From contig OZ251487.1 of NCBI GenBank assembly GCA_965242685.1, forward strand, positions 417,199 to 481,198: a DNA stretch of 64,000 nucleotides, given 5' to 3'. Source of the DNA: Gammaproteobacteria bacterium (GTDB lineage: Bacteria; Pseudomonadota; Gammaproteobacteria; UBA4575). A program made the translations under genes and the position numbers. The notes below the pieces were generated by a model that was given only the letters and a program-made list of their open reading frames with translations, had not been told where the DNA came from and did no database searches. Shown piece after piece: positions 1 to 64,000 of the stretch. Each line of letters starts with the position of its first letter. The first letter of the stretch is position 1.

Positions 1-14
1 GGCTTCGTTGGTGG

Positions 15-497
15 TTGATCTTATTCGTTTTGGGATGCGTATACTTTGCCGGCGAGGAGGCCAGTTGGGGGCAACACTTTTTTGATTGGGAGACGCCGCA
101 GGGCTGGTTGGGTACCAATGATCAGGGTGAAACCAATCTGCACAACACCGGCTTTTTGTTTGATCAGTTGCCGCGCGCGTTACTGTCCGTTGCGGTGCTG
201 GTAGGCGGGGTATTTATGCCCCTTTATCGCGTCATTACGGGGAAACGCTTTACTCGACGGTCCGTTCATTATTGGTTATGGCCGACTCACGTATGCTTAC
301 CCGCCGCCTTATTTTCCATACTGGTCAGTTGGCATGAAAGAATGTACGGCATCTTCAATACAAAGCCCCCCGCCGTCCTGGATATTCGCGCGGGCGAGGT
401 CAAGGAGAGTTTGTTGGCCCTGTTTCTTATGATCTATATTCTGTCGATCTGGCGGCGAAACAGAGCGTTGCCGCCCCCAGACGACGATAAACCTTAA
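15..497 (+). CDS. Hypothetical membrane protein (hydrophobic segments; possibly N-terminally truncated at window edge)
   Basis: ORF track 160 aa; several hydrophobic stretches (ILFVLGCVYFAG, LLSVAVLVGGVFMPLY, LLALFLMIYILSI); no recognisable catalytic motif. Confidence 0.4.
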   Translation: MILFVLGCVYFAGEEASWGQHFFDWETPQGWLGTNDQGETNLHNTGFLFDQLPRALLSVAVLVGGVFMPLYRVITGKRFTRRSVHYWLWPTHVCLPAALFSILVSWHERMYGIFNTKPPAVLDIRAGEVKESLLALFLMIYILSIWRRNRALPPPDDDKP

Positions 498-883
498 TAC
501 TCGGTATAATATTTTTCTTCCATGATTGCCGCACCGAGTTGTTCATTGATTTTTCTTTTTATGGTCGCGCGTTTGTCATTCTGAAGGTACACGGAGCGAG
601 CCAGCTCGACAAACTCCGCATCAAAATTTTTGCACGATTCCTTGATGCGAATTTTATCCTCAATTTCCCACAGGCACCGATTACTGTCTCTAAGCTGCCG
701 TTTGAACGACTGTATTGCATCGCTTTCAGAGATGTTTCGTTTCCAAACCTGCCGTAACAGCTCTAATTCCGTCGCAACGTTTTTTAATTTTTGTTTATCT
801 TGTATTCGCTCGGCCTTGATTTCCAAGATGGTGATTTTATCGAGTAGCTCGCCCGGCGAAACGGGTATTTTTATATGTTCCAT
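494..883 (-). CDS. Conserved hypothetical small protein (about 129 aa) upstream of heptosyltransferase
   Basis: ORF 494..997 trimmed to internal ATG (MEHIKIPVSPGELLDKITILEIK...) at 883 so that it abuts rather than overlaps the stop of the heptosyltransferase gene at 889; charged/helical composition. Confidence 0.45.
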   Translation of the reverse strand: MEHIKIPVSPGELLDKITILEIKAERIQDKQKLKNVATELELLRQVWKRNISESDAIQSFKRQLRDSNRCLWEIEDKIRIKESCKNFDAEFVELARSVYLQNDKRATIKRKINEQLGAAIMEEKYYTEY

Positions 884-888
884 CTTTT

Positions 889-1944
889 TTAGGCATCCGA
901 TTGCCGGGCTTGTCGGGCAAGCTCGGTCAATTTTTGGATTACGTCTTCTACGCCGATCAGTTCCATCACGCCCGGATATTCCAGTTTGGTTCCCCATTTC
1001 AGTTGATCGGCCGGCTTGTTTTTGAAGGTGCGTGCGGCCCGATCATATTTGTCTACGCACCATTGCCGGCTGAAATACGGGCCGCTGCGGTTGGGGTTGC
1101 TGGCAGCATACAGACCTACTACGGGTGTGTCGACCCCCGTGGCCATATGCGCCGACCCCGAGTCGGGGGCAATAAGGGCGTCGGCGCGTTGCAGCAATGC
1201 CAGAAATTTCTTCAAGGTATCTCTGCCTATCAAGTTCAATGGCGTGGTTTTCATGGAACGCTCAATCTCGCGCCCGATTCGCTTTTCCACTGCCGAGTTG
1301 CCGCCGCATAGTATAATCTGGGCATTGAGCGATTGTGCGGCATAGTCGGCAACGGCCGCATAACGTTTCGCGGGCCAATTTCTGAGCGGATGACGGGAAC
1401 AGGGGCTGATGATGACCTTGAAACGATCGCTTGCCAAGTGCCGGGCGGCAAACTCACGGGCTTCTTCGGGAATATGATATCCCCATCTCATTTCCCGGTG
1501 GTGCAGTCCGAGGTGTTCAATGAAGCTGAAAAAGCCGTCCAATACGTGCTGTTGTGCGGTGGCTTTGATACGTCGGTTGATAAACAGCGAATGAAAGTCT
1601 TTGCTTCTTGCCTTATCGTAACCCAGTTTTAGGGGCGCGGAAATCAGGGTGCTTAGGAGGTTTGCCCGCAATGAGACCTGAGCGCACAGTAGCACGTCAA
1701 ATTTTCGGCGTTTCATTTTGTCAACGAGTCTTTTACAGCTGCCCGTCACGTTGGACTTGTCGAATTGGATAAACTCAATATCGGGCACGTCGCGGATGAG
1801 AGCCGCTTCATTTTTGCCGATAATCCAGGTAAGTTGGGTAGTAGGCCAATATTTCCGCATGGTGTGTGCTACCGGCACCATGTGCGTTACGTCTCCGATG
1901 GAAGATAATCGCAAGATGCAAACGGACTTTGGCGCATTATCCAT
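889..1944 (-). CDS. ADP-heptose:LPS heptosyltransferase, glycosyltransferase family 9 (WaaC/OpsX-like heptosyltransferase I)
   Basis: 351 aa; N-terminal GT9 signature ILRLSSIGDVTHMVPVAHTMRKYWP; adjacent to kdkA and waaA as in Haemophilus-type inner-core loci. Confidence 0.8.
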   Translation of the reverse strand: MDNAPKSVCILRLSSIGDVTHMVPVAHTMRKYWPTTQLTWIIGKNEAALIRDVPDIEFIQFDKSNVTGSCKRLVDKMKRRKFDVLLCAQVSLRANLLSTLISAPLKLGYDKARSKDFHSLFINRRIKATAQQHVLDGFFSFIEHLGLHHREMRWGYHIPEEAREFAARHLASDRFKVIISPCSRHPLRNWPAKRYAAVADYAAQSLNAQIILCGGNSAVEKRIGREIERSMKTTPLNLIGRDTLKKFLALLQRADALIAPDSGSAHMATGVDTPVVGLYAASNPNRSGPYFSRQWCVDKYDRAARTFKNKPADQLKWGTKLEYPGVMELIGVEDVIQKLTELARQARQSDA

Positions 1945-1988
1945 AGTGAATCAATTTTGCATCGTACCGAGAGGTGAGGGTATCGCCC

Positions 1989-2711
1989 ATGAAATCCTTT
2001 GAGTTCAACTATTATGGTAACGATATCGTTACGTATGATGGCGCCTTGTTCGCTGAATTTCCGCTTGGATTGTTTGACCTTGATGACCCCTTGCTACGGG
2101 ATAAGGAGCCTGGGGTATTGCCTTCGCAAGGCAGGGGCAAGGCCCGCATCGTTACGCATGGCGGGCAGGCCCTGGTATTGCGTCATTACTATCGTGGCGG
2201 GATGGTAGCCAAATTTTTGCATGACGTTTATCTGTGGCGAGGCCTGTATAAGACGCGCGCGATTGCCGAACTTCAAATACTGTTCGCAATGCGGGAAATG
2301 AATTTGCCGGTACCGACACCGGTCGCCGCGCGCATCCGCCGGGCCGGTCTTGTATATAAGGCGGATATCGTCACGCGGTTGATTCCTCGGGCAAAGTCTC
2401 TCGGTGCCGTGCTGCAACGTAACGCCTTGTCAAAACGGGACTGGAAACGGATAGGCGGCATAATCAAAACGTTCCATGACAATCATTGTAATCATGCCGA
2501 CCTCAATGCACATAATATTTTGCTGGATGAGAAGGGTAGAGTATTTTTAATTGACTTTGATAAATCAAGGATTGATCCGGCCGGCGGTGGCTGGAGGCGG
2601 GTCAACCTCGCCAGGTTGAAACGGTCGTTGGTAAAGCTGAGCAACGCCGAAGCCACGTTCCATTATTCGGAAGAAGAATTCAAAGCATTGATGGAAGGAT
2701 ACGGTCATTGA
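1989..2711 (+). CDS. kdkA: 3-deoxy-D-manno-octulosonic acid (Kdo) kinase
   Basis: Motifs LRHYYRGG, HADLNAHNILL, NLARLKRS match KdkA family; ORF begins with GTG at 1974 but ATG at 1989 preceded by GAGGTGA Shine-Dalgarno is the likelier start. Confidence 0.85.
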   Translation: MKSFEFNYYGNDIVTYDGALFAEFPLGLFDLDDPLLRDKEPGVLPSQGRGKARIVTHGGQALVLRHYYRGGMVAKFLHDVYLWRGLYKTRAIAELQILFAMREMNLPVPTPVAARIRRAGLVYKADIVTRLIPRAKSLGAVLQRNALSKRDWKRIGGIIKTFHDNHCNHADLNAHNILLDEKGRVFLIDFDKSRIDPAGGGWRRVNLARLKRSLVKLSNAEATFHYSEEEFKALMEGYGH

Positions 2712-3976
2712 TGCAACGCCCGATTGAGCAACGGGCGTAAATATTTCAGATACTTTTCCGTCATCCCCCTTTTTTTCTCCATAAATCGTTGCGCGTTCAT
2801 GCCGTAGCGTGATCTTTCCCGTTCATTATCGAGCAAGCGTGCCAACGTCATTCCCAACTCGTGATTATCGGCGACTTGGATGATGCCATTTGCCTGCAAA
2901 AGCTCTTTTACTTCAAGTGCAAAATTTTCCGTATGGGGCCCCGTTACAATACACTTTCCGAGGCCGGCGGGTTCAAGAATATTATGTCCGCCACGCGGAA
3001 TGAGAGAGCCCCCCACAAAAACCAGCAGCGCTTCGCCGAGGTATCTTTCCAATTCCCCCAGTGTATCGACAATATAGACGTCGGTATCGTTCGTGACGGC
3101 GTTCTTTTCGCTGTGTATCGCCACGTCAAGGTTTTTATCTCGAAGTTGTCGCGCTATTTTCTTGCCCCGATGCGGGTAACGCGGTGCGATCACCAGTAGG
3201 CAGTTTTTTCTCTTGAGGATCGCTACATGTCGCGCAAGCTGGATCTCTTCATCTTCGTGGGTAGATACCGCCAGCAGGAACGGGCACGCTATCTTTATTC
3301 GGGGAGTGCGTGCGCGGGTCGGCGGTCTGATCGTGTATTTCAGGTTGCCTACCGTGTGCGTGGAGCGCTTATCCGCTCCTATCCTGATAAATCTCAAGCG
3401 ATCCTCGTCTGAGCGTGTCAGGAGCAAGGCCAGGTTCTGTAACGAACATCGATAGTCATTTCTTATCATGCTTGCGGCGCGCATGGATTTCTTGGTCAGT
3501 CTCCCGTTGATGATGGCGACGGGAATATTTTTACTGGTGCTAAGCAGGAACAAGGTCGGCCAAATTTCGGTCTCCAAAATCAGCATACATACCGGATTGA
3601 CGCGATTTAGAAAGGCATTGACGCAAACGGCGTAATCAAGGGGCAGATACAGGTGTACGACGTTTTGCGCCCGCATCCCTACAACGAGACGCGCGGCGGT
3701 AGGGGTATTGGTAGAGATACAGATACATGTATTCGGACATTGATTGCGCAGTTCGGACAGCAGCGGCTTTATTGCGTTGACTTCTCCCACCGATGCGCAG
3801 TGGATCAGTATCGGACGTGATGAAGGGCGTCCGTAATTGAAACCGAGCCGTTGTGAGAGATAGCCCCATCCCCCGTCTTTGATGGCGCGATAGATGACGT
3901 ATCCCAGGGCCAGTGGGCTCAGTAGCAATAATATTGACTTATAGCGCAGCGACGTGTGGCGCGATAACTTCGACAT
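2705..3976 (-). CDS. waaA: 3-deoxy-D-manno-octulosonic acid transferase (Kdo transferase)
   Basis: 423 aa; N-terminal TM helix then ILIHCASVGEVNAIKPLLSEL typical of WaaA/KdtA; correct size. Confidence 0.9.
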   Translation of the reverse strand: MSKLSRHTSLRYKSILLLLSPLALGYVIYRAIKDGGWGYLSQRLGFNYGRPSSRPILIHCASVGEVNAIKPLLSELRNQCPNTCICISTNTPTAARLVVGMRAQNVVHLYLPLDYAVCVNAFLNRVNPVCMLILETEIWPTLFLLSTSKNIPVAIINGRLTKKSMRAASMIRNDYRCSLQNLALLLTRSDEDRLRFIRIGADKRSTHTVGNLKYTIRPPTRARTPRIKIACPFLLAVSTHEDEEIQLARHVAILKRKNCLLVIAPRYPHRGKKIARQLRDKNLDVAIHSEKNAVTNDTDVYIVDTLGELERYLGEALLVFVGGSLIPRGGHNILEPAGLGKCIVTGPHTENFALEVKELLQANGIIQVADNHELGMTLARLLDNERERSRYGMNAQRFMEKKRGMTEKYLKYLRPLLNRALHQ

Positions 3977-3982
3977 ACAATG

Positions 3983-5308
3983 CTAATTTAGCCAATCGTT
4001 GATTTTCAGTAGGTCATCAACGGACAGCCCTCCCGCGGCTTGTTTGAGCTTTAACGTATCCAGGACGTAGTCATAACGTGCGCGTGAATAGTCGCGTTTG
4101 GCCTGGAAGGTATCCTGTAGCGCCAGTAGCACGTCAACGGAAGTACGCGTGCCGACTCGAAAGCCCGCTTCGGCGGCACGTGCCGCGGCTTGTGTAGACT
4201 CCAGGGTACGCGCGCGCGCCTTGACGAGACTGATGCCCGCAATGACGCTTAAAAACGCATCGCGCGTGTTCTGAATGGTTTTTCTTTGTACCTTTTCATG
4301 CCGGTTCCGGGCAAGTTGCGCCTCATGATGAGCTTCTTTGACCCTGTAATACGTTCTGCCTCCCTCAACGAGCGGGATACTCAGCTCTAGGCCGATACGA
4401 GTTTCTTCCATCTCGCGCGATCCGGTAAGCCCCCCCGTATCCGTATCGGAATGAGATATTAGGATGTCCAGGTCCGGAAAGTGATCTGCTTGTCGCCGTG
4501 CAATTTCCTGGCGAGCAATTTTAGTACTGTATTCGCTTGACAGTAGCGACAGATTTTGGTCGAGCGCTTTGTTTACCCATGCTTCTACGTCATTGGGCTG
4601 TGGCGGTACAAGTTCCATGCGGTCGGATAACGGGCGTAAATCGTCCGGGCGCCTCGCAATGATCGCCTCCAGCGCATCCTTGGCAATCTCCAGCGCATTT
4701 TGTGCTTCAATCTCCCTCGCCACGACAAGATCATACGAGGCTTGCGCCTCTTTTACGTCGGTGATCGGTAGCAGGCCGACATCAAAACGTTTTTGTGCGC
4801 GTTCCAGTTGGCGCGCAATGGCCTCTTTTTCAGATCTTTGAAAGCTCAGGGTATCTTGTGCGGACAGTACGTCAAAATAGGCCCGCGTAACTCGGACGAT
4901 CAATTCCTGGTGTGCGGCGTCCAAATCGATTCTCGCCTTGGCAACCGAATTTTTGGCCTGGCGTAGTTGCACGTAAAAATCATGGTGGTAAAGGGCCTGT
5001 CTGATGTTCAACCTGTAGTTGTGATCATTGAAGTCTACGTCCCTACCCGTTACGCCGAAGGTTTCCCCCCTGGTCGTTTGACGGATATCGGTAGTATTGG
5101 CGGTAACGTCTACGTGCGGAAGGAGATTTGCACGTGCAATGGGCTTTACCTGAATTTCTACGTTATATCTTGACCTTGCGATCAATATGTCGGCGTCGTG
5201 TTGTTTTGCCATGGCGTAAATCTCTGCAAGTCCGCTTGCATTTGCGGCGGCAGAGACGGCGAATAAAAGATAGGCCGCCGAGAAACTTGTACATATGCGC
5301 ATGGCCAT
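3983..5308 (-). CDS. tolC: TolC-family outer membrane efflux channel
   Basis: Signal peptide MAMRICTSFSAAYLLFAVSAAANA then two repeated coiled-coil/beta halves typical of TolC; ORF start trimmed from 5365 to Met at 5308. Confidence 0.85.
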   Translation of the reverse strand: MAMRICTSFSAAYLLFAVSAAANASGLAEIYAMAKQHDADILIARSRYNVEIQVKPIARANLLPHVDVTANTTDIRQTTRGETFGVTGRDVDFNDHNYRLNIRQALYHHDFYVQLRQAKNSVAKARIDLDAAHQELIVRVTRAYFDVLSAQDTLSFQRSEKEAIARQLERAQKRFDVGLLPITDVKEAQASYDLVVAREIEAQNALEIAKDALEAIIARRPDDLRPLSDRMELVPPQPNDVEAWVNKALDQNLSLLSSEYSTKIARQEIARRQADHFPDLDILISHSDTDTGGLTGSREMEETRIGLELSIPLVEGGRTYYRVKEAHHEAQLARNRHEKVQRKTIQNTRDAFLSVIAGISLVKARARTLESTQAAARAAEAGFRVGTRTSVDVLLALQDTFQAKRDYSRARYDYVLDTLKLKQAAGGLSVDDLLKINDWLN

Positions 5309-5318
5309 CTTGTGCGGG

Positions 5319-5645
5319 TCAATACGTCGGCATGGATGGATCAACTTGTTTTGCCCACCCGTCAATCCCCGACGACAGGTTAATCACGTTGGTGAAGTTG
5401 TGCCGTACCAGATAGCCGGCAACGATGCGGCTGCGAATCCCGTGATGACAGATGACGACAATGTTCTGATCCGGATCGAAGTCGTGCATAGCGTGAGGGA
5501 TCTGGTTCATCGGCACGAGTATGGAGTCGGGGATATGGCAGCGTGTGTACTCCCATGGTTCCCTGACATCCAATAACACCGGGCCGGCGTCATTTTTCTC
5601 CAGGTATTGTTGAAGCTCGCGGGGGCTGTATTCCTTGAACGTCAC
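5319..5645 (-). CDS. Rhodanese-domain sulfurtransferase (single domain)
   Basis: 108 aa; active-site loop ICHHGIRS (C-x2-G-x-R) and LLDVREPWEY. Confidence 0.8.
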   Translation of the reverse strand: MTFKEYSPRELQQYLEKNDAGPVLLDVREPWEYTRCHIPDSILVPMNQIPHAMHDFDPDQNIVVICHHGIRSRIVAGYLVRHNFTNVINLSSGIDGWAKQVDPSMPTY

Positions 5646-6295
5646 AGTTGAAACGTCTGCGGTGCTTGAATGCCGACGAGGGGTCTGAGACAGGTTTCAA
5701 ATAATCGGGTATGACTGACACCCTCCTCGTTTTTTTTGGATACGAGTTGTGCCTGCATGACCGGGGCGTGCCCGGTCACTATAAACATGCGCCCGTTTTT
5801 GGCAAGCCGCTCTTCAAACTCGTCCAGATATACCGGCATGGATGCGGAAACCACGACCGCATCGTATTGCCCGGCGTCATTGCTGTCGCTTAGGGCGTCA
5901 CCTCGTATATAATTGACGTTATTGATGGCCAGCCGTTTCAGGACGGATTGCGCCCGGCCGGAAAAATCGGCGTGATGTTCTATCGTGTCGACGTGCTTTC
6001 CCAGTTTGGCCAGACAAGCGGTTATAAACCCCGAACCTGTGCCAATCTCCAAAATTTTATCGTCGGGATTTATTTGCAGGGCTTGCAGCATTCGCGCTTC
6101 AACCTTTGGCGTCATCATAAATTGCTCATGTCCCAAGGGTACTTCCATGTCGGCAAAGGCCAGTTTTTGGTGCCGGTCGGGAACAAACAGCTCGCGTGGC
6201 GTTTCTGCAATGACTTTCAACACGTCGACGTCCGATACGTTCCACGGGCGTATTTGTTGTTCAATCATATTGAGTCTTGCCTGTTCGATGTCCAT
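5642..6295 (-). CDS. pcm: Protein-L-isoaspartate O-methyltransferase family protein
   Basis: 217 aa; SAM-binding motif ILEIGTGSGFITACLAKLG; commonly linked to tolC in gammaproteobacteria. Confidence 0.8.
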   Translation of the reverse strand: MDIEQARLNMIEQQIRPWNVSDVDVLKVIAETPRELFVPDRHQKLAFADMEVPLGHEQFMMTPKVEARMLQALQINPDDKILEIGTGSGFITACLAKLGKHVDTIEHHADFSGRAQSVLKRLAINNVNYIRGDALSDSNDAGQYDAVVVSASMPVYLDEFEERLAKNGRMFIVTGHAPVMQAQLVSKKNEEGVSHTRLFETCLRPLVGIQAPQTFQL

Positions 6296-6454
6296 GCTGA
6301 ACCTTGCTTTAGTGTTTGTATGTATTTTTTCGTGAAGTTCGCTATATTTATCTCATTTTTGCGTCTTTATACTGGTTGCCGCCATGTTACGCGACTTTTC
6401 GCAACGTAGTTAAAATAGCGATGCCCTTTTGATTTATTATTTCCATTACTAATT

Positions 6455-7492
6455 TTGAGTGCAAGGAAAATACTCGTTATAGGGCCTGCCTGGATCGGTG
6501 ACATGGTCATGTCACAGAGCTTGTTCATGGCGCTGAAACACCGGTACCCGAACTGTGCCGTCGACGTCGTTGCACCGGCATGGTCTTCCCCCGTGCTTGC
6601 GCGTATGCCCGAGGTGCGGCGTATTATCGAAGTTGATATCGCACATGGTGAATTACGACTTGCTACACGCATACGGCTTGGTAGAAGTCTTCGCGGGCAA
6701 TACGACCAAGCCATCATTTTACCAAGATCATACAAATCTGCGTTGGTTCCATATTTTGCGAGGATTCCGAAACGTACCGCATATCGCGGTGAAATGCGTT
6801 ATGGCATTGTCAACGACGTGCGACGATCCGGCGGGAAAGCGACCGGTACTAAAGCCGTACAGCAATACGTAAATTTAAGCGAGCCATCCTCCGCGCACCG
6901 GGTAAAATTTTCGGATATTCATTTGCCGAGGCTGCGAGTGGATGAGAACAAGCGGCGTCAGGCGGCGTCAAGATTGGCCGTCAACGAGAAGACGCCTTCA
7001 ATTGCATTGATGCCGGGTGCCGAATTCGGCCCGTCAAAGCGTTGGCCTGCGGGATACTTCGGCGAATTAGCCTCCATGTTCATACGAGACGGCTTTGCCG
7101 TGTACATTTTCGGCTCATCCAGAGACCATGCAATCGGCGAAGAAGTCATCGCGTCCTCTTGCGGCGGTGGTGCGGTCAACTTGTGCGGAAAAACGAGTCT
7201 GGAAGAAGCGATTGATTTAATTTCACTGACGAAAGTCGCCGTCACCAACGATTCCGGATTGATGCACGTTGCGGCGGCGGTGGGGTGCCCCGTGGTTGCC
7301 GTCTATGGCTCAATTACGCCTGATTACACCCCGCCTTTGACTAAATTCGCACGGATTCGGTACTTGAACCTGGAGTGCAGTCCTTGTTGGCGGAAGCAGT
7401 GCCCCTATGGGCACTATAACTGCCTGCGTAACTTGACGGTCGGCAGCGTCTATCAAAGTGCGGGCGAGCTACTCGGCCGTGTCTCACCTTAG
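6455..7492 (+). CDS. waaF: ADP-heptose:LPS heptosyltransferase II
   Basis: N-terminus KILVIGPAWIGDMVMSQSLFMALKHRYP is the classic RfaF/WaaF signature; 345 aa. Confidence 0.85.
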   Translation: MSARKILVIGPAWIGDMVMSQSLFMALKHRYPNCAVDVVAPAWSSPVLARMPEVRRIIEVDIAHGELRLATRIRLGRSLRGQYDQAIILPRSYKSALVPYFARIPKRTAYRGEMRYGIVNDVRRSGGKATGTKAVQQYVNLSEPSSAHRVKFSDIHLPRLRVDENKRRQAASRLAVNEKTPSIALMPGAEFGPSKRWPAGYFGELASMFIRDGFAVYIFGSSRDHAIGEEVIASSCGGGAVNLCGKTSLEEAIDLISLTKVAVTNDSGLMHVAAAVGCPVVAVYGSITPDYTPPLTKFARIRYLNLECSPCWRKQCPYGHYNCLRNLTVGSVYQSAGELLGRVSP

Positions 7493-8880
7493 AGGAAGTA
7501 GTCGTTGCGGTCAAAACTGGAATCGAGTGACGCCAGTTTTTCGGGATGATTGATCAGCTCCTCGATAAACCAGTTTGCATGGTTATATAGACACGTGACA
7601 TCTTTACATTCCCGTTTGGCATCAAATGCCTCGATCAATCGCAACGTATTCTTTTGTGTCGCCTTTAGAGCCTTGTCCGTTGCATAGGCGTGTTTTCCCC
7701 CCAATAATGCCTGCGGCACGTGGCGGTATACCGGGCAATTGAACACGCCCAGCGGGCTTAATACCTGCCTGAAGTATTGCATGTGGCAGTTATGCGGCTG
7801 CTCGGTGTAATTCATGTAAGTGCCGTTTTCAAGTACCCGAAGATTGGTACTTTCGACCACCGCAAAGTTTTCGTCCTCGCACTCTTTGGCCTGATTTATC
7901 GCACTACGAATTTTCGCCATTACCGACTCGACGTGTCGCTGTTCCTTGTCTATTCCGACTACTTCGGCATTATTGATTTTCGCCCTTGTCAAAAAAGGCT
8001 TGTAAGAAATGTAATCGAACCGGTGTTGCTTGGCCAGATTCGCCGCCGTAACGATCTCATCTATGTTTTCAATAATTTTTGTGTCGTTGGTTTCGCAGTC
8101 TTTCCATACGATGATAAAGCTGAAACCTATCATAAAATCGGAGTTCAACTCCTTGATCTCGGGGATGTGTTTACAGATCCATTCCAGCGTACATTTTTTA
8201 CTGCCCGGCTTGTGCATGGCACGGAAAGTCTGGTTCGTTCCCGAGTCCAGCGACAGGCGCACCCAGTCTTTCTCTTGTAACACGTCCGCTACGTTGCCGA
8301 TCTTTTTCATCATGCTGCCGTTGGTGACGACTCCCACTTGTACATCCATCCGTTTCAGGTGGCGTACAACGTCTTCAAAACCCTGATACGCGGTCGGTTC
8401 GCCGCCGCCGATGATGATTACCGAACGCAATCCGTTTTTGACCAGGTGGCTGAGTGAATCCTTTAATAGTTCGTGGTCATAGTTGATCTTCTTGTTGAGA
8501 ATATCCATGTCTACGCAATGATCGCAGCGATAGTTGCAGGCGGTGGTGACGTCCAGGTTGATAGAGACGGGCGCGCTCGTCGGCGCGGTTTCCAGGGCCT
8601 CTTCGAACGATAGGGACTCCGCCGCAAATCCTTCGCGCCATTGTGCTTGCCAACGGACGTATTCCTTTAGCTTTTCAAGCACTTCGGGCTGAAGCAGCTT
8701 ACCCATGAAGTCATGCAACGGCGAAAGCTCGGTCTGCTTTTCTACCTGACGAACGGATGAGTTCACGTGCAGGGGAGGTGCCGATGAGCGGGCCGTTGCA
8801 TCGAGACCGCCTTTGGTAAAATCAATGAGCGGTGACAGTCTCATCAACACCTCACCGCTTTCGGAATGAATTTTTTCCAT
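7489..8880 (-). CDS. Radical SAM enzyme with Cys-containing C-terminal auxiliary domain (function unknown; possible sugar-modifying enzyme)
   Basis: 463 aa; canonical CX3CX2C cluster motif TTACNYRCDHC; glycine-rich SAM motif IIGGGEPT; extra Cys residues near C-terminus (HNCH..., FNCP...); embedded in LPS core locus. Confidence 0.75.
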   Translation of the reverse strand: MEKIHSESGEVLMRLSPLIDFTKGGLDATARSSAPPLHVNSSVRQVEKQTELSPLHDFMGKLLQPEVLEKLKEYVRWQAQWREGFAAESLSFEEALETAPTSAPVSINLDVTTACNYRCDHCVDMDILNKKINYDHELLKDSLSHLVKNGLRSVIIIGGGEPTAYQGFEDVVRHLKRMDVQVGVVTNGSMMKKIGNVADVLQEKDWVRLSLDSGTNQTFRAMHKPGSKKCTLEWICKHIPEIKELNSDFMIGFSFIIVWKDCETNDTKIIENIDEIVTAANLAKQHRFDYISYKPFLTRAKINNAEVVGIDKEQRHVESVMAKIRSAINQAKECEDENFAVVESTNLRVLENGTYMNYTEQPHNCHMQYFRQVLSPLGVFNCPVYRHVPQALLGGKHAYATDKALKATQKNTLRLIEAFDAKRECKDVTCLYNHANWFIEELINHPEKLASLDSSFDRNDYFL

Positions 8881-8884
8881 GATG

Positions 8885-9835
8885 CTAGTCCAGATTTACG
8901 GCCTGATACAGTTGTGCCAGATGTGTCATCCCGTCAATCAGTGCAACTTCATCGGATGAAGCACCAGAATAAATCGAACCTATAAAGTTTTTTACCGAGC
9001 ACACTAGCGGGTCAACGACAGGTAATTGTTTATCTGGTGAATGTAATGCTATCAGATAATCGGAACGCTTGATATGCCGGTTTACCCGTTTACCATTGAT
9101 TGCGTATGCGGCGGGTTTGGGATACGTATTTGTCGGTTTTAACGACAGGCCAACCTCGGCATTTCCCCGTGCGTGCAGATAGTTAAACTTGACGTCAAGC
9201 TCGTTATCTCCCCCGTTTGCACGGTAGTCAAACGCAACGTCCTGAATGCGCCCTGCACCGATGAGTGCATACAACATGCTCAGCAAATGCGGCGCGGCGT
9301 CAACGATCATCATTTTATCCCTGCTTTGGGGGGACAACCACATGGAAAACGTTTCCACGGTCTGCACGACGGGATACATTTCATAGTAAGTGGGCAGGGT
9401 GAAAGGCCATTGTGTATTGAGCTGTAAAACCCGGTTCCTGGCTTTGCAGAGTTTGACCAGTTTGACCGTTTTTTCGGTAACTCGTTTCAACTCGCCGGCC
9501 GTTTCTATAGGGGGCCACCAAAGCGGTTTTTCACAAAATACGTGGCGGCCTGCCTGAATTGCAGCTTCCAGGTACTTCAAGTGCGAGGCAACCGGACTGC
9601 TGATGACGACGATATCGACGGGCCGTTTTTTTAATGACTCCTCCAGACTTTCAAAGGCGTGACAGTCAATTCCATAATCGGCGTTTAATCGCATTGCGGC
9701 ATCGGCGGCAGATTTCTGCGTACTGCTTACCACTGCGGTAATAGTCGCCCCAGACTGATGAAAGGCCTTGGCGATGAAAGGGCCGGTACCTTGGCGGCTG
9801 CGCCCCGGCCCGATGATGGCAACGTGTAAAGACAT
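8885..9835 (-). CDS. Gfo/Idh/MocA-family NAD(P)-dependent oxidoreductase
   Basis: 316 aa; N-terminal Rossmann VAIIGPGRSRQG..., EKPLWWP motif characteristic of Gfo/Idh/MocA family; 5-nt gap to radical SAM gene suggests operon. Confidence 0.8.
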   Translation of the reverse strand: MSLHVAIIGPGRSRQGTGPFIAKAFHQSGATITAVVSSTQKSAADAAMRLNADYGIDCHAFESLEESLKKRPVDIVVISSPVASHLKYLEAAIQAGRHVFCEKPLWWPPIETAGELKRVTEKTVKLVKLCKARNRVLQLNTQWPFTLPTYYEMYPVVQTVETFSMWLSPQSRDKMMIVDAAPHLLSMLYALIGAGRIQDVAFDYRANGGDNELDVKFNYLHARGNAEVGLSLKPTNTYPKPAAYAINGKRVNRHIKRSDYLIALHSPDKQLPVVDPLVCSVKNFIGSIYSGASSDEVALIDGMTHLAQLYQAVNLD

Positions 9836-10031
9836 GAGGGGATTTTATCCGTGCCGATAGAGTACGAGTTGTTGGGGATATAGGCAACTATAACCCCATA
9901 TTTTCGGGCAACGCTTGGTGAAATACGGTACTATCAATCCTTGTGAAACATGGACAAAAGAAGGCCTTAAAAGGCGGCGTCAAGCCTCTGTGTTGAATTT
10001 ATTTCATAAACGGTAAGAAGAAACAAATAAG

Positions 10032-10973
10032 GTGCCCGGCTCAGACATGAAGGTTGCGGGTAAATTCAGCCTGGATGAGCAGGTGGTGCTTTTTCATGGA
10101 AGCTGCCTTGACCTGTTGCAGGACATGCCGGATAAGTCCATGCAATTAATTATCACGTCTCCCCCTTATAACATAGGAAAAGAATATGAAAAAAGGCTGG
10201 ATATCGAGACTTACGTCAAGCAGCAGGAGGAAGTGATAAAAGGTTGTGTCCGTGTCCTTGCCGACACAGGGAGTATCTGTTGGCAGGTCGGAAATTATGT
10301 AAAAAATGCAGCGATAATTCCTCTTGATACGATCTTATATCCGATATTTCGTGATCTGAACCTTGTGATGAGGAACAGAATTGTTTGGGGCTTCGAACAT
10401 GGATTGCATTGTAGTAGAAGATTTTCCGGTCGTTACGAAACCATTATCTGGTTTACAAAGCAGACGGGAGAATATGTATTCAATCTTGACTCGGTACGAG
10501 TGCCACAGAAATATCCCGCTAAAAAATACTTCAAAGGGCCTAAGGCGGGGCAGTATTCCTGTAACCCTCTTGGTAAAAACCCGGGCGACGTTTGGGACAT
10601 TCCCAATGTCAAAAGTAATCATGTAGAGAAAACGGAGCATCCGTGTCAATTTCCTGTAGAGTTGATTGAGCGACTTGTCCTATCAATGACGAATGAAGGG
10701 GATTGGGTGTTTGACCCATTTCTTGGAGTGGGCACCTCTATCATCGCGGCGGTGAGGCACGATAGAAAGGCCGTGGGGTCGGAGGCAGTAAAAAAGTATG
10801 TTGATATAGCTCGAGATAGGATACAAAAAGCAATCGATGGAACACTGCCGACAAGACCGATGAATAAGCCGAAATATGACCCGAAATATGATCCTAATCT
10901 GCATAAAAATAGCCTGACCGTATCCCCATGGAAAAAAAAGAAAGGAGATATTGAACAGTTAAAGCTGGTTTAA
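10032..10973 (+). CDS. Beta-class N4/N6 DNA methyltransferase (DNA methylase N-4/N-6 domain), apparently orphan
   Basis: 313 aa; motif IV IITSPPYNIGKEY precedes motif I FDPFLGVGTS (beta-class order); AT-rich relative to neighbours; no adjacent endonuclease ORF. Confidence 0.8.
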   Translation: MPGSDMKVAGKFSLDEQVVLFHGSCLDLLQDMPDKSMQLIITSPPYNIGKEYEKRLDIETYVKQQEEVIKGCVRVLADTGSICWQVGNYVKNAAIIPLDTILYPIFRDLNLVMRNRIVWGFEHGLHCSRRFSGRYETIIWFTKQTGEYVFNLDSVRVPQKYPAKKYFKGPKAGQYSCNPLGKNPGDVWDIPNVKSNHVEKTEHPCQFPVELIERLVLSMTNEGDWVFDPFLGVGTSIIAAVRHDRKAVGSEAVKKYVDIARDRIQKAIDGTLPTRPMNKPKYDPKYDPNLHKNSLTVSPWKKKKGDIEQLKLV

Positions 10974-11095
10974 TAAAAGACAGGGTTGCTATTGAAGTAC
11001 AGTTTGGGAAATATGCCTTTATCGCCTACGATCTGTTCGCCAAACACCTCGCCTTTTACATGGGAGATAAAATTGACGTAGGCATTGATGAATAA

Positions 11096-12997
<1,902 letters not shown>

Positions 12998-13111
12998 ACC
13001 CGTTTTCGCTACCGGACCGCGAGGCGCGTGAGGCTGACTCACAAACACTCGACATGATAATGGGAAAGACTACTTACAACCTGGCTCCCTCTTGTCCAAC
13101 CGGAGTTCGTA

Positions 13112-13756
13112 ATGTTTTTATCCGGTAAGAAAATACAGATGCCGACCAGAGAACAGTCGTTACCGGGCAGGGAAGAGCCGATTCCAGTTCCTCTACATCA
13201 TTACGTCAACGGGAACACCTTGTCGCCCCCGTTCCCCGAAGACACTGCGTTGGCCATGTTTGGTCTGGGCTGTTTCTGGGGAGCGGAGAAAAAGTTCTGG
13301 CAACGTGCGGGCGTCTACTCGACTTCGGTGGGCTATGCGGCGGGCTTTACGCCCAATCCAACCTATCGGGAGGTATGCACCGGCTTGACCGGGCACAATG
13401 AAGTCGTGCGCGTTGTCTTCGTCCCGAACCTTGTTTGTTATCGGGACTTATTAAAATTATTCTGGGAGTCACATGACCCGACACAGGGGATGCGGCAGGG
13501 CAATGACGTCGGTACCCAATATCGTTCCGGCATTTACATCTACGACCGGGAGCAACATCAACTTGCCGAACAGACAAAACGACAGTTTCAGGAAGCACTG
13601 CATGAAAACGGCTACGGCGACATTACCACAGAGATTATCGAAGCGCCGCAGTTCTATTATGCCGAAGACTACCATCAACAATACTTGGCCAAAACCCCGG
13701 GCGGATATTGCGGGGCAGGCGGCACCGGCGTGCACTTGGCAACAGACATGTCGTAA
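13112..13756 (+). CDS. msrA: Peptide methionine sulfoxide reductase A
   Basis: [11 protein letters not shown] active-site motif; 214 aa. Confidence 0.9.
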
Positions 13757-13784
13757 CCTGCGGGCGCCGGGGCGGGAATGACCG

Positions 13785-14438
13785 ATGACGAACAAGCGCG
13801 TTCCCGTCCATCAACTGAGGAAAAGCTATCAAACTACCGTGCTGACCAGACAAAATGCCGAGAAAGACCCTTTTGCTCAATTTAGGGTATGGTTTGATGA
13901 GGCGCTTGCGGCGGAATTCGTCGAGCCTAATGCGATGTGCCTGGCGACCGTCGGCAAACACGGCGAAATTTCATCGCGCATGGTGCTGTTGAAATCCTTT
14001 GACGAGCGGGGATTCGTATTTTTCACCAACTACCGCAGCCGCAAGGCGCAAGAACTGGACGACACACACCGGGCGGCACTCAACTTCTGGTGGGACAAAC
14101 TGTACCGGCAGGTGCGCATTGTCGGTCAAGTCGAAAAAATCTCGAGTGAAGAGTCTGCGGCATACTTTCAGACTCGTCCCCGAGGCAGTCAAATCGGTGC
14201 GTTGGCCTCGGAGCAGAGCAAGGTCATTGAAAATTTTGCCGTGCTGGAGGAAAAATTTCGGTGCTTACGGCACCAGTATCGGGATCGGCAAGTACCCTGT
14301 CCCGAATATTGGGGAGGTTATCGTGTAGTCCCCGATAGTTTTGAGTTTTGGCAAGGGCGCCCCGACCGTCTGCACGACCGCTTGTACTATACCCCGACCT
14401 CGGGCGGTAAATGGAAGATTGCGAGACTGTCGCCGTGA
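13785..14438 (+). CDS. pdxH: Pyridoxamine 5'-phosphate oxidase
   Basis: 217 aa; conserved PdxH blocks (RMVLLK, FFTNYRSRK, RIVGQVEK, WGGYRVVP). Confidence 0.9.
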   Translation: MTNKRVPVHQLRKSYQTTVLTRQNAEKDPFAQFRVWFDEALAAEFVEPNAMCLATVGKHGEISSRMVLLKSFDERGFVFFTNYRSRKAQELDDTHRAALNFWWDKLYRQVRIVGQVEKISSEESAAYFQTRPRGSQIGALASEQSKVIENFAVLEEKFRCLRHQYRDRQVPCPEYWGGYRVVPDSFEFWQGRPDRLHDRLYYTPTSGGKWKIARLSP

Positions 14439-14463
14439 TCAGGGCCGACCCGCCGATAGCAAA

Positions 14464-14682
14464 CTACTCGTACACAAGGTGCCATTCCGGGTCCGCTTTG
14501 ACCTTTTCTGGCCAATAGGTCTTATCCGGGTTTTTCGAGTTCAATTCGTCACATTTTTTGCATGCTTCACCATACGTCATGGTTTCATCCTTGAATTTTC
14601 CGGTTTCAAATTCATACTTGTATTTCCACGCGATAATGTAGCCCGGGTCTTCGATACGTCGGACCAGATTTTCTACCACCAT
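14464..14682 (-). CDS. Small hypothetical protein (72 aa, CxxC-containing)
   Basis: ORF track only; CKKCDE motif; slight overlap with ptrB 3' end; no family recognised. Confidence 0.3.
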   Translation of the reverse strand: MVVENLVRRIEDPGYIIAWKYKYEFETGKFKDETMTYGEACKKCDELNSKNPDKTYWPEKVKADPEWHLVYE

Positions 14683-16937
14683 TCTTTATTTTCTCCGCTT
14701 GTTGTTTGAAAAGCCGCCTCGCAGCCCGAGGGATCAAGCCGGGCCGGCGTGCGATTATGGCCTGATTGCGTGCAGGATGGCAACTGGTCGGCCATGCCGA
14801 AGACTTTTAACAAAAAGGCATACTTCAACGCAACCTCCTCGAGGAAATCAAATCGCCCCGATGCCCCGCTGTGGCCGGCCCCCATGTTCATCTTCAGCAC
14901 CAGCAGATTATTGTCTGTTTTTTGCTCACGCAACTTTGCAACCCACTTCGCCGGTTCCCAATACGTGACCCTGGGGTCGGTCAGTCCGGCGGTAACCAGA
15001 ATATTCGGATATGCCCGCCGTGCAACGTTGTCGTAAGGGGAATACTCGCGGATAGTGAGATAATCCTCACTGTTGCGGAGCGGATTGCCCCATTCCGGCC
15101 ATTCCGGAGGCGTCAACGGCAACGTCTCATCACTCATGGTATTGAGCACGTCGACAAAAGGCACCTCTGCGACCGCGGCATTGAATAGATCGGGGCGCAT
15201 GTTGACGACGGCGCCCACCAGCATTCCCCCGGCCGAGCCGCCGTGCACCGCGATCCTTCCCGCTTGCGTATAGCCTTGCCCGATCAGATATTCGGCACAG
15301 GCAATATAGTCCTTGAAGGTGTTGACCTTGTTGTTCAGTTTTCCATTGCGATACCAGCCATAACCCTTCTCCATCCCGCCCCGCACGTGGGCGATGGCGT
15401 ATATGAAGCCGCGGTTTACCAGTGACAGACGATGGGTTGAGAAACTCGCGGGCATTGAATTGCCGTAAGCACCATAGGCATACAGCAACAACGGTGCGCC
15501 GCCGTCTACCGGCGTGTCTTTTCTGTACAGCAGTGAGATGGGGATAGTCTCGCCGTCTTCGGCGGCGGCGAATAGCCTGCGCGTGATGAAGTCATCCTTA
15601 TTGTGCCCGCTGGGGACGTGTTGTTCTTTTCTGAGTGTGCGTCGGCGGTCGCGGACGTGATAGTCAAATATCTGTGTCGGTGTCGTCATGGAGGTATAGG
15701 CCAGGCGCAGCGTATCGGTGGCAAACTCATAGCCGGGCACCACCTCCAGCTCAAAGGCCTCCTCAGTGAACTCGATACAGTGTTCGCTGCCGAGCGTATT
15801 CTCCTGCAACATAGTGATGACGATCCGAGGCAGGCCGTTCACGCGTTCCTCGCGCACCAGATAATCCGCAAATAGATGGATCTCTTCCAGCAGCGTACCG
15901 GCGGGAGGCACGTAGCAATCCCGCCAGTTTTCCCTGGAAGTTTCGTGTATGGGAGTCCGCATGATCTTATAGTTTTCGGCGTCGTTCGCGTTGGTGACGA
16001 TATAAAAAAAACTGCCGTGATCGGATATATCATATTCAATCCCCGTCTGCCGTTGTGCAAACAACCTTGCGGGCCGGCCGGGATGACGGGCGTCAACGGT
16101 GTATACCTCGCTGGTTACGTGGTCATGCGTCGAGATCAGGATAAAGTTTCCCGATTCGGTCATGTCCAGGTTGACAAAAAAGCCGGGGTCGGATTCCCGA
16201 TACACGATGGCATCCCGTTCTTCGCCGAGTGTATGGCGAAGTACCTTGTCGGGCCGATGGTTGTCATCCAGCGTAGCGTAGAAAAGCGTGCGGCTGTCCT
16301 GTGCCCACACAAAATCGCTTTGTACGTTCTCGATACGCTCCGGCAACAGTTCTCCGCTTTGCAGGTCACGAACGTATAACGTGTAGAACTCCGAACCTTT
16401 GACGTCGATACTGTAGGCGAAGTAGCGATGGTCGGGGCTGTGGTCCGCCTCGCCGATATCTAAGTAACTATATTCCTTCGCCGCCTCGTTGGCGTCGAAC
16501 AGGACTTCTTCCCGCTCGGGGCATGTGCGGTGATAACGACAGTAGGCGGGGTATTGCCGATCTTTTTCGTAGCGCACAAAATAATAATACTCACCATCGC
16601 GCTCGGGCACCGTGCGGTCGTCTTCCTTGATACGCGCACGCAATTCCGCAAACAGCTCTTTCTGCAACCGTGCGGTATCGGCGAGTACCGCCTCCAGATA
16701 ATGATTTTCGGCGTCCAGGTATGCACGAATCTCGGCAGACAACCGTCCCGGATCTTTTATCACTTTCTTCCAGTTCGGGTCTTTTAGCCAGGCATAGTCG
16801 TCACGGCGGGAATGGCCGTGTAGGGTGAGCGTCTTCGGTCTTTTTGTGGCGACCGGCGTTGCTATGGGTGTGAAAGTTGTCACGTTGACGACGATGATTC
16901 GGTTTTCTTTGCGCGGGCGTCCAGGCCGACCTGCCAC
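14673..16937 (-). CDS. ptrB: S9-family serine peptidase, oligopeptidase B / prolyl oligopeptidase type
   Basis: 754 aa; beta-propeller N-domain plus catalytic GGSAGGMLVGAVVNMRPDLF serine motif; N-terminus HGHSRRDDYAWLKD matches oligopeptidase B start; ORF uses non-ATG start, true start uncertain. Confidence 0.85.
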   Translation of the reverse strand: MAGRPGRPRKENRIIVVNVTTFTPIATPVATKRPKTLTLHGHSRRDDYAWLKDPNWKKVIKDPGRLSAEIRAYLDAENHYLEAVLADTARLQKELFAELRARIKEDDRTVPERDGEYYYFVRYEKDRQYPAYCRYHRTCPEREEVLFDANEAAKEYSYLDIGEADHSPDHRYFAYSIDVKGSEFYTLYVRDLQSGELLPERIENVQSDFVWAQDSRTLFYATLDDNHRPDKVLRHTLGEERDAIVYRESDPGFFVNLDMTESGNFILISTHDHVTSEVYTVDARHPGRPARLFAQRQTGIEYDISDHGSFFYIVTNANDAENYKIMRTPIHETSRENWRDCYVPPAGTLLEEIHLFADYLVREERVNGLPRIVITMLQENTLGSEHCIEFTEEAFELEVVPGYEFATDTLRLAYTSMTTPTQIFDYHVRDRRRTLRKEQHVPSGHNKDDFITRRLFAAAEDGETIPISLLYRKDTPVDGGAPLLLYAYGAYGNSMPASFSTHRLSLVNRGFIYAIAHVRGGMEKGYGWYRNGKLNNKVNTFKDYIACAEYLIGQGYTQAGRIAVHGGSAGGMLVGAVVNMRPDLFNAAVAEVPFVDVLNTMSDETLPLTPPEWPEWGNPLRNSEDYLTIREYSPYDNVARRAYPNILVTAGLTDPRVTYWEPAKWVAKLREQKTDNNLLVLKMNMGAGHSGASGRFDFLEEVALKYAFLLKVFGMADQLPSCTQSGHNRTPARLDPSGCEAAFQTTSGENKEWW

Positions 16938-17263
16938 TGTACCCGATACACGTTTTTATTGAGAATGGGGCCTTTGGGGCCGCTATGACTAATGGTGTCT
17001 GACTGGGGCCCCATTACCTGCTGATAATAACGCACCGCCGTCTTGGAAAAATCATCGCAGTGAAAAGGCAGGTCATGGCGCACCTCAAAGGTTGGCACGC
17101 CGTCTTCTTCTTCGATTGGCAAAATATCCGCCAACAGATGGGAATAAAAACTCCCTGCAAAGTCAACGTCGAACAGCACCTTGCAGCATTGCGTCTCTTT
17201 ACCTTTACCGGGCTGCACGTAGTCCGGGAACAATCCGTGGAAAAAAAAGTTTGCCTTAGCCAT
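16880..17263 (-). CDS. Conserved hypothetical protein (about 127 aa)
   Basis: ORF 16880..17461 trimmed to Met of MAKANFFFHGLFPDY... at 17263; no family recognised. Confidence 0.4.
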   Translation of the reverse strand: MAKANFFFHGLFPDYVQPGKGKETQCCKVLFDVDFAGSFYSHLLADILPIEEEDGVPTFEVRHDLPFHCDDFSKTAVRYYQQVMGPQSDTISHSGPKGPILNKNVYRVQWQVGLDARAKKTESSSST

Positions 17264-17293
17264 GCTTAAACCAGAATCGGTTATAATGTACCC

Positions 17294-17518
17294 GTGAAGT
17301 ATAAACTGGAAACGGAGGTATCGGTATTCGTCATCCAACGGGAGCCGCTGGGCATGTGGGACCTGTGGGTGGACGGGATGCCGACACGTACCTTCCACAC
17401 ACCGGAAGACGCCGCAAAAGCGGTGCATGAACAGGATTCCGGCTACGCCATATGGGACCAACTAGAGCGGCATTCCGCCCCCGCCGACCTGCGCGGCTGG
17501 CGGCAGATTGAAGACTGA
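17294..17518 (+). CDS. Small hypothetical protein (74 aa) upstream of TonB-dependent receptor
   Basis: ORF track only; fills intergenic gap; no motif recognised. Confidence 0.3.
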   Translation: MKYKLETEVSVFVIQREPLGMWDLWVDGMPTRTFHTPEDAAKAVHEQDSGYAIWDQLERHSAPADLRGWRQIED

Positions 17519-20027
17519 CATCATGCGGTGGCATTGCTCCCGTGCAATGCTTTTGCTGATTGCTTTGACAGCATCGGTGGCACCGTTGCCGGGCAAAGTC
17601 TCCGGCCAGTCCCACGATACCCCTGCGGAACTCGACACGGCGAGGGCCACGGCCGTAATTGATCGGCTGGACATTGAGCTGTCCGGTATGAAGAACGTCC
17701 ACGATCTGCTGTTGGGGCGCTTGGACTACAACGGCTTCGGTATCCATCGGCCGTTCGTTCTCGGCACCAACTATGCGGCGGTGCTCGTCAACGGGCGGCG
17801 CATCTCCGATTCAACCTTTGACCTTGAAACGCTGCCGTTGTCGGCGGTCGAACGTATCGAAATTTTCGCTGACGGCGCCGTCGGCCGGCACGGCGGTCAC
17901 GCTATCGGAGGTGCGGTCAACATCATTCTCAAGCGTGACCGAAAAGGTTTTGAAATTCAGGCAAGCGCAGGCCGTCCGGATCGGGCGGGTAGCGATATCG
18001 AGCACGGCGGCGTCTCGTGGGGAGGTGCGCTTGGCGAAGGTTACATGACGATCGGCGTAGACTTTTTTCACAAACAGGAAGTCCGTGATGCAAAACGAAA
18101 GTACAGCCGCTCCTCATGGATGCCGGGAGGGTCGTTTGCCGGTGCTTCCGGCGTTTCGGTAGGCGGTAACACCGTTTTCATTTCCGATAACGGCGACTCG
18201 ATTGCGCGCGCACTTGGCGACTGTCGGGGAAGTGCCTATACCGGTGTGCTTCAGAACCCTCTTGGTATTTCCGGTACGGGTTGCGGGTTTGCCTGGGGCG
18301 AAATCTCCTGGAGTCAGGAACGGCTTGAGCGGGAGAACCTGTTTATCGACTTGGATCATCCACTCGGCAGGGATGCAACCCTCTATGCCGAGGCCCGCAT
18401 CACGCAGGCCGATGCCGCAATCCGTTGGGCCCCTTCGGTAGGTACTTTTTCCTTCACGCCCACCTCGGAACTCAGACAGAAACTGCTGCAAGACCCCGAA
18501 ATTGACACATTGCCCGACATGCTTCGCGTCTCGCATCGGTTTGTTGGCCATGGTAATCGCACCTGGCGTACCGATCTGGAAGAATACGACATTACGGCCG
18601 GCGTGCGGGGCAAACTCATCGGTAACCTCAACTATGACGGCTATCTCAGATACTATCGTCACGATGCCGTGGTAGACGGCGACACCTTTGTCAGCGAACG
18701 TCTGGTTAGAGAAGCCATTGATGAAGGTCGCTATGACCTTGAAAATCCATCCTCGACGGCGGCGCAGCATCGGATGGCCGTACACGATACCCGTCTCACG
18801 CTGACTCGCGACGTAGTGACCGACCACAAAGCGGCGCGGCTGGCCCTGGATGGCACGGCGTTTTCACTCGGAGATAATGACACGAGATGGATGGCGGGCG
18901 TAGAAATTACCGAAGAAGATTGGCGTAACGTCAACGACTATCGGGACGTTCGCGGCCGCCACCACGATGCGAGTGATGTACTTGGTTCCGGTGGGGGTGC
19001 GACCTCCGGCGAGCGCCGGCGGCGTTCGGCGTTTGCGGAAATATCTCTCCCATTGTTGAATGGTGATTGGAATATCGCTCTCTCCGCACGGCATGACGAT
19101 TACGACGATGTCGGCGCGGCGTTCTCCCACAAAGCCGCAAGCCACTACCGGTTAAACGAGGCCCTGACGTTTCGCGGCGCCTGGAGCGAAGGCGCCAGGG
19201 CGCCTGACCTGGCCTTGCTGCATACATCCCCAACGATCAGCTATCCATCCGTGTGCGATACCCGATTATTTGCCGGTCATCTAAACGATTGCGACACGTA
19301 TCAAGTCGAGGGTGCCAGCGGCGGCAACCCGCACCTAAGGCCGGCTAAGTCCGAGAGTGCCAACCTTGGCATCGTGACCGATTTGGGGCCCCTATTCGTG
19401 AGTGTGGACTGGTTCGAGATCAAACTTTCCGAAGTGCCGGCCAGATTGTCCGCGCAATCCATCGTTGATCTTGAAGCGGCGGGGAGACTGCCGTCCGGGG
19501 CGGCGGTCATACGCGCGGGAAACCTCATCACGCGGATTGACAATCCCTGGGTCAATAATGCGAGAACCGATGTATCCGGGCTTGACGTGCACGCCCGAGT
19601 AGACTGGCGGATTGACGGGTTGCTGGACATGGTTTTTGACCTGCGCTGGTCTCGTGTCAACCGCTATGAGCATCGCGTGCTTGGAGAGATACAGCCGGGG
19701 GATCTCCCGCGCGACCGCTTTCATGCCTCGCTGCGTGCGGGGCGGGGTGGTTTTACCGCAAACTGGAGCATCCATTCGGTCTCGGGCTATCGCAACCGGC
19801 TCGGTACCGCGCGCTACCGGCCGTGGCTGGGGCACGACGTCACGTTGCACTGGCGCAATGCGTTTGGTTTTGACGGAATGGAGATTGCTGGTGGCGTGCT
19901 CAATATCGATGATCGAGAACCGTCCACCGATCCGGCAAATCCCGGCAAACTGGGTGCGGCGGCTACGCTTGATTCAATCCGCGGTCGCACGCTATTCCTG
20001 ACCGCCAAAATCCCGTTTGGTTCCTAA
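17508..20027 (+). CDS. TonB-dependent outer membrane receptor
   Basis: 839 aa; signal peptide; plug domain block NGRRISDSTFDLETLPLSAVERIEIF...GGAVNIILK; long beta-barrel region. Confidence 0.8.
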   Translation: MKTDIMRWHCSRAMLLLIALTASVAPLPGKVSGQSHDTPAELDTARATAVIDRLDIELSGMKNVHDLLLGRLDYNGFGIHRPFVLGTNYAAVLVNGRRISDSTFDLETLPLSAVERIEIFADGAVGRHGGHAIGGAVNIILKRDRKGFEIQASAGRPDRAGSDIEHGGVSWGGALGEGYMTIGVDFFHKQEVRDAKRKYSRSSWMPGGSFAGASGVSVGGNTVFISDNGDSIARALGDCRGSAYTGVLQNPLGISGTGCGFAWGEISWSQERLERENLFIDLDHPLGRDATLYAEARITQADAAIRWAPSVGTFSFTPTSELRQKLLQDPEIDTLPDMLRVSHRFVGHGNRTWRTDLEEYDITAGVRGKLIGNLNYDGYLRYYRHDAVVDGDTFVSERLVREAIDEGRYDLENPSSTAAQHRMAVHDTRLTLTRDVVTDHKAARLALDGTAFSLGDNDTRWMAGVEITEEDWRNVNDYRDVRGRHHDASDVLGSGGGATSGERRRRSAFAEISLPLLNGDWNIALSARHDDYDDVGAAFSHKAASHYRLNEALTFRGAWSEGARAPDLALLHTSPTISYPSVCDTRLFAGHLNDCDTYQVEGASGGNPHLRPAKSESANLGIVTDLGPLFVSVDWFEIKLSEVPARLSAQSIVDLEAAGRLPSGAAVIRAGNLITRIDNPWVNNARTDVSGLDVHARVDWRIDGLLDMVFDLRWSRVNRYEHRVLGEIQPGDLPRDRFHASLRAGRGGFTANWSIHSVSGYRNRLGTARYRPWLGHDVTLHWRNAFGFDGMEIAGGVLNIDDREPSTDPANPGKLGAAATLDSIRGRTLFLTAKIPFGS

Positions 20028-20145
20028 AATCGGCAATTCTGTCGCCGGGAGTGTAAATCCACGATTCCGTACGAAGCCAAGAATTTAGGTGGCGGCACGG
20101 CCAGGCCACCCGCGGCGGGTTTACGTCACCGGTTTTCCGACAACC

Positions 20146-21519
20146 TCAATCAAAAAGGCCGAAGTAGTGGGATATGTTGATTTCGAATCGTTTGTTCCAG
20201 CGGTCATTGCCGTTCGCGCCGAAGTCCCCGACACCGTCATAGATGTTGCCGTAACTGTCGTTTTTATCGCCGACGAAGTAGTTGCCGTCGGAGACGCCTA
20301 ATTCAGCGTAAATGTACAATTCTCTCCAGTGGAACAGCGCACCGGCCACCCACATGCTACTGTCGTTGAAATCATCTTCCTCTTTGAGGATGGAACTCCA
20401 TTCAAGGTACGGCGTAATGCTGTGAATCCCGTATTTGCCGCCCGTGTTTATGCCGTTGTATCGCAGCGACAGAGCGGGTATCCACGCCTCGGTCGCCACC
20501 AGCCATGGAAAGTTGAACGCGCCCATGGGGATCAGGTCGCCGGTGCCCCACGGCGTATCGTCGGTGATGTCGTATTTGTAATAGGTAAGCTGTGAAACCA
20601 ACTCCCAATCGTTGAACTTGTTGATGGCGTGCGCGGATAGGGCATAGTGGTCGGCGCCACTGTCGTCCACGTTTTTGCCGTTCAGCTGTCCGTATTGCAG
20701 CGAAGTGCCGTACTGATCGCCGCTTTCTGCCTTATAGATCAGGCGCAGGTTGAGCTGATGCTCTTCCTCGAAGCCGTGTTCTTCGGCGCCATCAAAGGTT
20801 ACGTTACCGTCCGCATCGACTGCTTCCCTCCACGTCACCACGTCATAGCTGTAGCGCGAGCTGTTGGCGCTGGTACCGTCCCATTCCCCTTCGTCTTCAA
20901 GGTAATAGGCGAGATCGATAGTCAGGTTGTCAAAAGTCTTTGTCCATCTGACGCCGAGGTCCATGTCATCCGCAAGCCCGACGTAGTAGTGCTGATCAAA
21001 AAGCCAACTGGCGGAAGCCCCGTAAGCGGTCGGGCCGAAAGGCACGCGCACGATACCCACCTTGGTGGTGCCATATTCCTCTGAATCGTATCCCAGCCAT
21101 GCCGTGTGCATCATGCTGTAGGTATCGTACCAACGGTATTCAACCCTGCCGATGTAGCCGTTGTGGTCAAGGTCGGCGTTCAGACGAAAGATATCCAGGT
21201 CGACGTCTCCCACGTCTTCACCGCGGCGTTCGTTGGTGTCGTAGTCGCCATAGGTGTAACCTACCCTCAGCGCACCGCCGAGCCTGATCGGCAGCGGGGC
21301 TTTCTCGGGTTCTGTCGCTTTCTCTTCCACCGCCGCCTGCTGCATGGCAGCTTGCGCTTCCATCTCTTCAAGCTTTTTCCGGCTCTCCTCCAGCGCACGC
21401 TCCAGTTCCATAATCCGTTGCTTGAGCATCTCGTTATCGTCGGCCGCCCCTACGGACAAGGGCAGGGTAAACACTAGAGAAACGGCGATGATACTCAGCT
21501 TACGTATTAGGTATTTCAT
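20146..21519 (-). CDS. Outer membrane porin-like beta-barrel protein with N-terminal coiled-coil segment
   Basis: 457 aa; signal peptide MKYLIRKLSIIAVSLVFTLPLSVGA; coiled-coil LKQRIMELERALEESRKKLEEMEAQ then alternating aromatic/hydrophilic beta-strand pattern rich in Y/W/G/D. Confidence 0.55.
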   Translation of the reverse strand: MKYLIRKLSIIAVSLVFTLPLSVGAADDNEMLKQRIMELERALEESRKKLEEMEAQAAMQQAAVEEKATEPEKAPLPIRLGGALRVGYTYGDYDTNERRGEDVGDVDLDIFRLNADLDHNGYIGRVEYRWYDTYSMMHTAWLGYDSEEYGTTKVGIVRVPFGPTAYGASASWLFDQHYYVGLADDMDLGVRWTKTFDNLTIDLAYYLEDEGEWDGTSANSSRYSYDVVTWREAVDADGNVTFDGAEEHGFEEEHQLNLRLIYKAESGDQYGTSLQYGQLNGKNVDDSGADHYALSAHAINKFNDWELVSQLTYYKYDITDDTPWGTGDLIPMGAFNFPWLVATEAWIPALSLRYNGINTGGKYGIHSITPYLEWSSILKEEDDFNDSSMWVAGALFHWRELYIYAELGVSDGNYFVGDKNDSYGNIYDGVGDFGANGNDRWNKRFEINISHYFGLFD

Positions 21520-21723
21520 AACTAGGCACTCTTGAAGATAGGGGTTAAGTGATTTTTATAACGATAAGTAGGGCGGTGATTGTTAATTAATACCATAGTA
21601 TACCTTTAATTTAGAATAAAGATAGCAAAAATCTGCCGCCGCTTAAATTTTTTTGCGGGGAAGCATCCATTGTTTTGCTATACTTCCCATTCAAAAGAAA
21701 ATAAAAATTAGAAAACAAAAAAA

Positions 21724-22203
21724 TTGGGGAACGCGATCAGCATGAAACGACGAGCGCGGGGTAAGGGAACGATCATTGCGGAAGGGTTTTCCGTTACGGG
21801 TGACGTGAAGGGAGACGGCCCCGTTCTGGTAGCCGGCAATGTCAAAGGAAACGCCGATATACAAGGTTTGATTGAACTGAGCCAGACCGCAACTTGGGAG
21901 GGCGACGTTCATGCCGATGACGTCATCGTCGGCGGCAGTCTGAAGGGGCACGTCTTTGCCAGAGATGAACTCGCCGTAACGGCAAGTGCCCGTATCTCCG
22001 GAAACGTGAGCAGCCGCAGTATCTCTATCGAACAGGGCGCCACCCTCAACGGTGCCATGCACGTCACCCGCGACGGCACTGTGGACGAGCAGGCGGCACG
22101 CCGAAACGACGATGCGTCCGCCGATACCGCTGAAACGTCCGAAGAGACTTCAGACCTTGGGGACGACGTGACCGACGGCCAGTATTCTCAGAGCGGCCTG
22201 TAA
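21724..22203 (+). CDS. Bactofilin (polymer-forming cytoskeletal protein, DUF583)
   Basis: 159 aa; beta-helical repeats GDVKGDGPVLVAGNVKGN...GDVHADDVIVGGSLKG...ISGNVSS; acidic C-terminal tail. Confidence 0.85.
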   Translation: MGNAISMKRRARGKGTIIAEGFSVTGDVKGDGPVLVAGNVKGNADIQGLIELSQTATWEGDVHADDVIVGGSLKGHVFARDELAVTASARISGNVSSRSISIEQGATLNGAMHVTRDGTVDEQAARRNDDASADTAETSEETSDLGDDVTDGQYSQSGL

Positions 22204-22667
22204 TCCCCCTTGCCGGTCTCGAATTCCACGTTGGAGGTTGTCTTTTTGATGACTACCGTACCGGCCAGCTTGTCATGCCAGCCTTGTTTTCTGTTGTCGA
22301 ATGCCACCCAGAGGAAGCCAAGTCCAAGCACCAGACCTGAAAGAAAATAGGCAAAATACCTGCCGATACATTGTCCCGTAGACGGCTTTTCGCCGGTACG
22401 TGCATCGACGATTCTTGCCGCAATGGCCATCTTCCCGGGCGTGGCCTGTTTGTATACCCAAAACAGGATGACGGCAACGGCCGGCAAGACCCAGGAAACA
22501 AAGAAATCCGCAATCCCCGCAAACACAAACGAACTTGCGGTGTAATAGCCAACGCCGTAAATCGAAATCAGAACGGGCGCAGTGACGACTAGGATCAAAA
22601 GACCGTCAATGATGGCGGCTGCAACCCTCACCCAGAAGCCGGCGTATTCAAGTCCATCGTTGCCCAT
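22188..22667 (-). CDS. RDD-family membrane protein
   Basis: 159 aa; R..D..D pattern (WVRVAAAIIDGLLIL ... WHDKLAGTVVIKK) and three hydrophobic helices. Confidence 0.8.
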   Translation of the reverse strand: MGNDGLEYAGFWVRVAAAIIDGLLILVVTAPVLISIYGVGYYTASSFVFAGIADFFVSWVLPAVAVILFWVYKQATPGKMAIAARIVDARTGEKPSTGQCIGRYFAYFLSGLVLGLGFLWVAFDNRKQGWHDKLAGTVVIKKTTSNVEFETGKGDYRPL

Positions 22668-22985
22668 TGCCCATACCGCTTTCTATCGTCTGTAAATACA
22701 AACACAAAATTATAGCATAGCCCGCACCGCAGTATTTTTTTGTTCTTGCGGATAAGTCGAAAAAATTGAAGTCGGTAAGCAAAATTGACACCGAAAAATT
22801 TTGACGTTTTCGCGTCACGCTTTGCCTGTTTTCTTGATACGCCCGCCTACCTCCCCATCAAACGGCTACACGTAACCTCATCCGTTGCCCGTGCAACATC
22901 CTTTTAAGGTTTGTGCCGGTCCCAAACTCGCGTAACCACTGCCGTGCCAGATCCGGGCAGTAGATCACCCCTCTCATAAGGAATA

Positions 22986-23079
22986 GCCCCTTCATTGGGG
23001 GTGATCTCCAAACACATCAAATATCGCATTGCGCACAACGTCGGGTGTAGTCCCCCTTCATTGGGGGTGATCTCCAAAC
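22986..23079 (+). CRISPR. Minimal CRISPR array: two 28-nt direct repeats (27/28 identical) flanking one 38-nt spacer
   Basis: Repeat 1 at 22986-23013 is gccccttcattgggggtgatctccaaac. Repeat 2 at 23052-23079 is cccccttcattgggggtgatctccaaac. Spacer at 23014-23051 is acatcaaatatcgcattgcgcacaacgtcgggtgtagt. The repeat has a CCCC-loop-GGGG hairpin and an AAAC 3' end like Cas13a direct repeats. The array lies 35 nt beyond the stop of the Cas13-like gene. Confidence 0.6.
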
Positions 23080-23114
23080 CATTGTAAAGCAAATATCCAT
23101 TTTTACACAACAAT

Positions 23115-26100
23115 CTATCTTTTCCTTTGTGAAGGATTGTGCTTGTGTATATGACTCTTCCTCCGGTTTTGGTATTTTCTTTTTTGTGTTCCCTCAGCTT
23201 TTCCTCTGTTCTGATTTTTTCTGCCTGGAGTTTTATCGGGCAATTGAGCCTCGCCACCGAACAGATCGGCTACCATCTCGATGTACTTTTCACCGTGCAG
23301 GTCTTCTTTGACTTTATTGCCCAAGTGAGTGGCTTGCCTGGTCTTAACTGTTGCTCCTGTAAGTCGGTGTCCTTTCATCTCCCATTCCAGGACAAGTCCT
23401 TCGCGTGCCAGCATTTCCTTGATTGACCGGGTCACCGCGTTTTTCAGTTTGCGGTCGTAGGCCATCAGCTTGCGGGTGTCGTTGACGGCCTCGGTCAGGT
23501 TCAGGTCGGGTTTGTTGCTTTGCAACATGTTGAAGTGCATCAGCTTGTTGCGAATGGAGCGGGGATAGTCTTCACATCTATCATCCAGAAAATGTTTACC
23601 AAATACCTGTTTTAATTGTTCGAAAATCTTTTTTGCATCTCCTTTTTGCGATTTTCTAAGTGTATTGATCGCCTCAACAATTTGGCCATCCTTGAGATTC
23701 TTACGTCCATTTGAATTGAACACGTCATCCGGCCTTTTCCCTGAAAGGCTTATCAGCGCGAGCATTACAAAATACAGGTCGCGTTCCCACAGGCCGGCAT
23801 AGTCGGTCAGCCGTCCCAATACCCGCATTAGCAGGCGATGCAGACGCACGTGGTTGTTGAGACGGACGTGTGCCGCAAAATGCCGATGCTTTTCTATAGT
23901 TTTAAGTGTTTGGCGATAGTCTTTTTCTTTTTCTTTGGAAAATCTCTTTTTAACCCATTCATCATGCAATTTTTCCCGTTTTTTCTGTTGTTCGGCAATT
24001 TTATTTTCCGATTCGTCCGATTCGTCCAGCTTAAGCTTATTCACGTTTTCGGCTGTAATCGGGTGTTTCCGGAAAATTGGCATCAATGGTTTGAGGTCGC
24101 CGAACCGCCAGAGCTCCCGCAGGCCGCGCCAGGGTACCAGCTGTTTTTTTGTATTTGTATCCGATTCGGGGCAGGCACGGCGAAAAAGCTCCTCGGACTT
24201 GAACAGGTCTTTGAGTTCGCTGTCATAAATATTGATTGTCTCGTTCCCCTCAAACTTGGCGTCGTGCATATCGAGATAAAGACTGAATAGTTGTGCGAGG
24301 GGCTTGACCACCTCATCTTTCTCATCTTTGATAGATGATTTCCGTACAAGGATCGACCATTTGGAAAGCTGGTGCCGTAATTGGGCAATCGCATCGACGG
24401 GCACCAGATGAATGAGGAAGTAAAGAACGGCCTGCCAGTCTATTGCTTTGGTTTCATCTGGTGGTACTTTCTTCAGTGCTTTATCCAGAGAGCCGCACTC
24501 GTTTTTAAGCTCGTCCGTTACCCAGTTTAATTGGTTCTCTTTCAGGTAAGCCTTGAAGGCCTGTGCCACCACGTCGCACCGCAGGTCATCGAGGTATTTG
24601 GCCTGCTGGCGGGCCTTGTCAGCGTCGCTATCGTAGCCACGCTGCACGCGCAGTTCGGACGCTGTGCGAGCGGCAAGTTGATCGATGAAATCGGCAATCC
24701 CTTGGCCTTCTTCCAGGTGGACCTGGTCGGTAGCCTTGGCGACGGCAAGTTCGTCCTTATTTAATTTCTTTGCATCCTCAGTAGCGCGCTTCACGGCACG
24801 TTTAATCCATTGATTCAGGGCTTGTTTCGTTTGTTTTTCCAGCCATGCGGGGAAAGCGCGTTCGTATATTGCCTTTGCAGTGACGTACCGACACAGTTTG
24901 TCGGGCTGATCTTCAAGTTTGTCCCGCTTACCGGGCGGCGGCAGATGCAGGAGGTAAGGTTTCTTGCTCCAAGCGTTTTCCGCACGGGCGAGGACGCGAT
25001 TGAAGCGGGGCAACGGTGACAGCGATGTTTCTGCATTGACGATGGCCTTGATCAGCGCGTCGATCTTGCTTTGGTCGTAATACTTCTCAACCTGTGCCGC
25101 TTTAAGGTCTTTAATCAATTGTTCGTTGCGCTTGGTAAAATCGTGTTTCAGGAGTTTGTGTGTGGCGTCAATGGTGGCAGGGAAGTTGTTAAGGTTGTTG
25201 GTTAATGCCTCGATAAAGCGGTCACGTCCCTTGAAGTGAAACGCCGCGTGACGCAGTTCAGCCCACCCGTTCAGTGCCAGTTTCAGCACTTGATTTTTAA
25301 AGTCTTCATCACCCTTGAAGTAGTCATTCCGTTTGCCGAACAGGAGCGGCAGCTTCGGCAGCTTTTTTAGATAGGCCGATTCACAAAAATTCCCATCTGT
25401 TACTCCATCATTTTTGATATTGAGCAATATGTCCTCTTTAATGCGATTGTTCGGGTCTGCCCAGTCCTTCAACGTCCGTGCACCGAGCGCAATCGTATAA
25501 CGCCACACGCGCACGAAGGCCTCGTTGCGTTTGATTTCGGCTTGCCCTTCACTGGTTCGATAGTGGCTGTTTGTGATTGCCTCGGATTCGGGCCAGTGGT
25601 CGATGGCATGGCCGTTTTTGCCGGCTTCGTAATGGATGATTCTTCCCAGACGCACCAGGCCGTTGAGATCACGATTGCGCACCTTGTTTTTGACCAGTTG
25701 GAACAGTTTGTTCATGTCTTGCGGTAGAATGCGCGCCACGTTTTTCTTGTTATGTTTCTTAAGGATGCGGGTATAGGTATCCTTAATAGCGGCATGAAGC
25801 GCAAATAGTCTAGGATAGAGATCACGGGCTTCGGTAACGGCGAGCACTTCTCCGTCATCGCCTTTGAACAGCTCCCCATATTGCCCGTACAGAATCGGGG
25901 CAACATCGCGTACCGAGAACTTGCCTTTCTTACCTTCAGCCGCTCGATAAATCTGGCCTGCTACGTCACCGGCCTCTTTATATGCTTTTTCATCCTGGTC
26001 TGACCAGTCATATTCACCACCCGAAAATCCCGTCGGCAACGCCATTACGTTTTTGGTAATGCTTTCCGCCCTGGCCGCTATCAGCCCCTTACTCTTATTG

Positions 26101-26606
26101 GGTTGGCTAGGCTCTTTCCGATATTCTTTTTCATACAGGTGTTCGTATATCTTTCCCGCGATTTCTTCGGCCTCTTTGTCACCGATTTCGGCAGGTTTCT
26201 TGTCACCGACGAAGCGTCCATACCAACGGCCTTTTGGAGCTGGAGAATTCTTACAGTTTTCTTTCGGGTAAGGATGAATCTTTGACCACCACAACTTCCT
26301 GAGTTTTTCAAGCTCGTCGAAATTGTCCGCATTCTTTACCTTTAACAGACCGTTCTTTATCAAATAGCACCAGACGGCGTTACCGAGTGTCTCGCGCAGC
26401 TTGCGCTGTTCGGCGGAAGGTTTGCCGTTCCCACGGGGCTTGGCTGCGATCTTGTCAATGATGGATATCCATTGCTTAATGACGAGTTCAGGGTGTTCTT
26501 TTGCAAATTCTGCAACGTCCTTTGCATCCTTGTGGCCGGGATTTGGGCGGATTTTCCGTTTTCCTGTTGGGGTCTCGCTTCGACCGTATGGCTTGATAAT
26601 CAACAT
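23115..26606 (-). CDS. cas13a: Cas13a-like type VI CRISPR RNA-guided RNase (two HEPN R-x4-H motifs)
   Basis: 1163 aa. HEPN1 is ELRHAAFHF (R452/H457), encoded about 25236-25253. HEPN2 is SIRNKLMHF (R1019/H1024), encoded about 23535-23552. Size and motif spacing are close to LbuCas13a (1159 aa; R472/H477, R1048/H1053). The protein is Lys-rich and the gene AT-rich. A CRISPR-like mini-array is adjacent. Confidence 0.72.
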   Translation of the reverse strand: MLIIKPYGRSETPTGKRKIRPNPGHKDAKDVAEFAKEHPELVIKQWISIIDKIAAKPRGNGKPSAEQRKLRETLGNAVWCYLIKNGLLKVKNADNFDELEKLRKLWWSKIHPYPKENCKNSPAPKGRWYGRFVGDKKPAEIGDKEAEEIAGKIYEHLYEKEYRKEPSQPNKSKGLIAARAESITKNVMALPTGFSGGEYDWSDQDEKAYKEAGDVAGQIYRAAEGKKGKFSVRDVAPILYGQYGELFKGDDGEVLAVTEARDLYPRLFALHAAIKDTYTRILKKHNKKNVARILPQDMNKLFQLVKNKVRNRDLNGLVRLGRIIHYEAGKNGHAIDHWPESEAITNSHYRTSEGQAEIKRNEAFVRVWRYTIALGARTLKDWADPNNRIKEDILLNIKNDGVTDGNFCESAYLKKLPKLPLLFGKRNDYFKGDEDFKNQVLKLALNGWAELRHAAFHFKGRDRFIEALTNNLNNFPATIDATHKLLKHDFTKRNEQLIKDLKAAQVEKYYDQSKIDALIKAIVNAETSLSPLPRFNRVLARAENAWSKKPYLLHLPPPGKRDKLEDQPDKLCRYVTAKAIYERAFPAWLEKQTKQALNQWIKRAVKRATEDAKKLNKDELAVAKATDQVHLEEGQGIADFIDQLAARTASELRVQRGYDSDADKARQQAKYLDDLRCDVVAQAFKAYLKENQLNWVTDELKNECGSLDKALKKVPPDETKAIDWQAVLYFLIHLVPVDAIAQLRHQLSKWSILVRKSSIKDEKDEVVKPLAQLFSLYLDMHDAKFEGNETINIYDSELKDLFKSEELFRRACPESDTNTKKQLVPWRGLRELWRFGDLKPLMPIFRKHPITAENVNKLKLDESDESENKIAEQQKKREKLHDEWVKKRFSKEKEKDYRQTLKTIEKHRHFAAHVRLNNHVRLHRLLMRVLGRLTDYAGLWERDLYFVMLALISLSGKRPDDVFNSNGRKNLKDGQIVEAINTLRKSQKGDAKKIFEQLKQVFGKHFLDDRCEDYPRSIRNKLMHFNMLQSNKPDLNLTEAVNDTRKLMAYDRKLKNAVTRSIKEMLAREGLVLEWEMKGHRLTGATVKTRQATHLGNKVKEDLHGEKYIEMVADLFGGEAQLPDKTPGRKNQNRGKAEGTQKRKYQNRRKSHIHKHNPSQRKR

Positions 26607-26740
26607 ATGGTAATTATATACTAACTACGCTACAATATAAAAGCGTAATTTGCCGAGTAGACGGGTAGTGGAGAGATACCTGGACGGCAGTCATTTGAAA
26701 CTGACAGGTAAAAAATAATTATACGGGGGCACGTAACCCA

Positions 26741-27304
26741 ATGCGACAAGGTTTGTATCGAAGCATCGTGGTTGATCCGCCTTGGGATCAAGGCAAAACG
26801 GGGATTCGTTCCGCTCGTCCCAATCAGGGCGTTGATCTGGATTACCCTACGCTGACGCAAAACGAGATTTTAGAGATTGTTCGGCTGGATGAATGGGCTG
26901 CCGAGAATGCGTTTCTTTGGCTGTGGGCGACAAACAGCAGATCGCGCTCAAGCAAGAAGCCTATCCTTCAGCAGGCGTTTGAATTGATGGATGCTTGGGG
27001 GTTTCGATACTACACCATGCTTACATGGGATAAAAAAACCGGGCCTTGCCCATTCGGCCCTTATCAGATAACGACCGAACATTGTTTATTTGGCTATCGG
27101 GGGCAATGCAGGTTTGACAAACAATCTCTTGGCAAGATGAAAACCTGCTTTCATGCCCCCGTCACTCGGCACAGTGAAAAACCCGCGCTGTTTTACGATA
27201 ACGTCCGTAAATACTTTCCCTCCCCCAAGATTGACGTTTTTTCAAGAAGAACACATAGCGGCTTTGAAGGTTGGGGTTGGGAAGCCGAACAGGACGTTGC
27301 ATAG
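26741..27304 (+). CDS. MT-A70-family adenine N6-methyltransferase (DPPW motif)
   Basis: 187 aa; catalytic motif VVDPPWDQG near N-terminus; family size typical of small bacterial MT-A70 proteins; divergent from cas13a-like gene with 134-nt shared intergenic region. Confidence 0.8.
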   Translation: MRQGLYRSIVVDPPWDQGKTGIRSARPNQGVDLDYPTLTQNEILEIVRLDEWAAENAFLWLWATNSRSRSSKKPILQQAFELMDAWGFRYYTMLTWDKKTGPCPFGPYQITTEHCLFGYRGQCRFDKQSLGKMKTCFHAPVTRHSEKPALFYDNVRKYFPSPKIDVFSRRTHSGFEGWGWEAEQDVA

Positions 27305-27522
27305 TGCCGACAAAAGCCAATCAGTTATCTGGAGCAGACTGGCTGAAAAACTCGTTCAGTATATGGAGAGGTATACCTAAAGACCCAATCGGTAGAAAGC
27401 GTCATCCCGTCAAGTGCCTGAACCGCCGTTAGCCCCAAGCCACGAGGCATTGAATTGGCATATTGAAAATATCATGGGACGTTAGCGCTCGTTCAGCCCG
27501 AAACCAGCAGAAAAACCGGCGT

Positions 27523-28752
27523 TCAACCGAAAAACCAATACCCGATCAGGATGGCCGCGATGACGCCGACCAGATCGGCGAACAGTCCGCAGCCGATGGC
27601 GTGACGCACGCGGCGTATCCCCACGCTGCCAAAGTAGATGGCCAACACGTAAAACGTAGTTTCGGTGCTGCCTTGTACGATGGCCGCGACGTTGGCGGCG
27701 AACGAGTCTACGCCGTGGGTGCTCATGGTCTCCAGCATCATCGCGCGTGCCCCGCTACCGGAAAACGGGCGCATCAAGGCGGTGGGCAAGGCGGCGACAA
27801 ACTCGGTATCGAGACCGAACGCCGCGACTACCTTTGCAATGACCGTAAGCACCTGATCGAGTACCAGACTGGCGCGCAATACGCCTATCGCCACCAACAT
27901 GGCGACCAGATAGGGGATGATCTTCACGGCGACTTCAAAGCCCTGTTTGGCGCCTTCGATAAAGGCCTCGTAGACGTTGACCTTGCGCGCGAAGCCCAGC
28001 GTCAGGAAGGCCACGATCACCAGCAGCAATAGCAGACTGCCCAGCAGACTGGAGCGCTCGGTCAGGGCGTCCGCCTCGCCGGTCAGCAGGAAAACCAGCA
28101 ACAGCCCCATCAACGACATGAGCCCCAGCAGATAGACGAGCATTGTCTTGTTGAACAGCTTCAGCCCCTGAAGGTAGGCCGTCAGCAGCAGACCGGCAAG
28201 CGTCGAGGCGGAGGTGGCCAACAGGATCGGTATAAACACCGCCGCCGGGTCACTAGAGCCTTGCTGCGCGCGAAACAGAAAGATGGTGACCGGCAACAGG
28301 GTTACCGACGATGTATTCAGCACCAGAAACAGGATTTGTGCGTTGCTGGCGGTATCCTTTTGCGGATTGAGGTCTTGCAGATCCTGCATCGCCTTCAGCC
28401 CCAACGGAGTGGCGGCGTTGTCCAGGCCAAGCATGTTGGCCGCCATGTTCATGGTGACCGAACCGATGGCCGGATGATTGGCGGGTACTTCCGGCATCAG
28501 TTGTTTGAACAACGGGCGGAATATCTTGGTAAGTAACTCGATAAAACCGGCGCGTTCGGCGATGGCAAAAAATCCCAGCCACAGACACAGCACGCCGATC
28601 AGTCCAAGTGCGATTTCAACGCTCAGCGCCGCCATGTCGAACGTCGCCTGAACGACCTGTGCAAACAGCGCGTTGTTGTCGTGCACCAGGGCGTGATACA
28701 CGCAGCTGAGGAATGCGGCAATAAAAAAGCCGAACCACAAGTAATTAAGCAT
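27523..28752 (-). CDS. Nucleoside-recognition (Gate) domain inner-membrane protein, SpmA/SpmB-like fusion
   Basis: 409 aa polytopic membrane protein; two Gate-like halves (LSVEIALGLIGVLCLWLGFFAIAERAG..., ...AIYFGSVGIRRVRHAIGCGLFADLVGVIAAILIGYWFF). Confidence 0.65.
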   Translation of the reverse strand: MLNYLWFGFFIAAFLSCVYHALVHDNNALFAQVVQATFDMAALSVEIALGLIGVLCLWLGFFAIAERAGFIELLTKIFRPLFKQLMPEVPANHPAIGSVTMNMAANMLGLDNAATPLGLKAMQDLQDLNPQKDTASNAQILFLVLNTSSVTLLPVTIFLFRAQQGSSDPAAVFIPILLATSASTLAGLLLTAYLQGLKLFNKTMLVYLLGLMSLMGLLLVFLLTGEADALTERSSLLGSLLLLLVIVAFLTLGFARKVNVYEAFIEGAKQGFEVAVKIIPYLVAMLVAIGVLRASLVLDQVLTVIAKVVAAFGLDTEFVAALPTALMRPFSGSGARAMMLETMSTHGVDSFAANVAAIVQGSTETTFYVLAIYFGSVGIRRVRHAIGCGLFADLVGVIAAILIGYWFFG

Positions 28753-28877
28753 GACGGTTACGCTTCAATCTGACTGATGAAATATCGGCAATTTCAAGGG
28801 GTAAGATGGTATAGTATACGTATAGTGCATTAAAAAGGTGAGGCTTCCTTAACAATCGTGAAATAGAGGGTTTAGCA

Positions 28878-29894
28878 ATGAAAGTAGAGGGTTTGGCAAT
28901 GAGATTCCGCACTGCCGTGACGGTTGCGGCTTTAGTATTGTTTGGTGCAGCGAATGACTTGCACGCCGACGATGTCCAAATTGGCCTTCAGTCCATATAC
29001 GTACCGTGGATCGTACAATTGGAAAATATCAAGGAACACGGTTTTGCCGGCAAGAATGTCGACTTCGTGAAAATCACCTCACCCGAAGAAGTGCTGGACG
29101 GTCTCGACTCGGGTGCCGTGGATATCGTGCTTGGGGGTAACGCGCTGGTCGCAGAGGGCTATAGCCGGGATATTGATCTGCAAGTTGTCTACATCTACGA
29201 CAATATCAACGATGCGGAAGCGCTGGTAGTGGATGATTCGATTACCGCACCCCAGGATCTAGTCGGCAAAACCATCGCAGTGCCCTTCAGTTCCACCACG
29301 CACTACCATCTGTTGTTTGCCTTGGAGCAGTTTAGAATCCCTACGGACGCTCTCACGATACTTAACCTGACACCACCGGAGATCGTCTCGGCTTGGGAAC
29401 GTGGCGATATCAACGGCGCGTTCATCTGGGACCCGACACTTGGGCGCATGAAGGAAACCGGGCACGTATTGTTGACTTCCAGAGATCTGACCAACTGGGG
29501 CAGGCCTACTTTCGACTCGATGATCGCATCGCGCACGTTTGCTGCGGAAAATTCCGATTTCGTTTGCCGGTGGGTCAAGATGTCGGCGGCGGCCGATGCC
29601 GACTATCGCATGAATCCGGCTACCTACGATCCGGGGACTGACAAGGCGATGGCAATTGCAAAGGGCAGCTCCGGTGATCCGGATCGCGTAGGCGAAGTGC
29701 TTGCACTGTACGAATATCCGACGTTGGAAGAGCAGGTATCCGCCACTTGGCTTGACGGTGGCGTACAGAGCGCATTACAGGCAACCGCCGAGTTCCTGAT
29801 GGCACAAGGCATACTTGACCGCCTGCCCGCCAGCTTTGCTGATGCCGCAACGCCGAAGTTTGCCCGAATGGTGCTTGACGGCGACTGCCGCTAA
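28878..29894 (+). CDS. ABC-transporter periplasmic substrate-binding protein, NMT1/TauA/SsuA (sulfonate/taurine) family, orphan
   Basis: 338 aa; signal peptide; TauA-like blocks (GGNALVAEGY, VGKTIAVPFSSTTHYHL); no permease/ATPase genes adjacent. Confidence 0.7.
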   Translation: MKVEGLAMRFRTAVTVAALVLFGAANDLHADDVQIGLQSIYVPWIVQLENIKEHGFAGKNVDFVKITSPEEVLDGLDSGAVDIVLGGNALVAEGYSRDIDLQVVYIYDNINDAEALVVDDSITAPQDLVGKTIAVPFSSTTHYHLLFALEQFRIPTDALTILNLTPPEIVSAWERGDINGAFIWDPTLGRMKETGHVLLTSRDLTNWGRPTFDSMIASRTFAAENSDFVCRWVKMSAAADADYRMNPATYDPGTDKAMAIAKGSSGDPDRVGEVLALYEYPTLEEQVSATWLDGGVQSALQATAEFLMAQGILDRLPASFADAATPKFARMVLDGDCR

Positions 29895-30052
29895 CGCCAC
29901 TTCAGCTAGACCCGCATCAAGCCACAAAGATTCACTCAATAAAAAACGCTGGCATTAGTGGCCAGCGTCGGGCCGGGGCACGAAAGCCACCGGTGGGGTG
30001 AGTAATATATTATATTAAACTGGCTGTAAGTCAAAGGAAACTTCACCTGGCA

Positions 30053-32290
30053 ATGGATCTAACCGACCGCGACAAGCAAGAGATTATCCGTCATCTTGAG
30101 GCGGACCAACCGTTGCCCGACCGGTATCGGTTTTTACTGTTTGACGACAAGCGGCAGGCGGAATTGGTATGGAACGGCAAGACCAACGAAGTATGTAACG
30201 TAGTATTGCCGTTTCAAACCATAGAACACGTCGACGAGCCGCGTGTCGAGAGTCCCGATGATCTCCCTTTAATGGACGACCTATTCGCCGTAGACGCACG
30301 CGGCCGACAGCTAAAGGGCTGGGAAAACAAGCTGATATGGGGCGACAACAGGCTGGTACTGTCCAGTCTCAAGGGCGGCGCCTTACGCGAGGAAATTGAA
30401 AAGCAGGGCGGCATCAAGCTCATCTACATCGACCCGCCGTTTGATGTCGGGGCGGACTTTTCCATGGACATTGAAATCGGCGGCGGAAACTTCACCAAGG
30501 CGCCGAGCGTATTGGAGGAGATCGTCTATCGGGATACCTGGGGGCAAGGTGCGGACTCGTTCATCGCCATGTTGTACGAGCGGTTGATCTTGATGCGCGA
30601 CCTACTGGCCGAAGACGGGAGTATTTACGTCCACTGCGATTATAGGATGAACGGCTATATCCGCCTGGTGTTGGATGAAGTGTTTGGGAAGGGTGCGGGT
30701 GCTGGCTATGTAAATGAGATTGTTTGGCAGGGTGCGATTGGGGAGACATCATCTAAAAACAAAAAATTTATCAAGTCCCACGAAACCATTTATTTATACC
30801 GCAAAAGCGGAGTGCTGTGGAATGAGATATTTCAAACATATAGCGAGGCCAGCCAAAGTTTATATCGTTACTCCGATGACAAAGGGCGTTACCGAATCGG
30901 ACCGACAAATAAACCCGGTACGGGGGGCTATTTCTACGATTTAGGTTACGGGGAAATATGCCCGCAAAGGGGATATAGGATGCCGATTGAGACCGCTCTC
31001 GCTTGGATTGAAAGTGGTGAGTTGATTATTGAAAAAGGGAAAGTACCCGGACGTAAGTTGTATATGGGTGAGGGGGTCAGATGTCGTGACGTTTGGGTGG
31101 ATATAAGAGCGACGCAAGGCAATGAATATTTGCGTTACCCCACCCAAAAACCCGAAGCCCTGTTGGAACGGATCATCAAGGCATCCAGCAACGAGGGTGA
31201 TGTGGTGGCGGACTTCTTTTGCGGTTCGGGCACGTTGGCGGCGGTGGCGGAGAAGCTGGGGCGCAAATGGATCTGCGGAGACTTGGGCAAGTTTGCCGTA
31301 CACACGACCCGCAAGCGGATGATCGGCGTCCAGCGCCGGTTGAAGGCCGAGGGCAAGGACTATCGCGCCTTTGAAGTCCTGAATCTCGGCAAATATGAAC
31401 GACAGCACTACATCGGCGTCAATGCCGGCTTGCATGAAGCGGGGCGCGCGACCCAACAGACGGCGAAAGAACGTGCCTTTGTCGATCTAATTTTGCGCGC
31501 GTACAAGGCCGAGCGGGTAGACAATTTCTCATGCTTTCACGGTAAGAAACAGGGCAGGCTGGTGACCGTGGGGCCGGTTAACCTCCCAATATCCCGTCAG
31601 TTTGTCGAGGAGATCGTTCAAGAATGTAAGAAAAAACACATCACAAAGGTAGACCTGTTGGGTTTCGAGTTTGAGATGGGCCTGTTTCCGCAGCGATTGA
31701 ACGAGGCAAAAGAACAGGGCATCGACCTTGTACCCAAATACATCCCCCGCGATGTATTCGACAAACGCGCCGTGGAGAGAGACCAGGTAAGGTTCCACGA
31801 CGTGGCGTTTATCGAGATCAAAACCCACGTGAAGGACGGAACGGTAGCGGTGGAACTCACCGATTTCTCCGTCTACTACCATCAGGGTTCGGTAGAAAAT
31901 GCCGAACAAACCCTGAGAAACAGAGGCAGTAAAGTGGTGGTGAAAGCGGGGCGGGTGGTGAAGGTATCCAAGGATCAACACGGCGCGATCACCCGTGAGG
32001 TGCTGACGAAAAAGTGGACGGATTGGGTAGACTACTGGTCGGTGGACTTCGACTACGAAAGCAAACGGGAAATCATCCGCGAACGGAACCAGGCGGGCGA
32101 ATGGGTAGAACGATGGACGGGCGACTACGTGTTTGAAAACGAGTGGCAAAGCTTCCGCACCCGCCAAGATCGGTCGCTGGAATGGACCACGCCCCCGCAC
32201 AAATGCCCGCCGGGAAACTACAAGATCGCCGTCAAGGTGGTTGACGTATTCGGTAACGACACCATGACGGTGGCGGAGGTAAAGGTGTGA
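30053..32290 (+). CDS. mod: Type III restriction-modification system methyltransferase subunit (Mod), adenine-specific
   Basis: 745 aa; catalytic motif IV YIDPPFDVGADF followed by motif I FFCGSGTLAAVAEKLG (beta-class order typical of Type III Mod); variable target-recognition middle region. Confidence 0.85.
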   Translation: MDLTDRDKQEIIRHLEADQPLPDRYRFLLFDDKRQAELVWNGKTNEVCNVVLPFQTIEHVDEPRVESPDDLPLMDDLFAVDARGRQLKGWENKLIWGDNRLVLSSLKGGALREEIEKQGGIKLIYIDPPFDVGADFSMDIEIGGGNFTKAPSVLEEIVYRDTWGQGADSFIAMLYERLILMRDLLAEDGSIYVHCDYRMNGYIRLVLDEVFGKGAGAGYVNEIVWQGAIGETSSKNKKFIKSHETIYLYRKSGVLWNEIFQTYSEASQSLYRYSDDKGRYRIGPTNKPGTGGYFYDLGYGEICPQRGYRMPIETALAWIESGELIIEKGKVPGRKLYMGEGVRCRDVWVDIRATQGNEYLRYPTQKPEALLERIIKASSNEGDVVADFFCGSGTLAAVAEKLGRKWICGDLGKFAVHTTRKRMIGVQRRLKAEGKDYRAFEVLNLGKYERQHYIGVNAGLHEAGRATQQTAKERAFVDLILRAYKAERVDNFSCFHGKKQGRLVTVGPVNLPISRQFVEEIVQECKKKHITKVDLLGFEFEMGLFPQRLNEAKEQGIDLVPKYIPRDVFDKRAVERDQVRFHDVAFIEIKTHVKDGTVAVELTDFSVYYHQGSVENAEQTLRNRGSKVVVKAGRVVKVSKDQHGAITREVLTKKWTDWVDYWSVDFDYESKREIIRERNQAGEWVERWTGDYVFENEWQSFRTRQDRSLEWTTPPHKCPPGNYKIAVKVVDVFGNDTMTVAEVKV

Positions 32291-33576
32291 AAACAAACAC
32301 GATACAACAGATTGAAGAACAGGTAAATCAAGTGACAGAAGCCTTGAAGGGCTTTGTTCTTCGTCGGCATGAAGAGGATCGCTATGGCAAGGAAGATGAG
32401 TACACGGCTCAATCCTTGAAGGCTGATATAAAGGCAATCCTCACGGACATACGTGGCTTGGTAAAAGCGCATAACAAGTTCGTGAGGCTGTCGACTTTTG
32501 TAGAAAGAGATCTGATACGTGATTCTCTGCAAAATATGTCTAGTTCACTAAATTCAGAAAATTATTCTAATGCTGCCCATTATCTGGAAAAAATAAAGGA
32601 TATTATTCGCAGTTATAACGTAAGAGGTTCATCGGAATCTGAGGAAGTTCTTAAGGAGAGACTTGCTCAGATCAATAGTAAATATACGGACGCCGAAGAA
32701 AATATCGATGAGATCAAAAGGGTCAAAGAAACAGCCGAGCAACAGGCGCAGCAGCTTCAATCCATAAAAGAACAGCTTGAGTTCATTGACGGCAGAATTT
32801 ACGAGTCACGAGAAAAAGCCGATCAAATCGAAAAGTTGCAGACTCAATCTCAGAGTAATAGCGATGATATACATAGTGTCTTTACATCCGCAAAAAGTCG
32901 CGAAGAAATTATCAACAGCTTTGTTCAACGGGTTGAAGAGAGACAAAAACAGTTAGATACGCAGGAACAATCCACCGCTGCGTATCAAGAGAAGCTGGAG
33001 TCGTTTCAGGAAGCGCATGAAGAAAAACTTGAAGCAGCAGAGAAGCTGATAGAAGAGGCGCGGGCGGCTCTTGAACTTACGACTGCGGCAGGGGTCAGTG
33101 CGGCATTCACTGCACGCTACAATGAGGAAAAGGAAAGGGACCAGGAGATGTTGGATCGTTGGTTGAGAGGAGCACTTTTATTTATGAGCATCGCTATAGG
33201 AATGGGGATCTGGGTGGTATTGGGCAATAAGGATATCGGGCTTGGCCTGGCGATATCTCGCATAACCATTATACCGGTCGTACTTTCCGGTGCCTGGTTT
33301 TGTGCCGCACAATATGTGAGGTATCGGAACATACGAGAGGACTATGGCTATAAAGCCGTTTTGTCCAAGTCCATGATAGCTTTCATGGATCACTTGCCTG
33401 AAGATGTAAAAAGGGATTATCTGAATACGGTTCTGAAGGAAATCCACAAGAATCCTCTGCGTAAAAGATACGATGATTCAGATAGGAAAAATATTAGGAC
33501 ACCAGACGATGCGCGGGTAGGCACTTCCGGGTCATCAGATGATTCAGATAGAAAAAATACTGGGGCATCAGATTAA
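32287..33576 (+). CDS. Coiled-coil protein with two C-terminal transmembrane helices, inserted between mod and res (possible accessory defense/abortive-infection effector)
   Basis: 429 aa; about 280 aa heptad-rich charged N-region (EEQ.., KEQLEFIDGRIYESREKADQIEKLQ), then LLFMSIAIGMGIWVVLG and ITIIPVVLSGAWFCAAQYV hydrophobic helices; start overlaps mod stop (GTGTGA); C-terminal DDSDRKN motif duplicated. Confidence 0.6.
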   Translation: MKTNTIQQIEEQVNQVTEALKGFVLRRHEEDRYGKEDEYTAQSLKADIKAILTDIRGLVKAHNKFVRLSTFVERDLIRDSLQNMSSSLNSENYSNAAHYLEKIKDIIRSYNVRGSSESEEVLKERLAQINSKYTDAEENIDEIKRVKETAEQQAQQLQSIKEQLEFIDGRIYESREKADQIEKLQTQSQSNSDDIHSVFTSAKSREEIINSFVQRVEERQKQLDTQEQSTAAYQEKLESFQEAHEEKLEAAEKLIEEARAALELTTAAGVSAAFTARYNEEKERDQEMLDRWLRGALLFMSIAIGMGIWVVLGNKDIGLGLAISRITIIPVVLSGAWFCAAQYVRYRNIREDYGYKAVLSKSMIAFMDHLPEDVKRDYLNTVLKEIHKNPLRKRYDDSDRKNIRTPDDARVGTSGSSDDSDRKNTGASD

Positions 33577-33706
33577 TCCCTTTCTACCCATCAGTACCAG
33601 GACGTTGACTTATCGGCAGATAGAGGAAGTGGTAAAGAAACAAACCGATGATCCGATCATTTATGCAGGTATCCCGCCGGTCACCTTGCTAAAATAGTGT
33701 TTTCCG

Positions 33707-36376
33707 ATGGCGCTCCACCCCAAATTTCCTGATTCTCCCCACGCCGTTCTCGATCCTGAAGTTCGCTGGTTTCCCGCCGATGAGACGGTGCGCGAGCAGA
33801 CGATGGACAAGTTGATGCCGCCACTGGTGGCGGAACTGCGGCGCAAGGTAAAGGAATTTCGAGACGCCGGCTATGCGGGCGCAAGCAATACCGGCAGGAG
33901 CTTGTTGAATTGGTGGTTCAAGGAATCGCACCCACAGCCACAATCGGACGGCGGCACGACGGAGTTTCGGTATTACTTCGCCCAGCGCGAGGCTATGGAG
34001 ACCATCATTTATCTGTATGAGGTGGCCGGGGCGAAGGATAAGTTTGACTTGATGCGCTTCGATTCCATCGGGCTGGTATCCACCGGCATGTTTGACGAGA
34101 CCTGGCGGCGTTACGTGATCAAGATGGCGACCGGCACCGGCAAGACTAAGATCATGAGTTTGGTGTTGGCGTGGAGCTTCTTCCACAAACTGTACGAAGA
34201 AGGCTCAAGCCTGTCGCGCAATTTTCTGATGATTGCTCCGAACATCATCGTGTTGGACCGCCTCTACAAAGATTTTCAGGGTTTGCGGATCTTCTATGAT
34301 GATCCGGTGATGCCCGACAACGGCTATGGAGGACAAAACTGGCGGGATGACTTTCAGCTAACGTTGCATTTGCAGGACGAGGTACAGGTGACGCACCCCG
34401 TGGGAAACATCTTTTTGACTAATGTCCATCGGGTTTATTGCGGCGAGGATATCCCGCCTTCGCCGGGAGACGAGAACACGATGGATTATTTTCTCGGCAC
34501 TCGTCCCGTCGGTGCGACCACCGATTCTAAAATAGACTTGGGAATGATCGTGCGCGACATTGACGAGTTGATGATCCTAAACGATGAGGCGCACCATATC
34601 CACGACGCGAAGCTCGCCTGGTTCAAGTCGGTTGAAGACATCCATAACCGGCTGCTGCAAAAGGGCGGCGAGTTGAGCTTGCAGGTGGACGTGACCGCAA
34701 CGCCGAAACACAATAACGGCGCGATCTTTGTGCAAACGATAGCGGATTACCCGTTGGTGGAGGCGATCTCTCAGAACGTGGTCAAACATCCGGTGTTGCC
34801 GGATGCGCCAAGTCAGGCAAGGTTGGAGGAAAGACAGAGCACAAAATTCACCGAGAAATACGCCGATTATCTTGATTTGGGCGTGACTGAGTGGCGCAAG
34901 GCTTACGGTGAACATGAGAAGCTCGGCAAGAAAGCGATCCTGTTCGTGATGACGGATGACACGAAAAATTGTGATGAAGTTGCCGGGTATTTGGAGAGTC
35001 ACTATCCCGATTTGCAAGACGCGGTATTGACCATTCATACCAAGAACAACGGCGAGATTTCCGAAGTGTCTCACGGCAAGAAGAAAGAAGAGCTTGAGGA
35101 ACTTCGCAAACAGGCCAACGAGATTGATTCACTGAAGAATCCTTACAAGGCCATCGTGTCGGTGCTGATGCTCAAGGAGGGCTGGGACGTGCGCAACGTC
35201 ACTACTATCGTCGGCCTGCGGGCGTATTCGGCCAAGAGCAATATCCTACCGGAGCAGACGCTTGGCAGGGGGCTGCGCAAGATGTATCGGAATGACACTG
35301 AGGAGAAAGTGAGTGTGGTCGGTACCGATGCCTTCATGGAGTTTGTGGAAGGCATACAGGCGGAAGGGGTGGAACTGGAGCGCGAGGCTATGGGAGAAGG
35401 CACTAAGCCCAAGGCGCCGCTGGTGATAGAGGTTGATAGTGAAAAGGATCTGGATGCGCTGGATATTGAAATTCCGGTACTGACGCCTCGTTTATATCGG
35501 GAGTACAAAAACCTGGCCGATCTGAACCTTGAAACAATGGAGTTTAAAATGCTGGAATATCGGCAGTTTAACGAAGAACAGCAGCGCGAGATCGTCTTCA
35601 GGGACGTGACTACGGGCGAGGTGACGCATATCACCGTGCTGGACAGCGCGGGGGTGGGCGATTACCGCAGCGTCATCGGCTATTTTGCGCAGACCATGAT
35701 GAGGGAGCTACGACTGGTAAGTGGCTATGATGCTTTATACGGCAAGGTCAAGGCGTTTATTCGGGATCACCTGTTCGGCAAAACGGTTGCGCTGGAATCT
35801 GCCAATACGTTGAGAAATTTGTCGGAGATGGTAGCCACCAAGACGGTGCTTGAGACTTTCAAAAAGGCGATCAATCACCTGATGGTACGGGAAAGGGAGG
35901 GTGCGGAGATTCATGATTCCATCAAGCTACGCCAGATGCGCCCGTTCGTGATAAAAGAGCGACAGTATTTATCTCCCCGCAAGAGTGTATTTAACCGGAT
36001 TGTCGGCGACAGTCGGCTTGAACTGGAGTTTGCCAAGTTTTTGGAGCGATGCAATGACGTATCCGCGTATGCCAAAAATTATCTGGCGGTTCACTTCAAG
36101 CTGGATTACGTAAATGCGAGTGGCGAACTTACCAATTATTACCCTGATTTTGTCGTCAAGCTGACCGATGGCCGCATGGTCGTCGTCGAGACCAAAGGGC
36201 GCGAAGGACTGGACGTACCGCGAAAAGTGGCACGCTTGAGGCGGTGGTGTGAAGACGTCAACGCGGTGCAGGACGTGACATGGAGTTTCGTCTACGTGGA
36301 TGAGGAAGGGTTTCACAAGTATTCACCCAAGTCTTTCGCGGGACTTTTGGCCGGTTTTCGGGAGTATAAAGGGTGA
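33707..36376 (+). CDS. res: Type III restriction endonuclease subunit (Res), SF2 helicase plus PD-(D/E)xK nuclease
   Basis: 889 aa; helicase motif I MATGTGKTKIM, motif II LNDEAHHI (DEAH), motif VI region; C-terminal nuclease motif YPDFVVKLTDGRMVVVETKGRE. Confidence 0.85.
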   Translation: MALHPKFPDSPHAVLDPEVRWFPADETVREQTMDKLMPPLVAELRRKVKEFRDAGYAGASNTGRSLLNWWFKESHPQPQSDGGTTEFRYYFAQREAMETIIYLYEVAGAKDKFDLMRFDSIGLVSTGMFDETWRRYVIKMATGTGKTKIMSLVLAWSFFHKLYEEGSSLSRNFLMIAPNIIVLDRLYKDFQGLRIFYDDPVMPDNGYGGQNWRDDFQLTLHLQDEVQVTHPVGNIFLTNVHRVYCGEDIPPSPGDENTMDYFLGTRPVGATTDSKIDLGMIVRDIDELMILNDEAHHIHDAKLAWFKSVEDIHNRLLQKGGELSLQVDVTATPKHNNGAIFVQTIADYPLVEAISQNVVKHPVLPDAPSQARLEERQSTKFTEKYADYLDLGVTEWRKAYGEHEKLGKKAILFVMTDDTKNCDEVAGYLESHYPDLQDAVLTIHTKNNGEISEVSHGKKKEELEELRKQANEIDSLKNPYKAIVSVLMLKEGWDVRNVTTIVGLRAYSAKSNILPEQTLGRGLRKMYRNDTEEKVSVVGTDAFMEFVEGIQAEGVELEREAMGEGTKPKAPLVIEVDSEKDLDALDIEIPVLTPRLYREYKNLADLNLETMEFKMLEYRQFNEEQQREIVFRDVTTGEVTHITVLDSAGVGDYRSVIGYFAQTMMRELRLVSGYDALYGKVKAFIRDHLFGKTVALESANTLRNLSEMVATKTVLETFKKAINHLMVREREGAEIHDSIKLRQMRPFVIKERQYLSPRKSVFNRIVGDSRLELEFAKFLERCNDVSAYAKNYLAVHFKLDYVNASGELTNYYPDFVVKLTDGRMVVVETKGREGLDVPRKVARLRRWCEDVNAVQDVTWSFVYVDEEGFHKYSPKSFAGLLAGFREYKG

Positions 36377-36464
36377 GGATGCCATACGATACGAGATGCC
36401 CCGCAAGCCAACATGAGCCGGCCATATTTAGAGGTGATATGATGGCGGCTACGGAAATAAAAAA

Positions 36465-37802
36465 ATGAATATCAAAAAACTGATCGTTGAGGATGTCCGC
36501 TGCTTTGCGGGCAGACAGGAACTTGAGATACGCCCCATCACTTTTCTAGTGGGTGAAAACAGTACCGGAAAGTCTACCGCCCTCGCTTGTTTGCAGACGC
36601 TGCTGGACATTATTAGTTTCCCGACTAATTTCCCGAGTAGGTTCCCGATTAGGTTCCCGTATGCCGACCTGGATTTCAATAATGAGCCTTATAATTTGGG
36701 GGCATTTGCCGATATTGTCAGGGTCTCAAGACCAAGGAAAGAGAGTTTTCGGTTGGGCGCTGAACTATTTCACGAGAAAGAAACTTTGGAATATTCTTTA
36801 ACTGTAACGGAAAGAGACGAAGGTTCTGAACCCATTATCCAGGAAATGAGGATGCTTTTTACCGATGGCAACGAAATTGTTCTCAAAAAAGATGATCGGC
36901 AAGTAAAAAATCAATCCAATAAAAGAAATTTTCAAATCCAGCATGTAGAAGGAGGTAAGAAAAAGTTTGTTATTATTCCACTAGGCTCACCTACTGTGAT
37001 GAGAGGTCTATTTATGGACTTATTTTATAGGGGATATAATGAGCAGGCTCTGACGTCAGAAGAAGAGGAACTACGTAATTTTTTGCAAAAGTACCGAACA
37101 GTACTTTCCTCTCGAAATTCTCCTAAGGCGCATAGTTTTGCACCGATTCGTTCCAAGCCGCAGCGTACGTATGACCCCATTAAAGAGGGTATCAGCCCTG
37201 AAGGCAGTGAAATGCCTATGGTGCTGATGAATATATCCGGAACGGGAGAGAAGCAATGGGGCACACTGAAAAAAAGACTGATCAGGTTTGGTAAATCTTC
37301 AGGCCTGTTTACGGATATCTATGTCAGAAAACTTGGAAAATCAAGCGACCCGTTCCAGCTACAGATCAAGGTCAGGGGGCCAAAGGTCAATCTTATAGAT
37401 GTGGGGTACGGCGTCAATCAAATCCTGCCTATTTTGGTACGTATATTTAACACTGAGAGAGAAGGTACAACTTTTTTAATGCAGCAACCGGAAGTGCATC
37501 TGCATCCCAAGGGTCAGGCGGAATTGTCTTCCCTATTGATCGAGATTGCTAAACAGCAGAAACAAAATTTTGTTATCGAGACGCACAGCGATTACATGGT
37601 TGACCGTGCGCGTATTGACATCAGGGACGGGAAAATACCGCCGGATGATGTCTCATTGATTTACTTTGAACCTTGCGGGGGATATGTCAAAGTGCACAAT
37701 ATCAAGTTTGATGAGCAGGGGAATTTAGAGGGTGCCCCGAACACCTTCCGACAGTTTTTTCTTGATGAGTCGGACAGATTTCTCGGGCTTGATGAAAGTT
37801 AG
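36465..37802 (+). CDS. AAA15/ABC-type ATPase (OLD/AbiEii-like ATP-binding protein)
   Basis: 445 aa; Walker A LVGENSTGKST; ABC-like Walker B/D-loop QQPEVHLHP and H-loop IIETHSDY; AT-rich. Confidence 0.8.
   Translation: MNIKKLIVEDVRCFAGRQELEIRPITFLVGENSTGKSTALACLQTLLDIISFPTNFPSRFPIRFPYADLDFNNEPYNLGAFADIVRVSRPRKESFRLGAELFHEKETLEYSLTVTERDEGSEPIIQEMRMLFTDGNEIVLKKDDRQVKNQSNKRNFQIQHVEGGKKKFVIIPLGSPTVMRGLFMDLFYRGYNEQALTSEEEELRNFLQKYRTVLSSRNSPKAHSFAPIRSKPQRTYDPIKEGISPEGSEMPMVLMNISGTGEKQWGTLKKRLIRFGKSSGLFTDIYVRKLGKSSDPFQLQIKVRGPKVNLIDVGYGVNQILPILVRIFNTEREGTTFLMQQPEVHLHPKGQAELSSLLIEIAKQQKQNFVIETHSDYMVDRARIDIRDGKIPPDDVSLIYFEPCGGYVKVHNIKFDEQGNLEGAPNTFRQFFLDESDRFLGLDES
36618..36665 (+). repeat. Tandem 12-nt repeat x4 inside ATPase gene (ttcccgactaat / ttcccgagtagg / ttcccgattagg / ttcccgtatgcc) encoding FPTN-FPSR-FPIR-FPYA
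   Basis: Directly visible in sequence; in-frame, preserves reading frame. Confidence 0.8.
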
Positions 37803-37805
37803 GCC

Positions 37806-38225
37806 ATGTGCATCATCCTGGATACCAACCTGTATGGAGCTTTTATTAATTCGAATAATGAAGACATGCAACCAGTGAGAGATTGGATGAATCGCAAAAA
37901 TGGAAAAATCGCTTATTCTCCGGTGGGGAAAATTGCGGAAGAACTAAAGGGGAAGATGAAGGGCAAGTTTGAGGTATATGAAAAGGCTGGAAAACTCAAA
38001 AGGTTTTCTAAGGAGGATGTAGAGCGAAAAAAAGAAGGATTGGAAGGTTTGATATCCGATGATCCGGATATCATAGCACTGGCTCAAGTCTCCAACGTTA
38101 AAGTATTGGTTTCAAGGGACAAAAAGTTACATAAAGATTTCACAAACACAAACATCATCGAGCAAGGAAAGATTTATCAAACGAAGAGGCATGAGCATCT
38201 TCTCAGAAAGGATACATGCCCGTAA
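37806..38225 (+). CDS. Small PIN-domain-like putative nuclease, translationally coupled to the upstream ATPase
   Basis: 139 aa; N-terminal ILDTN (first PIN acidic residue), SDDPDIIALAQ (PIN D-x-I-A motif), VLVSRDKKL (fourth acidic position); starts 4 nt after ATPase stop. Confidence 0.55.
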   Translation: MCIILDTNLYGAFINSNNEDMQPVRDWMNRKNGKIAYSPVGKIAEELKGKMKGKFEVYEKAGKLKRFSKEDVERKKEGLEGLISDDPDIIALAQVSNVKVLVSRDKKLHKDFTNTNIIEQGKIYQTKRHEHLLRKDTCP

Positions 38226-38290
38226 ATCCAACCGTTTGAGACTTTAAAGCAAAAACAGCAAGGCAGGCCGCAAGCCCCACTACTAAAACA

Positions 38291-39565
38291 TCATTCCGCC
38301 TGTTTCAAGGCCTGTTCAATGTCTTCCAGGATGTCGTCGATGTGTTCTATGCCGATGGACAGTCTGACCAGATCCTCGCTGACGCCGGCCGCGGCTTGTT
38401 CTTCCTTTGACAGTTGCCGGTGGGTCGTGGTGGCGGGGTGACAGGCCAGCGACTTGGCGTCGCCGATGTTTACGAGTCTGACTACCAGTTTGAGTGCGTC
38501 GATGAATTTCGTGCCGGCTTCCAGGCCGCCTTTGATGCCGAAACTGAGGATGCCCGAGGCGCGGCCATCAAAGTATTTTTGCACCAGGTGATGGTCTTCG
38601 TGCGTGGGCAGTCCGGCATAGCTTACCCAGGTTACGTTGGGATGCTTTTCCAGATATTGCGCGACGGCCAGCGCGTTTTCGCAGTGGCGGTCCATGCGTA
38701 CCGGCAGGCTTTCTATGCCTTGCAGGCTCAGGAAGCTGTTGAAGGGGGAAATCGCCGATCCCATGTTGCGCAGCGGCACGACGCGCACGCGCCCGATGTA
38801 GGCGGCCTTGCCCAGGGCCTCGGTGTAGACCACGCCGTGGTAAGAGGGATCGGGTTCGTTGAGCATCGGAAAGCGTTCCTTGTGCTCGCCCCAGGGGAAG
38901 TTGCCGGAATCGACTACGATCCCGCCGATGGAAGTGCCGTGTCCGCCCATGTATTTGGTGAGTGAATGTACGGCGATGTCCGCACCGAATTTGAATGGCC
39001 GGCACAGGTAGGGGGTGGGCACCGTGTTGTCGACGATGACGGGTACGCCGTGGTGATGGGCGACTTCAACGGTTTTTTCGAGGTCGATCACGTTGCCCGC
39101 CGGATTGCCCAGTGATTCGCAGAATACGGCCTTGGTGCGGTCATTGATGGCCGCCTCCATAGCGTCCGCGTCGCGGTAGTCTACAAAGCGTACTTCAATT
39201 CCCAGCTTGGGAAGGGTGTGGGCAAAGAAGTTGTAGGTGCCGCCGTACAGGGTGGCGACCGAAACGATGTTATCCCCCTGTTCGGCGATGGCGAAAATCG
39301 AATATGCGATGGCGGCCATGCCGGAGGACAGGCCCAATGCCCCCACGCCGCCTTCCATCGCCGCCACGCGCTGTTCCAGCACCGCGGTGGTGGGATTCAT
39401 GATGCGCGTGTAGATGTTGCCTTCCACTTTTAGGTCGAACAGGTCGGCGCCGTGTTGAGTATTGTCGAATGCGTAGGAAGACGTTTGGTAAATGGGGACG
39501 GCGACGGCCTTGGTCGTGGGTTCCGGCGTATAGCCGCCGTGTATGGCAAGCGTTTCTGTTTTCAT
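38291..39565 (-). CDS. metY: O-acetylhomoserine aminocarboxypropyltransferase / sulfhydrylase (PLP-dependent)
   Basis: 424 aa; N-terminus TLAIHGGYTPEPTTKAVAVPIYQTSSY and PLP-lysine region typical of MetY/Cys-Met metabolism enzymes. Confidence 0.9.
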   Translation of the reverse strand: MKTETLAIHGGYTPEPTTKAVAVPIYQTSSYAFDNTQHGADLFDLKVEGNIYTRIMNPTTAVLEQRVAAMEGGVGALGLSSGMAAIAYSIFAIAEQGDNIVSVATLYGGTYNFFAHTLPKLGIEVRFVDYRDADAMEAAINDRTKAVFCESLGNPAGNVIDLEKTVEVAHHHGVPVIVDNTVPTPYLCRPFKFGADIAVHSLTKYMGGHGTSIGGIVVDSGNFPWGEHKERFPMLNEPDPSYHGVVYTEALGKAAYIGRVRVVPLRNMGSAISPFNSFLSLQGIESLPVRMDRHCENALAVAQYLEKHPNVTWVSYAGLPTHEDHHLVQKYFDGRASGILSFGIKGGLEAGTKFIDALKLVVRLVNIGDAKSLACHPATTTHRQLSKEEQAAAGVSEDLVRLSIGIEHIDDILEDIEQALKQAE

Positions 39566-39591
39566 CGTTTCACCTCGTTGTCTTGTCGTCT

Positions 39592-39906
39592 TTACGCGCC
39601 GCCGTCAAGGCCGTGGGTGTGCGTGGCGTTAATGCGTATAAGTAATGGTTTGAACGGCAGTAAGGTCGGGTCGTTCTGTTCCACTATGGGCATGAATTTC
39701 AATGGTTCGTCGGAGAATTCGTAGTCGCCGTTCATGATCCGTTGATAGAGCTTTTTGATTTCGTTTTCCAACGGATCGAGGAAGATCAGTGCGTCACCCA
39801 TGAACTCTTCGTCAAACTCGATGGAGGCGCGCAGTTCTTCCACCTCGTAAACGGCTTGTTTTACCCAGTCAGTATATTCATCCAGTGTCTTGGCGCGGAT
39901 CATCAT
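39592..39906 (-). CDS. Hypothetical acidic small protein (104 aa)
   Basis: ORF track only; no family confidently recognised. Confidence 0.35.
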   Translation of the reverse strand: MMIRAKTLDEYTDWVKQAVYEVEELRASIEFDEEFMGDALIFLDPLENEIKKLYQRIMNGDYEFSDEPLKFMPIVEQNDPTLLPFKPLLIRINATHTHGLDGGA

Positions 39907-39915
39907 GATCAGCGT

Positions 39916-40158
39916 CTATTTACTGTGTTCGTCCCATTCTTCGGGAGTCAATGCCTTGATGCTCAAGGCATGTATCTCGCCACTGGCAATTTCCGTCTTC
40001 ACCGTTGCATATACTTGCTGGTGTTTTTTGACCGTGCTCATGTCCGCAAAGCCGGCACTGACCACAATGGCTTCATACTTGCCTTCGCTTCCCGTAACAA
40101 AGGCCTTGCAATCGGGCATTCCGGCTTCGATTCGTTTTTTTATTTCATCCGTGTTCAT
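39916..40158 (-). CDS. BolA-family protein (IbaG/YrbA-like)
   Basis: 80 aa; BolA signature region GEIHALSIKALTPEEW. Confidence 0.7.
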   Translation of the reverse strand: MNTDEIKKRIEAGMPDCKAFVTGSEGKYEAIVVSAGFADMSTVKKHQQVYATVKTEIASGEIHALSIKALTPEEWDEHSK

Positions 40159-40222
40159 GGCTGCATTTTACAATGTTTAGTCCGCAAAGATTTGCTCTTT
40201 CGCGCCCCCGTTGTGTATCGGT

Positions 40223-41356
40223 TCAGGGTGCGGCGTTTTCTTCCAGTAGTTGATCCAGTGTGTCGCCGATCAGTTCCCGTCTCCAGCTTTGTAAGACATC
40301 CGAAGGGCGTTGTCCACGAATTATTTTCTCTATCATGCCGCGGGTGGCCAGAAAGCTTGGCGCGAGGTTGAGTTCCCGGGCGCGTTCACGCACCCGTTGT
40401 AGGGCACATTTCATCAATCTGCGCTGTTCACGACTCAACGGGGCGGTGCGGAGGGTCGTCGGCCATTGTCGTTCGGGTATGCGGCGTGCCTTGTCTATAT
40501 TGCTGAGAAGGGCGTCCGAGTACAACGTGCGTTGTCGTCGAGTCAGTGCCTCGATGGTGGATAATGCCGCCGTGTTTGTCGGTTGTTCAATTGCCAGCGC
40601 ACGTAGTGACCTGTCACGCACGATCCATTGTCGTGGTTTGTTTTCCTTGACCGCCCGCCGCTCGCGCCATGTGGACAGCCGTTGTAACACCACCAGTTGT
40701 CGGGGGCTCAGTTTGCCGCTGCCCTTGATTGATTTCCAGGCGTCGTGCGGATCGAGTTTGTATCGTTCCGCGACACTCAGACGCCGGCATTCATCTTCGA
40801 CCCAGTGGGCGCGTTGGTATGATGTAAGCTCCCGCCTGAGATGATGATATATTGTGGCAAGGTATTTTACGTCGTCTGCGGCATATTGCAGTGCCTTGTC
40901 GGACAGGGGTCGGCGGTGCCAGGCCGTGCGGGATAAAGACTTGTCGAGAGTGATCCCGCATATTTTATCTACCAGGTACGCGTAGCTTACTTGTTCGCCG
41001 TAGCCTAGTGCGCTCGCGGCAATTTGTGTATCGAAGACGGGCGCCGGTATTTTGCCGTAGAGGTTGAAGAATACTTCCAGGTCCTGGCTCGCCGAATGGA
41101 ATACCTTGGTTATGGAGGGCAAACAGGTCAGCCCTTCAAGTATAGAGAGGTCTTTTATTGACAGAGTATCGATACAGGCTACCCTGTTATCCGTTGCCAC
41201 TTGAATCAGGCATAGACGCGGGTAATAGGTATTTTCGCGCATGAATTCGGTATCTAGTGCCAGCCAGTCCCGACCGGAAACGTCCGTGCAGAACGCCTGT
41301 AGCTCGCCGGTTGTCTGGATGACTTCAATCTTCATCGTCGGTATTTTCGTGCGCAT
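40223..41356 (-). CDS. rnd: Ribonuclease D (3'-5' exonuclease with HRDC domain)
   Basis: 377 aa; DEDD exonuclease motif LALDTEFMRENTYYPRLCLIQVA; HRDC region. Confidence 0.9.
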   Translation of the reverse strand: MRTKIPTMKIEVIQTTGELQAFCTDVSGRDWLALDTEFMRENTYYPRLCLIQVATDNRVACIDTLSIKDLSILEGLTCLPSITKVFHSASQDLEVFFNLYGKIPAPVFDTQIAASALGYGEQVSYAYLVDKICGITLDKSLSRTAWHRRPLSDKALQYAADDVKYLATIYHHLRRELTSYQRAHWVEDECRRLSVAERYKLDPHDAWKSIKGSGKLSPRQLVVLQRLSTWRERRAVKENKPRQWIVRDRSLRALAIEQPTNTAALSTIEALTRRQRTLYSDALLSNIDKARRIPERQWPTTLRTAPLSREQRRLMKCALQRVRERARELNLAPSFLATRGMIEKIIRGQRPSDVLQSWRRELIGDTLDQLLEENAAP

Positions 41357-42278
41357 GCTTTCAGCAAGGCCTTTGCAAGTATCCTTGTGGTTGATTGTAT
41401 TATGTTTGCCGCTTAGCGGTTGTACCGTACCCGCACAGAACTGGAAGTCGCCTTTTTTTCGTGACCACCCGCTCGTTGGAAAGATATGGGATACGCGGCA
41501 AGGCGCCTGGATTACGGAGCAACAACTGCATGGGGCGTTACTAGGGTATGACTACCTGTTATTGGGCGAGTCGCATGATAATATCGATCATCATATCGTT
41601 CAGGCGCGCCTGTTACGTTCCCTTGCTGTTGTCGGTGCTGAGCCGGTGGTGGTCATGGAAATGTTGCCCCAAGAGGCTTGGTCACGCCAGCCGCGTATCT
41701 GGGAGGATTTTCATGTCTTGCAGGCGCGGGCAAAAACATATGGTCCGGGTTGGCCGTGGGAGTTGTATGCGCCCATTCTGAAGGCGGTGGTACGACATCG
41801 GCTTGAATTGGTTGCCGGGAACGTCGGCGGTGAAATTCTGCATAAAAATGTCCCTCTCAACGTGAATGAGCGACTCGCTGAATACCCGATTGCGGCGGAT
41901 GATTTACAGCAGTTGCGGCAGGATATTGAAACTTCGCATTGTGGCTTTGCGAGCACCGCGCAGGTTCAATCCATGTTGTCGGTGCAATTGCGACGGGATC
42001 GGGCCATGGCGTCCGCGCTGATGGCAAGCCGGTCTCCCGCCGTGTTGATTGCGGGGAACGGTCACGTGCGCAGTGACTATGCGGTGCCGAAGCATTTGCG
42101 AGACGGGAACTATCTTTCTGTGGCATTGATTTCGGTCCTGCCGGGATGGTTCAGTCCGGAAGAGTATATGGACAAGCCGGGGTTGTTTGACGTATTGTAT
42201 TTTACGCCGAGCCATACCGATCAGGATGCATGCACGCACTTCAGAAAGCAGTTGGAGAGCTTGCGCCGTGATGAATGA
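41355..42278 (+). CDS. ChaN-family (haem-binding uptake, Tiki superfamily) lipoprotein
   Basis: ORF 41241 trimmed to MLSARPLQVSLWLIVLCLPLSGC (lipobox LSGC); conserved GESHDN and GNGH motifs of ChaN family. Confidence 0.7.
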   Translation: MLSARPLQVSLWLIVLCLPLSGCTVPAQNWKSPFFRDHPLVGKIWDTRQGAWITEQQLHGALLGYDYLLLGESHDNIDHHIVQARLLRSLAVVGAEPVVVMEMLPQEAWSRQPRIWEDFHVLQARAKTYGPGWPWELYAPILKAVVRHRLELVAGNVGGEILHKNVPLNVNERLAEYPIAADDLQQLRQDIETSHCGFASTAQVQSMLSVQLRRDRAMASALMASRSPAVLIAGNGHVRSDYAVPKHLRDGNYLSVALISVLPGWFSPEEYMDKPGLFDVLYFTPSHTDQDACTHFRKQLESLRRDE

Positions 42279-42373
42279 CAGGGTTTCTATCCCGTTTTAT
42301 CCCGCTTTATCCCATAAAAAAAGCCTTTTTCACTCTTTTCCCAGACTCAAAAATAAACGCAACTCTACACTTG

Positions 42374-42856
42374 TCAGTGGATGGATGCCGCCCTGTGCAC
42401 GGCACGTAATATGAAATAAACCCCCGGCCATACCAGCACGCTGGTTATCACGGGCGCCCAATACAGCCATCCTTCCGGATTTTCGCCAAGCATACCCGGC
42501 ACCCACAGGGATATGCCCATGTAAGGCAATAATATAACGCCTACAATCGGGGCTTGTTGGTGTAGCGGCTGATTGCGAATTTGCAGGTGAAATCGCACTG
42601 TAATGTAAGCGGTAATGGCGAACCCAAGGGCGTATTGACCCAGCAGCACGCCTTGCGTTGCATCCACGCATAACCCCACCATCCAGGCGATGCCTATCCC
42701 TATGTTTTTCGGCAGCGACAGGTTCCAGTAAATCAGTACCAATACCAGCCATTCGGGACGATAGGGGCGTGCCCAGTCGGGCAAGGGGATCAGCATCAGT
42801 ACCATTGCCGTTACCAGGGAAACGCCAATTACGAAGATATTCAAGTACCTGTTCAC
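42374..42856 (-). CDS. mreD: Rod shape-determining protein MreD
   Basis: 160 aa polytopic membrane protein directly downstream of mreC. Confidence 0.85.
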   Translation of the reverse strand: MNRYLNIFVIGVSLVTAMVLMLIPLPDWARPYRPEWLVLVLIYWNLSLPKNIGIGIAWMVGLCVDATQGVLLGQYALGFAITAYITVRFHLQIRNQPLHQQAPIVGVILLPYMGISLWVPGMLGENPEGWLYWAPVITSVLVWPGVYFILRAVHRAASIH

Positions 42857-42858
42857 GT

Positions 42859-43656
42859 TCAGTGATCGTCGTTCATCGTATGGTCGGTGTTTTGATTATT
42901 TGGCCATATCAGTAACACTTCTCGGATCACATTGAGATCGACAAGGGGTTTCGCGGCTACTTTCATAAAGGTTTCGCCCGAGGTTTTCTGGATGCTGGTG
43001 ATCTTGGCGATGGGATAGTTGGGTGGATAGCGATTGTCTAGCCCCGAGGTGGTCACCAGATCGCCTACCTTGACGTCCGCGCTATTGGTCAGGTGCCGCA
43101 ATTCGAGTCTTTCAGGGCTGCCGGTTCCAAATATTAGGCTACGTTCCCCACTTCGCGTTATGGTGCCCAGCAAAGTGTGATTCGGATCCGAAATCAAGAT
43201 GGCGATAGAATTGAATACGCTTGTTTTGTCAATCTGACCGATGATGCCTTTTGCACCCAGTAAGGGTTGTCCTTCATAAACTCCGTCTCGCGAGCCCTTG
43301 TTCAATACGATGCGCTGATGGTAGGGATACATGTCTATGGACATCAGTTCGGCGATCAGCAAGCGTTCTTTTCTGAAGGGTTTGGAAGACATGAGTAATT
43401 CGCGTAAACGGGCATTTTCCCGTTCCAGGGCGGCGAGCTTTTGTAGTTGTATTTCGAGGTGCGCCTGTTTTTTTTTCAGTTTGACATTATCGTTTAAAAG
43501 TTTGTTGCGTGTAGAGAATGATTCGTTTCCCCAACGGTATATTTCCACGGGTAGTGCCGCCAGGGATTTGATGGGGTACACTACTGTACCGAGTACTGTG
43601 CGCATTTCACGCAAGTAATGAAGGCGATGATCAACAAACATCATGCCGATAGACAC
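42859..43656 (-). CDS. mreC: Rod shape-determining protein MreC
   Basis: 265 aa; N-terminal TM, coiled coil (LERENARLRELLMS), beta-rich C-domain; between mreB and mreD. Confidence 0.9.
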   Translation of the reverse strand: MSIGMMFVDHRLHYLREMRTVLGTVVYPIKSLAALPVEIYRWGNESFSTRNKLLNDNVKLKKKQAHLEIQLQKLAALERENARLRELLMSSKPFRKERLLIAELMSIDMYPYHQRIVLNKGSRDGVYEGQPLLGAKGIIGQIDKTSVFNSIAILISDPNHTLLGTITRSGERSLIFGTGSPERLELRHLTNSADVKVGDLVTTSGLDNRYPPNYPIAKITSIQKTSGETFMKVAAKPLVDLNVIREVLLIWPNNQNTDHTMNDDH

Positions 43657-43805
43657 AACGACCAGGATAAAAATTTTGGTGGAATTGCGCGAAGTTGGGG
43701 GAAATAGTTGTTTTATGGTAAACCCCCGTCTAGTTGGCGGCCTTCTGTACTACATGGGAAAGCTAATGATAGCCGCGTCATCTCTTGCGTATCAGTGCAA
43801 AGTCG

Positions 43806-44849
43806 TTATTCTGTGGCTAATAGCTCCGTCCCCCCTTCGTCCATGTTTTCCAGAATGTGCCCACCGCCGCAGGCGACCGACGTCAGGGGGTTTTCGGCAA
43901 TGATCGCAGTAATGCTGGTCTCTTTCATGATGAGGCGGTCTATGTCTTTTAGCAGGGCGCCTCCACCAGTCACCACGATGCCTCTTTCTGCCACGTCCGC
44001 ACCGAGTTCCGGAGGGGTTTGTTCAAGCGCGGTTTTTACCGCATGGATAATTCCGTTCAAGGGTTCCTGCAAGGCTTTGCGAATTTCATTACTGTTTAAC
44101 GTGAAGGTTTTTGGAATGCCTTGCGACAGGCTTCTGCCGCTGATCTCTATTTCCAGTGTTTCTTTTCCGGGGTATGCGGTACCTATTTTGTGTTTGATTT
44201 TCTCGGCCGTGCTATCTCCTATCAGGGTGCCGTGTACTCTGCGAATGTGATTGATGATCGATTCATTGAATTTATCTCCACCGATACGTATGGATAAGGA
44301 GAAGACGATACCGTTGAGTGAAAGTATTGCTACTTCGGAAGTGCCACCGCCTATATCCAACACCATAGATCCGCACGCCTCCGCAATGGGCAAGCCGGTG
44401 CCTATGGCGGCGGCAACAGGTTCTTCAATCAGGTACGCCTTGCGTGCCCCTGCTCCTAGGGCCGACTCACGAATGGCACGACGTTCTACTTGAGTCGCCC
44501 CACAGGGGACACAGATTAGTACCCTCGGGCTAGGTCTCAGTAAATGATTTTTATGCACTTTTTGGATGAAATGCTGTAGCATTTTTTCCGTGGTGGTGAA
44601 ATCGGCGATGACACCGTCTTTGAGGGGGCGAATGGTCTCAATATTTTGAGGGGTGCGTCCAAGCATGTCTTTTGCCATCAAGCCGATGGCGGCAACGGTG
44701 CGCGAGCCGCGAGATGAGTTTTTATGGACGGCTACTACGGAAGGTTCGTTCAACACGATGCCTTTACCTGCCATGTAAATCAGCGTGTTGGCAGTGCCCA
44801 AGTCAATAGACAAGTCGCTGGAGAAGATCCCCGTAAAGCGTTTGAGCAT
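43806..44849 (-). CDS. mreB: Rod shape-determining actin homologue MreB
   Basis: 347 aa; [30 protein letters not shown] actin-fold motifs. Confidence 0.95.
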
Positions 44850-45065
44850 GGATTGAATCGCAGTTAATGTCTGGTTGTTGAGAGGCTTACTTTAACAGCA
44901 CCTAAAATTTAGGGCAAGAATAAACAGTGTTGTACGTGTCGGTGAATAGAGTAATTAGTAGTAATAGTGTGTGAGCATATTCTGTAGACATAAAACAGGT
45001 CGTGTGTATTTTTTTATTTTACAGGTTTTTAGTGTACTCATTCACTGGTTGTGGGTAATGGATTT

Positions 45066-45353
45066 ATGACTATCTCTGCCGAAGAAGTGTTGAAGATCGC
45101 CGCTTTGGCGCGCCTACAGGTTCGAGAGGAGGATGCCGAGCGCTATGCGATTGATCTCTCGAAGATAGTGTCACTGGCCGAGCAGATGAATGCGGTCGAT
45201 ACACAGGCAGTGACGCCTATGGCGCATCCGCTTGAGGTGGCCCAACGTCTGCGTGAGGATGAGGTAACTGAAACCGACCGGCGCGAGGAATTTCAAGCGC
45301 TTGCACCGCAAGTGCAACGAGGTTTTTACAAGGTGCCCAAAGTTATTGAGTGA
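45066..45353 (+). CDS. gatC: Asp-tRNA(Asn)/Glu-tRNA(Gln) amidotransferase subunit C
   Basis: about 95 aa; MTISAEEVLKIAALARLQV..; immediately upstream of gatA-gatB. Confidence 0.85.
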   Translation: MTISAEEVLKIAALARLQVREEDAERYAIDLSKIVSLAEQMNAVDTQAVTPMAHPLEVAQRLREDEVTETDRREEFQALAPQVQRGFYKVPKVIE

Positions 45354-45422
45354 TTCCGCTTTTTTCTTTGGAAGATTGCAAGCCGCTGTCGGAAACCGGA
45401 CGAATACTTTAATTACGAATTT

Positions 45423-46874
45423 ATGCGCGAACTTTCCGTTTCACAGCTTGCTGAAGGATTACGCAAGAGCGATTTTTCCAGCGTTGAGCTGACGCGATAT
45501 TTTCTCGACCGTATGCGGCGGTATCGGGATATCAATGCGTTCATTACTGTAACGGAAGAACACGCGATGTTACAGGCGGTTCGTGCGGATCAACTGATCA
45601 AGGAGGGAAAGCACGGTGCGCTGACGGGGGTTCCGCTGGTGCACAAGGACATTTTCTGTATGCGTGGCATAAAGACCTCCTGCGGTTCGAAAATGCTGGA
45701 TAATTTTATTGCTCCCTACGATGCGACGGTAGTTGAAAAATTGGAGCGAGCGGGTTGTGTGACGCTCGGTCGCACCAATATGGACGAGTTTGCCATGGGG
45801 TCTTCCAATGAAACCAGTTACTACGGTGTGGTTAAAAATCCATGGAATTCTGCATGTGTAACAGGCGGCTCATCGGGAGGTTCCGCGGCGGCGGTCGCCG
45901 CTCGTTTGGCGCCCTTGGCAACAGGCACCGATACGGGCGGATCAATCCGACAACCGGCGGCATTGTGTGGGATTACCGGTATAAAACCGACCTATGGACG
46001 GGTTTCACGGTACGGCATGGTCGCGTTTGCCTCCAGCCTTGACCAAGGCGGGGCATTCGGAAAATCTGCCCGGGATTGTGCATACCTGCTACGGGCGATG
46101 GCGGGATTTGATAAGAAGGATTCCACCAGTGTGGAACAGTCGGTTCCGAACTATGCGGAGTCCTTGCAGCCGTCGTTAAAAGGCAAGGTGATCGGGGTGC
46201 CGCGCGAGTATTTTAAGACAGCTTTGCAGCCGGGTATAAAAGAGGCCGTTACCCGTGCGATGTCCTGGTTCGAGCAACAAGGTTGTGAGATTAGGGATAT
46301 TACCCTTGCACACACCGAGTTGGCTATTCCCGCGTATTACATCATTGCCTGTGCCGAGTGTTCTTCTAACTTGGCACGTTTTGACGGTGTGCGTTACGGC
46401 TATCGCTGTGAACACCCGCAAGATTTACGCGATTTATATGATCGCAGCCGCAGCGAAGGATTTGGCGAGGAAGTGAAACGGCGCATTATGATGGGCACTT
46501 ATGCGTTGTCCTCGGGATATTACGATGCCTATTACCTAAAGGCTCAAAAAATCAGGAGACTGATCAGTGAAGACTTTCAAAAGGCATTTACGGAGGTTGA
46601 CGTCATCCTCGGCCCTACCACGCCCGAACCGGCCTTCAAGATCGGTGAAAAGACGAACGACCCCGTGACGATGTACCTATCGGATATTTATACCATTGCC
46701 GTAAATCTTGCCGGATTACCCGCAATGTCGGTGCCTTGCGGCAGGCAGGGGGAATTACCGGTCGGTATGCAACTGACGGGTAACTATTTTGAAGAAGGCA
46801 AGCTACTGGGCTTTGCTCATCAATATCAGTTGGCCACCGAGTGGCACCGACAATGCCCGGAGAATTTTCAATAG
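45423..46874 (+). CDS. gatA: Glutamyl-tRNA(Gln) amidotransferase subunit A
   Basis: 483 aa; amidase signature [13 protein letters not shown]; conserved GatA blocks. Confidence 0.95.
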
Positions 46875-46882
46875 GTGCGTGT

Positions 46883-48355
46883 ATGGAGTGGGAAGCGGTC
46901 ATCGGTTTAGAAATTCACGCACAGCTTGCGACTCACAGCAAGATTTTTTCGGGGGCGTCCACGGCCTTTGGCGCCGTTCCCAACACACAGGCTTGTGCCG
47001 TAGACCTTGGTTTGCCGGGCGTTTTACCGGTGTTGAATCGAGAAGCCGTGCGCATGGCAATAATGTTTGGTTTAGCGGTGGACGCCACGATCGCACGGCG
47101 ATCAATCTTTGCGCGCAAGAATTACTTTTATCCCGATCTGCCCAAGGGCTATCAGATCAGCCAGTATGAACTCCCCATCGTTGAGCATGGCACGTTGGAA
47201 ATCGTCTCAAAAGAAGGGCGGCGAAAGGTTGTCGGGATCAAACGTGCGCACCTGGAAGAAGATGCGGGAAAATCCTTGCACGAAGAATTTCAAGAGCATA
47301 CCGGTATTGACCTGAATCGCGCAGGTACGCCGTTACTTGAGATCGTCTCCGAACCTGACATGCGCTCGGCGGCGGAAGCAGTCGCCTACATGAGAAAGGT
47401 ACACTCCATCGTACGCTACCTGGAAATTTCCGATGGCAACATGCAGGAAGGGTCGTTTCGTTGTGACGCCAACATCTCGGTGCGGCCCGCAGGGCAACGA
47501 CAACTCGGCACCCGCACCGAAATAAAAAATCTCAACTCATTCCGTTTTGTGGAACACGCTATCAATTTTGAAATTGAACGGCAGATTGACGTGCTAGAAG
47601 CCGGTGGGCAAGTCGTACAGGAGACTCGTTTGTATGACCCCGGCCGAAATGAAACGCGCGTCATGCGGTCGAAGGAAGAAGCCAATGATTACCGTTATTT
47701 CCCTGACCCCGATTTATTACCGATAGTCATTGAAGCCGGGATGCTACAGGAAATCAAGCGGCAATTACCGGAATTACCGGAAGAAAAAATTGCGCGCTTC
47801 AAAAGGGAATATGACGGTCTGGATGAATATGACATCAGTCGCCTTATAATGAACAAGGCGACGGCGGAATACTTTGAAGAAACCGTGCGCCATGCACAAG
47901 GCAAGGCGAAGCTTGCCGCCAACTGGATTTTGGGCGAGTTGAGCGCCGCGTTGACCGGAGTCGAAGACCTGATCGAGCGAAGTGATCATCTGAACGATGG
48001 AGAAACTGGACAATGCCCTGTCAACCCCTCCATGCTGGCCGCTTTGTTGTGCCGCATTGATGACGGCACTTTGTCAAGCAAGACTGCCAAGCAGGTATTT
48101 CAGGCCATGTGGGAAGGAAAGGGGGACATAGATGAAATTATCAAGGCAAGAGGGCTTGAACAAATTACCGACCAAGGAGAAATCGCAACACTTGTTGAAC
48201 GAGTAATTGCTGAACACCCCGGCCAGGTTCGGCAATATCAGTCCGGCAAGGAAAAGATGTTCGGGTTTTTTGTCGGTCAGGTGATGAAACTTTCCAAGGG
48301 CAAGGCAAACCCGCAGCAAGTGAATCAGTTATTGAGGAGTAAGTTGAAACCGTAG
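46883..48355 (+). CDS. gatB: Asp/Glu-tRNA amidotransferase subunit B
   Basis: Start trimmed to [15 protein letters not shown] (canonical GatB N-terminus); conserved GatB blocks. Confidence 0.95.
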
Positions 48356-48429
48356 CGTTGGCATTGCATCCATTCAGGGAATGGTTTGATATGTGTATAT
48401 ACGCACAACGGGTCGGCTATCTCGTTTCA

Positions 48430-49269
48430 TCAAGCCGGGTTACTTTGGCCGCTGACCGCACGTTTCAACCTTGTCAAGTCATAATGCGTTTTTATTGGCG
48501 TGAAATGATTCTGTTTGAATAGCTGCCGTACCGCTTTTGCCTGCTGATAGCCGTGTTCGACGACCAGGTGTCCGTGGGAGTATAAATGTTCAGGCGCGCC
48601 GGCAATGACTTGCTCTAGGTCGTACAAGCCATTGTTGTTGCTGATAACGGCTTTTTGCGGCTCAAAAGCGGCAACCTGCCAGACCAAGCTCTGATCATCC
48701 CGCGCGACGTAAGGGGGGTTGCACACGATGACGTCAAACTTTGCATGCCCCAAGTTTTCGTACCAGTTCCCGTGAACCAGGGTGACGTCGGCATTGTGCC
48801 GCGCGGCATTCAGTGCGGCAACTTGTAGGGCCGAAGCGGAAACGTCTGTGGCAACTACGGTGCAATCACGGCACTCGCTTGCGATGGCCACGGCGATACA
48901 GCCCGTACCCGTACCCAAATCCAACACGCGCGGCCTTTCCTTTTCTGCAACGATGTTAAGTACGATTTCGACGAGCAGCTCCGTTTCAGGCCGTGGAATC
49001 AGCACGTGTTCATTGACCGCGAAGACCAGTGACCAGAATTCTTTTTCGCCGGTGATGTAGGCAAGCGGTTCCCCGCGAACCTGGCGCATCAGTGATGAGT
49101 TAAATAGCATTTTTTCTTGCTCGGACAGGCTTGTTTCGGGATACGCCATCAACATGGCTTGGGGCACGCCACATGCGTGGCAAACCAGGTATTGTGCATC
49201 GCGCCGGGCATGGCTGCTGCACGACAACAGTTGTGCCGTTGCGTAATCAACGGCTTCTCTCCGATTCAT
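48430..49269 (-). CDS. prmC: Release factor glutamine N5-methyltransferase
   Basis: 279 aa; [15 protein letters not shown] motif and NPPY catalytic motif (IVCNPPYV); downstream of prfA with 4-nt overlap. Confidence 0.9.
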
Positions 49270-50369
49270 GGTGCAGATGATCGATCTTGCAGATCGGCCA
49301 ACAGATCGGCCTGGTGCTCATTGCAAAGGGATTGGATAATCGGGTCTACGTTGCCTTGCATCATTTCATTCAGTTTGTACAGCGTCAGGTTGATGCGGTG
49401 GTCGGTGACCCTGTTTTGGGGAAAGTTGTAGGTGCGTATGCGTTCGGAACGGTCGCCGCTGCCGATCAGGTCGCGGCGCGTCTCGGCTTGCTTGTCAAGT
49501 TGTTTTTGACGCTCCCTGTCCAGCAGCCGGGCACTTAACAGGGCCATGGCGCGCGCGCGGTTTTTGTGTTGCGAGCGCTCGTCCTGACATTCCACCACGA
49601 TACCGGTCGGCAGGTGCGTGATGCGTATGGCGGAATCGGTTTTGTTGACGTGTTGTCCGCCCGCGCCGGAGGCGCGAAACGTGTCGATACGCAGGTCCGC
49701 CGGATTGATTTCCACGTCATCAATGGTGTCGACCTCCGGCATCACGGCGACGGTTGCCGCGGAGGTGTGCACGCGTCCTTGGGATTCTGTTTCCGGTACG
49801 CGCTGGATGCGGTGGACACCGGATTCAAATTTTAGATTGGAGTACACGCTATCGCCGCTGATTTTGGCGATGATCTCCTTGTAGCCGCCATGATCACCTT
49901 CGTTTTGGTTTATGATTTCTACTTGCCATCGTTTGATTTCCGCATAGCGACAGTACATGCGGAATAGGTCGCCGGCAAAGATCGCCGCTTCGTCGCCCCC
50001 TGTGCCGGCCCGAATTTCTAGAAATACGTTGCTTTCATCGTGGGGGTCTTTGGGTAGCAGCAAGGCTTGTAGTTCGTCGGTAAGACGTTGGATTTTTTGT
50101 TCACAGTTTTTAATTTCTTCTACGGCCATGGACTGTAATTCTTTATCTTCATTTTTGTCGGCAGCTATTTCTCTGATGGAGGCAAGATTGTCGATAGCGT
50201 TCTGATATCTCCTAAATTTTAGTACTACCGGCTCGAGCTGTGCGTATTCTTTTGAAAGGTTGGCGAAAGTGTTCTGGTTGCTGATGATCTTCGGGTTGGT
50301 TAATTTGACGGATATCTTTTCGTATCGCGCCTTGATGATTTCGAGTTTGTTTATCGTTGAATCTTTCAT
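49266..50369 (-). CDS. prfA: Peptide chain release factor 1
   Basis: 367 aa; GGQ motif ([23 protein letters not shown]) and PxT-type recognition region. Confidence 0.95.
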
Positions 50370-50442
50370 GGCTGTATAGGGTCTTTAGCGTGCAAGATAC
50401 ATGGTTTTCATTCGTGAACGGATGCCGAGTCTATTTATCAAG

Positions 50443-51708
50443 TTATTTATCGGTGGGGATGTTCAAGAGTGTACGCGCCGCCTTGATCAATTCGTTTCGG
50501 TTTTCTTTGTCGGCGAGATGGAGCGCCTTGGTGGGGGCATGTGTGAACTTGTTGGTTAATGTGTACGCCAAATAGTGCAGGACTTCTTCCAGGGGCTTGC
50601 CTTGCTCCGACATTTTTCGTGCTTTTTCCAGTACGTCATCACGTTGCAACTCCGCCTTGCAACGGAGTGCGCGTACTGTATCAACGACGTTTTGGCCCCG
50701 CAGCCACGAAGAAAATGTGTTGACTTCGCCGTCGATAATTTTTTCAGCCTGGTCGGCGGCCCGTTTGCGGGATTGCAGGCCCTGCTCAACAACGTCTCGC
50801 AAGTCGTCAATGGTGTACAGATACACGTCGGCCAGCTTGGCTACTTCCGGCTCAATGTCTCTGGGAATGGCAAGGTCAACCATGAATATGGGCTTGTGTT
50901 TGCGTTGCTTGAGTGTACGTTCTATCAGTCCTTTGCCGAGAATCGGTAAGGTGCTTGCCGTGGCGGTGATGACAATTTCGGATTGTGGCAACACTTCACT
51001 GATAAAGTTCAATGTCATTCCCTGTCCGCCCACTCGCTTGGCGATGTGTTGCGCACGTTCCATGCTGCGGTTGGCAACCATTATTTTTCCTATACCTGCG
51101 CCTTTCAGGTGTTCACAGGTAAGCTCAATCGTTTCGCCCGCACCGATAAGTAATGCCGTGTGTGGTTTCAAGTCACCAAAGATACGTTTTGACAAAGTTA
51201 CTGCCGAAGAGGCGACGGAAACCGGATTTGTACCGATGGCAGTGTCGGTGCGGATCTTTTTTGCGACGTTGAAGGCACGTTGAAAAAGCTGATTGAGGTT
51301 TCTACCCAAGGTACCCGCTTGTAGGGCGCCGTGATATGCGGTTTTAAGTTGTCCTAATATTTGCGGTTCTCCAAGCACCATGGAATCCAGCCCGCAAGCC
51401 ACGCGAAACAGGTGCCGAACTACCGATTCATCCAAGTGGTCGTATAGATAGGGGCCGATACTGCCTGGTTGCAAGTTATGAAAAGCATTGAGCCAGTCAA
51501 GGATTTTTTCTTTGCTTTCATTGATCGGATTGGTTTCACAGTATAGTTCAGTGCGGTTACAGGTTGAAATAATGACTGCCTCGTCTACTTGTGGAAGCGT
51601 GACCAACTCCTTTAGGGCAGGGGTAAGGTGCTGTTTGTCGATGGCGACCCGCTCACGCACCTGTACGGGTGCCGTGGTGTGATTAACGCCCAAATTGAAC
51701 AGAGACAT
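50443..51708 (-). CDS. hemA: Glutamyl-tRNA reductase
   Basis: 421 aa; MSLFNLGVNHTTAPVQVRERV N-terminus, NAD-binding LLIGAGETIE; hemA-prfA-prmC synteny. Confidence 0.95.
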   Translation of the reverse strand: MSLFNLGVNHTTAPVQVRERVAIDKQHLTPALKELVTLPQVDEAVIISTCNRTELYCETNPINESKEKILDWLNAFHNLQPGSIGPYLYDHLDESVVRHLFRVACGLDSMVLGEPQILGQLKTAYHGALQAGTLGRNLNQLFQRAFNVAKKIRTDTAIGTNPVSVASSAVTLSKRIFGDLKPHTALLIGAGETIELTCEHLKGAGIGKIMVANRSMERAQHIAKRVGGQGMTLNFISEVLPQSEIVITATASTLPILGKGLIERTLKQRKHKPIFMVDLAIPRDIEPEVAKLADVYLYTIDDLRDVVEQGLQSRKRAADQAEKIIDGEVNTFSSWLRGQNVVDTVRALRCKAELQRDDVLEKARKMSEQGKPLEEVLHYLAYTLTNKFTHAPTKALHLADKENRNELIKAARTLLNIPTDK

Positions 51709-51865
51709 GGAAACGAGTGTGTTGGGTGGTAATGTGCCTGTGAGGTTTGATGTCAGGCATAGTATGTGTGGTTGCTTCGGTTAACGGCTATTTTGTCAAA
51801 ATATGTATGTATTGCCAGAATAACTGAAGTAATATTTGGATGCAGTCTAATCAAGCCGCCAACGT

Positions 51866-53626
51866 ATGTTTAGAGTCAGTGATACAATTTTGCGAATCCC
51901 TTGCAATATAATTCCGTACTATATAGGGCCGTTGGTAGTTGTTTCCAGCTTGGCAGGGTGTGTTTTACCGGACCCCGACGAGGGTTTAGTGCTCGGGGCG
52001 CCTTTCATTATCCATAATGCGCAAGCATCAAAGTACAGTACACAAGCGGATATTTTGTACGAAGTGTTGGCGGGAGAGCTATCCGGCCATCTCGGTGATA
52101 TCCAGCAAGCCCTACAGCATTACCTCCGTGCTGCTGATTTGACCGATGATCCGGCCGTGGCCGCCCGCGCGACCCGCATTGCCATGTTTGCCAGAGATTG
52201 GACGATGGGATTGCGTGCCGCAAACCGTTGGTCGGAACTGGCGAGCGATAATTTGGAAGCAAGCCAGGTACTTGGCGTGTTGGAATTGCGTAACGGCAAC
52301 GTGGATCGCGCGTTGCCACACTTTGAGAAGATTATGTCGATCGCGGAAGATTCGCCGGCCAAGGGATTCAGTATCGTAGGCGCCATACTGGCAAGTGAGT
52401 CTGATGTTTACGCTGCGTTGCGGCTACTTGAAAAATTGATGCAGAAGCATTTTGAAAATCCATACGGACACTTGGCGTTAGCGGGGCTTGCTTTTAAGGC
52501 CGGAGATTTTCAACGTGCGATCAATGAAAGCGAGACTGCTTTGGGTTTCAAGCCCGACCTGGTTGAGGCTCGCACGATGCGCGCTCAAGCCTTGATCAAT
52601 ATTGGGAAAACTGATCAGGCACTCCGGGAAATGGTACGCGCTATTGAAGAAGCCCCGGATAATCGCGAGATGAGGAAAGCATACGCACACATGTTACTAA
52701 CGGCGGAGAGATATGATGAAGCCGCGCGCGAGTTTGAAGCATTGCTTGCAGAGACCCCCAACGATGACGATTTGATTTACACACTTGGTCTATTGAGGTT
52801 TCAGCAGGAGAAATACGACGTCTCTCAGGCAAAATTTAATCGTCTGATTCAACGTGGCCAGCGTAAAGATGAAAGTCGCTATTATTTGGGTCGAATAGAA
52901 GAAGAACAAGGAAATCTACAGGCCGCCGTTAATGAATTCCAGCAGGTTGGGCATGGCCAATACTATATGAGTGCCAAGGCAAGAATTGCGGGACTGTACG
53001 TTGAGATTGACGGCTTGAAAAAGGCGCAACAATATTTGAGAGGTCTTCGTAACGACATCGATGTGCCGGAGAACATAGTCGAATTGTATTTGATTGAAGG
53101 ACAGTTATTGCATGATGAGAAACTTTATACAGCGACAATGGACCTCTATAGTAAAGGGCTACAGGAATTCCCGGGCCATAGCGACTTACTGTATGCGCGT
53201 GCCTTGATAGCTGAAAAAATTGATCGTATCGACTTGTTAGAGATTGATCTCAAGGCTATCCTTTCAGAAGACCCTGATAACGCGTCGGCCTTGAATGCCT
53301 TGGGATACACACTGGCCGACCGTAACTTCAGAATTAACGAGGCGTTTGGTTATATCAAGCGGGCGCTAGAAATTCGTCCAAATGATCCTGCGGTGATAGA
53401 CAGCATGGGCTGGGTACAGTTTCGTCTCGGCAACTATGTGGAGGCGGAGTCCTATTTACGCAAGGCTTACGGATTACTGGAAGATGCAGAAATCAGTGGC
53501 CATTGGTTTGAATTGCTATGGGCGAAAGGTGACTATGCAGAAGCACGCAAGATAATGGAAAAAGCGTTGCAAAGTTTTCCGGATGATGAATACCTGTTGG
53601 AGCTACAGAAAAAAATCCGTCAGTGA
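51866..53626 (+). CDS. Tetratricopeptide-repeat (TPR) protein, probably periplasmic/lipoprotein
   Basis: 586 aa; N-terminal hydrophobic segment then many TPR-like repeats (ALNALGYTLAD..., AYHMLLTAERYDEA...). Confidence 0.7.
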   Translation: MFRVSDTILRIPCNIIPYYIGPLVVVSSLAGCVLPDPDEGLVLGAPFIIHNAQASKYSTQADILYEVLAGELSGHLGDIQQALQHYLRAADLTDDPAVAARATRIAMFARDWTMGLRAANRWSELASDNLEASQVLGVLELRNGNVDRALPHFEKIMSIAEDSPAKGFSIVGAILASESDVYAALRLLEKLMQKHFENPYGHLALAGLAFKAGDFQRAINESETALGFKPDLVEARTMRAQALINIGKTDQALREMVRAIEEAPDNREMRKAYAHMLLTAERYDEAAREFEALLAETPNDDDLIYTLGLLRFQQEKYDVSQAKFNRLIQRGQRKDESRYYLGRIEEEQGNLQAAVNEFQQVGHGQYYMSAKARIAGLYVEIDGLKKAQQYLRGLRNDIDVPENIVELYLIEGQLLHDEKLYTATMDLYSKGLQEFPGHSDLLYARALIAEKIDRIDLLEIDLKAILSEDPDNASALNALGYTLADRNFRINEAFGYIKRALEIRPNDPAVIDSMGWVQFRLGNYVEAESYLRKAYGLLEDAEISGHWFELLWAKGDYAEARKIMEKALQSFPDDEYLLELQKKIRQ

Positions 53627-54264
53627 AATGCTTACCGATGAGGCTACCAAGTATACGTGTGTTCTGCTGTTTGTGGTTCGTCTGTCTGACGGCTGGGTGC
53701 GCCTTTGTTCAGGAGCGTCCGTCTCTACCCCCTGATTCAAGACTGGGTAAACAGGCTGCCTGGGAAGCACATCGGCAGCGTTTACAGCGTCTACAACACT
53801 GGGATTTCAAGGCTCGCATAGCCGGTAAATACAATGATGAAGGTTTTCGTGTCGGGGTGCGTTGGCGGCAACGGCGACAGCAGTTTGATATTGGTTTGCA
53901 CGGGCTATTAGGCAGGAGAATCGCCGTTATCAGCAGCAGAGAGGATGGCGTACAGATTGACACTGCCAAGGGCGGACGTCATTTTGCGCTCTCCTCCGAA
54001 GATTGGATACGGAATCTGCTTGGCTACTCTTTGCCGGTGAATAGTTTGCGTTACTGGGTGCGCGGCATTCCCGATCCGGGACAAGTGTATGTATCTTTGC
54101 AACTGGACGATCGCGGACGTTTGCAGCACCTTGAGCAGACGGGATGGCGGGTTGATTATAAACGTTACCATGACGATGAGCCTGCACTGCCTGCATTTAT
54201 CAATCTTACAAATGTAGACTTTACTGTAAAAATTGTTATTGATCGCTGGATGCAGGCGCGATGA
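53623..54264 (+). CDS. lolB: Outer-membrane lipoprotein LolB
   Basis: 213 aa; lipobox LTAGC; position upstream of ispE-prs as in many gammaproteobacteria. Confidence 0.8.
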   Translation: MKCLPMRLPSIRVFCCLWFVCLTAGCAFVQERPSLPPDSRLGKQAAWEAHRQRLQRLQHWDFKARIAGKYNDEGFRVGVRWRQRRQQFDIGLHGLLGRRIAVISSREDGVQIDTAKGGRHFALSSEDWIRNLLGYSLPVNSLRYWVRGIPDPGQVYVSLQLDDRGRLQHLEQTGWRVDYKRYHDDEPALPAFINLTNVDFTVKIVIDRWMQAR

Positions 54265-54294
54265 ATCCTTGATACGTTCTCCACCATACCATCC

Positions 54295-55185
54295 TTGCCG
54301 ATGTGTCGTGCATTGAACAAGAGTAATTCCATTAGTTTTTCCGAATGTACGTGGCCGGCGCCGGCAAAGCTGAATCTTTTTTTGCATATCGTTCGCCGGC
54401 GTAAAGATGGCTATCATGTGCTACAAAGCCTTATCCAGTTTATTGACCTTTGTGATCAACTGTTTTTCAGTGTTCGGTCAGACGGTGAGATAAAGTGTAG
54501 AAATTCAGATGGTACTATCCCGCAGAACAAGGAACTGTCGGTGCGCGCCGCTACGCTTTTGCAGCGATTTTGTACGGTTAGGCAAGGTGTCAGCATTCGG
54601 ATAAACAAGGCGATTCCCGCCTGCACGGGTTTAGGGGGCGGTAGCTCCGATGCGGCCACCACTTTGCTGGTGCTTAACCGGCTGTGGGACTGTGGGTTGA
54701 GGTCGGATGAACTTGAGGGTTTGGCGAGACAGATTGGTGCGGATGTGCCGGTATTCATTCGCGGGGTGGCTAGCTGGATAGAAGGGACGGGGGAGTGCTT
54801 GCAACCGGTATCCTTGCCTGAACCCTGGTATGTGGTGGTATTTACGGGCGTGCCGTTGAGCACTCGGCGGATGTTTGAATATCCTGACCTGGCACGTAAT
54901 TGTATGCCTATCACAATAAAAGACTTTACATGGCAGCATACTTGCAACGTATTCGAGCCGATTGCCCGTCAACAAAATCCCAAGGTGGAGCGCGCCTTTC
55001 GGTGGCTGAATCAATATGCTAATGCAAGGCTTACCGGATCGGGTGGTGCACTGTTTGCAAGGTTTGACACGTGGCGACAGGCGCGAAAGGTTGTAGCAGT
55101 TTGTCCTCAAGAGTTTACTGCCCGTGTTGTTAAGGGGCTAAATTGTTCGCCTATGTATTCGCTATGTGGGTATAATTCAGTATAG
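54295..55185 (+). CDS. ispE: 4-diphosphocytidyl-2-C-methyl-D-erythritol kinase
   Basis: 296 aa; GHMP kinase motif IPACTGLGGGSSDAATTLL; PAPAKLNLFLHI N-terminal motif. Confidence 0.9.
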   Translation: MPMCRALNKSNSISFSECTWPAPAKLNLFLHIVRRRKDGYHVLQSLIQFIDLCDQLFFSVRSDGEIKCRNSDGTIPQNKELSVRAATLLQRFCTVRQGVSIRINKAIPACTGLGGGSSDAATTLLVLNRLWDCGLRSDELEGLARQIGADVPVFIRGVASWIEGTGECLQPVSLPEPWYVVVFTGVPLSTRRMFEYPDLARNCMPITIKDFTWQHTCNVFEPIARQQNPKVERAFRWLNQYANARLTGSGGALFARFDTWRQARKVVAVCPQEFTARVVKGLNCSPMYSLCGYNSV

Positions 55186-55201
55186 TTCAGCACAGAGAAG
55201 T

Positions 55202-55276
55202 TGGGCCGTCGCCAAGTGGTAAGGCACCGGGTTTTGATCCCGGCATTCGCAGGTTCGAATCCTGCCGGCCCAGCCA
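55202..55276 (+). tRNA. tRNA-Gln (anticodon UUG)
   Basis: 75 nt cloverleaf: acceptor tgggccg/cggccca, anticodon stem ccggg/cccgg with loop ttTTGat, T-arm ggttcgaatcc; near-identical architecture to E. coli tRNA-Gln. Confidence 0.9.
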
Positions 55277-55351
55277 GTTTATACATTAATCAGGCAAACA
55301 GCTTCATATACTATGATCGGCCAGAAAGTCCCGCCATCTAATAGTAATTTG

Positions 55352-56287
55352 ATGGTGTTTTCAGGTAACGCACACCCGCAGCTTGCGCGAGACGTTGCCG
55401 ATTATCTGAACGTGCCGTTAGGCAAAATGTTGGTCAGCCGTTTCAGTGACGGGGAAATACAGGTGGAGATCCAAGAGAACGTGCGTGGCAGGGACGTATT
55501 TGTCGTGCAACCCACCAGTATGCCGACGAACGATAATATCATGGAATTGCTTATCATCGTGGATGCAATGAGGCGCTCTTCCGCGGAGCGCATTACCACG
55601 GTAATTCCGTACTTCGGCTACTCTCGCCAGGACCGGCGAGTACGTTCCATCCGTGTACCCATCTCGGCAAAAGTAATTGCCAACCTACTTTCCAGCGTCG
55701 GCACGGACAGGGTATTGACCGTTGACCTGCATGCTGACCAAATACAGGGTTTTTTCGATATTCCCGTCGATAATATTTATGCGTCTCCAGTGTTGTTGGG
55801 TGACGTATATAAACGCAAGCATCAGAACTTGATCGTGGTGTCGCCTGACGTGGGTGGCGTGGTACGAGCGCGGGCGTTGGCAAAGCGGCTGGATGATGCT
55901 GATCTGGCTATCATTGACAAACGGCGCCCGAAAACTAATCAAGCTGAAGTCATGCACGTTATCGGTGAGATAGAGGGTAAGTCTTGTGTCATCATTGACG
56001 ATTTGGTGGATACTGCCGGAACACTGTGTCAAGCGGCAAGTGCCCTTAAGGAACATGGTGCATTGAGCGTACAGGCATATGCTACGCATCCGGTGCTTTC
56101 AGGCAAGGCAGTTGAGAATATTGAAAAATCCGAGCTAGATGAATTAGTTGTAACTGATACAATCGCGCTGCGCGATGATGCAAAGGCATGTCCACGAGTG
56201 CGGCAACTGGAAGTTTCGGGATTGATTGCCGAATCTATACGGCGAATCAATCAGGAAGAGTCCGTTAGTACCCTGTATATGGACTAG
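55352..56287 (+). CDS. prs: Ribose-phosphate pyrophosphokinase
   Basis: ORF start trimmed to [12 protein letters not shown]; PRPP-binding motif [11 protein letters not shown]. Confidence 0.93.
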
Positions 56288-56343
56288 CTAATACTGTACT
56301 TTTAATTGTAAAGGGTTTGGTTGAAAGCGACTGGAGAAGAGGA

Positions 56344-56997
56344 ATGGATATTGATTTTACTTTGACTGCGGAACGCCGCGATGAATTCGGCAAGAATGCG
56401 AGTAGAAGGCTGCGTAATGCAGGCAAGGTACCTGCGATAATCTATGGTGGGGGTGAATCGCCTGTTGCCGTTACTTTTGAACGTGATTCTCTGCTTCATC
56501 ATTTGGAACATGAAGCGTTTTGTTCGCACGTTCTGACCGTGCACGTCGACGGCAGCTCTCAAAAGGTGATTTTGCGAGAATTACAGCGTCACCCGTATAA
56601 ACCAAGCATATTACATATGGATTTGCTGCGAATTCGCGAGGACACGGCAATCAACGTGCACGTCCCTTTGCATTTTATCAATGAAGATGCTTGTCATGGC
56701 GTCAAACTTGAGGGCGGTGTAATCAGTCACAATCTATCCGAGATAGAGATATCATGTCTGCCAAAGGATTTGCCTGAGTTTATTGAGATTGACGTTCAGG
56801 GGCTTGGGTTGAATCAGGCTATTTATTTAAGCGACATTGATGTTCCACAAGGCGTAACGATTACCGAGCTTATTCACGGCGAAGAGCATGATCATCCGGT
56901 CGTGTCCGTACACGCCAAGCGCGTGGCTACCGAGGAAACACAGGAAGTTCACACGGAAACAGATGACGAATTCTCGGAGGATGAGTCTGTGCAATAG
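56344..56997 (+). CDS. rplY: 50S ribosomal protein L25 / general stress protein Ctc (long form)
   Basis: Start trimmed to MDIDFTLTAERR; RLRNAGKVPAIIYGG motif; acidic C-terminal extension. Confidence 0.9.
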   Translation: MDIDFTLTAERRDEFGKNASRRLRNAGKVPAIIYGGGESPVAVTFERDSLLHHLEHEAFCSHVLTVHVDGSSQKVILRELQRHPYKPSILHMDLLRIREDTAINVHVPLHFINEDACHGVKLEGGVISHNLSEIEISCLPKDLPEFIEIDVQGLGLNQAIYLSDIDVPQGVTITELIHGEEHDHPVVSVHAKRVATEETQEVHTETDDEFSEDESVQ

Positions 56998-57008
56998 ATT
57001 GGCTGGAC

Positions 57009-57599
57009 GTGTCTGAATCCGAAGGTATATGCCTCATTGTTGGGCTCGGTAATCCCGGTGAAGAGTATCAGGCGACCCGGCATAATGCCGGGTTTTGGTT
57101 CGTAGATGCCGTAGCGAAACGAGAAGGTGCAACGTTTGCACGGCAGGCTAAGGTCAATGGGGATGTCGCCCGTTTTACTTTTCAAGATAAAGAGATGTGG
57201 TTGTTCAAGCCACTTGCATACATGAATGAAAGCGGTGCAACACTTCGCACTTTTACTGATTTTTACAATATTCCGATGCGGCAAGTTCTGGTGGTGTACG
57301 ATGAGATAGATATTCCGAACGGCATGGTGAAACTGAAGTGGGCAGGCGGACATGGTGGTCACAATGGTTTACGTAGTATTTTTTCACACTTAGGTAAGGA
57401 TTTTTGGCGTTTGCGCATCGGTGTTGGGCATCCGGGCAGAAAAGATGACGTGACTGACTATGTGTTGAGTGTTCCAAATCGCGAGGAATTCACTGGCATT
57501 GTTACTGCTATTGAATATGTTTTAGTCATACTGGGCGATCTGCTTCAGGGCAAGACTGACGCCGTTATGAAAACCCTGCATACCCACACCAAGGACTAG
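57009..57599 (+). CDS. pth: Peptidyl-tRNA hydrolase
   Basis: LIVGLGNPGEEYQATRHNAGF and GGHNGLRSI motifs. Confidence 0.9.
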   Translation: MSESEGICLIVGLGNPGEEYQATRHNAGFWFVDAVAKREGATFARQAKVNGDVARFTFQDKEMWLFKPLAYMNESGATLRTFTDFYNIPMRQVLVVYDEIDIPNGMVKLKWAGGHGGHNGLRSIFSHLGKDFWRLRIGVGHPGRKDDVTDYVLSVPNREEFTGIVTAIEYVLVILGDLLQGKTDAVMKTLHTHTKD

Positions 57600-57602
57600 G
57601 GT

Positions 57603-58688
57603 ATGGGCTTTACGTGTGGTATCGTCGGTTTGCCGAATGTGGGTAAATCAACGTTGTTCAATGCGCTCACCGCCGCGAAAATTGCTGCAAAAAATTATCC
57701 TTTTTGCACGATTGATCCGAATGTAGGTAGGGTTCCTGTCCCGGATGTCCGTTTGCATAGGTTAGCTGAAATTGCAGGCTCGGCAAAAATTATTCCAACC
57801 ACAATAGAGTTTGTAGACATCGCAGGCTTGGTAGCAGGAGCTTCCAAGGGGGAAGGCTTGGGCAACCGATTTCTGGGACATATTCGGGAAACCGACGCCA
57901 TTGCGCACGTTGTCAGATGCTTTGATGATGAAGATGTGATTCACGTAGGTGGCAAAGTGGTCCCCCTGGAAGATTTACAGACGGTGAATACGGAGTTGAT
58001 CTTGGCTGATATGGAATCGGTTGAAAGAGCCGCGCATAAGGTTGAGCGTGCTGCTGGCTCCGGTGACAAAGAGGCACTGGCACGGGTTGACGTCTATAGT
58101 GCACTGCAACGGCATTTGGAAAGTGGACGCTTGGCAAACAGCTTCAGTGCCGGCGATAGTAAAGTATCTCTGGTCAATGAACTGTGTCTGATTACTCGAA
58201 AACCGGTATTTTACGTTGCTAATGTTGCGGAAGACGGGTTCACTGGCAACGCGTATCTGGATCAACTGAAACAAATCGCAAGGACGACTCAGGTCATTCC
58301 ATTTTGTGCAAAAACTGAGGCCGAGCTTGCACAATTGAGTGCGGAAGAAAGACGGGAATACCTGACGGAAATCGGATTAGATGAACCAGGTTTACATAAG
58401 CTAATTCGTACCGGGTATGAGACGTTGGAGTTACAAACTTTTTTTACTGCAGGGGTCAAAGAAGCCAAGGCCTGGACGATATCGCAAGGTGCCACGGCCG
58501 TACAGGCGGCAGGCAAGATTCATAGCGATTTTGCAAGAGGCTTTATCCGAGCGGAAGTGGTGAGCTACCCGGATTATGTGAATGCAAACGGTGAGCAAGG
58601 AGCCAAGGAGCAGGGGAAATGGCATCTGGAAGGTAAAGATTACGTTATGAATGAAGGCGACATCGTTCATTTTCGATTCAACGTTTGA
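57603..58688 (+). CDS. ychF: Ribosome-binding ATPase YchF
   Basis: 361 aa; GIVGLPNVGKSTLFNALT P-loop, TGS domain at C-terminus. Confidence 0.95.
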   Translation: MGFTCGIVGLPNVGKSTLFNALTAAKIAAKNYPFCTIDPNVGRVPVPDVRLHRLAEIAGSAKIIPTTIEFVDIAGLVAGASKGEGLGNRFLGHIRETDAIAHVVRCFDDEDVIHVGGKVVPLEDLQTVNTELILADMESVERAAHKVERAAGSGDKEALARVDVYSALQRHLESGRLANSFSAGDSKVSLVNELCLITRKPVFYVANVAEDGFTGNAYLDQLKQIARTTQVIPFCAKTEAELAQLSAEERREYLTEIGLDEPGLHKLIRTGYETLELQTFFTAGVKEAKAWTISQGATAVQAAGKIHSDFARGFIRAEVVSYPDYVNANGEQGAKEQGKWHLEGKDYVMNEGDIVHFRFNV

Positions 58689-58744
58689 GTGGATTGACGC
58701 TGTAGGAAACGTTTTAGTATGGTTTACAGTTAGGCTGATATGCG

Positions 58745-58817
58745 GCTATGTAGCTCAGTTGGTTAGAGCACAGCATTCATAATGCTGGGGTCGTTGGTTC
58801 AAGTCCAACCATAGCCA
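58745..58817 (+). tRNA. tRNA with CAU anticodon (elongator tRNA-Met, or tRNA-Ile2 if lysidinylated)
   Basis: Acceptor ggctatg/catagcc, D-arm tagctcagttggttagagc, anticodon stem cagca/tgctg with loop ttCATaa, T-arm ggttcaagtcc; anticodon stem lacks initiator GGG/CCC signature. Confidence 0.85.
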
Positions 58818-59103
58818 TCATCTTTCATATTTTCAGTCTGTCGCCATTTGTGGTTATGTGGTTCGTAAATCGAAAAATACTTTTCAGCCGCGGTTTTCAT
58901 GTGTATGCGATGTTTGGCGGATTTGAAATTGTGCGGCTTTAAGTTTACGATTTTTCCAGCTGAACAGAGAGTATGTGGAGTATAAAGGCAAGCAAACGAG
59001 TGTTATCTACTCGGTATTCTTTGAGTCGCTATACTGTCAACAAACATTTCATTCTGGCGCATTGATGTGATGTTTGTATGATGAACTGCTGGAGGAAAAT
59101 AAA

Positions 59104-59793
59104 ATGAGCACTATTCGGGATGCGTTGGTTATGCTGGCCGATCTTGGCGGGCCGGTTATTTTGATACTTTTAATTTTTTCCATAGTAGGTAGTGCCGTCG
59201 CTTTGCTAAAAGCCTGGCAGTTTTTATCGTTGCGTTTAGGGACGGTCAAGTTTGCCGAGACTGCTCTGCGATTTTGGCAAGAAAATGATGCGGAGAAAGC
59301 AGTCAGTTTGGTAAAGGACAGACGTCATCCCGTTGCGAAGGTGTTGCATACCGCCTTTACCTGTAGTCAACCCGAGTCTGCAATGTCAAGTGGACAAGCG
59401 CGTGAAGAGACCCTGCGCGTTGCATACGCACAACTTGAATCATTGCGGAGTTATTTGCGTATATTGGAAGTGGTTGCCTCGCTTAGCCCATTGTTGGGGT
59501 TGTTGGGTACCGTCCTCGGTATGATTGAAGTCTTTCGTGAATTGGAAATGGCAGGTAGCAGAATTGATCCCTCTCTCCTGTCGGGCGGCATCTGGGAGGC
59601 CTTGTTGACTACTTCGGTGGGACTGGCCGTTGCAATCCCTGCCATACTTGTAGTGAGCTATTTTGATCGTGTTATTGAGCGAGTCAGTCACCGTATAGAG
59701 GATGCCTCGACTCGAGTGTTCACCACCCATGATGACGTGCTGTGGGTGCGCGAACTCGGTTCATCCCGTAGCCCGAGCGTTTATCAAGCATGA
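59104..59793 (+). CDS. exbB: MotA/TolQ/ExbB proton-channel protein (ExbB)
   Basis: Start trimmed to MSTIRDALV after GGAGGAAAA SD; three TM helices; followed by two exbD and tonB. Confidence 0.85.
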   Translation: MSTIRDALVMLADLGGPVILILLIFSIVGSAVALLKAWQFLSLRLGTVKFAETALRFWQENDAEKAVSLVKDRRHPVAKVLHTAFTCSQPESAMSSGQAREETLRVAYAQLESLRSYLRILEVVASLSPLLGLLGTVLGMIEVFRELEMAGSRIDPSLLSGGIWEALLTTSVGLAVAIPAILVVSYFDRVIERVSHRIEDASTRVFTTHDDVLWVRELGSSRSPSVYQA

Positions 59794-59913
59794 CGACGTG
59801 TAGTAGTATGGGATTGCTTTCCCTTGCCGCCCATACGCTTGTTTGTAGTGAGCTGCAATTACGGAAACAGATGATGGCACAGGTTATGGCCAGTCACCTT
59901 TCGCCCTTTAAAG

Positions 59914-60324
59914 ATGCGAATTACTGCCGTTACCAATAAGCGTAATCTGGTCAACCTTACGCCGCTCATTGACGTGGTGTTTATCTTGTTGATTTTCTTT
60001 ATGCTGGTCACCAATTTCACACGACACGCCGGCATTACGCTGAACGTCGCGCAGGAAGAAGATGTTGTCGATCTTCAGCAAACAAGCTCGTTGATAAAGA
60101 TATCGGCCGCAGGCACGCTGTATTTCAACCAGCAGGAAACTGACTTGGAGCAGCTTGTTGGTTTAGTGAAAGAAAATTTGAGCAAAAATGCAAAACATAT
60201 CTTTTTTATTCAGCCTGCGGATGATCTGCCGTTGCAGAATACGATTCTGGTGCTTGATGAATTGATACCCGTCGCTTCAAAAAATATTTCATTTTTGCGT
60301 GATGAGGGGATGGATTCACCATGA
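59914..60324 (+). CDS. exbD: Biopolymer transport protein ExbD/TolR (copy 1)
   Basis: 136 aa; N-terminal motif NLTPLIDVVFILLIFFM. Confidence 0.85.
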   Translation: MRITAVTNKRNLVNLTPLIDVVFILLIFFMLVTNFTRHAGITLNVAQEEDVVDLQQTSSLIKISAAGTLYFNQQETDLEQLVGLVKENLSKNAKHIFFIQPADDLPLQNTILVLDELIPVASKNISFLRDEGMDSP

Positions 60325-60719
60325 TATTGGATACACCTCGTCAATCACGCGGCATGGAGAACATCCTGCCGCTTATCAACGTTATTTTCCTATTGCTGGT
60401 CTTTTTTATTCTAAGCGGTATCTTTGTAACCCCCGAGTTGTTTGAAGTGCATTTGCCCGAGTCCGTCAGTAAAGCCGAAACAGAAGATGGACCAATACAA
60501 ATTTTGTTGAGCAGAGACGGTATGCTTGCACACGGCGAGACGTTTATTACTCCACAGCAATTTCAACAGCTGCTTGCACAACAGAAGTTAAATAATTCTG
60601 AAGCACGGCTTCATGTCAAGGCTGATCGCAAGGTAGCAATGCGCGATGTGTTTGAAGTGATGGAAGCTATCAAGGAAGCTGGTTACGATAATTTTCAACT
60701 TCTGACGTTACAAAAATAA
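60321..60719 (+). CDS. exbD: Biopolymer transport protein ExbD/TolR (copy 2)
   Basis: 132 aa; ILPLINVIFLLLVFFIL motif; 4-nt overlap with preceding exbD. Confidence 0.85.
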   Translation: MILDTPRQSRGMENILPLINVIFLLLVFFILSGIFVTPELFEVHLPESVSKAETEDGPIQILLSRDGMLAHGETFITPQQFQQLLAQQKLNNSEARLHVKADRKVAMRDVFEVMEAIKEAGYDNFQLLTLQK

Positions 60720-60728
60720 TCAATCCTC

Positions 60729-61496
60729 ATGGAAATCAACGCAAGGCATTGGTTGATCATGATAGGTTTTTCCGTGATGGCTCATGGGTACGTGGTATGG
60801 CAATTGAATTTTTCTGAGCCTCCGAAAACTTCGGATGTTCTGACCCGGTACGTTATTGATCTCACCACTTTTCAATCCCCGCCAAAACCTGTCAAGTTGG
60901 AACCCTTCCAACCCCCGGTACTCAAGAAGACACCACCAGTCGCCACCAAATCTGAAATTGCTCCTAAACCTAAACCCAAGCCCAAACCCAAACCCAAACC
61001 TAAGCCCAAACCTGTTCTCCCGAAACCTGTTCCTAAAGTGGTTGAGCCTAAGTTTGAGCAGCCGGTAAAGCAATCGATAGCCGATCCTGTCCCACCGCCT
61101 TCCCCACCAGTGCGGCATTCAACGGATCAACCGCGTGCCTCTTCATCATCGGCACCTGCTTCACTCGGTAGTTCTTCGTCAAGTAACGCCGCTTCTACGC
61201 ATAATATCGAGAAAGCAAATTATCACCGACTTATCTTCCACAAGCTTAAGAAACTGAAGAGATATCCGGCGTCCGCTCGTCGTCGAGGCAACGAAGGAAC
61301 GGTGAAACTGATTTTTACATTGCGCAGGGATGGTAGTCTGGAAAGCTATAAAATTGCCGAAAGCTCCGGCTCAACCGTTCTTGACCGTGCAGTAGAGCGT
61401 CTCATTGAGCGGGCTACTCCATTTCCTCCCGTTCCGATCAGCGTAAGCAAGGGTTTGTATGAATTGTCCGTCGATATCTCATTCAAGCTAAGGTAG
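60729..61496 (+). CDS. tonB: Energy transducer TonB
   Basis: 255 aa; N-terminal TM anchor, Pro-rich (PKPKPK)n spacer, C-terminal TonB domain (YPASARRRGNEGTVKL). Confidence 0.85.
   Translation: MEINARHWLIMIGFSVMAHGYVVWQLNFSEPPKTSDVLTRYVIDLTTFQSPPKPVKLEPFQPPVLKKTPPVATKSEIAPKPKPKPKPKPKPKPKPVLPKPVPKVVEPKFEQPVKQSIADPVPPPSPPVRHSTDQPRASSSSAPASLGSSSSSNAASTHNIEKANYHRLIFHKLKKLKRYPASARRRGNEGTVKLIFTLRRDGSLESYKIAESSGSTVLDRAVERLIERATPFPPVPISVSKGLYELSVDISFKLR
60964..61013 (+). repeat. Low-complexity (cct/ccc-aaa-ccn) repeat encoding (PK)n spacer of TonB
   Basis: cctaaacctaaacccaagcccaaacccaaacccaaacctaagcccaaacct visible in sequence. Confidence 0.8.
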
Positions 61497-61780
61497 CTAC
61501 CAGTCCGATGTTTACTATATTTAATTGCCTTGAAATGGCTTGAGGAAACGATTTGTAGGGGTGGTAAAAATATGGATATGTAAGCAAAAAAAGAGATTGT
61601 AAAGCACCGATTTTATCTTTGTAGAGATATAGCATAACGGAATTTTATCAAATAAAGTTCCTACAAAGATTTATATATTCTATTTTAACGAGTATAATCA
61701 ACTATATTTTTTGGCCAACCCAATGGCTCATTTGCCGAGTTAAGCGGCACAATTTTTATTTTAATAACAAGGAATTTGAA

Positions 61781-63541
61781 ATGACAACGAACGATGCTCT
61801 GTCGAAATGGGTAGAGGAAGTAACGGTACTTACAAAACCAGACAAGATTGTTTGGTGTGACGGTAGTGATGCTGAATATGATTCAATGGTTGAACAAATG
61901 CTTGCGACGGGTACGCTGCTCAAGTTGAACGAAGAAACCAATCCGAATTGCTATCTGCACCGCTCTGACCCTTCAGATGTCGCCCGTGTGGAGCATCTTA
62001 CCTTTGTATGTACAAAGAATAAGGAGGATGCAGGCCCGAATAACAACTGGATGGATCCCGATGAGGCAAACGCGAAATTGGATGTTCTGTTTGACGGTTG
62101 CATGAAAGGCCGCACCATGTACGTGATCCCCTACTGCATGGGACCGATTGATTCTCCGTTATCTCGCAATGGTGTGGAGATTACTGACAGTCCCTATGTG
62201 GTGGCTAACATGAAAATCATGGCACGCATCGGTACTCCCGCACTAAAACGCATTGAGAGGGAGGGGTCATTTGTAAAAGGGCTACACTCCATTGGGGATT
62301 TGGACCCGGAGAAGCGATTTATCATGCATTTTCCCGATGAGCTTTACATTAAAAGTGTCGGTTCAGGGTATGGCGGTAACGCGCTACTCGGTAAAAAGTG
62401 TCATGCCCTGCGAATTGCAAGCTGGCAGGCACGAACGGAAGGCTGGCTGGCAGAACATATGTTAATTGTAGGGCTGGAGAATCCGCAAGGTGAGACCCAT
62501 TACGTCGCGTGCGCGTTTCCGTCTGCCTGCGGCAAAACCAATCTGGCTATGCTTATTCCACCAGAACAATATAAGGGTTGGAAGGTAACTACTGTAGGCG
62601 ACGATATTTGCTGGATGCATTTGCGTGATGATGGGCGGCTTTGGGCTATCAACCCTGAATCGGGTTATTTCGGGGTGGTTCCGGGCACGAATGAATGGTC
62701 CAACAAAAATGCTTATGACACTTTGAAAAGCGACGCTATTTTTACCAATGTAGGTGTAACTGCGAACAACGAACCGTGGTGGGAAGACAAGGAGGACGGT
62801 AAACAACCCACTGTCAACTGGAAAGGTGAACCATATGATTCGGAAACAGGTCCGGCGGCACATCCGAATTCACGCTTTACAGTATCTGCAAAAAATAATC
62901 CGGTGTATTCGCCCATGGCGGACCATCCGGATGGCGTACCGATTACGGCACTGGTTTTTGGCGGTCGTCGCAAAGAGCTTGCGCCGCTTGTCTATCAGGC
63001 TAAAAACTGGTCGCATGGCGTCCTTGTTGGTGCTTCCTGTGCATCGGAAATGACTGCTGCGGCCATAGGCGGTGCGGGTCAGATACGCCGCGACCCGATG
63101 GCGATGAAACCTTTCTGTGGTTATAATTTTGCGGATTATTTTTCACACTGGCTCAGCTTTGGCGGCAAGTCGGACAAGTTGCCCGAGATCTTCCATGTAA
63201 ACTGGTTTCGTCGTGATCAGGATGGTCAGTTTATGTGGCCCGGGTTTGGCGAAAACATGCGGGTACTGGCCTGGATCGTTGAGCGCTGTGAAGGTAAGGT
63301 CGGTGCAAAAGAGACACCTATTGGTTTTCTGCCCAACGTTGACGATATCGATATCAACGGGATAGACGTTTCTGCGGAAACCATGCGGTCACTGCTCGCC
63401 GTTAACCCGGTACAGTGGCAACGGGAAGTGGCCGATATAGAGAAGTATTTTGCTGAATATGGAGACCGTATGCCAGGAACTCTGCTTGGTGAGTTAAGTG
63501 AGATTTCTGAGGCCTTGTCCCTGCAAAATAAGGCGGCTTGA
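61781..63541 (+). CDS. pckG: Phosphoenolpyruvate carboxykinase (GTP)
   Basis: 586 aa; GTP-PEPCK blocks (CACAFPSACGKTNLAML P-loop/kinase-1a, NPESGYFGV, WMHL...). Confidence 0.93.
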   Translation: MTTNDALSKWVEEVTVLTKPDKIVWCDGSDAEYDSMVEQMLATGTLLKLNEETNPNCYLHRSDPSDVARVEHLTFVCTKNKEDAGPNNNWMDPDEANAKLDVLFDGCMKGRTMYVIPYCMGPIDSPLSRNGVEITDSPYVVANMKIMARIGTPALKRIEREGSFVKGLHSIGDLDPEKRFIMHFPDELYIKSVGSGYGGNALLGKKCHALRIASWQARTEGWLAEHMLIVGLENPQGETHYVACAFPSACGKTNLAMLIPPEQYKGWKVTTVGDDICWMHLRDDGRLWAINPESGYFGVVPGTNEWSNKNAYDTLKSDAIFTNVGVTANNEPWWEDKEDGKQPTVNWKGEPYDSETGPAAHPNSRFTVSAKNNPVYSPMADHPDGVPITALVFGGRRKELAPLVYQAKNWSHGVLVGASCASEMTAAAIGGAGQIRRDPMAMKPFCGYNFADYFSHWLSFGGKSDKLPEIFHVNWFRRDQDGQFMWPGFGENMRVLAWIVERCEGKVGAKETPIGFLPNVDDIDINGIDVSAETMRSLLAVNPVQWQREVADIEKYFAEYGDRMPGTLLGELSEISEALSLQNKAA

Positions 63542-64000
63542 TCCAAACACATAAGTAAACTAAGGGAACTTTTGTTGCCTATACTTTCCCGCTATTTTCA
63601 TTGGTCAAACTAGTGAAGTAGCGTGTGATTTTTCTGGCAAAGCCAATAAAGCGGGTAAAATAGTAAAACCTTCTACCTCATTTTAACAGGTGCAGCTATC
63701 CGATTTCAGGCAGGAGGTTGGGCTCTATTGGCTTCATTTTCTCAGTCATAATTGCGCCACTTTTTCCTAGGATTTAATACCGTTGGCATACACTATCCCC
63801 CTTGTTCTCTTTCTCGGTAGAAGGGGGAGTCAAGAAGGTTTTGAAAGAATTATCTAACATTGTATATAATCCCTTATAAATAGCATACATTGTGTATCAG
63901 CCACCGCAAAAATTTATAAATTTTTCTGTTCGTTTTAGCTGTGTTGTTCGCTATATCGTTCATTGTTAAGTGCGGATGGAATGGTTTTTTTATTGTATTC

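Follow-up and report, generated by a model that had tools for sequence, protein, structure and literature searches.

Closest described systems

Two described systems come closest to the gene pair analyzed here. HEC-03, the Hma-embedded candidate 3 of Pseudomonas cichorii, consists of a DUF3696 ABC ATPase and a PIN protein; it is an anti-phage system in which both genes are needed, and it is toxic on induction (Payne et al., bioRxiv 10.1101/2024.01.29.577857). Its ATPase is named HEC-03B in PADLOC and HEC-03A in the preprint text. Menshen is composed of NsnA, NsnB, and NsnC (Millman et al. 2022; Li et al. NAR 2025, PMC12065111). NsnB carries a GxG signature for SGG and E-N at the Walker B dyad, and in AF3 models of the system paired DUF3696 tails clamp the PIN-like domain (PMC12065111). 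Since the Menshen survey started from NsnA, it could not have gathered the family described below.

The pair under study lies in a stretch of 64,000 nucleotides (the window) and encodes a 445-aa ABC ATPase followed by a 139-aa PIN protein. Systems of this kind are known, and the pair adds a new family to them, with a PIN family that has no Pfam or PADLOC model. The pair probably forms a self-contained, HEC-03-like immune or toxin module of the “ABC ATPase plus nuclease effector” class, in which the PIN protein would be restrained and then released. A sequence-only reading, which the analysis supports, had put it forward as a candidate two-gene defense or toxin module without giving a system name; the nearest named systems are HEC-03, as an ABC ATPase with a PIN protein, and Menshen, through the NsnB ATPase.

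Locus and gene layout

The pair begins 88 nt after the res gene of a Type III restriction-modification (R-M) system, on the same strand. The features of this part of the window are as follows:

30053..32290, + strand: Type III R-M Mod methyltransferase, 745 aa (N6_N4_Mtase 1.7e-41; PADLOC MTase_III 7.4e-111)
32287..33576, + strand: coiled-coil protein with a C-terminal 2-TM segment, 429 aa, between mod and res, no Pfam family
33707..36376, + strand: Type III R-M Res helicase-nuclease, 889 aa (ResIII 9.7e-15; weak RE_endonuc; PADLOC REase_III 6.6e-21)
36465..37802, + strand: ATPase open reading frame, 445 aa, ATG start (ORF list)
37803..37805, + strand: spacer GCC from ATPase stop to PIN start, 3 nt
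37806..38225, + strand: PIN open reading frame, 139 aa, ATG start (ORF list)

The adjoining Type III R-M system that had been recognized from the letters is confirmed by the Mod and Res matches. The 445-aa and 139-aa reading frames also exist as described, sharing one strand and one reading frame; at their junction (GAA AGT TAG gcc ATG), the PIN ATG begins 4 nt past the last stop base. GC is 0.437 in the ATPase gene and 0.395 in the PIN gene, compared to 0.53 in mod and res, 0.55-0.59 in the flanking host genes, and 0.51 in the whole window, so that the AT-richness ascribed to the pair holds. Promoter and terminator scans returned hits at chance level only, an Rfam scan of the island found no family, and no tRNA was found at the island edges. 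Terminal repeats and target-site duplications at the block boundaries were likewise not above chance.

The ATPase

The 445-aa protein belongs to the AAA_15/OLD-type ABC ATPases, ends in a DUF3696-like tail, and resembles NsnB and the HEC-03 ATPase. It matches the Pfam families AAA_15 (1.9e-22) and AAA_21 (6.5e-14), with a weak match to DUF3696 at residues 391-428 (E 0.042). Among the PADLOC models, the best match was PDC-M55A at full length (5.1e-44), followed by NsnB, whose model is covered nearly in full (1.9e-42, profile positions 2-332 of 345), and by the HEC-03 ATPase model (1.9e-30). Further matches were obtained with AriA (1.1e-24), Old (1e-12), GajA, and PtuA. The AF2 model has a pTM of 0.80, its Foldseek matches are the heads of Rad50, SMC, OLD, PtuA, and GajA, and the family counts more than 6,000 homologues.

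Conservation was read from an alignment of 143 family ATPases, with Walker A counted over the 135 that have a residue there:

36552..36578, + strand: Walker A/P-loop, G30-E-N-S-T-G-K-S-T38; G30, N32, S33, G35, and K36 in 135 of 135
37404..37412, + strand: ABC signature variant G314-Y-G316 (GxG for SGG); G314 and G316 in 139 of 139, Y315 in 138 of 139 non-gap sequences
37482..37508, + strand: Walker B region, Q340-Q341-P-E-V-H-L-H-P; Q340 in 140 of 140, Q341 in 139 of 140 non-gap sequences
37578..37589, + strand: H-loop/Sen1 motif, E372-T-H-S375; 98% conserved
37635..37799, + strand: DUF3696-like C-terminal tail; two strands and a helix (426-439)

These include the motifs quoted in the sequence-only reading, GENSTGKST (30-38), QQPEVHLHP (340-348), and ETHS (372-375). 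At Walker B, Q-Q is found where the canonical sequence is a D-E dyad; the HEC-03 ATPase has E-Q (EQPE versus QQPE). R229 occupies the apparent Q-loop position, and at least 97% of the family sequences keep Q340-Q341, R229, and G314-Y-G316. Because the invariant Q-Q replaces the Walker B D-E, the motif suggests a slow-hydrolyzing ATP-binding switch instead of a motor, a reading that draws on how E-to-Q mutants behave among ABC ATPases generally. ATP hydrolysis could even be unused altogether. The tail was modeled by AF2 with high confidence, and its residues V396, D416, P425, R429, F431, F432, and E435 are each at least 92% conserved. In analogy to the AF3 models of NsnB-NsnC (PMC12065111), it is a putative docking site for the PIN protein.

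The PIN protein

The 139-aa protein itself gave no significant match in Pfam, PADLOC, NCBIfam, PHROGs, or the PDB sequences, and the profile of its family did not match any PDB sequence. Among its relatives, 23 of 51 match Pfam PIN and 8 match PIN_3. The AF2 model is a single domain with a pLDDT of 90.5, and its top PDB matches in Foldseek, with a probability of about 1.0, were VapC2, VapC-Rv0301, PH0500/1v96 (TM 0.62), VapC4, VapC11, and the HARP RNase P. Conservation over 126 PIN sequences identified the following acidic positions:

37821..37823, + strand: catalytic Asp D6 at the end of strand 1; 96% conserved (n = 126)
37941..37943, + strand: catalytic Glu E46; 99% conserved
38061..38063, + strand: catalytic Asp D86 of the S84-D/N-D86 motif; D86 98% and S84 97% conserved
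38118..38138, + strand: acidic residues D105 and D111; 92% and 95% conserved

On the basis of the Pfam matches of other members, the predicted fold, and the residue conservation, the protein is assigned as a stand-alone PIN-fold nuclease with an intact acidic active site. This agrees with the fold proposed earlier from the motifs ILDTN (4-8) and DPDIIALA (86-93), both of which are present. The family also conserves C2, H129, and C138. It comprised 103 homologues in a word-indexed search and 1,786 clusters at 50% identity in an exhaustive profile search. None of the 51 members matched any HEC-03 model in PADLOC, and no NsnC model was matched.

Pairing, distribution, and mobility

The ATPase gene was located directly upstream of the PIN gene in all 66 PIN-anchored genome loci, and the PIN gene directly downstream in 76 of 80 ATPase-anchored metagenome loci. 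The order of ATPase followed by PIN, in the same direction, thus occurred in 142 of 146 loci, and the contigs of the remaining four end before the PIN position. The spacing has a median of 3 nt and is at most 10 nt in 128 of 134 pairs. Inheritance of the two proteins is coupled (Mantel r 0.85, 0 of 999 permutations). The pairing is obligate, and the two genes form a genuine module that is tightly conserved. It is a feature far beyond chance, as both proteins belong to conserved families.

The pair occurs in at least 12 phylum-level lineages, with a patchy, phylogenetically incongruent distribution. Tandem or multiple copies occur at two loci (L033 and L059), pseudogenized copies at five (L018, L045, L056, L061, and L064), and Mutator transposases flank the pair at another (L017). 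In a close relative, the pair was found at another position and the gene order differs. In the relative at L147, the junction between NMT1 and the PLP enzyme is uninterrupted, with the island just across NMT1 and small duplicated fragments present; this locus was considered as an empty site, and the evidence points to rearrangement rather than to a clean insertion. The pair is horizontally mobile. A scan of 2.9 million viral contigs found no relative of the pair, which was counted as neutral.

Genomic context

In 20 of 66 genomes, the pair occurred within a related Type III R-M system or next to one. Twelve of these, at species level, have the order mod-ATPase-PIN-res, and in the other eight the pair directly adjoins a related mod or res on the same strand. 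Related R-M genes were absent at 46 of the 66 genome loci, and the 23 long metagenome loci are all without a related Mod or Res; the association is confined to one clade of pairs. At the R-M-associated loci, further defense cargo accompanies the pair, including SLATT, a CAP12-type TIR, and a second AAA_15. In other genomes, the slot between mod and res contained SLATT, a TIR with AAA_15, MNT-HEPN, or the coiled-coil protein.

The immediate neighbors of the pair fell into 112 Pfam families among 135 neighbors and were mostly metabolic or housekeeping genes (such as PhyH, ABC permeases, MFS, TPP enzymes, UvrB, and Fur). Given this diversity, R-M in 20 loci apart, and the defense-type profile matches, the ATPase is not a housekeeping ABC or RecF protein with conserved neighbors. 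The earlier argument for a defense island is weaker than it was put: the window has the Type III R-M adjacency and the low GC, but the majority of homologous pairs are inserted alone amid metabolic genes, and a single clade is associated with R-M.

Comparison with known systems

HEC-03 and the pair share their architecture, a two-gene, co-directional operon with a DUF3696-annotated ABC ATPase of about 450 aa first and a VapC-like PIN protein of about 140-160 aa second. HEC-03 was discovered through its embedding in a defense system based on DNA modification, Hma; the embedding host here is a Type III R-M. In BLASTP, the ATPases are 28% identical over 174 aa of the C-terminal half (E 2e-20) with a second HSP at the P-loop; they share the P-loop and an “LDF..Y.NLG.F.D.V” segment, as well as a non-canonical Walker B and the GxG signature. 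A conserved Cys-Pro ends both PIN proteins. In contrast, the PADLOC HEC-03 ATPase model aligns with residues 272-428 only, so that the middle insert differs, and the PIN proteins, while of the same VapC-like fold class, are not detectably homologous beyond a D...D motif of about 30 residues. Against the HEC-03 PIN, hhalign gave a probability of 27% over 40 columns, and hmmsearch with the 126-sequence profile gave 8 bits. Identity with HEC-03 by sequence was thus rejected, since the PIN family is unrelated. As only the short motif is common to both PIN proteins, function is carried over by architecture and not by orthology: HEC-03 is experimentally validated, whereas the family in the window is known from sequence and predicted structure.

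The ATPase shares with NsnB of Menshen the Walker B that is not D-E, the Q-loop Arg (R229), the GxG, and the DUF3696 tail. The N-terminal domain of NsnC has a PIN fold, as does the downstream partner here. However, NsnC is an inactive PIN fused to a C-terminal nuclease or toxin, while the 139-aa protein is a single domain with D-E-D-D intact; the NsnC domains are extensively shuffled, while this PIN family co-evolves with its ATPase. NsnA (ParB-DUF262 plus ParBDB) has no counterpart in the window. DUF262 was not matched by Mod, the coiled-coil/TM protein, or Res upstream, and it is not within the 25 most frequent Pfam families of the 135 immediate neighbors. Canonical Menshen was rejected accordingly, as NsnA is missing and the PIN protein stands alone with its catalytic residues.

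PARIS (AriA-AriB), Septu (PtuA-PtuB), Gabija, and OLD resemble the pair in their AAA_15-type ABC ATPases, which oligomerize and control a nuclease effector. As a difference, the ATPase of the pair carries a DUF3696 tail and the Q-Q Walker B. The effector of PARIS, Septu, and OLD is Toprim/DUF4435 or HNH instead of PIN, and no Toprim or HNH effector was matched in the pair by Pfam or PADLOC. The PIN fold and its four acidic residues are closest to VapC toxins of VapBC, although C2, H129, and C138 fall outside the canonical VapC signature, and a 445-aa ABC ATPase is found upstream instead of a small DNA-binding antitoxin (AbrB, RHH, HTH, or PHD).

PDC-M55, a PADLOC candidate, is a three-gene cassette (FAM_00005 >> FAM_02935 >> FAM_00004). 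FAM_00005, which provides its A component, is a generic group of ABC ATPases that also occurs in HEC-01, PDC-M07, and PDC-M56. It was rejected because only the A model matches, the partner models are unmatched, and no third gene is present. PDC-M11 and PDC-M12, weakly matched by a few PIN members, were rejected as they are without the ABC ATPase family.

Proposed mechanism and alternative explanations

The analysis directly shows what the two domains are, that the catalytic residues of the PIN protein are intact, that the pairing is obligate and the two proteins are inherited together, that the pair is mobile, and that it is repeatedly embedded in Type III R-M operons. Counted against a HEC-03-like module are the lack of a PADLOC model for the PIN protein and the position of the pair away from defense genes outside one clade. 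From the architecture, we infer a physical complex, an RNA substrate, a trigger, and an anti-phage activity of the pair. The ATPase would form ATP-dependent oligomers (a dimer of dimers), and its DUF3696-like tails would hold the PIN protein with the RNase site kept inactive or sequestered. The ATPase may sense a phage-derived cue by means of its variable insert or of an altered nucleotide state, upon which the PIN protein would be released or activated. Freed, it would cut an essential RNA (tRNA, rRNA, or mRNA, like VapC-type PINs) and abort the infection.

A selfish toxin-antitoxin module, with the ATPase replacing VapB as antitoxin or regulator of a VapC-like toxin, is an unlikely alternative; its main role would be the stabilization of its own DNA segment (e.g., the R-M operon) with no dedicated phage sensing. 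The VapC-like fold with its catalytic residues, the tight bicistronic layout, the solo insertions at variable sites amid housekeeping genes, the tandem and pseudogenized copies, and the toxicity of induced HEC-03 all fit this. Antitoxins of type II systems are small DNA-binding proteins, however, and a large ATP-binding partner encoded ahead of the toxin is atypical for them. The strictly conserved ATP-binding motifs argue for a regulated switch over a simple plug, and HEC-03, with its homologous architecture, protects against phages. Toxin-antitoxin function and defense by abortive infection are not mutually exclusive.

It is less probable still that the pair is an accessory of Type III R-M whose function depends on Mod and Res, for example as a sentinel for anti-restriction proteins, like PARIS, or as a second nuclease on restricted targets. 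The 12 genomes with the pair between mod and res, the eight where it adjoins them, and its place close behind res in the window are in line with such a role. PARIS, also an ABC ATPase with a nuclease, responds to Ocr, an anti-restriction protein. Yet the loci without related R-M, in genomes and long metagenome contigs alike, indicate autonomy in most lineages; the unrelated cargo elsewhere marks the mod-res slot as a cargo hotspot and not as a dedicated partnership, and in GC the pair departs from mod and res. A more specific version is equally improbable: a sentinel in the mod-res slot that would sense anti-restriction or R-M loss and free the PIN RNase, with the family as the catalytically active ancestral state of the inactive PIN of Menshen and Q-Q acting as a non-hydrolyzing, ATP-gated latch. 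If true, the pair would be a Type III R-M counterpart of PARIS, co-transcribed with the R-M genes. A housekeeping role in RNA processing or DNA repair, by a RecF/Rad50-like ATPase with a PIN/FEN-like nuclease, is very hard to reconcile with the data, even though the modeled ATPase looks like the heads of Rad50/SMC, and the PIN fold is shared by RNase P (HARP) and by nucleases of ribosome biogenesis. The distribution is patchy and incongruent, the position varies even in close relatives, neighbors are not conserved, some copies are pseudogenized, GC is low, and the ATPase has no coiled-coil insertion or Mre11-type partner. Its best profile matches are defense-system ATPases and not RecF (TIGR00611, E 0.0046, with a model cutoff of 172 bits).

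Significance

If active, the HEC-03-like module would be a widespread new branch of ABC-ATPase-plus-nuclease immunity with about 1,800 PIN clusters at 50% identity. HEC-03 and Menshen could also be compared with it as a minimal natural reference, with the same ATPase scaffold and DUF3696 tail and a stand-alone, intact PIN protein. Annotation pipelines call this protein “hypothetical”, and the PADLOC v2 models do not match it. The principle of “guilt by embedding” is extended here to Type III R-M operons. As the mod-res interval of the R-M clade repeatedly holds varied defense cargo, it is a place to seek further systems, including the 429-aa coiled-coil/2-TM protein.

For this 429-aa protein, 64 homologues were found; elsewhere it lies within R-M systems of Type I and Type III. 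The GC of its gene is 0.436, low like that of the ATPase-PIN pair.

The ATPase-PIN locus

The two ORFs of the pair have the lengths proposed in the sequence-only reading, and every motif quoted there was found in them. The genes of the block, in window coordinates, are as follows.

30053..32290, + strand: Type III Mod methyltransferase (PADLOC MTase_III, 7e-111), 5' of the pair
32287..33576, + strand: coiled-coil/TM protein, 429 aa, 5' of the pair
33707..36376, + strand: Type III Res (ResIII; REase_III, 7e-21), 5' of the pair
36465..37802, + strand: ATPase, 445 aa (ORF list)
37806..38225, + strand: small putative PIN protein, 139 aa (ORF list)
37809-37811, 38190-38192 and 38217-38219: residues C2, H129 and C138 of the small protein, by family conservation

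The junction of the pair reads TAG-gcc-ATG, with a 3-nt spacer and both ORFs in the same frame. The pair had been described as AT-rich, which is borne out by GC contents of 0.437 (ATPase) and 0.395 (PIN) against 0.51 for the whole window, while the adjoining Type III R-M genes and the flanking host genes have 0.53 and 0.55-0.59, respectively. The block lies between housekeeping genes: its 5' neighbour encodes an NMT1-like binding protein, and on its 3' side are genes for a Cys/Met PLP enzyme, BolA, and RNase D.

The small protein family

The small protein of the window itself had no match in Pfam, PADLOC, NCBIfam, PHROGs, or PDB sequences. A word-indexed search recovered 103 homologues, and an exhaustive profile search gave 1,786 clusters (50% identity), of which 1,187 reached E <= 1e-10; almost all members stand alone at 135-155 aa. 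When 51 members were scanned singly, 23 matched Pfam PIN (best 3.6e-7) and 8 PIN_3. The best PDB matches of an AlphaFold model built from the family alignment (pLDDT 90.5, pTM 0.85) were all PIN domains, with a Foldseek probability of about 1.0 (VapC2, Rv0301, PH0500/1v96 with TM 0.62, VapC4, VapC11, FitB, and HARP RNase P). Among 126 family members, the acidic residues D6, E46, D86, D105, and D111 are conserved in 96, 99, 98, 92, and 95%, respectively. Together, the member matches, the model, its PDB matches, and these near-invariant residues support a predicted PIN fold and point to an active site under purifying selection. C2 (93%), H129 (87%), and the penultimate C138 (95%) are also conserved in these members and could form a metal site or disulfide outside the canonical PIN signature.

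Pairing of the ATPase and PIN genes

The PIN-anchored genome scan yielded 66 loci, which represent 12 or more lineages at phylum level. In all 66, a homologue of the ATPase lay directly 5' on the same strand; a few of the copies were pseudogenised. Many locus titles name Poribacteria, Entotheonella, Binatia, or Caldilineaceae, which we take to be typical sponge symbionts. Conversely, among 80 ATPase-anchored metagenome loci from soil, sediment, and freshwater (34-54% identity), a PIN-family ORF followed directly 3' in 76; the remaining four contigs ended less than 50 nt past the ATPase stop. The distance from ATPase stop to PIN start was at most 10 nt in 128 of 134 pairs (median 3 nt), and the pairwise identities of the two proteins were strongly correlated (Mantel r 0.85, 0 of 999 permutations). 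The two-way pairing, tight spacing, and correlated identities indicate that the two genes are passed on jointly, both by descent and by transfer, with no shuffling of partners, as judged from sequence comparison. One locus (L033) has two pairs in tandem, and another (L059) two divergent pairs oriented oppositely.

Genomic context and mobility

Of the 66 genomes, 20 have the pair inside or beside a Type III R-M system homologous to that of the window. The order was mod-ATPase-PIN-res in 12 of these, ATPase-PIN-res...SLATT/DUF4231...mod in four, and ATPase-PIN-mod-TIR(CAP12)-AAA_15-x-res in three, while one was degraded; one clade of the pair habitually rides in the Type III R-M cargo slot. The remaining genome loci had unrelated metabolic or housekeeping neighbours, such as sulfatases, PhyH dioxygenases, oxidoreductases, ABC permeases, TonB receptors, UvrB, and Fur, with Mutator transposases as occasional neighbours. 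The argument from a defence island holds for the window but does not extend to the family as a whole. At one locus (L017), several Mutator-family transposase genes lie on either side of the pair.

Locus L147 comes from a genome closely related to that of the window (85-91% nucleotide identity to window 28832-41787), and in it NMT1 is joined directly to the PLP-enzyme gene (window junction 29888|38279). The island lies across NMT1 on its upstream side in the order ATPase-PIN-coiled-coil, which differs from the window, and a Sigma70_r4-containing and a HATPase_c_3 protein are encoded next to it; a duplicated fragment of about 100 nt from the PLP-enzyme 3' end occupies L147 5943-6045. This locus undergoes rearrangement over short times. 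Searches for terminal repeats, tRNA genes, and Rfam elements at or in the island were negative, and the viral-contig scan found no homologues of the pair. The varied unrelated neighbours, the lack of a related R-M in most loci, and the relocation in L147 argue that the pair is an autonomous, horizontally mobile cassette.

The ATPase and its relation to known defence systems

The ATPase matched Pfam AAA_15 (1.9e-22) and AAA_21 (6.5e-14), and weakly DUF3696 at residues 391-428. Full-length PADLOC matches were PDC-M55A (5.1e-44) and Menshen NsnB (1.9e-42); the HEC-03 ATPase model matched the C-terminal part (1.9e-30), and AriA, Old, GajA, and PtuA matched more weakly. PADLOC-DB v2.0.0 labels the matching 458-position model PDLC04148 'HEC-03B', which clashes with the preprint text, where HEC-03A is the ATPase and HEC-03B the PIN. 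The AlphaFold model (pLDDT 74.7, pTM 0.80) resembled Rad50/SMC heads and the defence ATPases OLD, PtuA, and GajA.

Over 143 family members, the Walker A GENS[TS]GK[ST]T, R229, the GYG signature, and the ETHSD H-loop were near-invariant. Walker B is unusual (L-x-Q-Q-P-E-V-H-L-H-P), with its D-E dyad replaced by Q-Q (Q340-Q341, window 37482-37487); Q340 is Q in 140 of 140 and Q341 in 139 of 140 sequences with a residue there (one H). NsnB is described with the same departures from the ABC consensus, namely a Walker B other than D-E, Arg in place of the Q-loop Gln, and GxG instead of SGG (PMC12065111), and we read R229 in the alignment as the probable Q-loop position. Since the dyad is Q-Q here, E-Q in HEC-03, and E-N in NsnB, ATP binding without efficient hydrolysis is suggested across the whole DUF3696 clade.

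HEC-03 of Pseudomonas cichorii, validated by Payne et al. (bioRxiv 10.1101/2024.01.29.577857), consists of a DUF3696-annotated ABC ATPase (461 aa by gene coordinates) followed by a 157-aa VapC-like PIN. Its ATPase is homologous to that of the window (28% over 174 aa, E 2e-20, plus a P-loop segment), but its PIN shares only a D...D motif of about 30 residues with the window family (hhalign probability 27%; 8 bits), of which no scanned member matched the HEC-03 PADLOC models. The HEC-03 PIN also ends in Cys-Pro, comparable to the conserved C138. Menshen has a closely similar ATPase, NsnB, but requires the ParB-DUF262 sensor NsnA, which is absent from the window, and in its NsnC a separate nuclease is fused to the PIN, which is inactive (PMC12065111). 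The window PIN, in contrast, stands alone with intact catalytic residues. AF3 models place a PIN-like domain between two DUF3696 tails of the NsnB tetramer (PMC12065111); by analogy, the strongly conserved tail of the window ATPase may fit such docking. PDC-M55 is a three-gene candidate cassette with a generic ATPase family.

Probable function

The PIN fold, the defence-type ATPase, and the fixed pairing support the earlier proposal of an ATPase-nuclease defence or toxin module, and the pair probably acts in abortive infection or as a toxin module, in the manner of HEC-03. In this model, the ABC ATPase would form an ATP-gated oligomer that restrains the PIN RNase, and a phage cue would lead it to release or activate the RNase. 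In HEC-03, defence needs both genes and induction is toxic (bioRxiv 10.1101/2024.01.29.577857). A plain addiction/TA module would be compatible with the abortive-infection reading and is in itself unlikely. Less probable still is an R-M-dependent accessory or anti-restriction sentinel: the recurrent R-M linkage stands beside 23 long metagenome loci with no related mod or res. A housekeeping function is scarcely credible, the ATPase scoring far under the cutoffs of NCBIfam housekeeping models such as RecF.

The system is best filed as a sister family of known ATPase-nuclease systems. HEC-03, Menshen, PARIS, and Septu have already established how such a system is built and how it probably works. 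Further features here are a PIN family that lacks annotation, a Walker B in which Q-Q is invariant, and repeated embedding in Type III R-M operons.

Cargo slot and neighbouring genes

Mod-res intervals were compared among L002, L004, L008-L011, L015, L018, L020, L024, L031, L033, L042-L044, L057, L062, and L148. The cargo slot of the related Type III R-M clade, between mod and res or next to them, is variable; depending on the genome, it holds the ATPase-PIN pair, a DUF4231/SLATT 2-TM protein, a CAP12-type TIR with a second AAA_15 ATPase and a 181-aa protein, or AAA_15 with MNT-HEPN. The 'guilt-by-embedding' survey in the literature dealt with Hma, BREX, DISARM, and Type I R-M; Type III systems lay outside it.

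Three ORFs are found just 5' of the island: one resembles MT-A70-type methyltransferases (187 aa, 26741-27304), and the two others, of 1163 aa (23115-26606, -) and 457 aa (20146-21519, -), had no matches in a Pfam scan. Window 20146-27304 may form another region of variable or defence-like character.

The coiled-coil/TM gene (32287-33576, +) lies between mod and res, its start overlapping the mod stop by 4 nt, and its GC of 0.436 is like that of the pair and unlike that of the R-M genes. The product has an N-terminal coiled coil, two C-terminal TM helices, and no Pfam family; PADLOC v2 gave weak matches only (best LmuB, 2.6e-06), which in our reading reflects coiled-coil composition. Its family of 64 homologues (about 420 aa) also occurs within Type I R-M at L149/L150 (HsdS-HsdM-Fic-HsdS-X-DUF3800-HsdR) and in a Type III R-M/MNT-HEPN island at L148, and the gene is a candidate for a defence gene or membrane effector embedded in R-M. 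Its 3' end carries a 35-nt direct repeat (33472-33506 and 33538-33572, 86% identical, 66 nt apart) encoding a repeated acidic 'DDSDRKN' peptide at the C-terminus.
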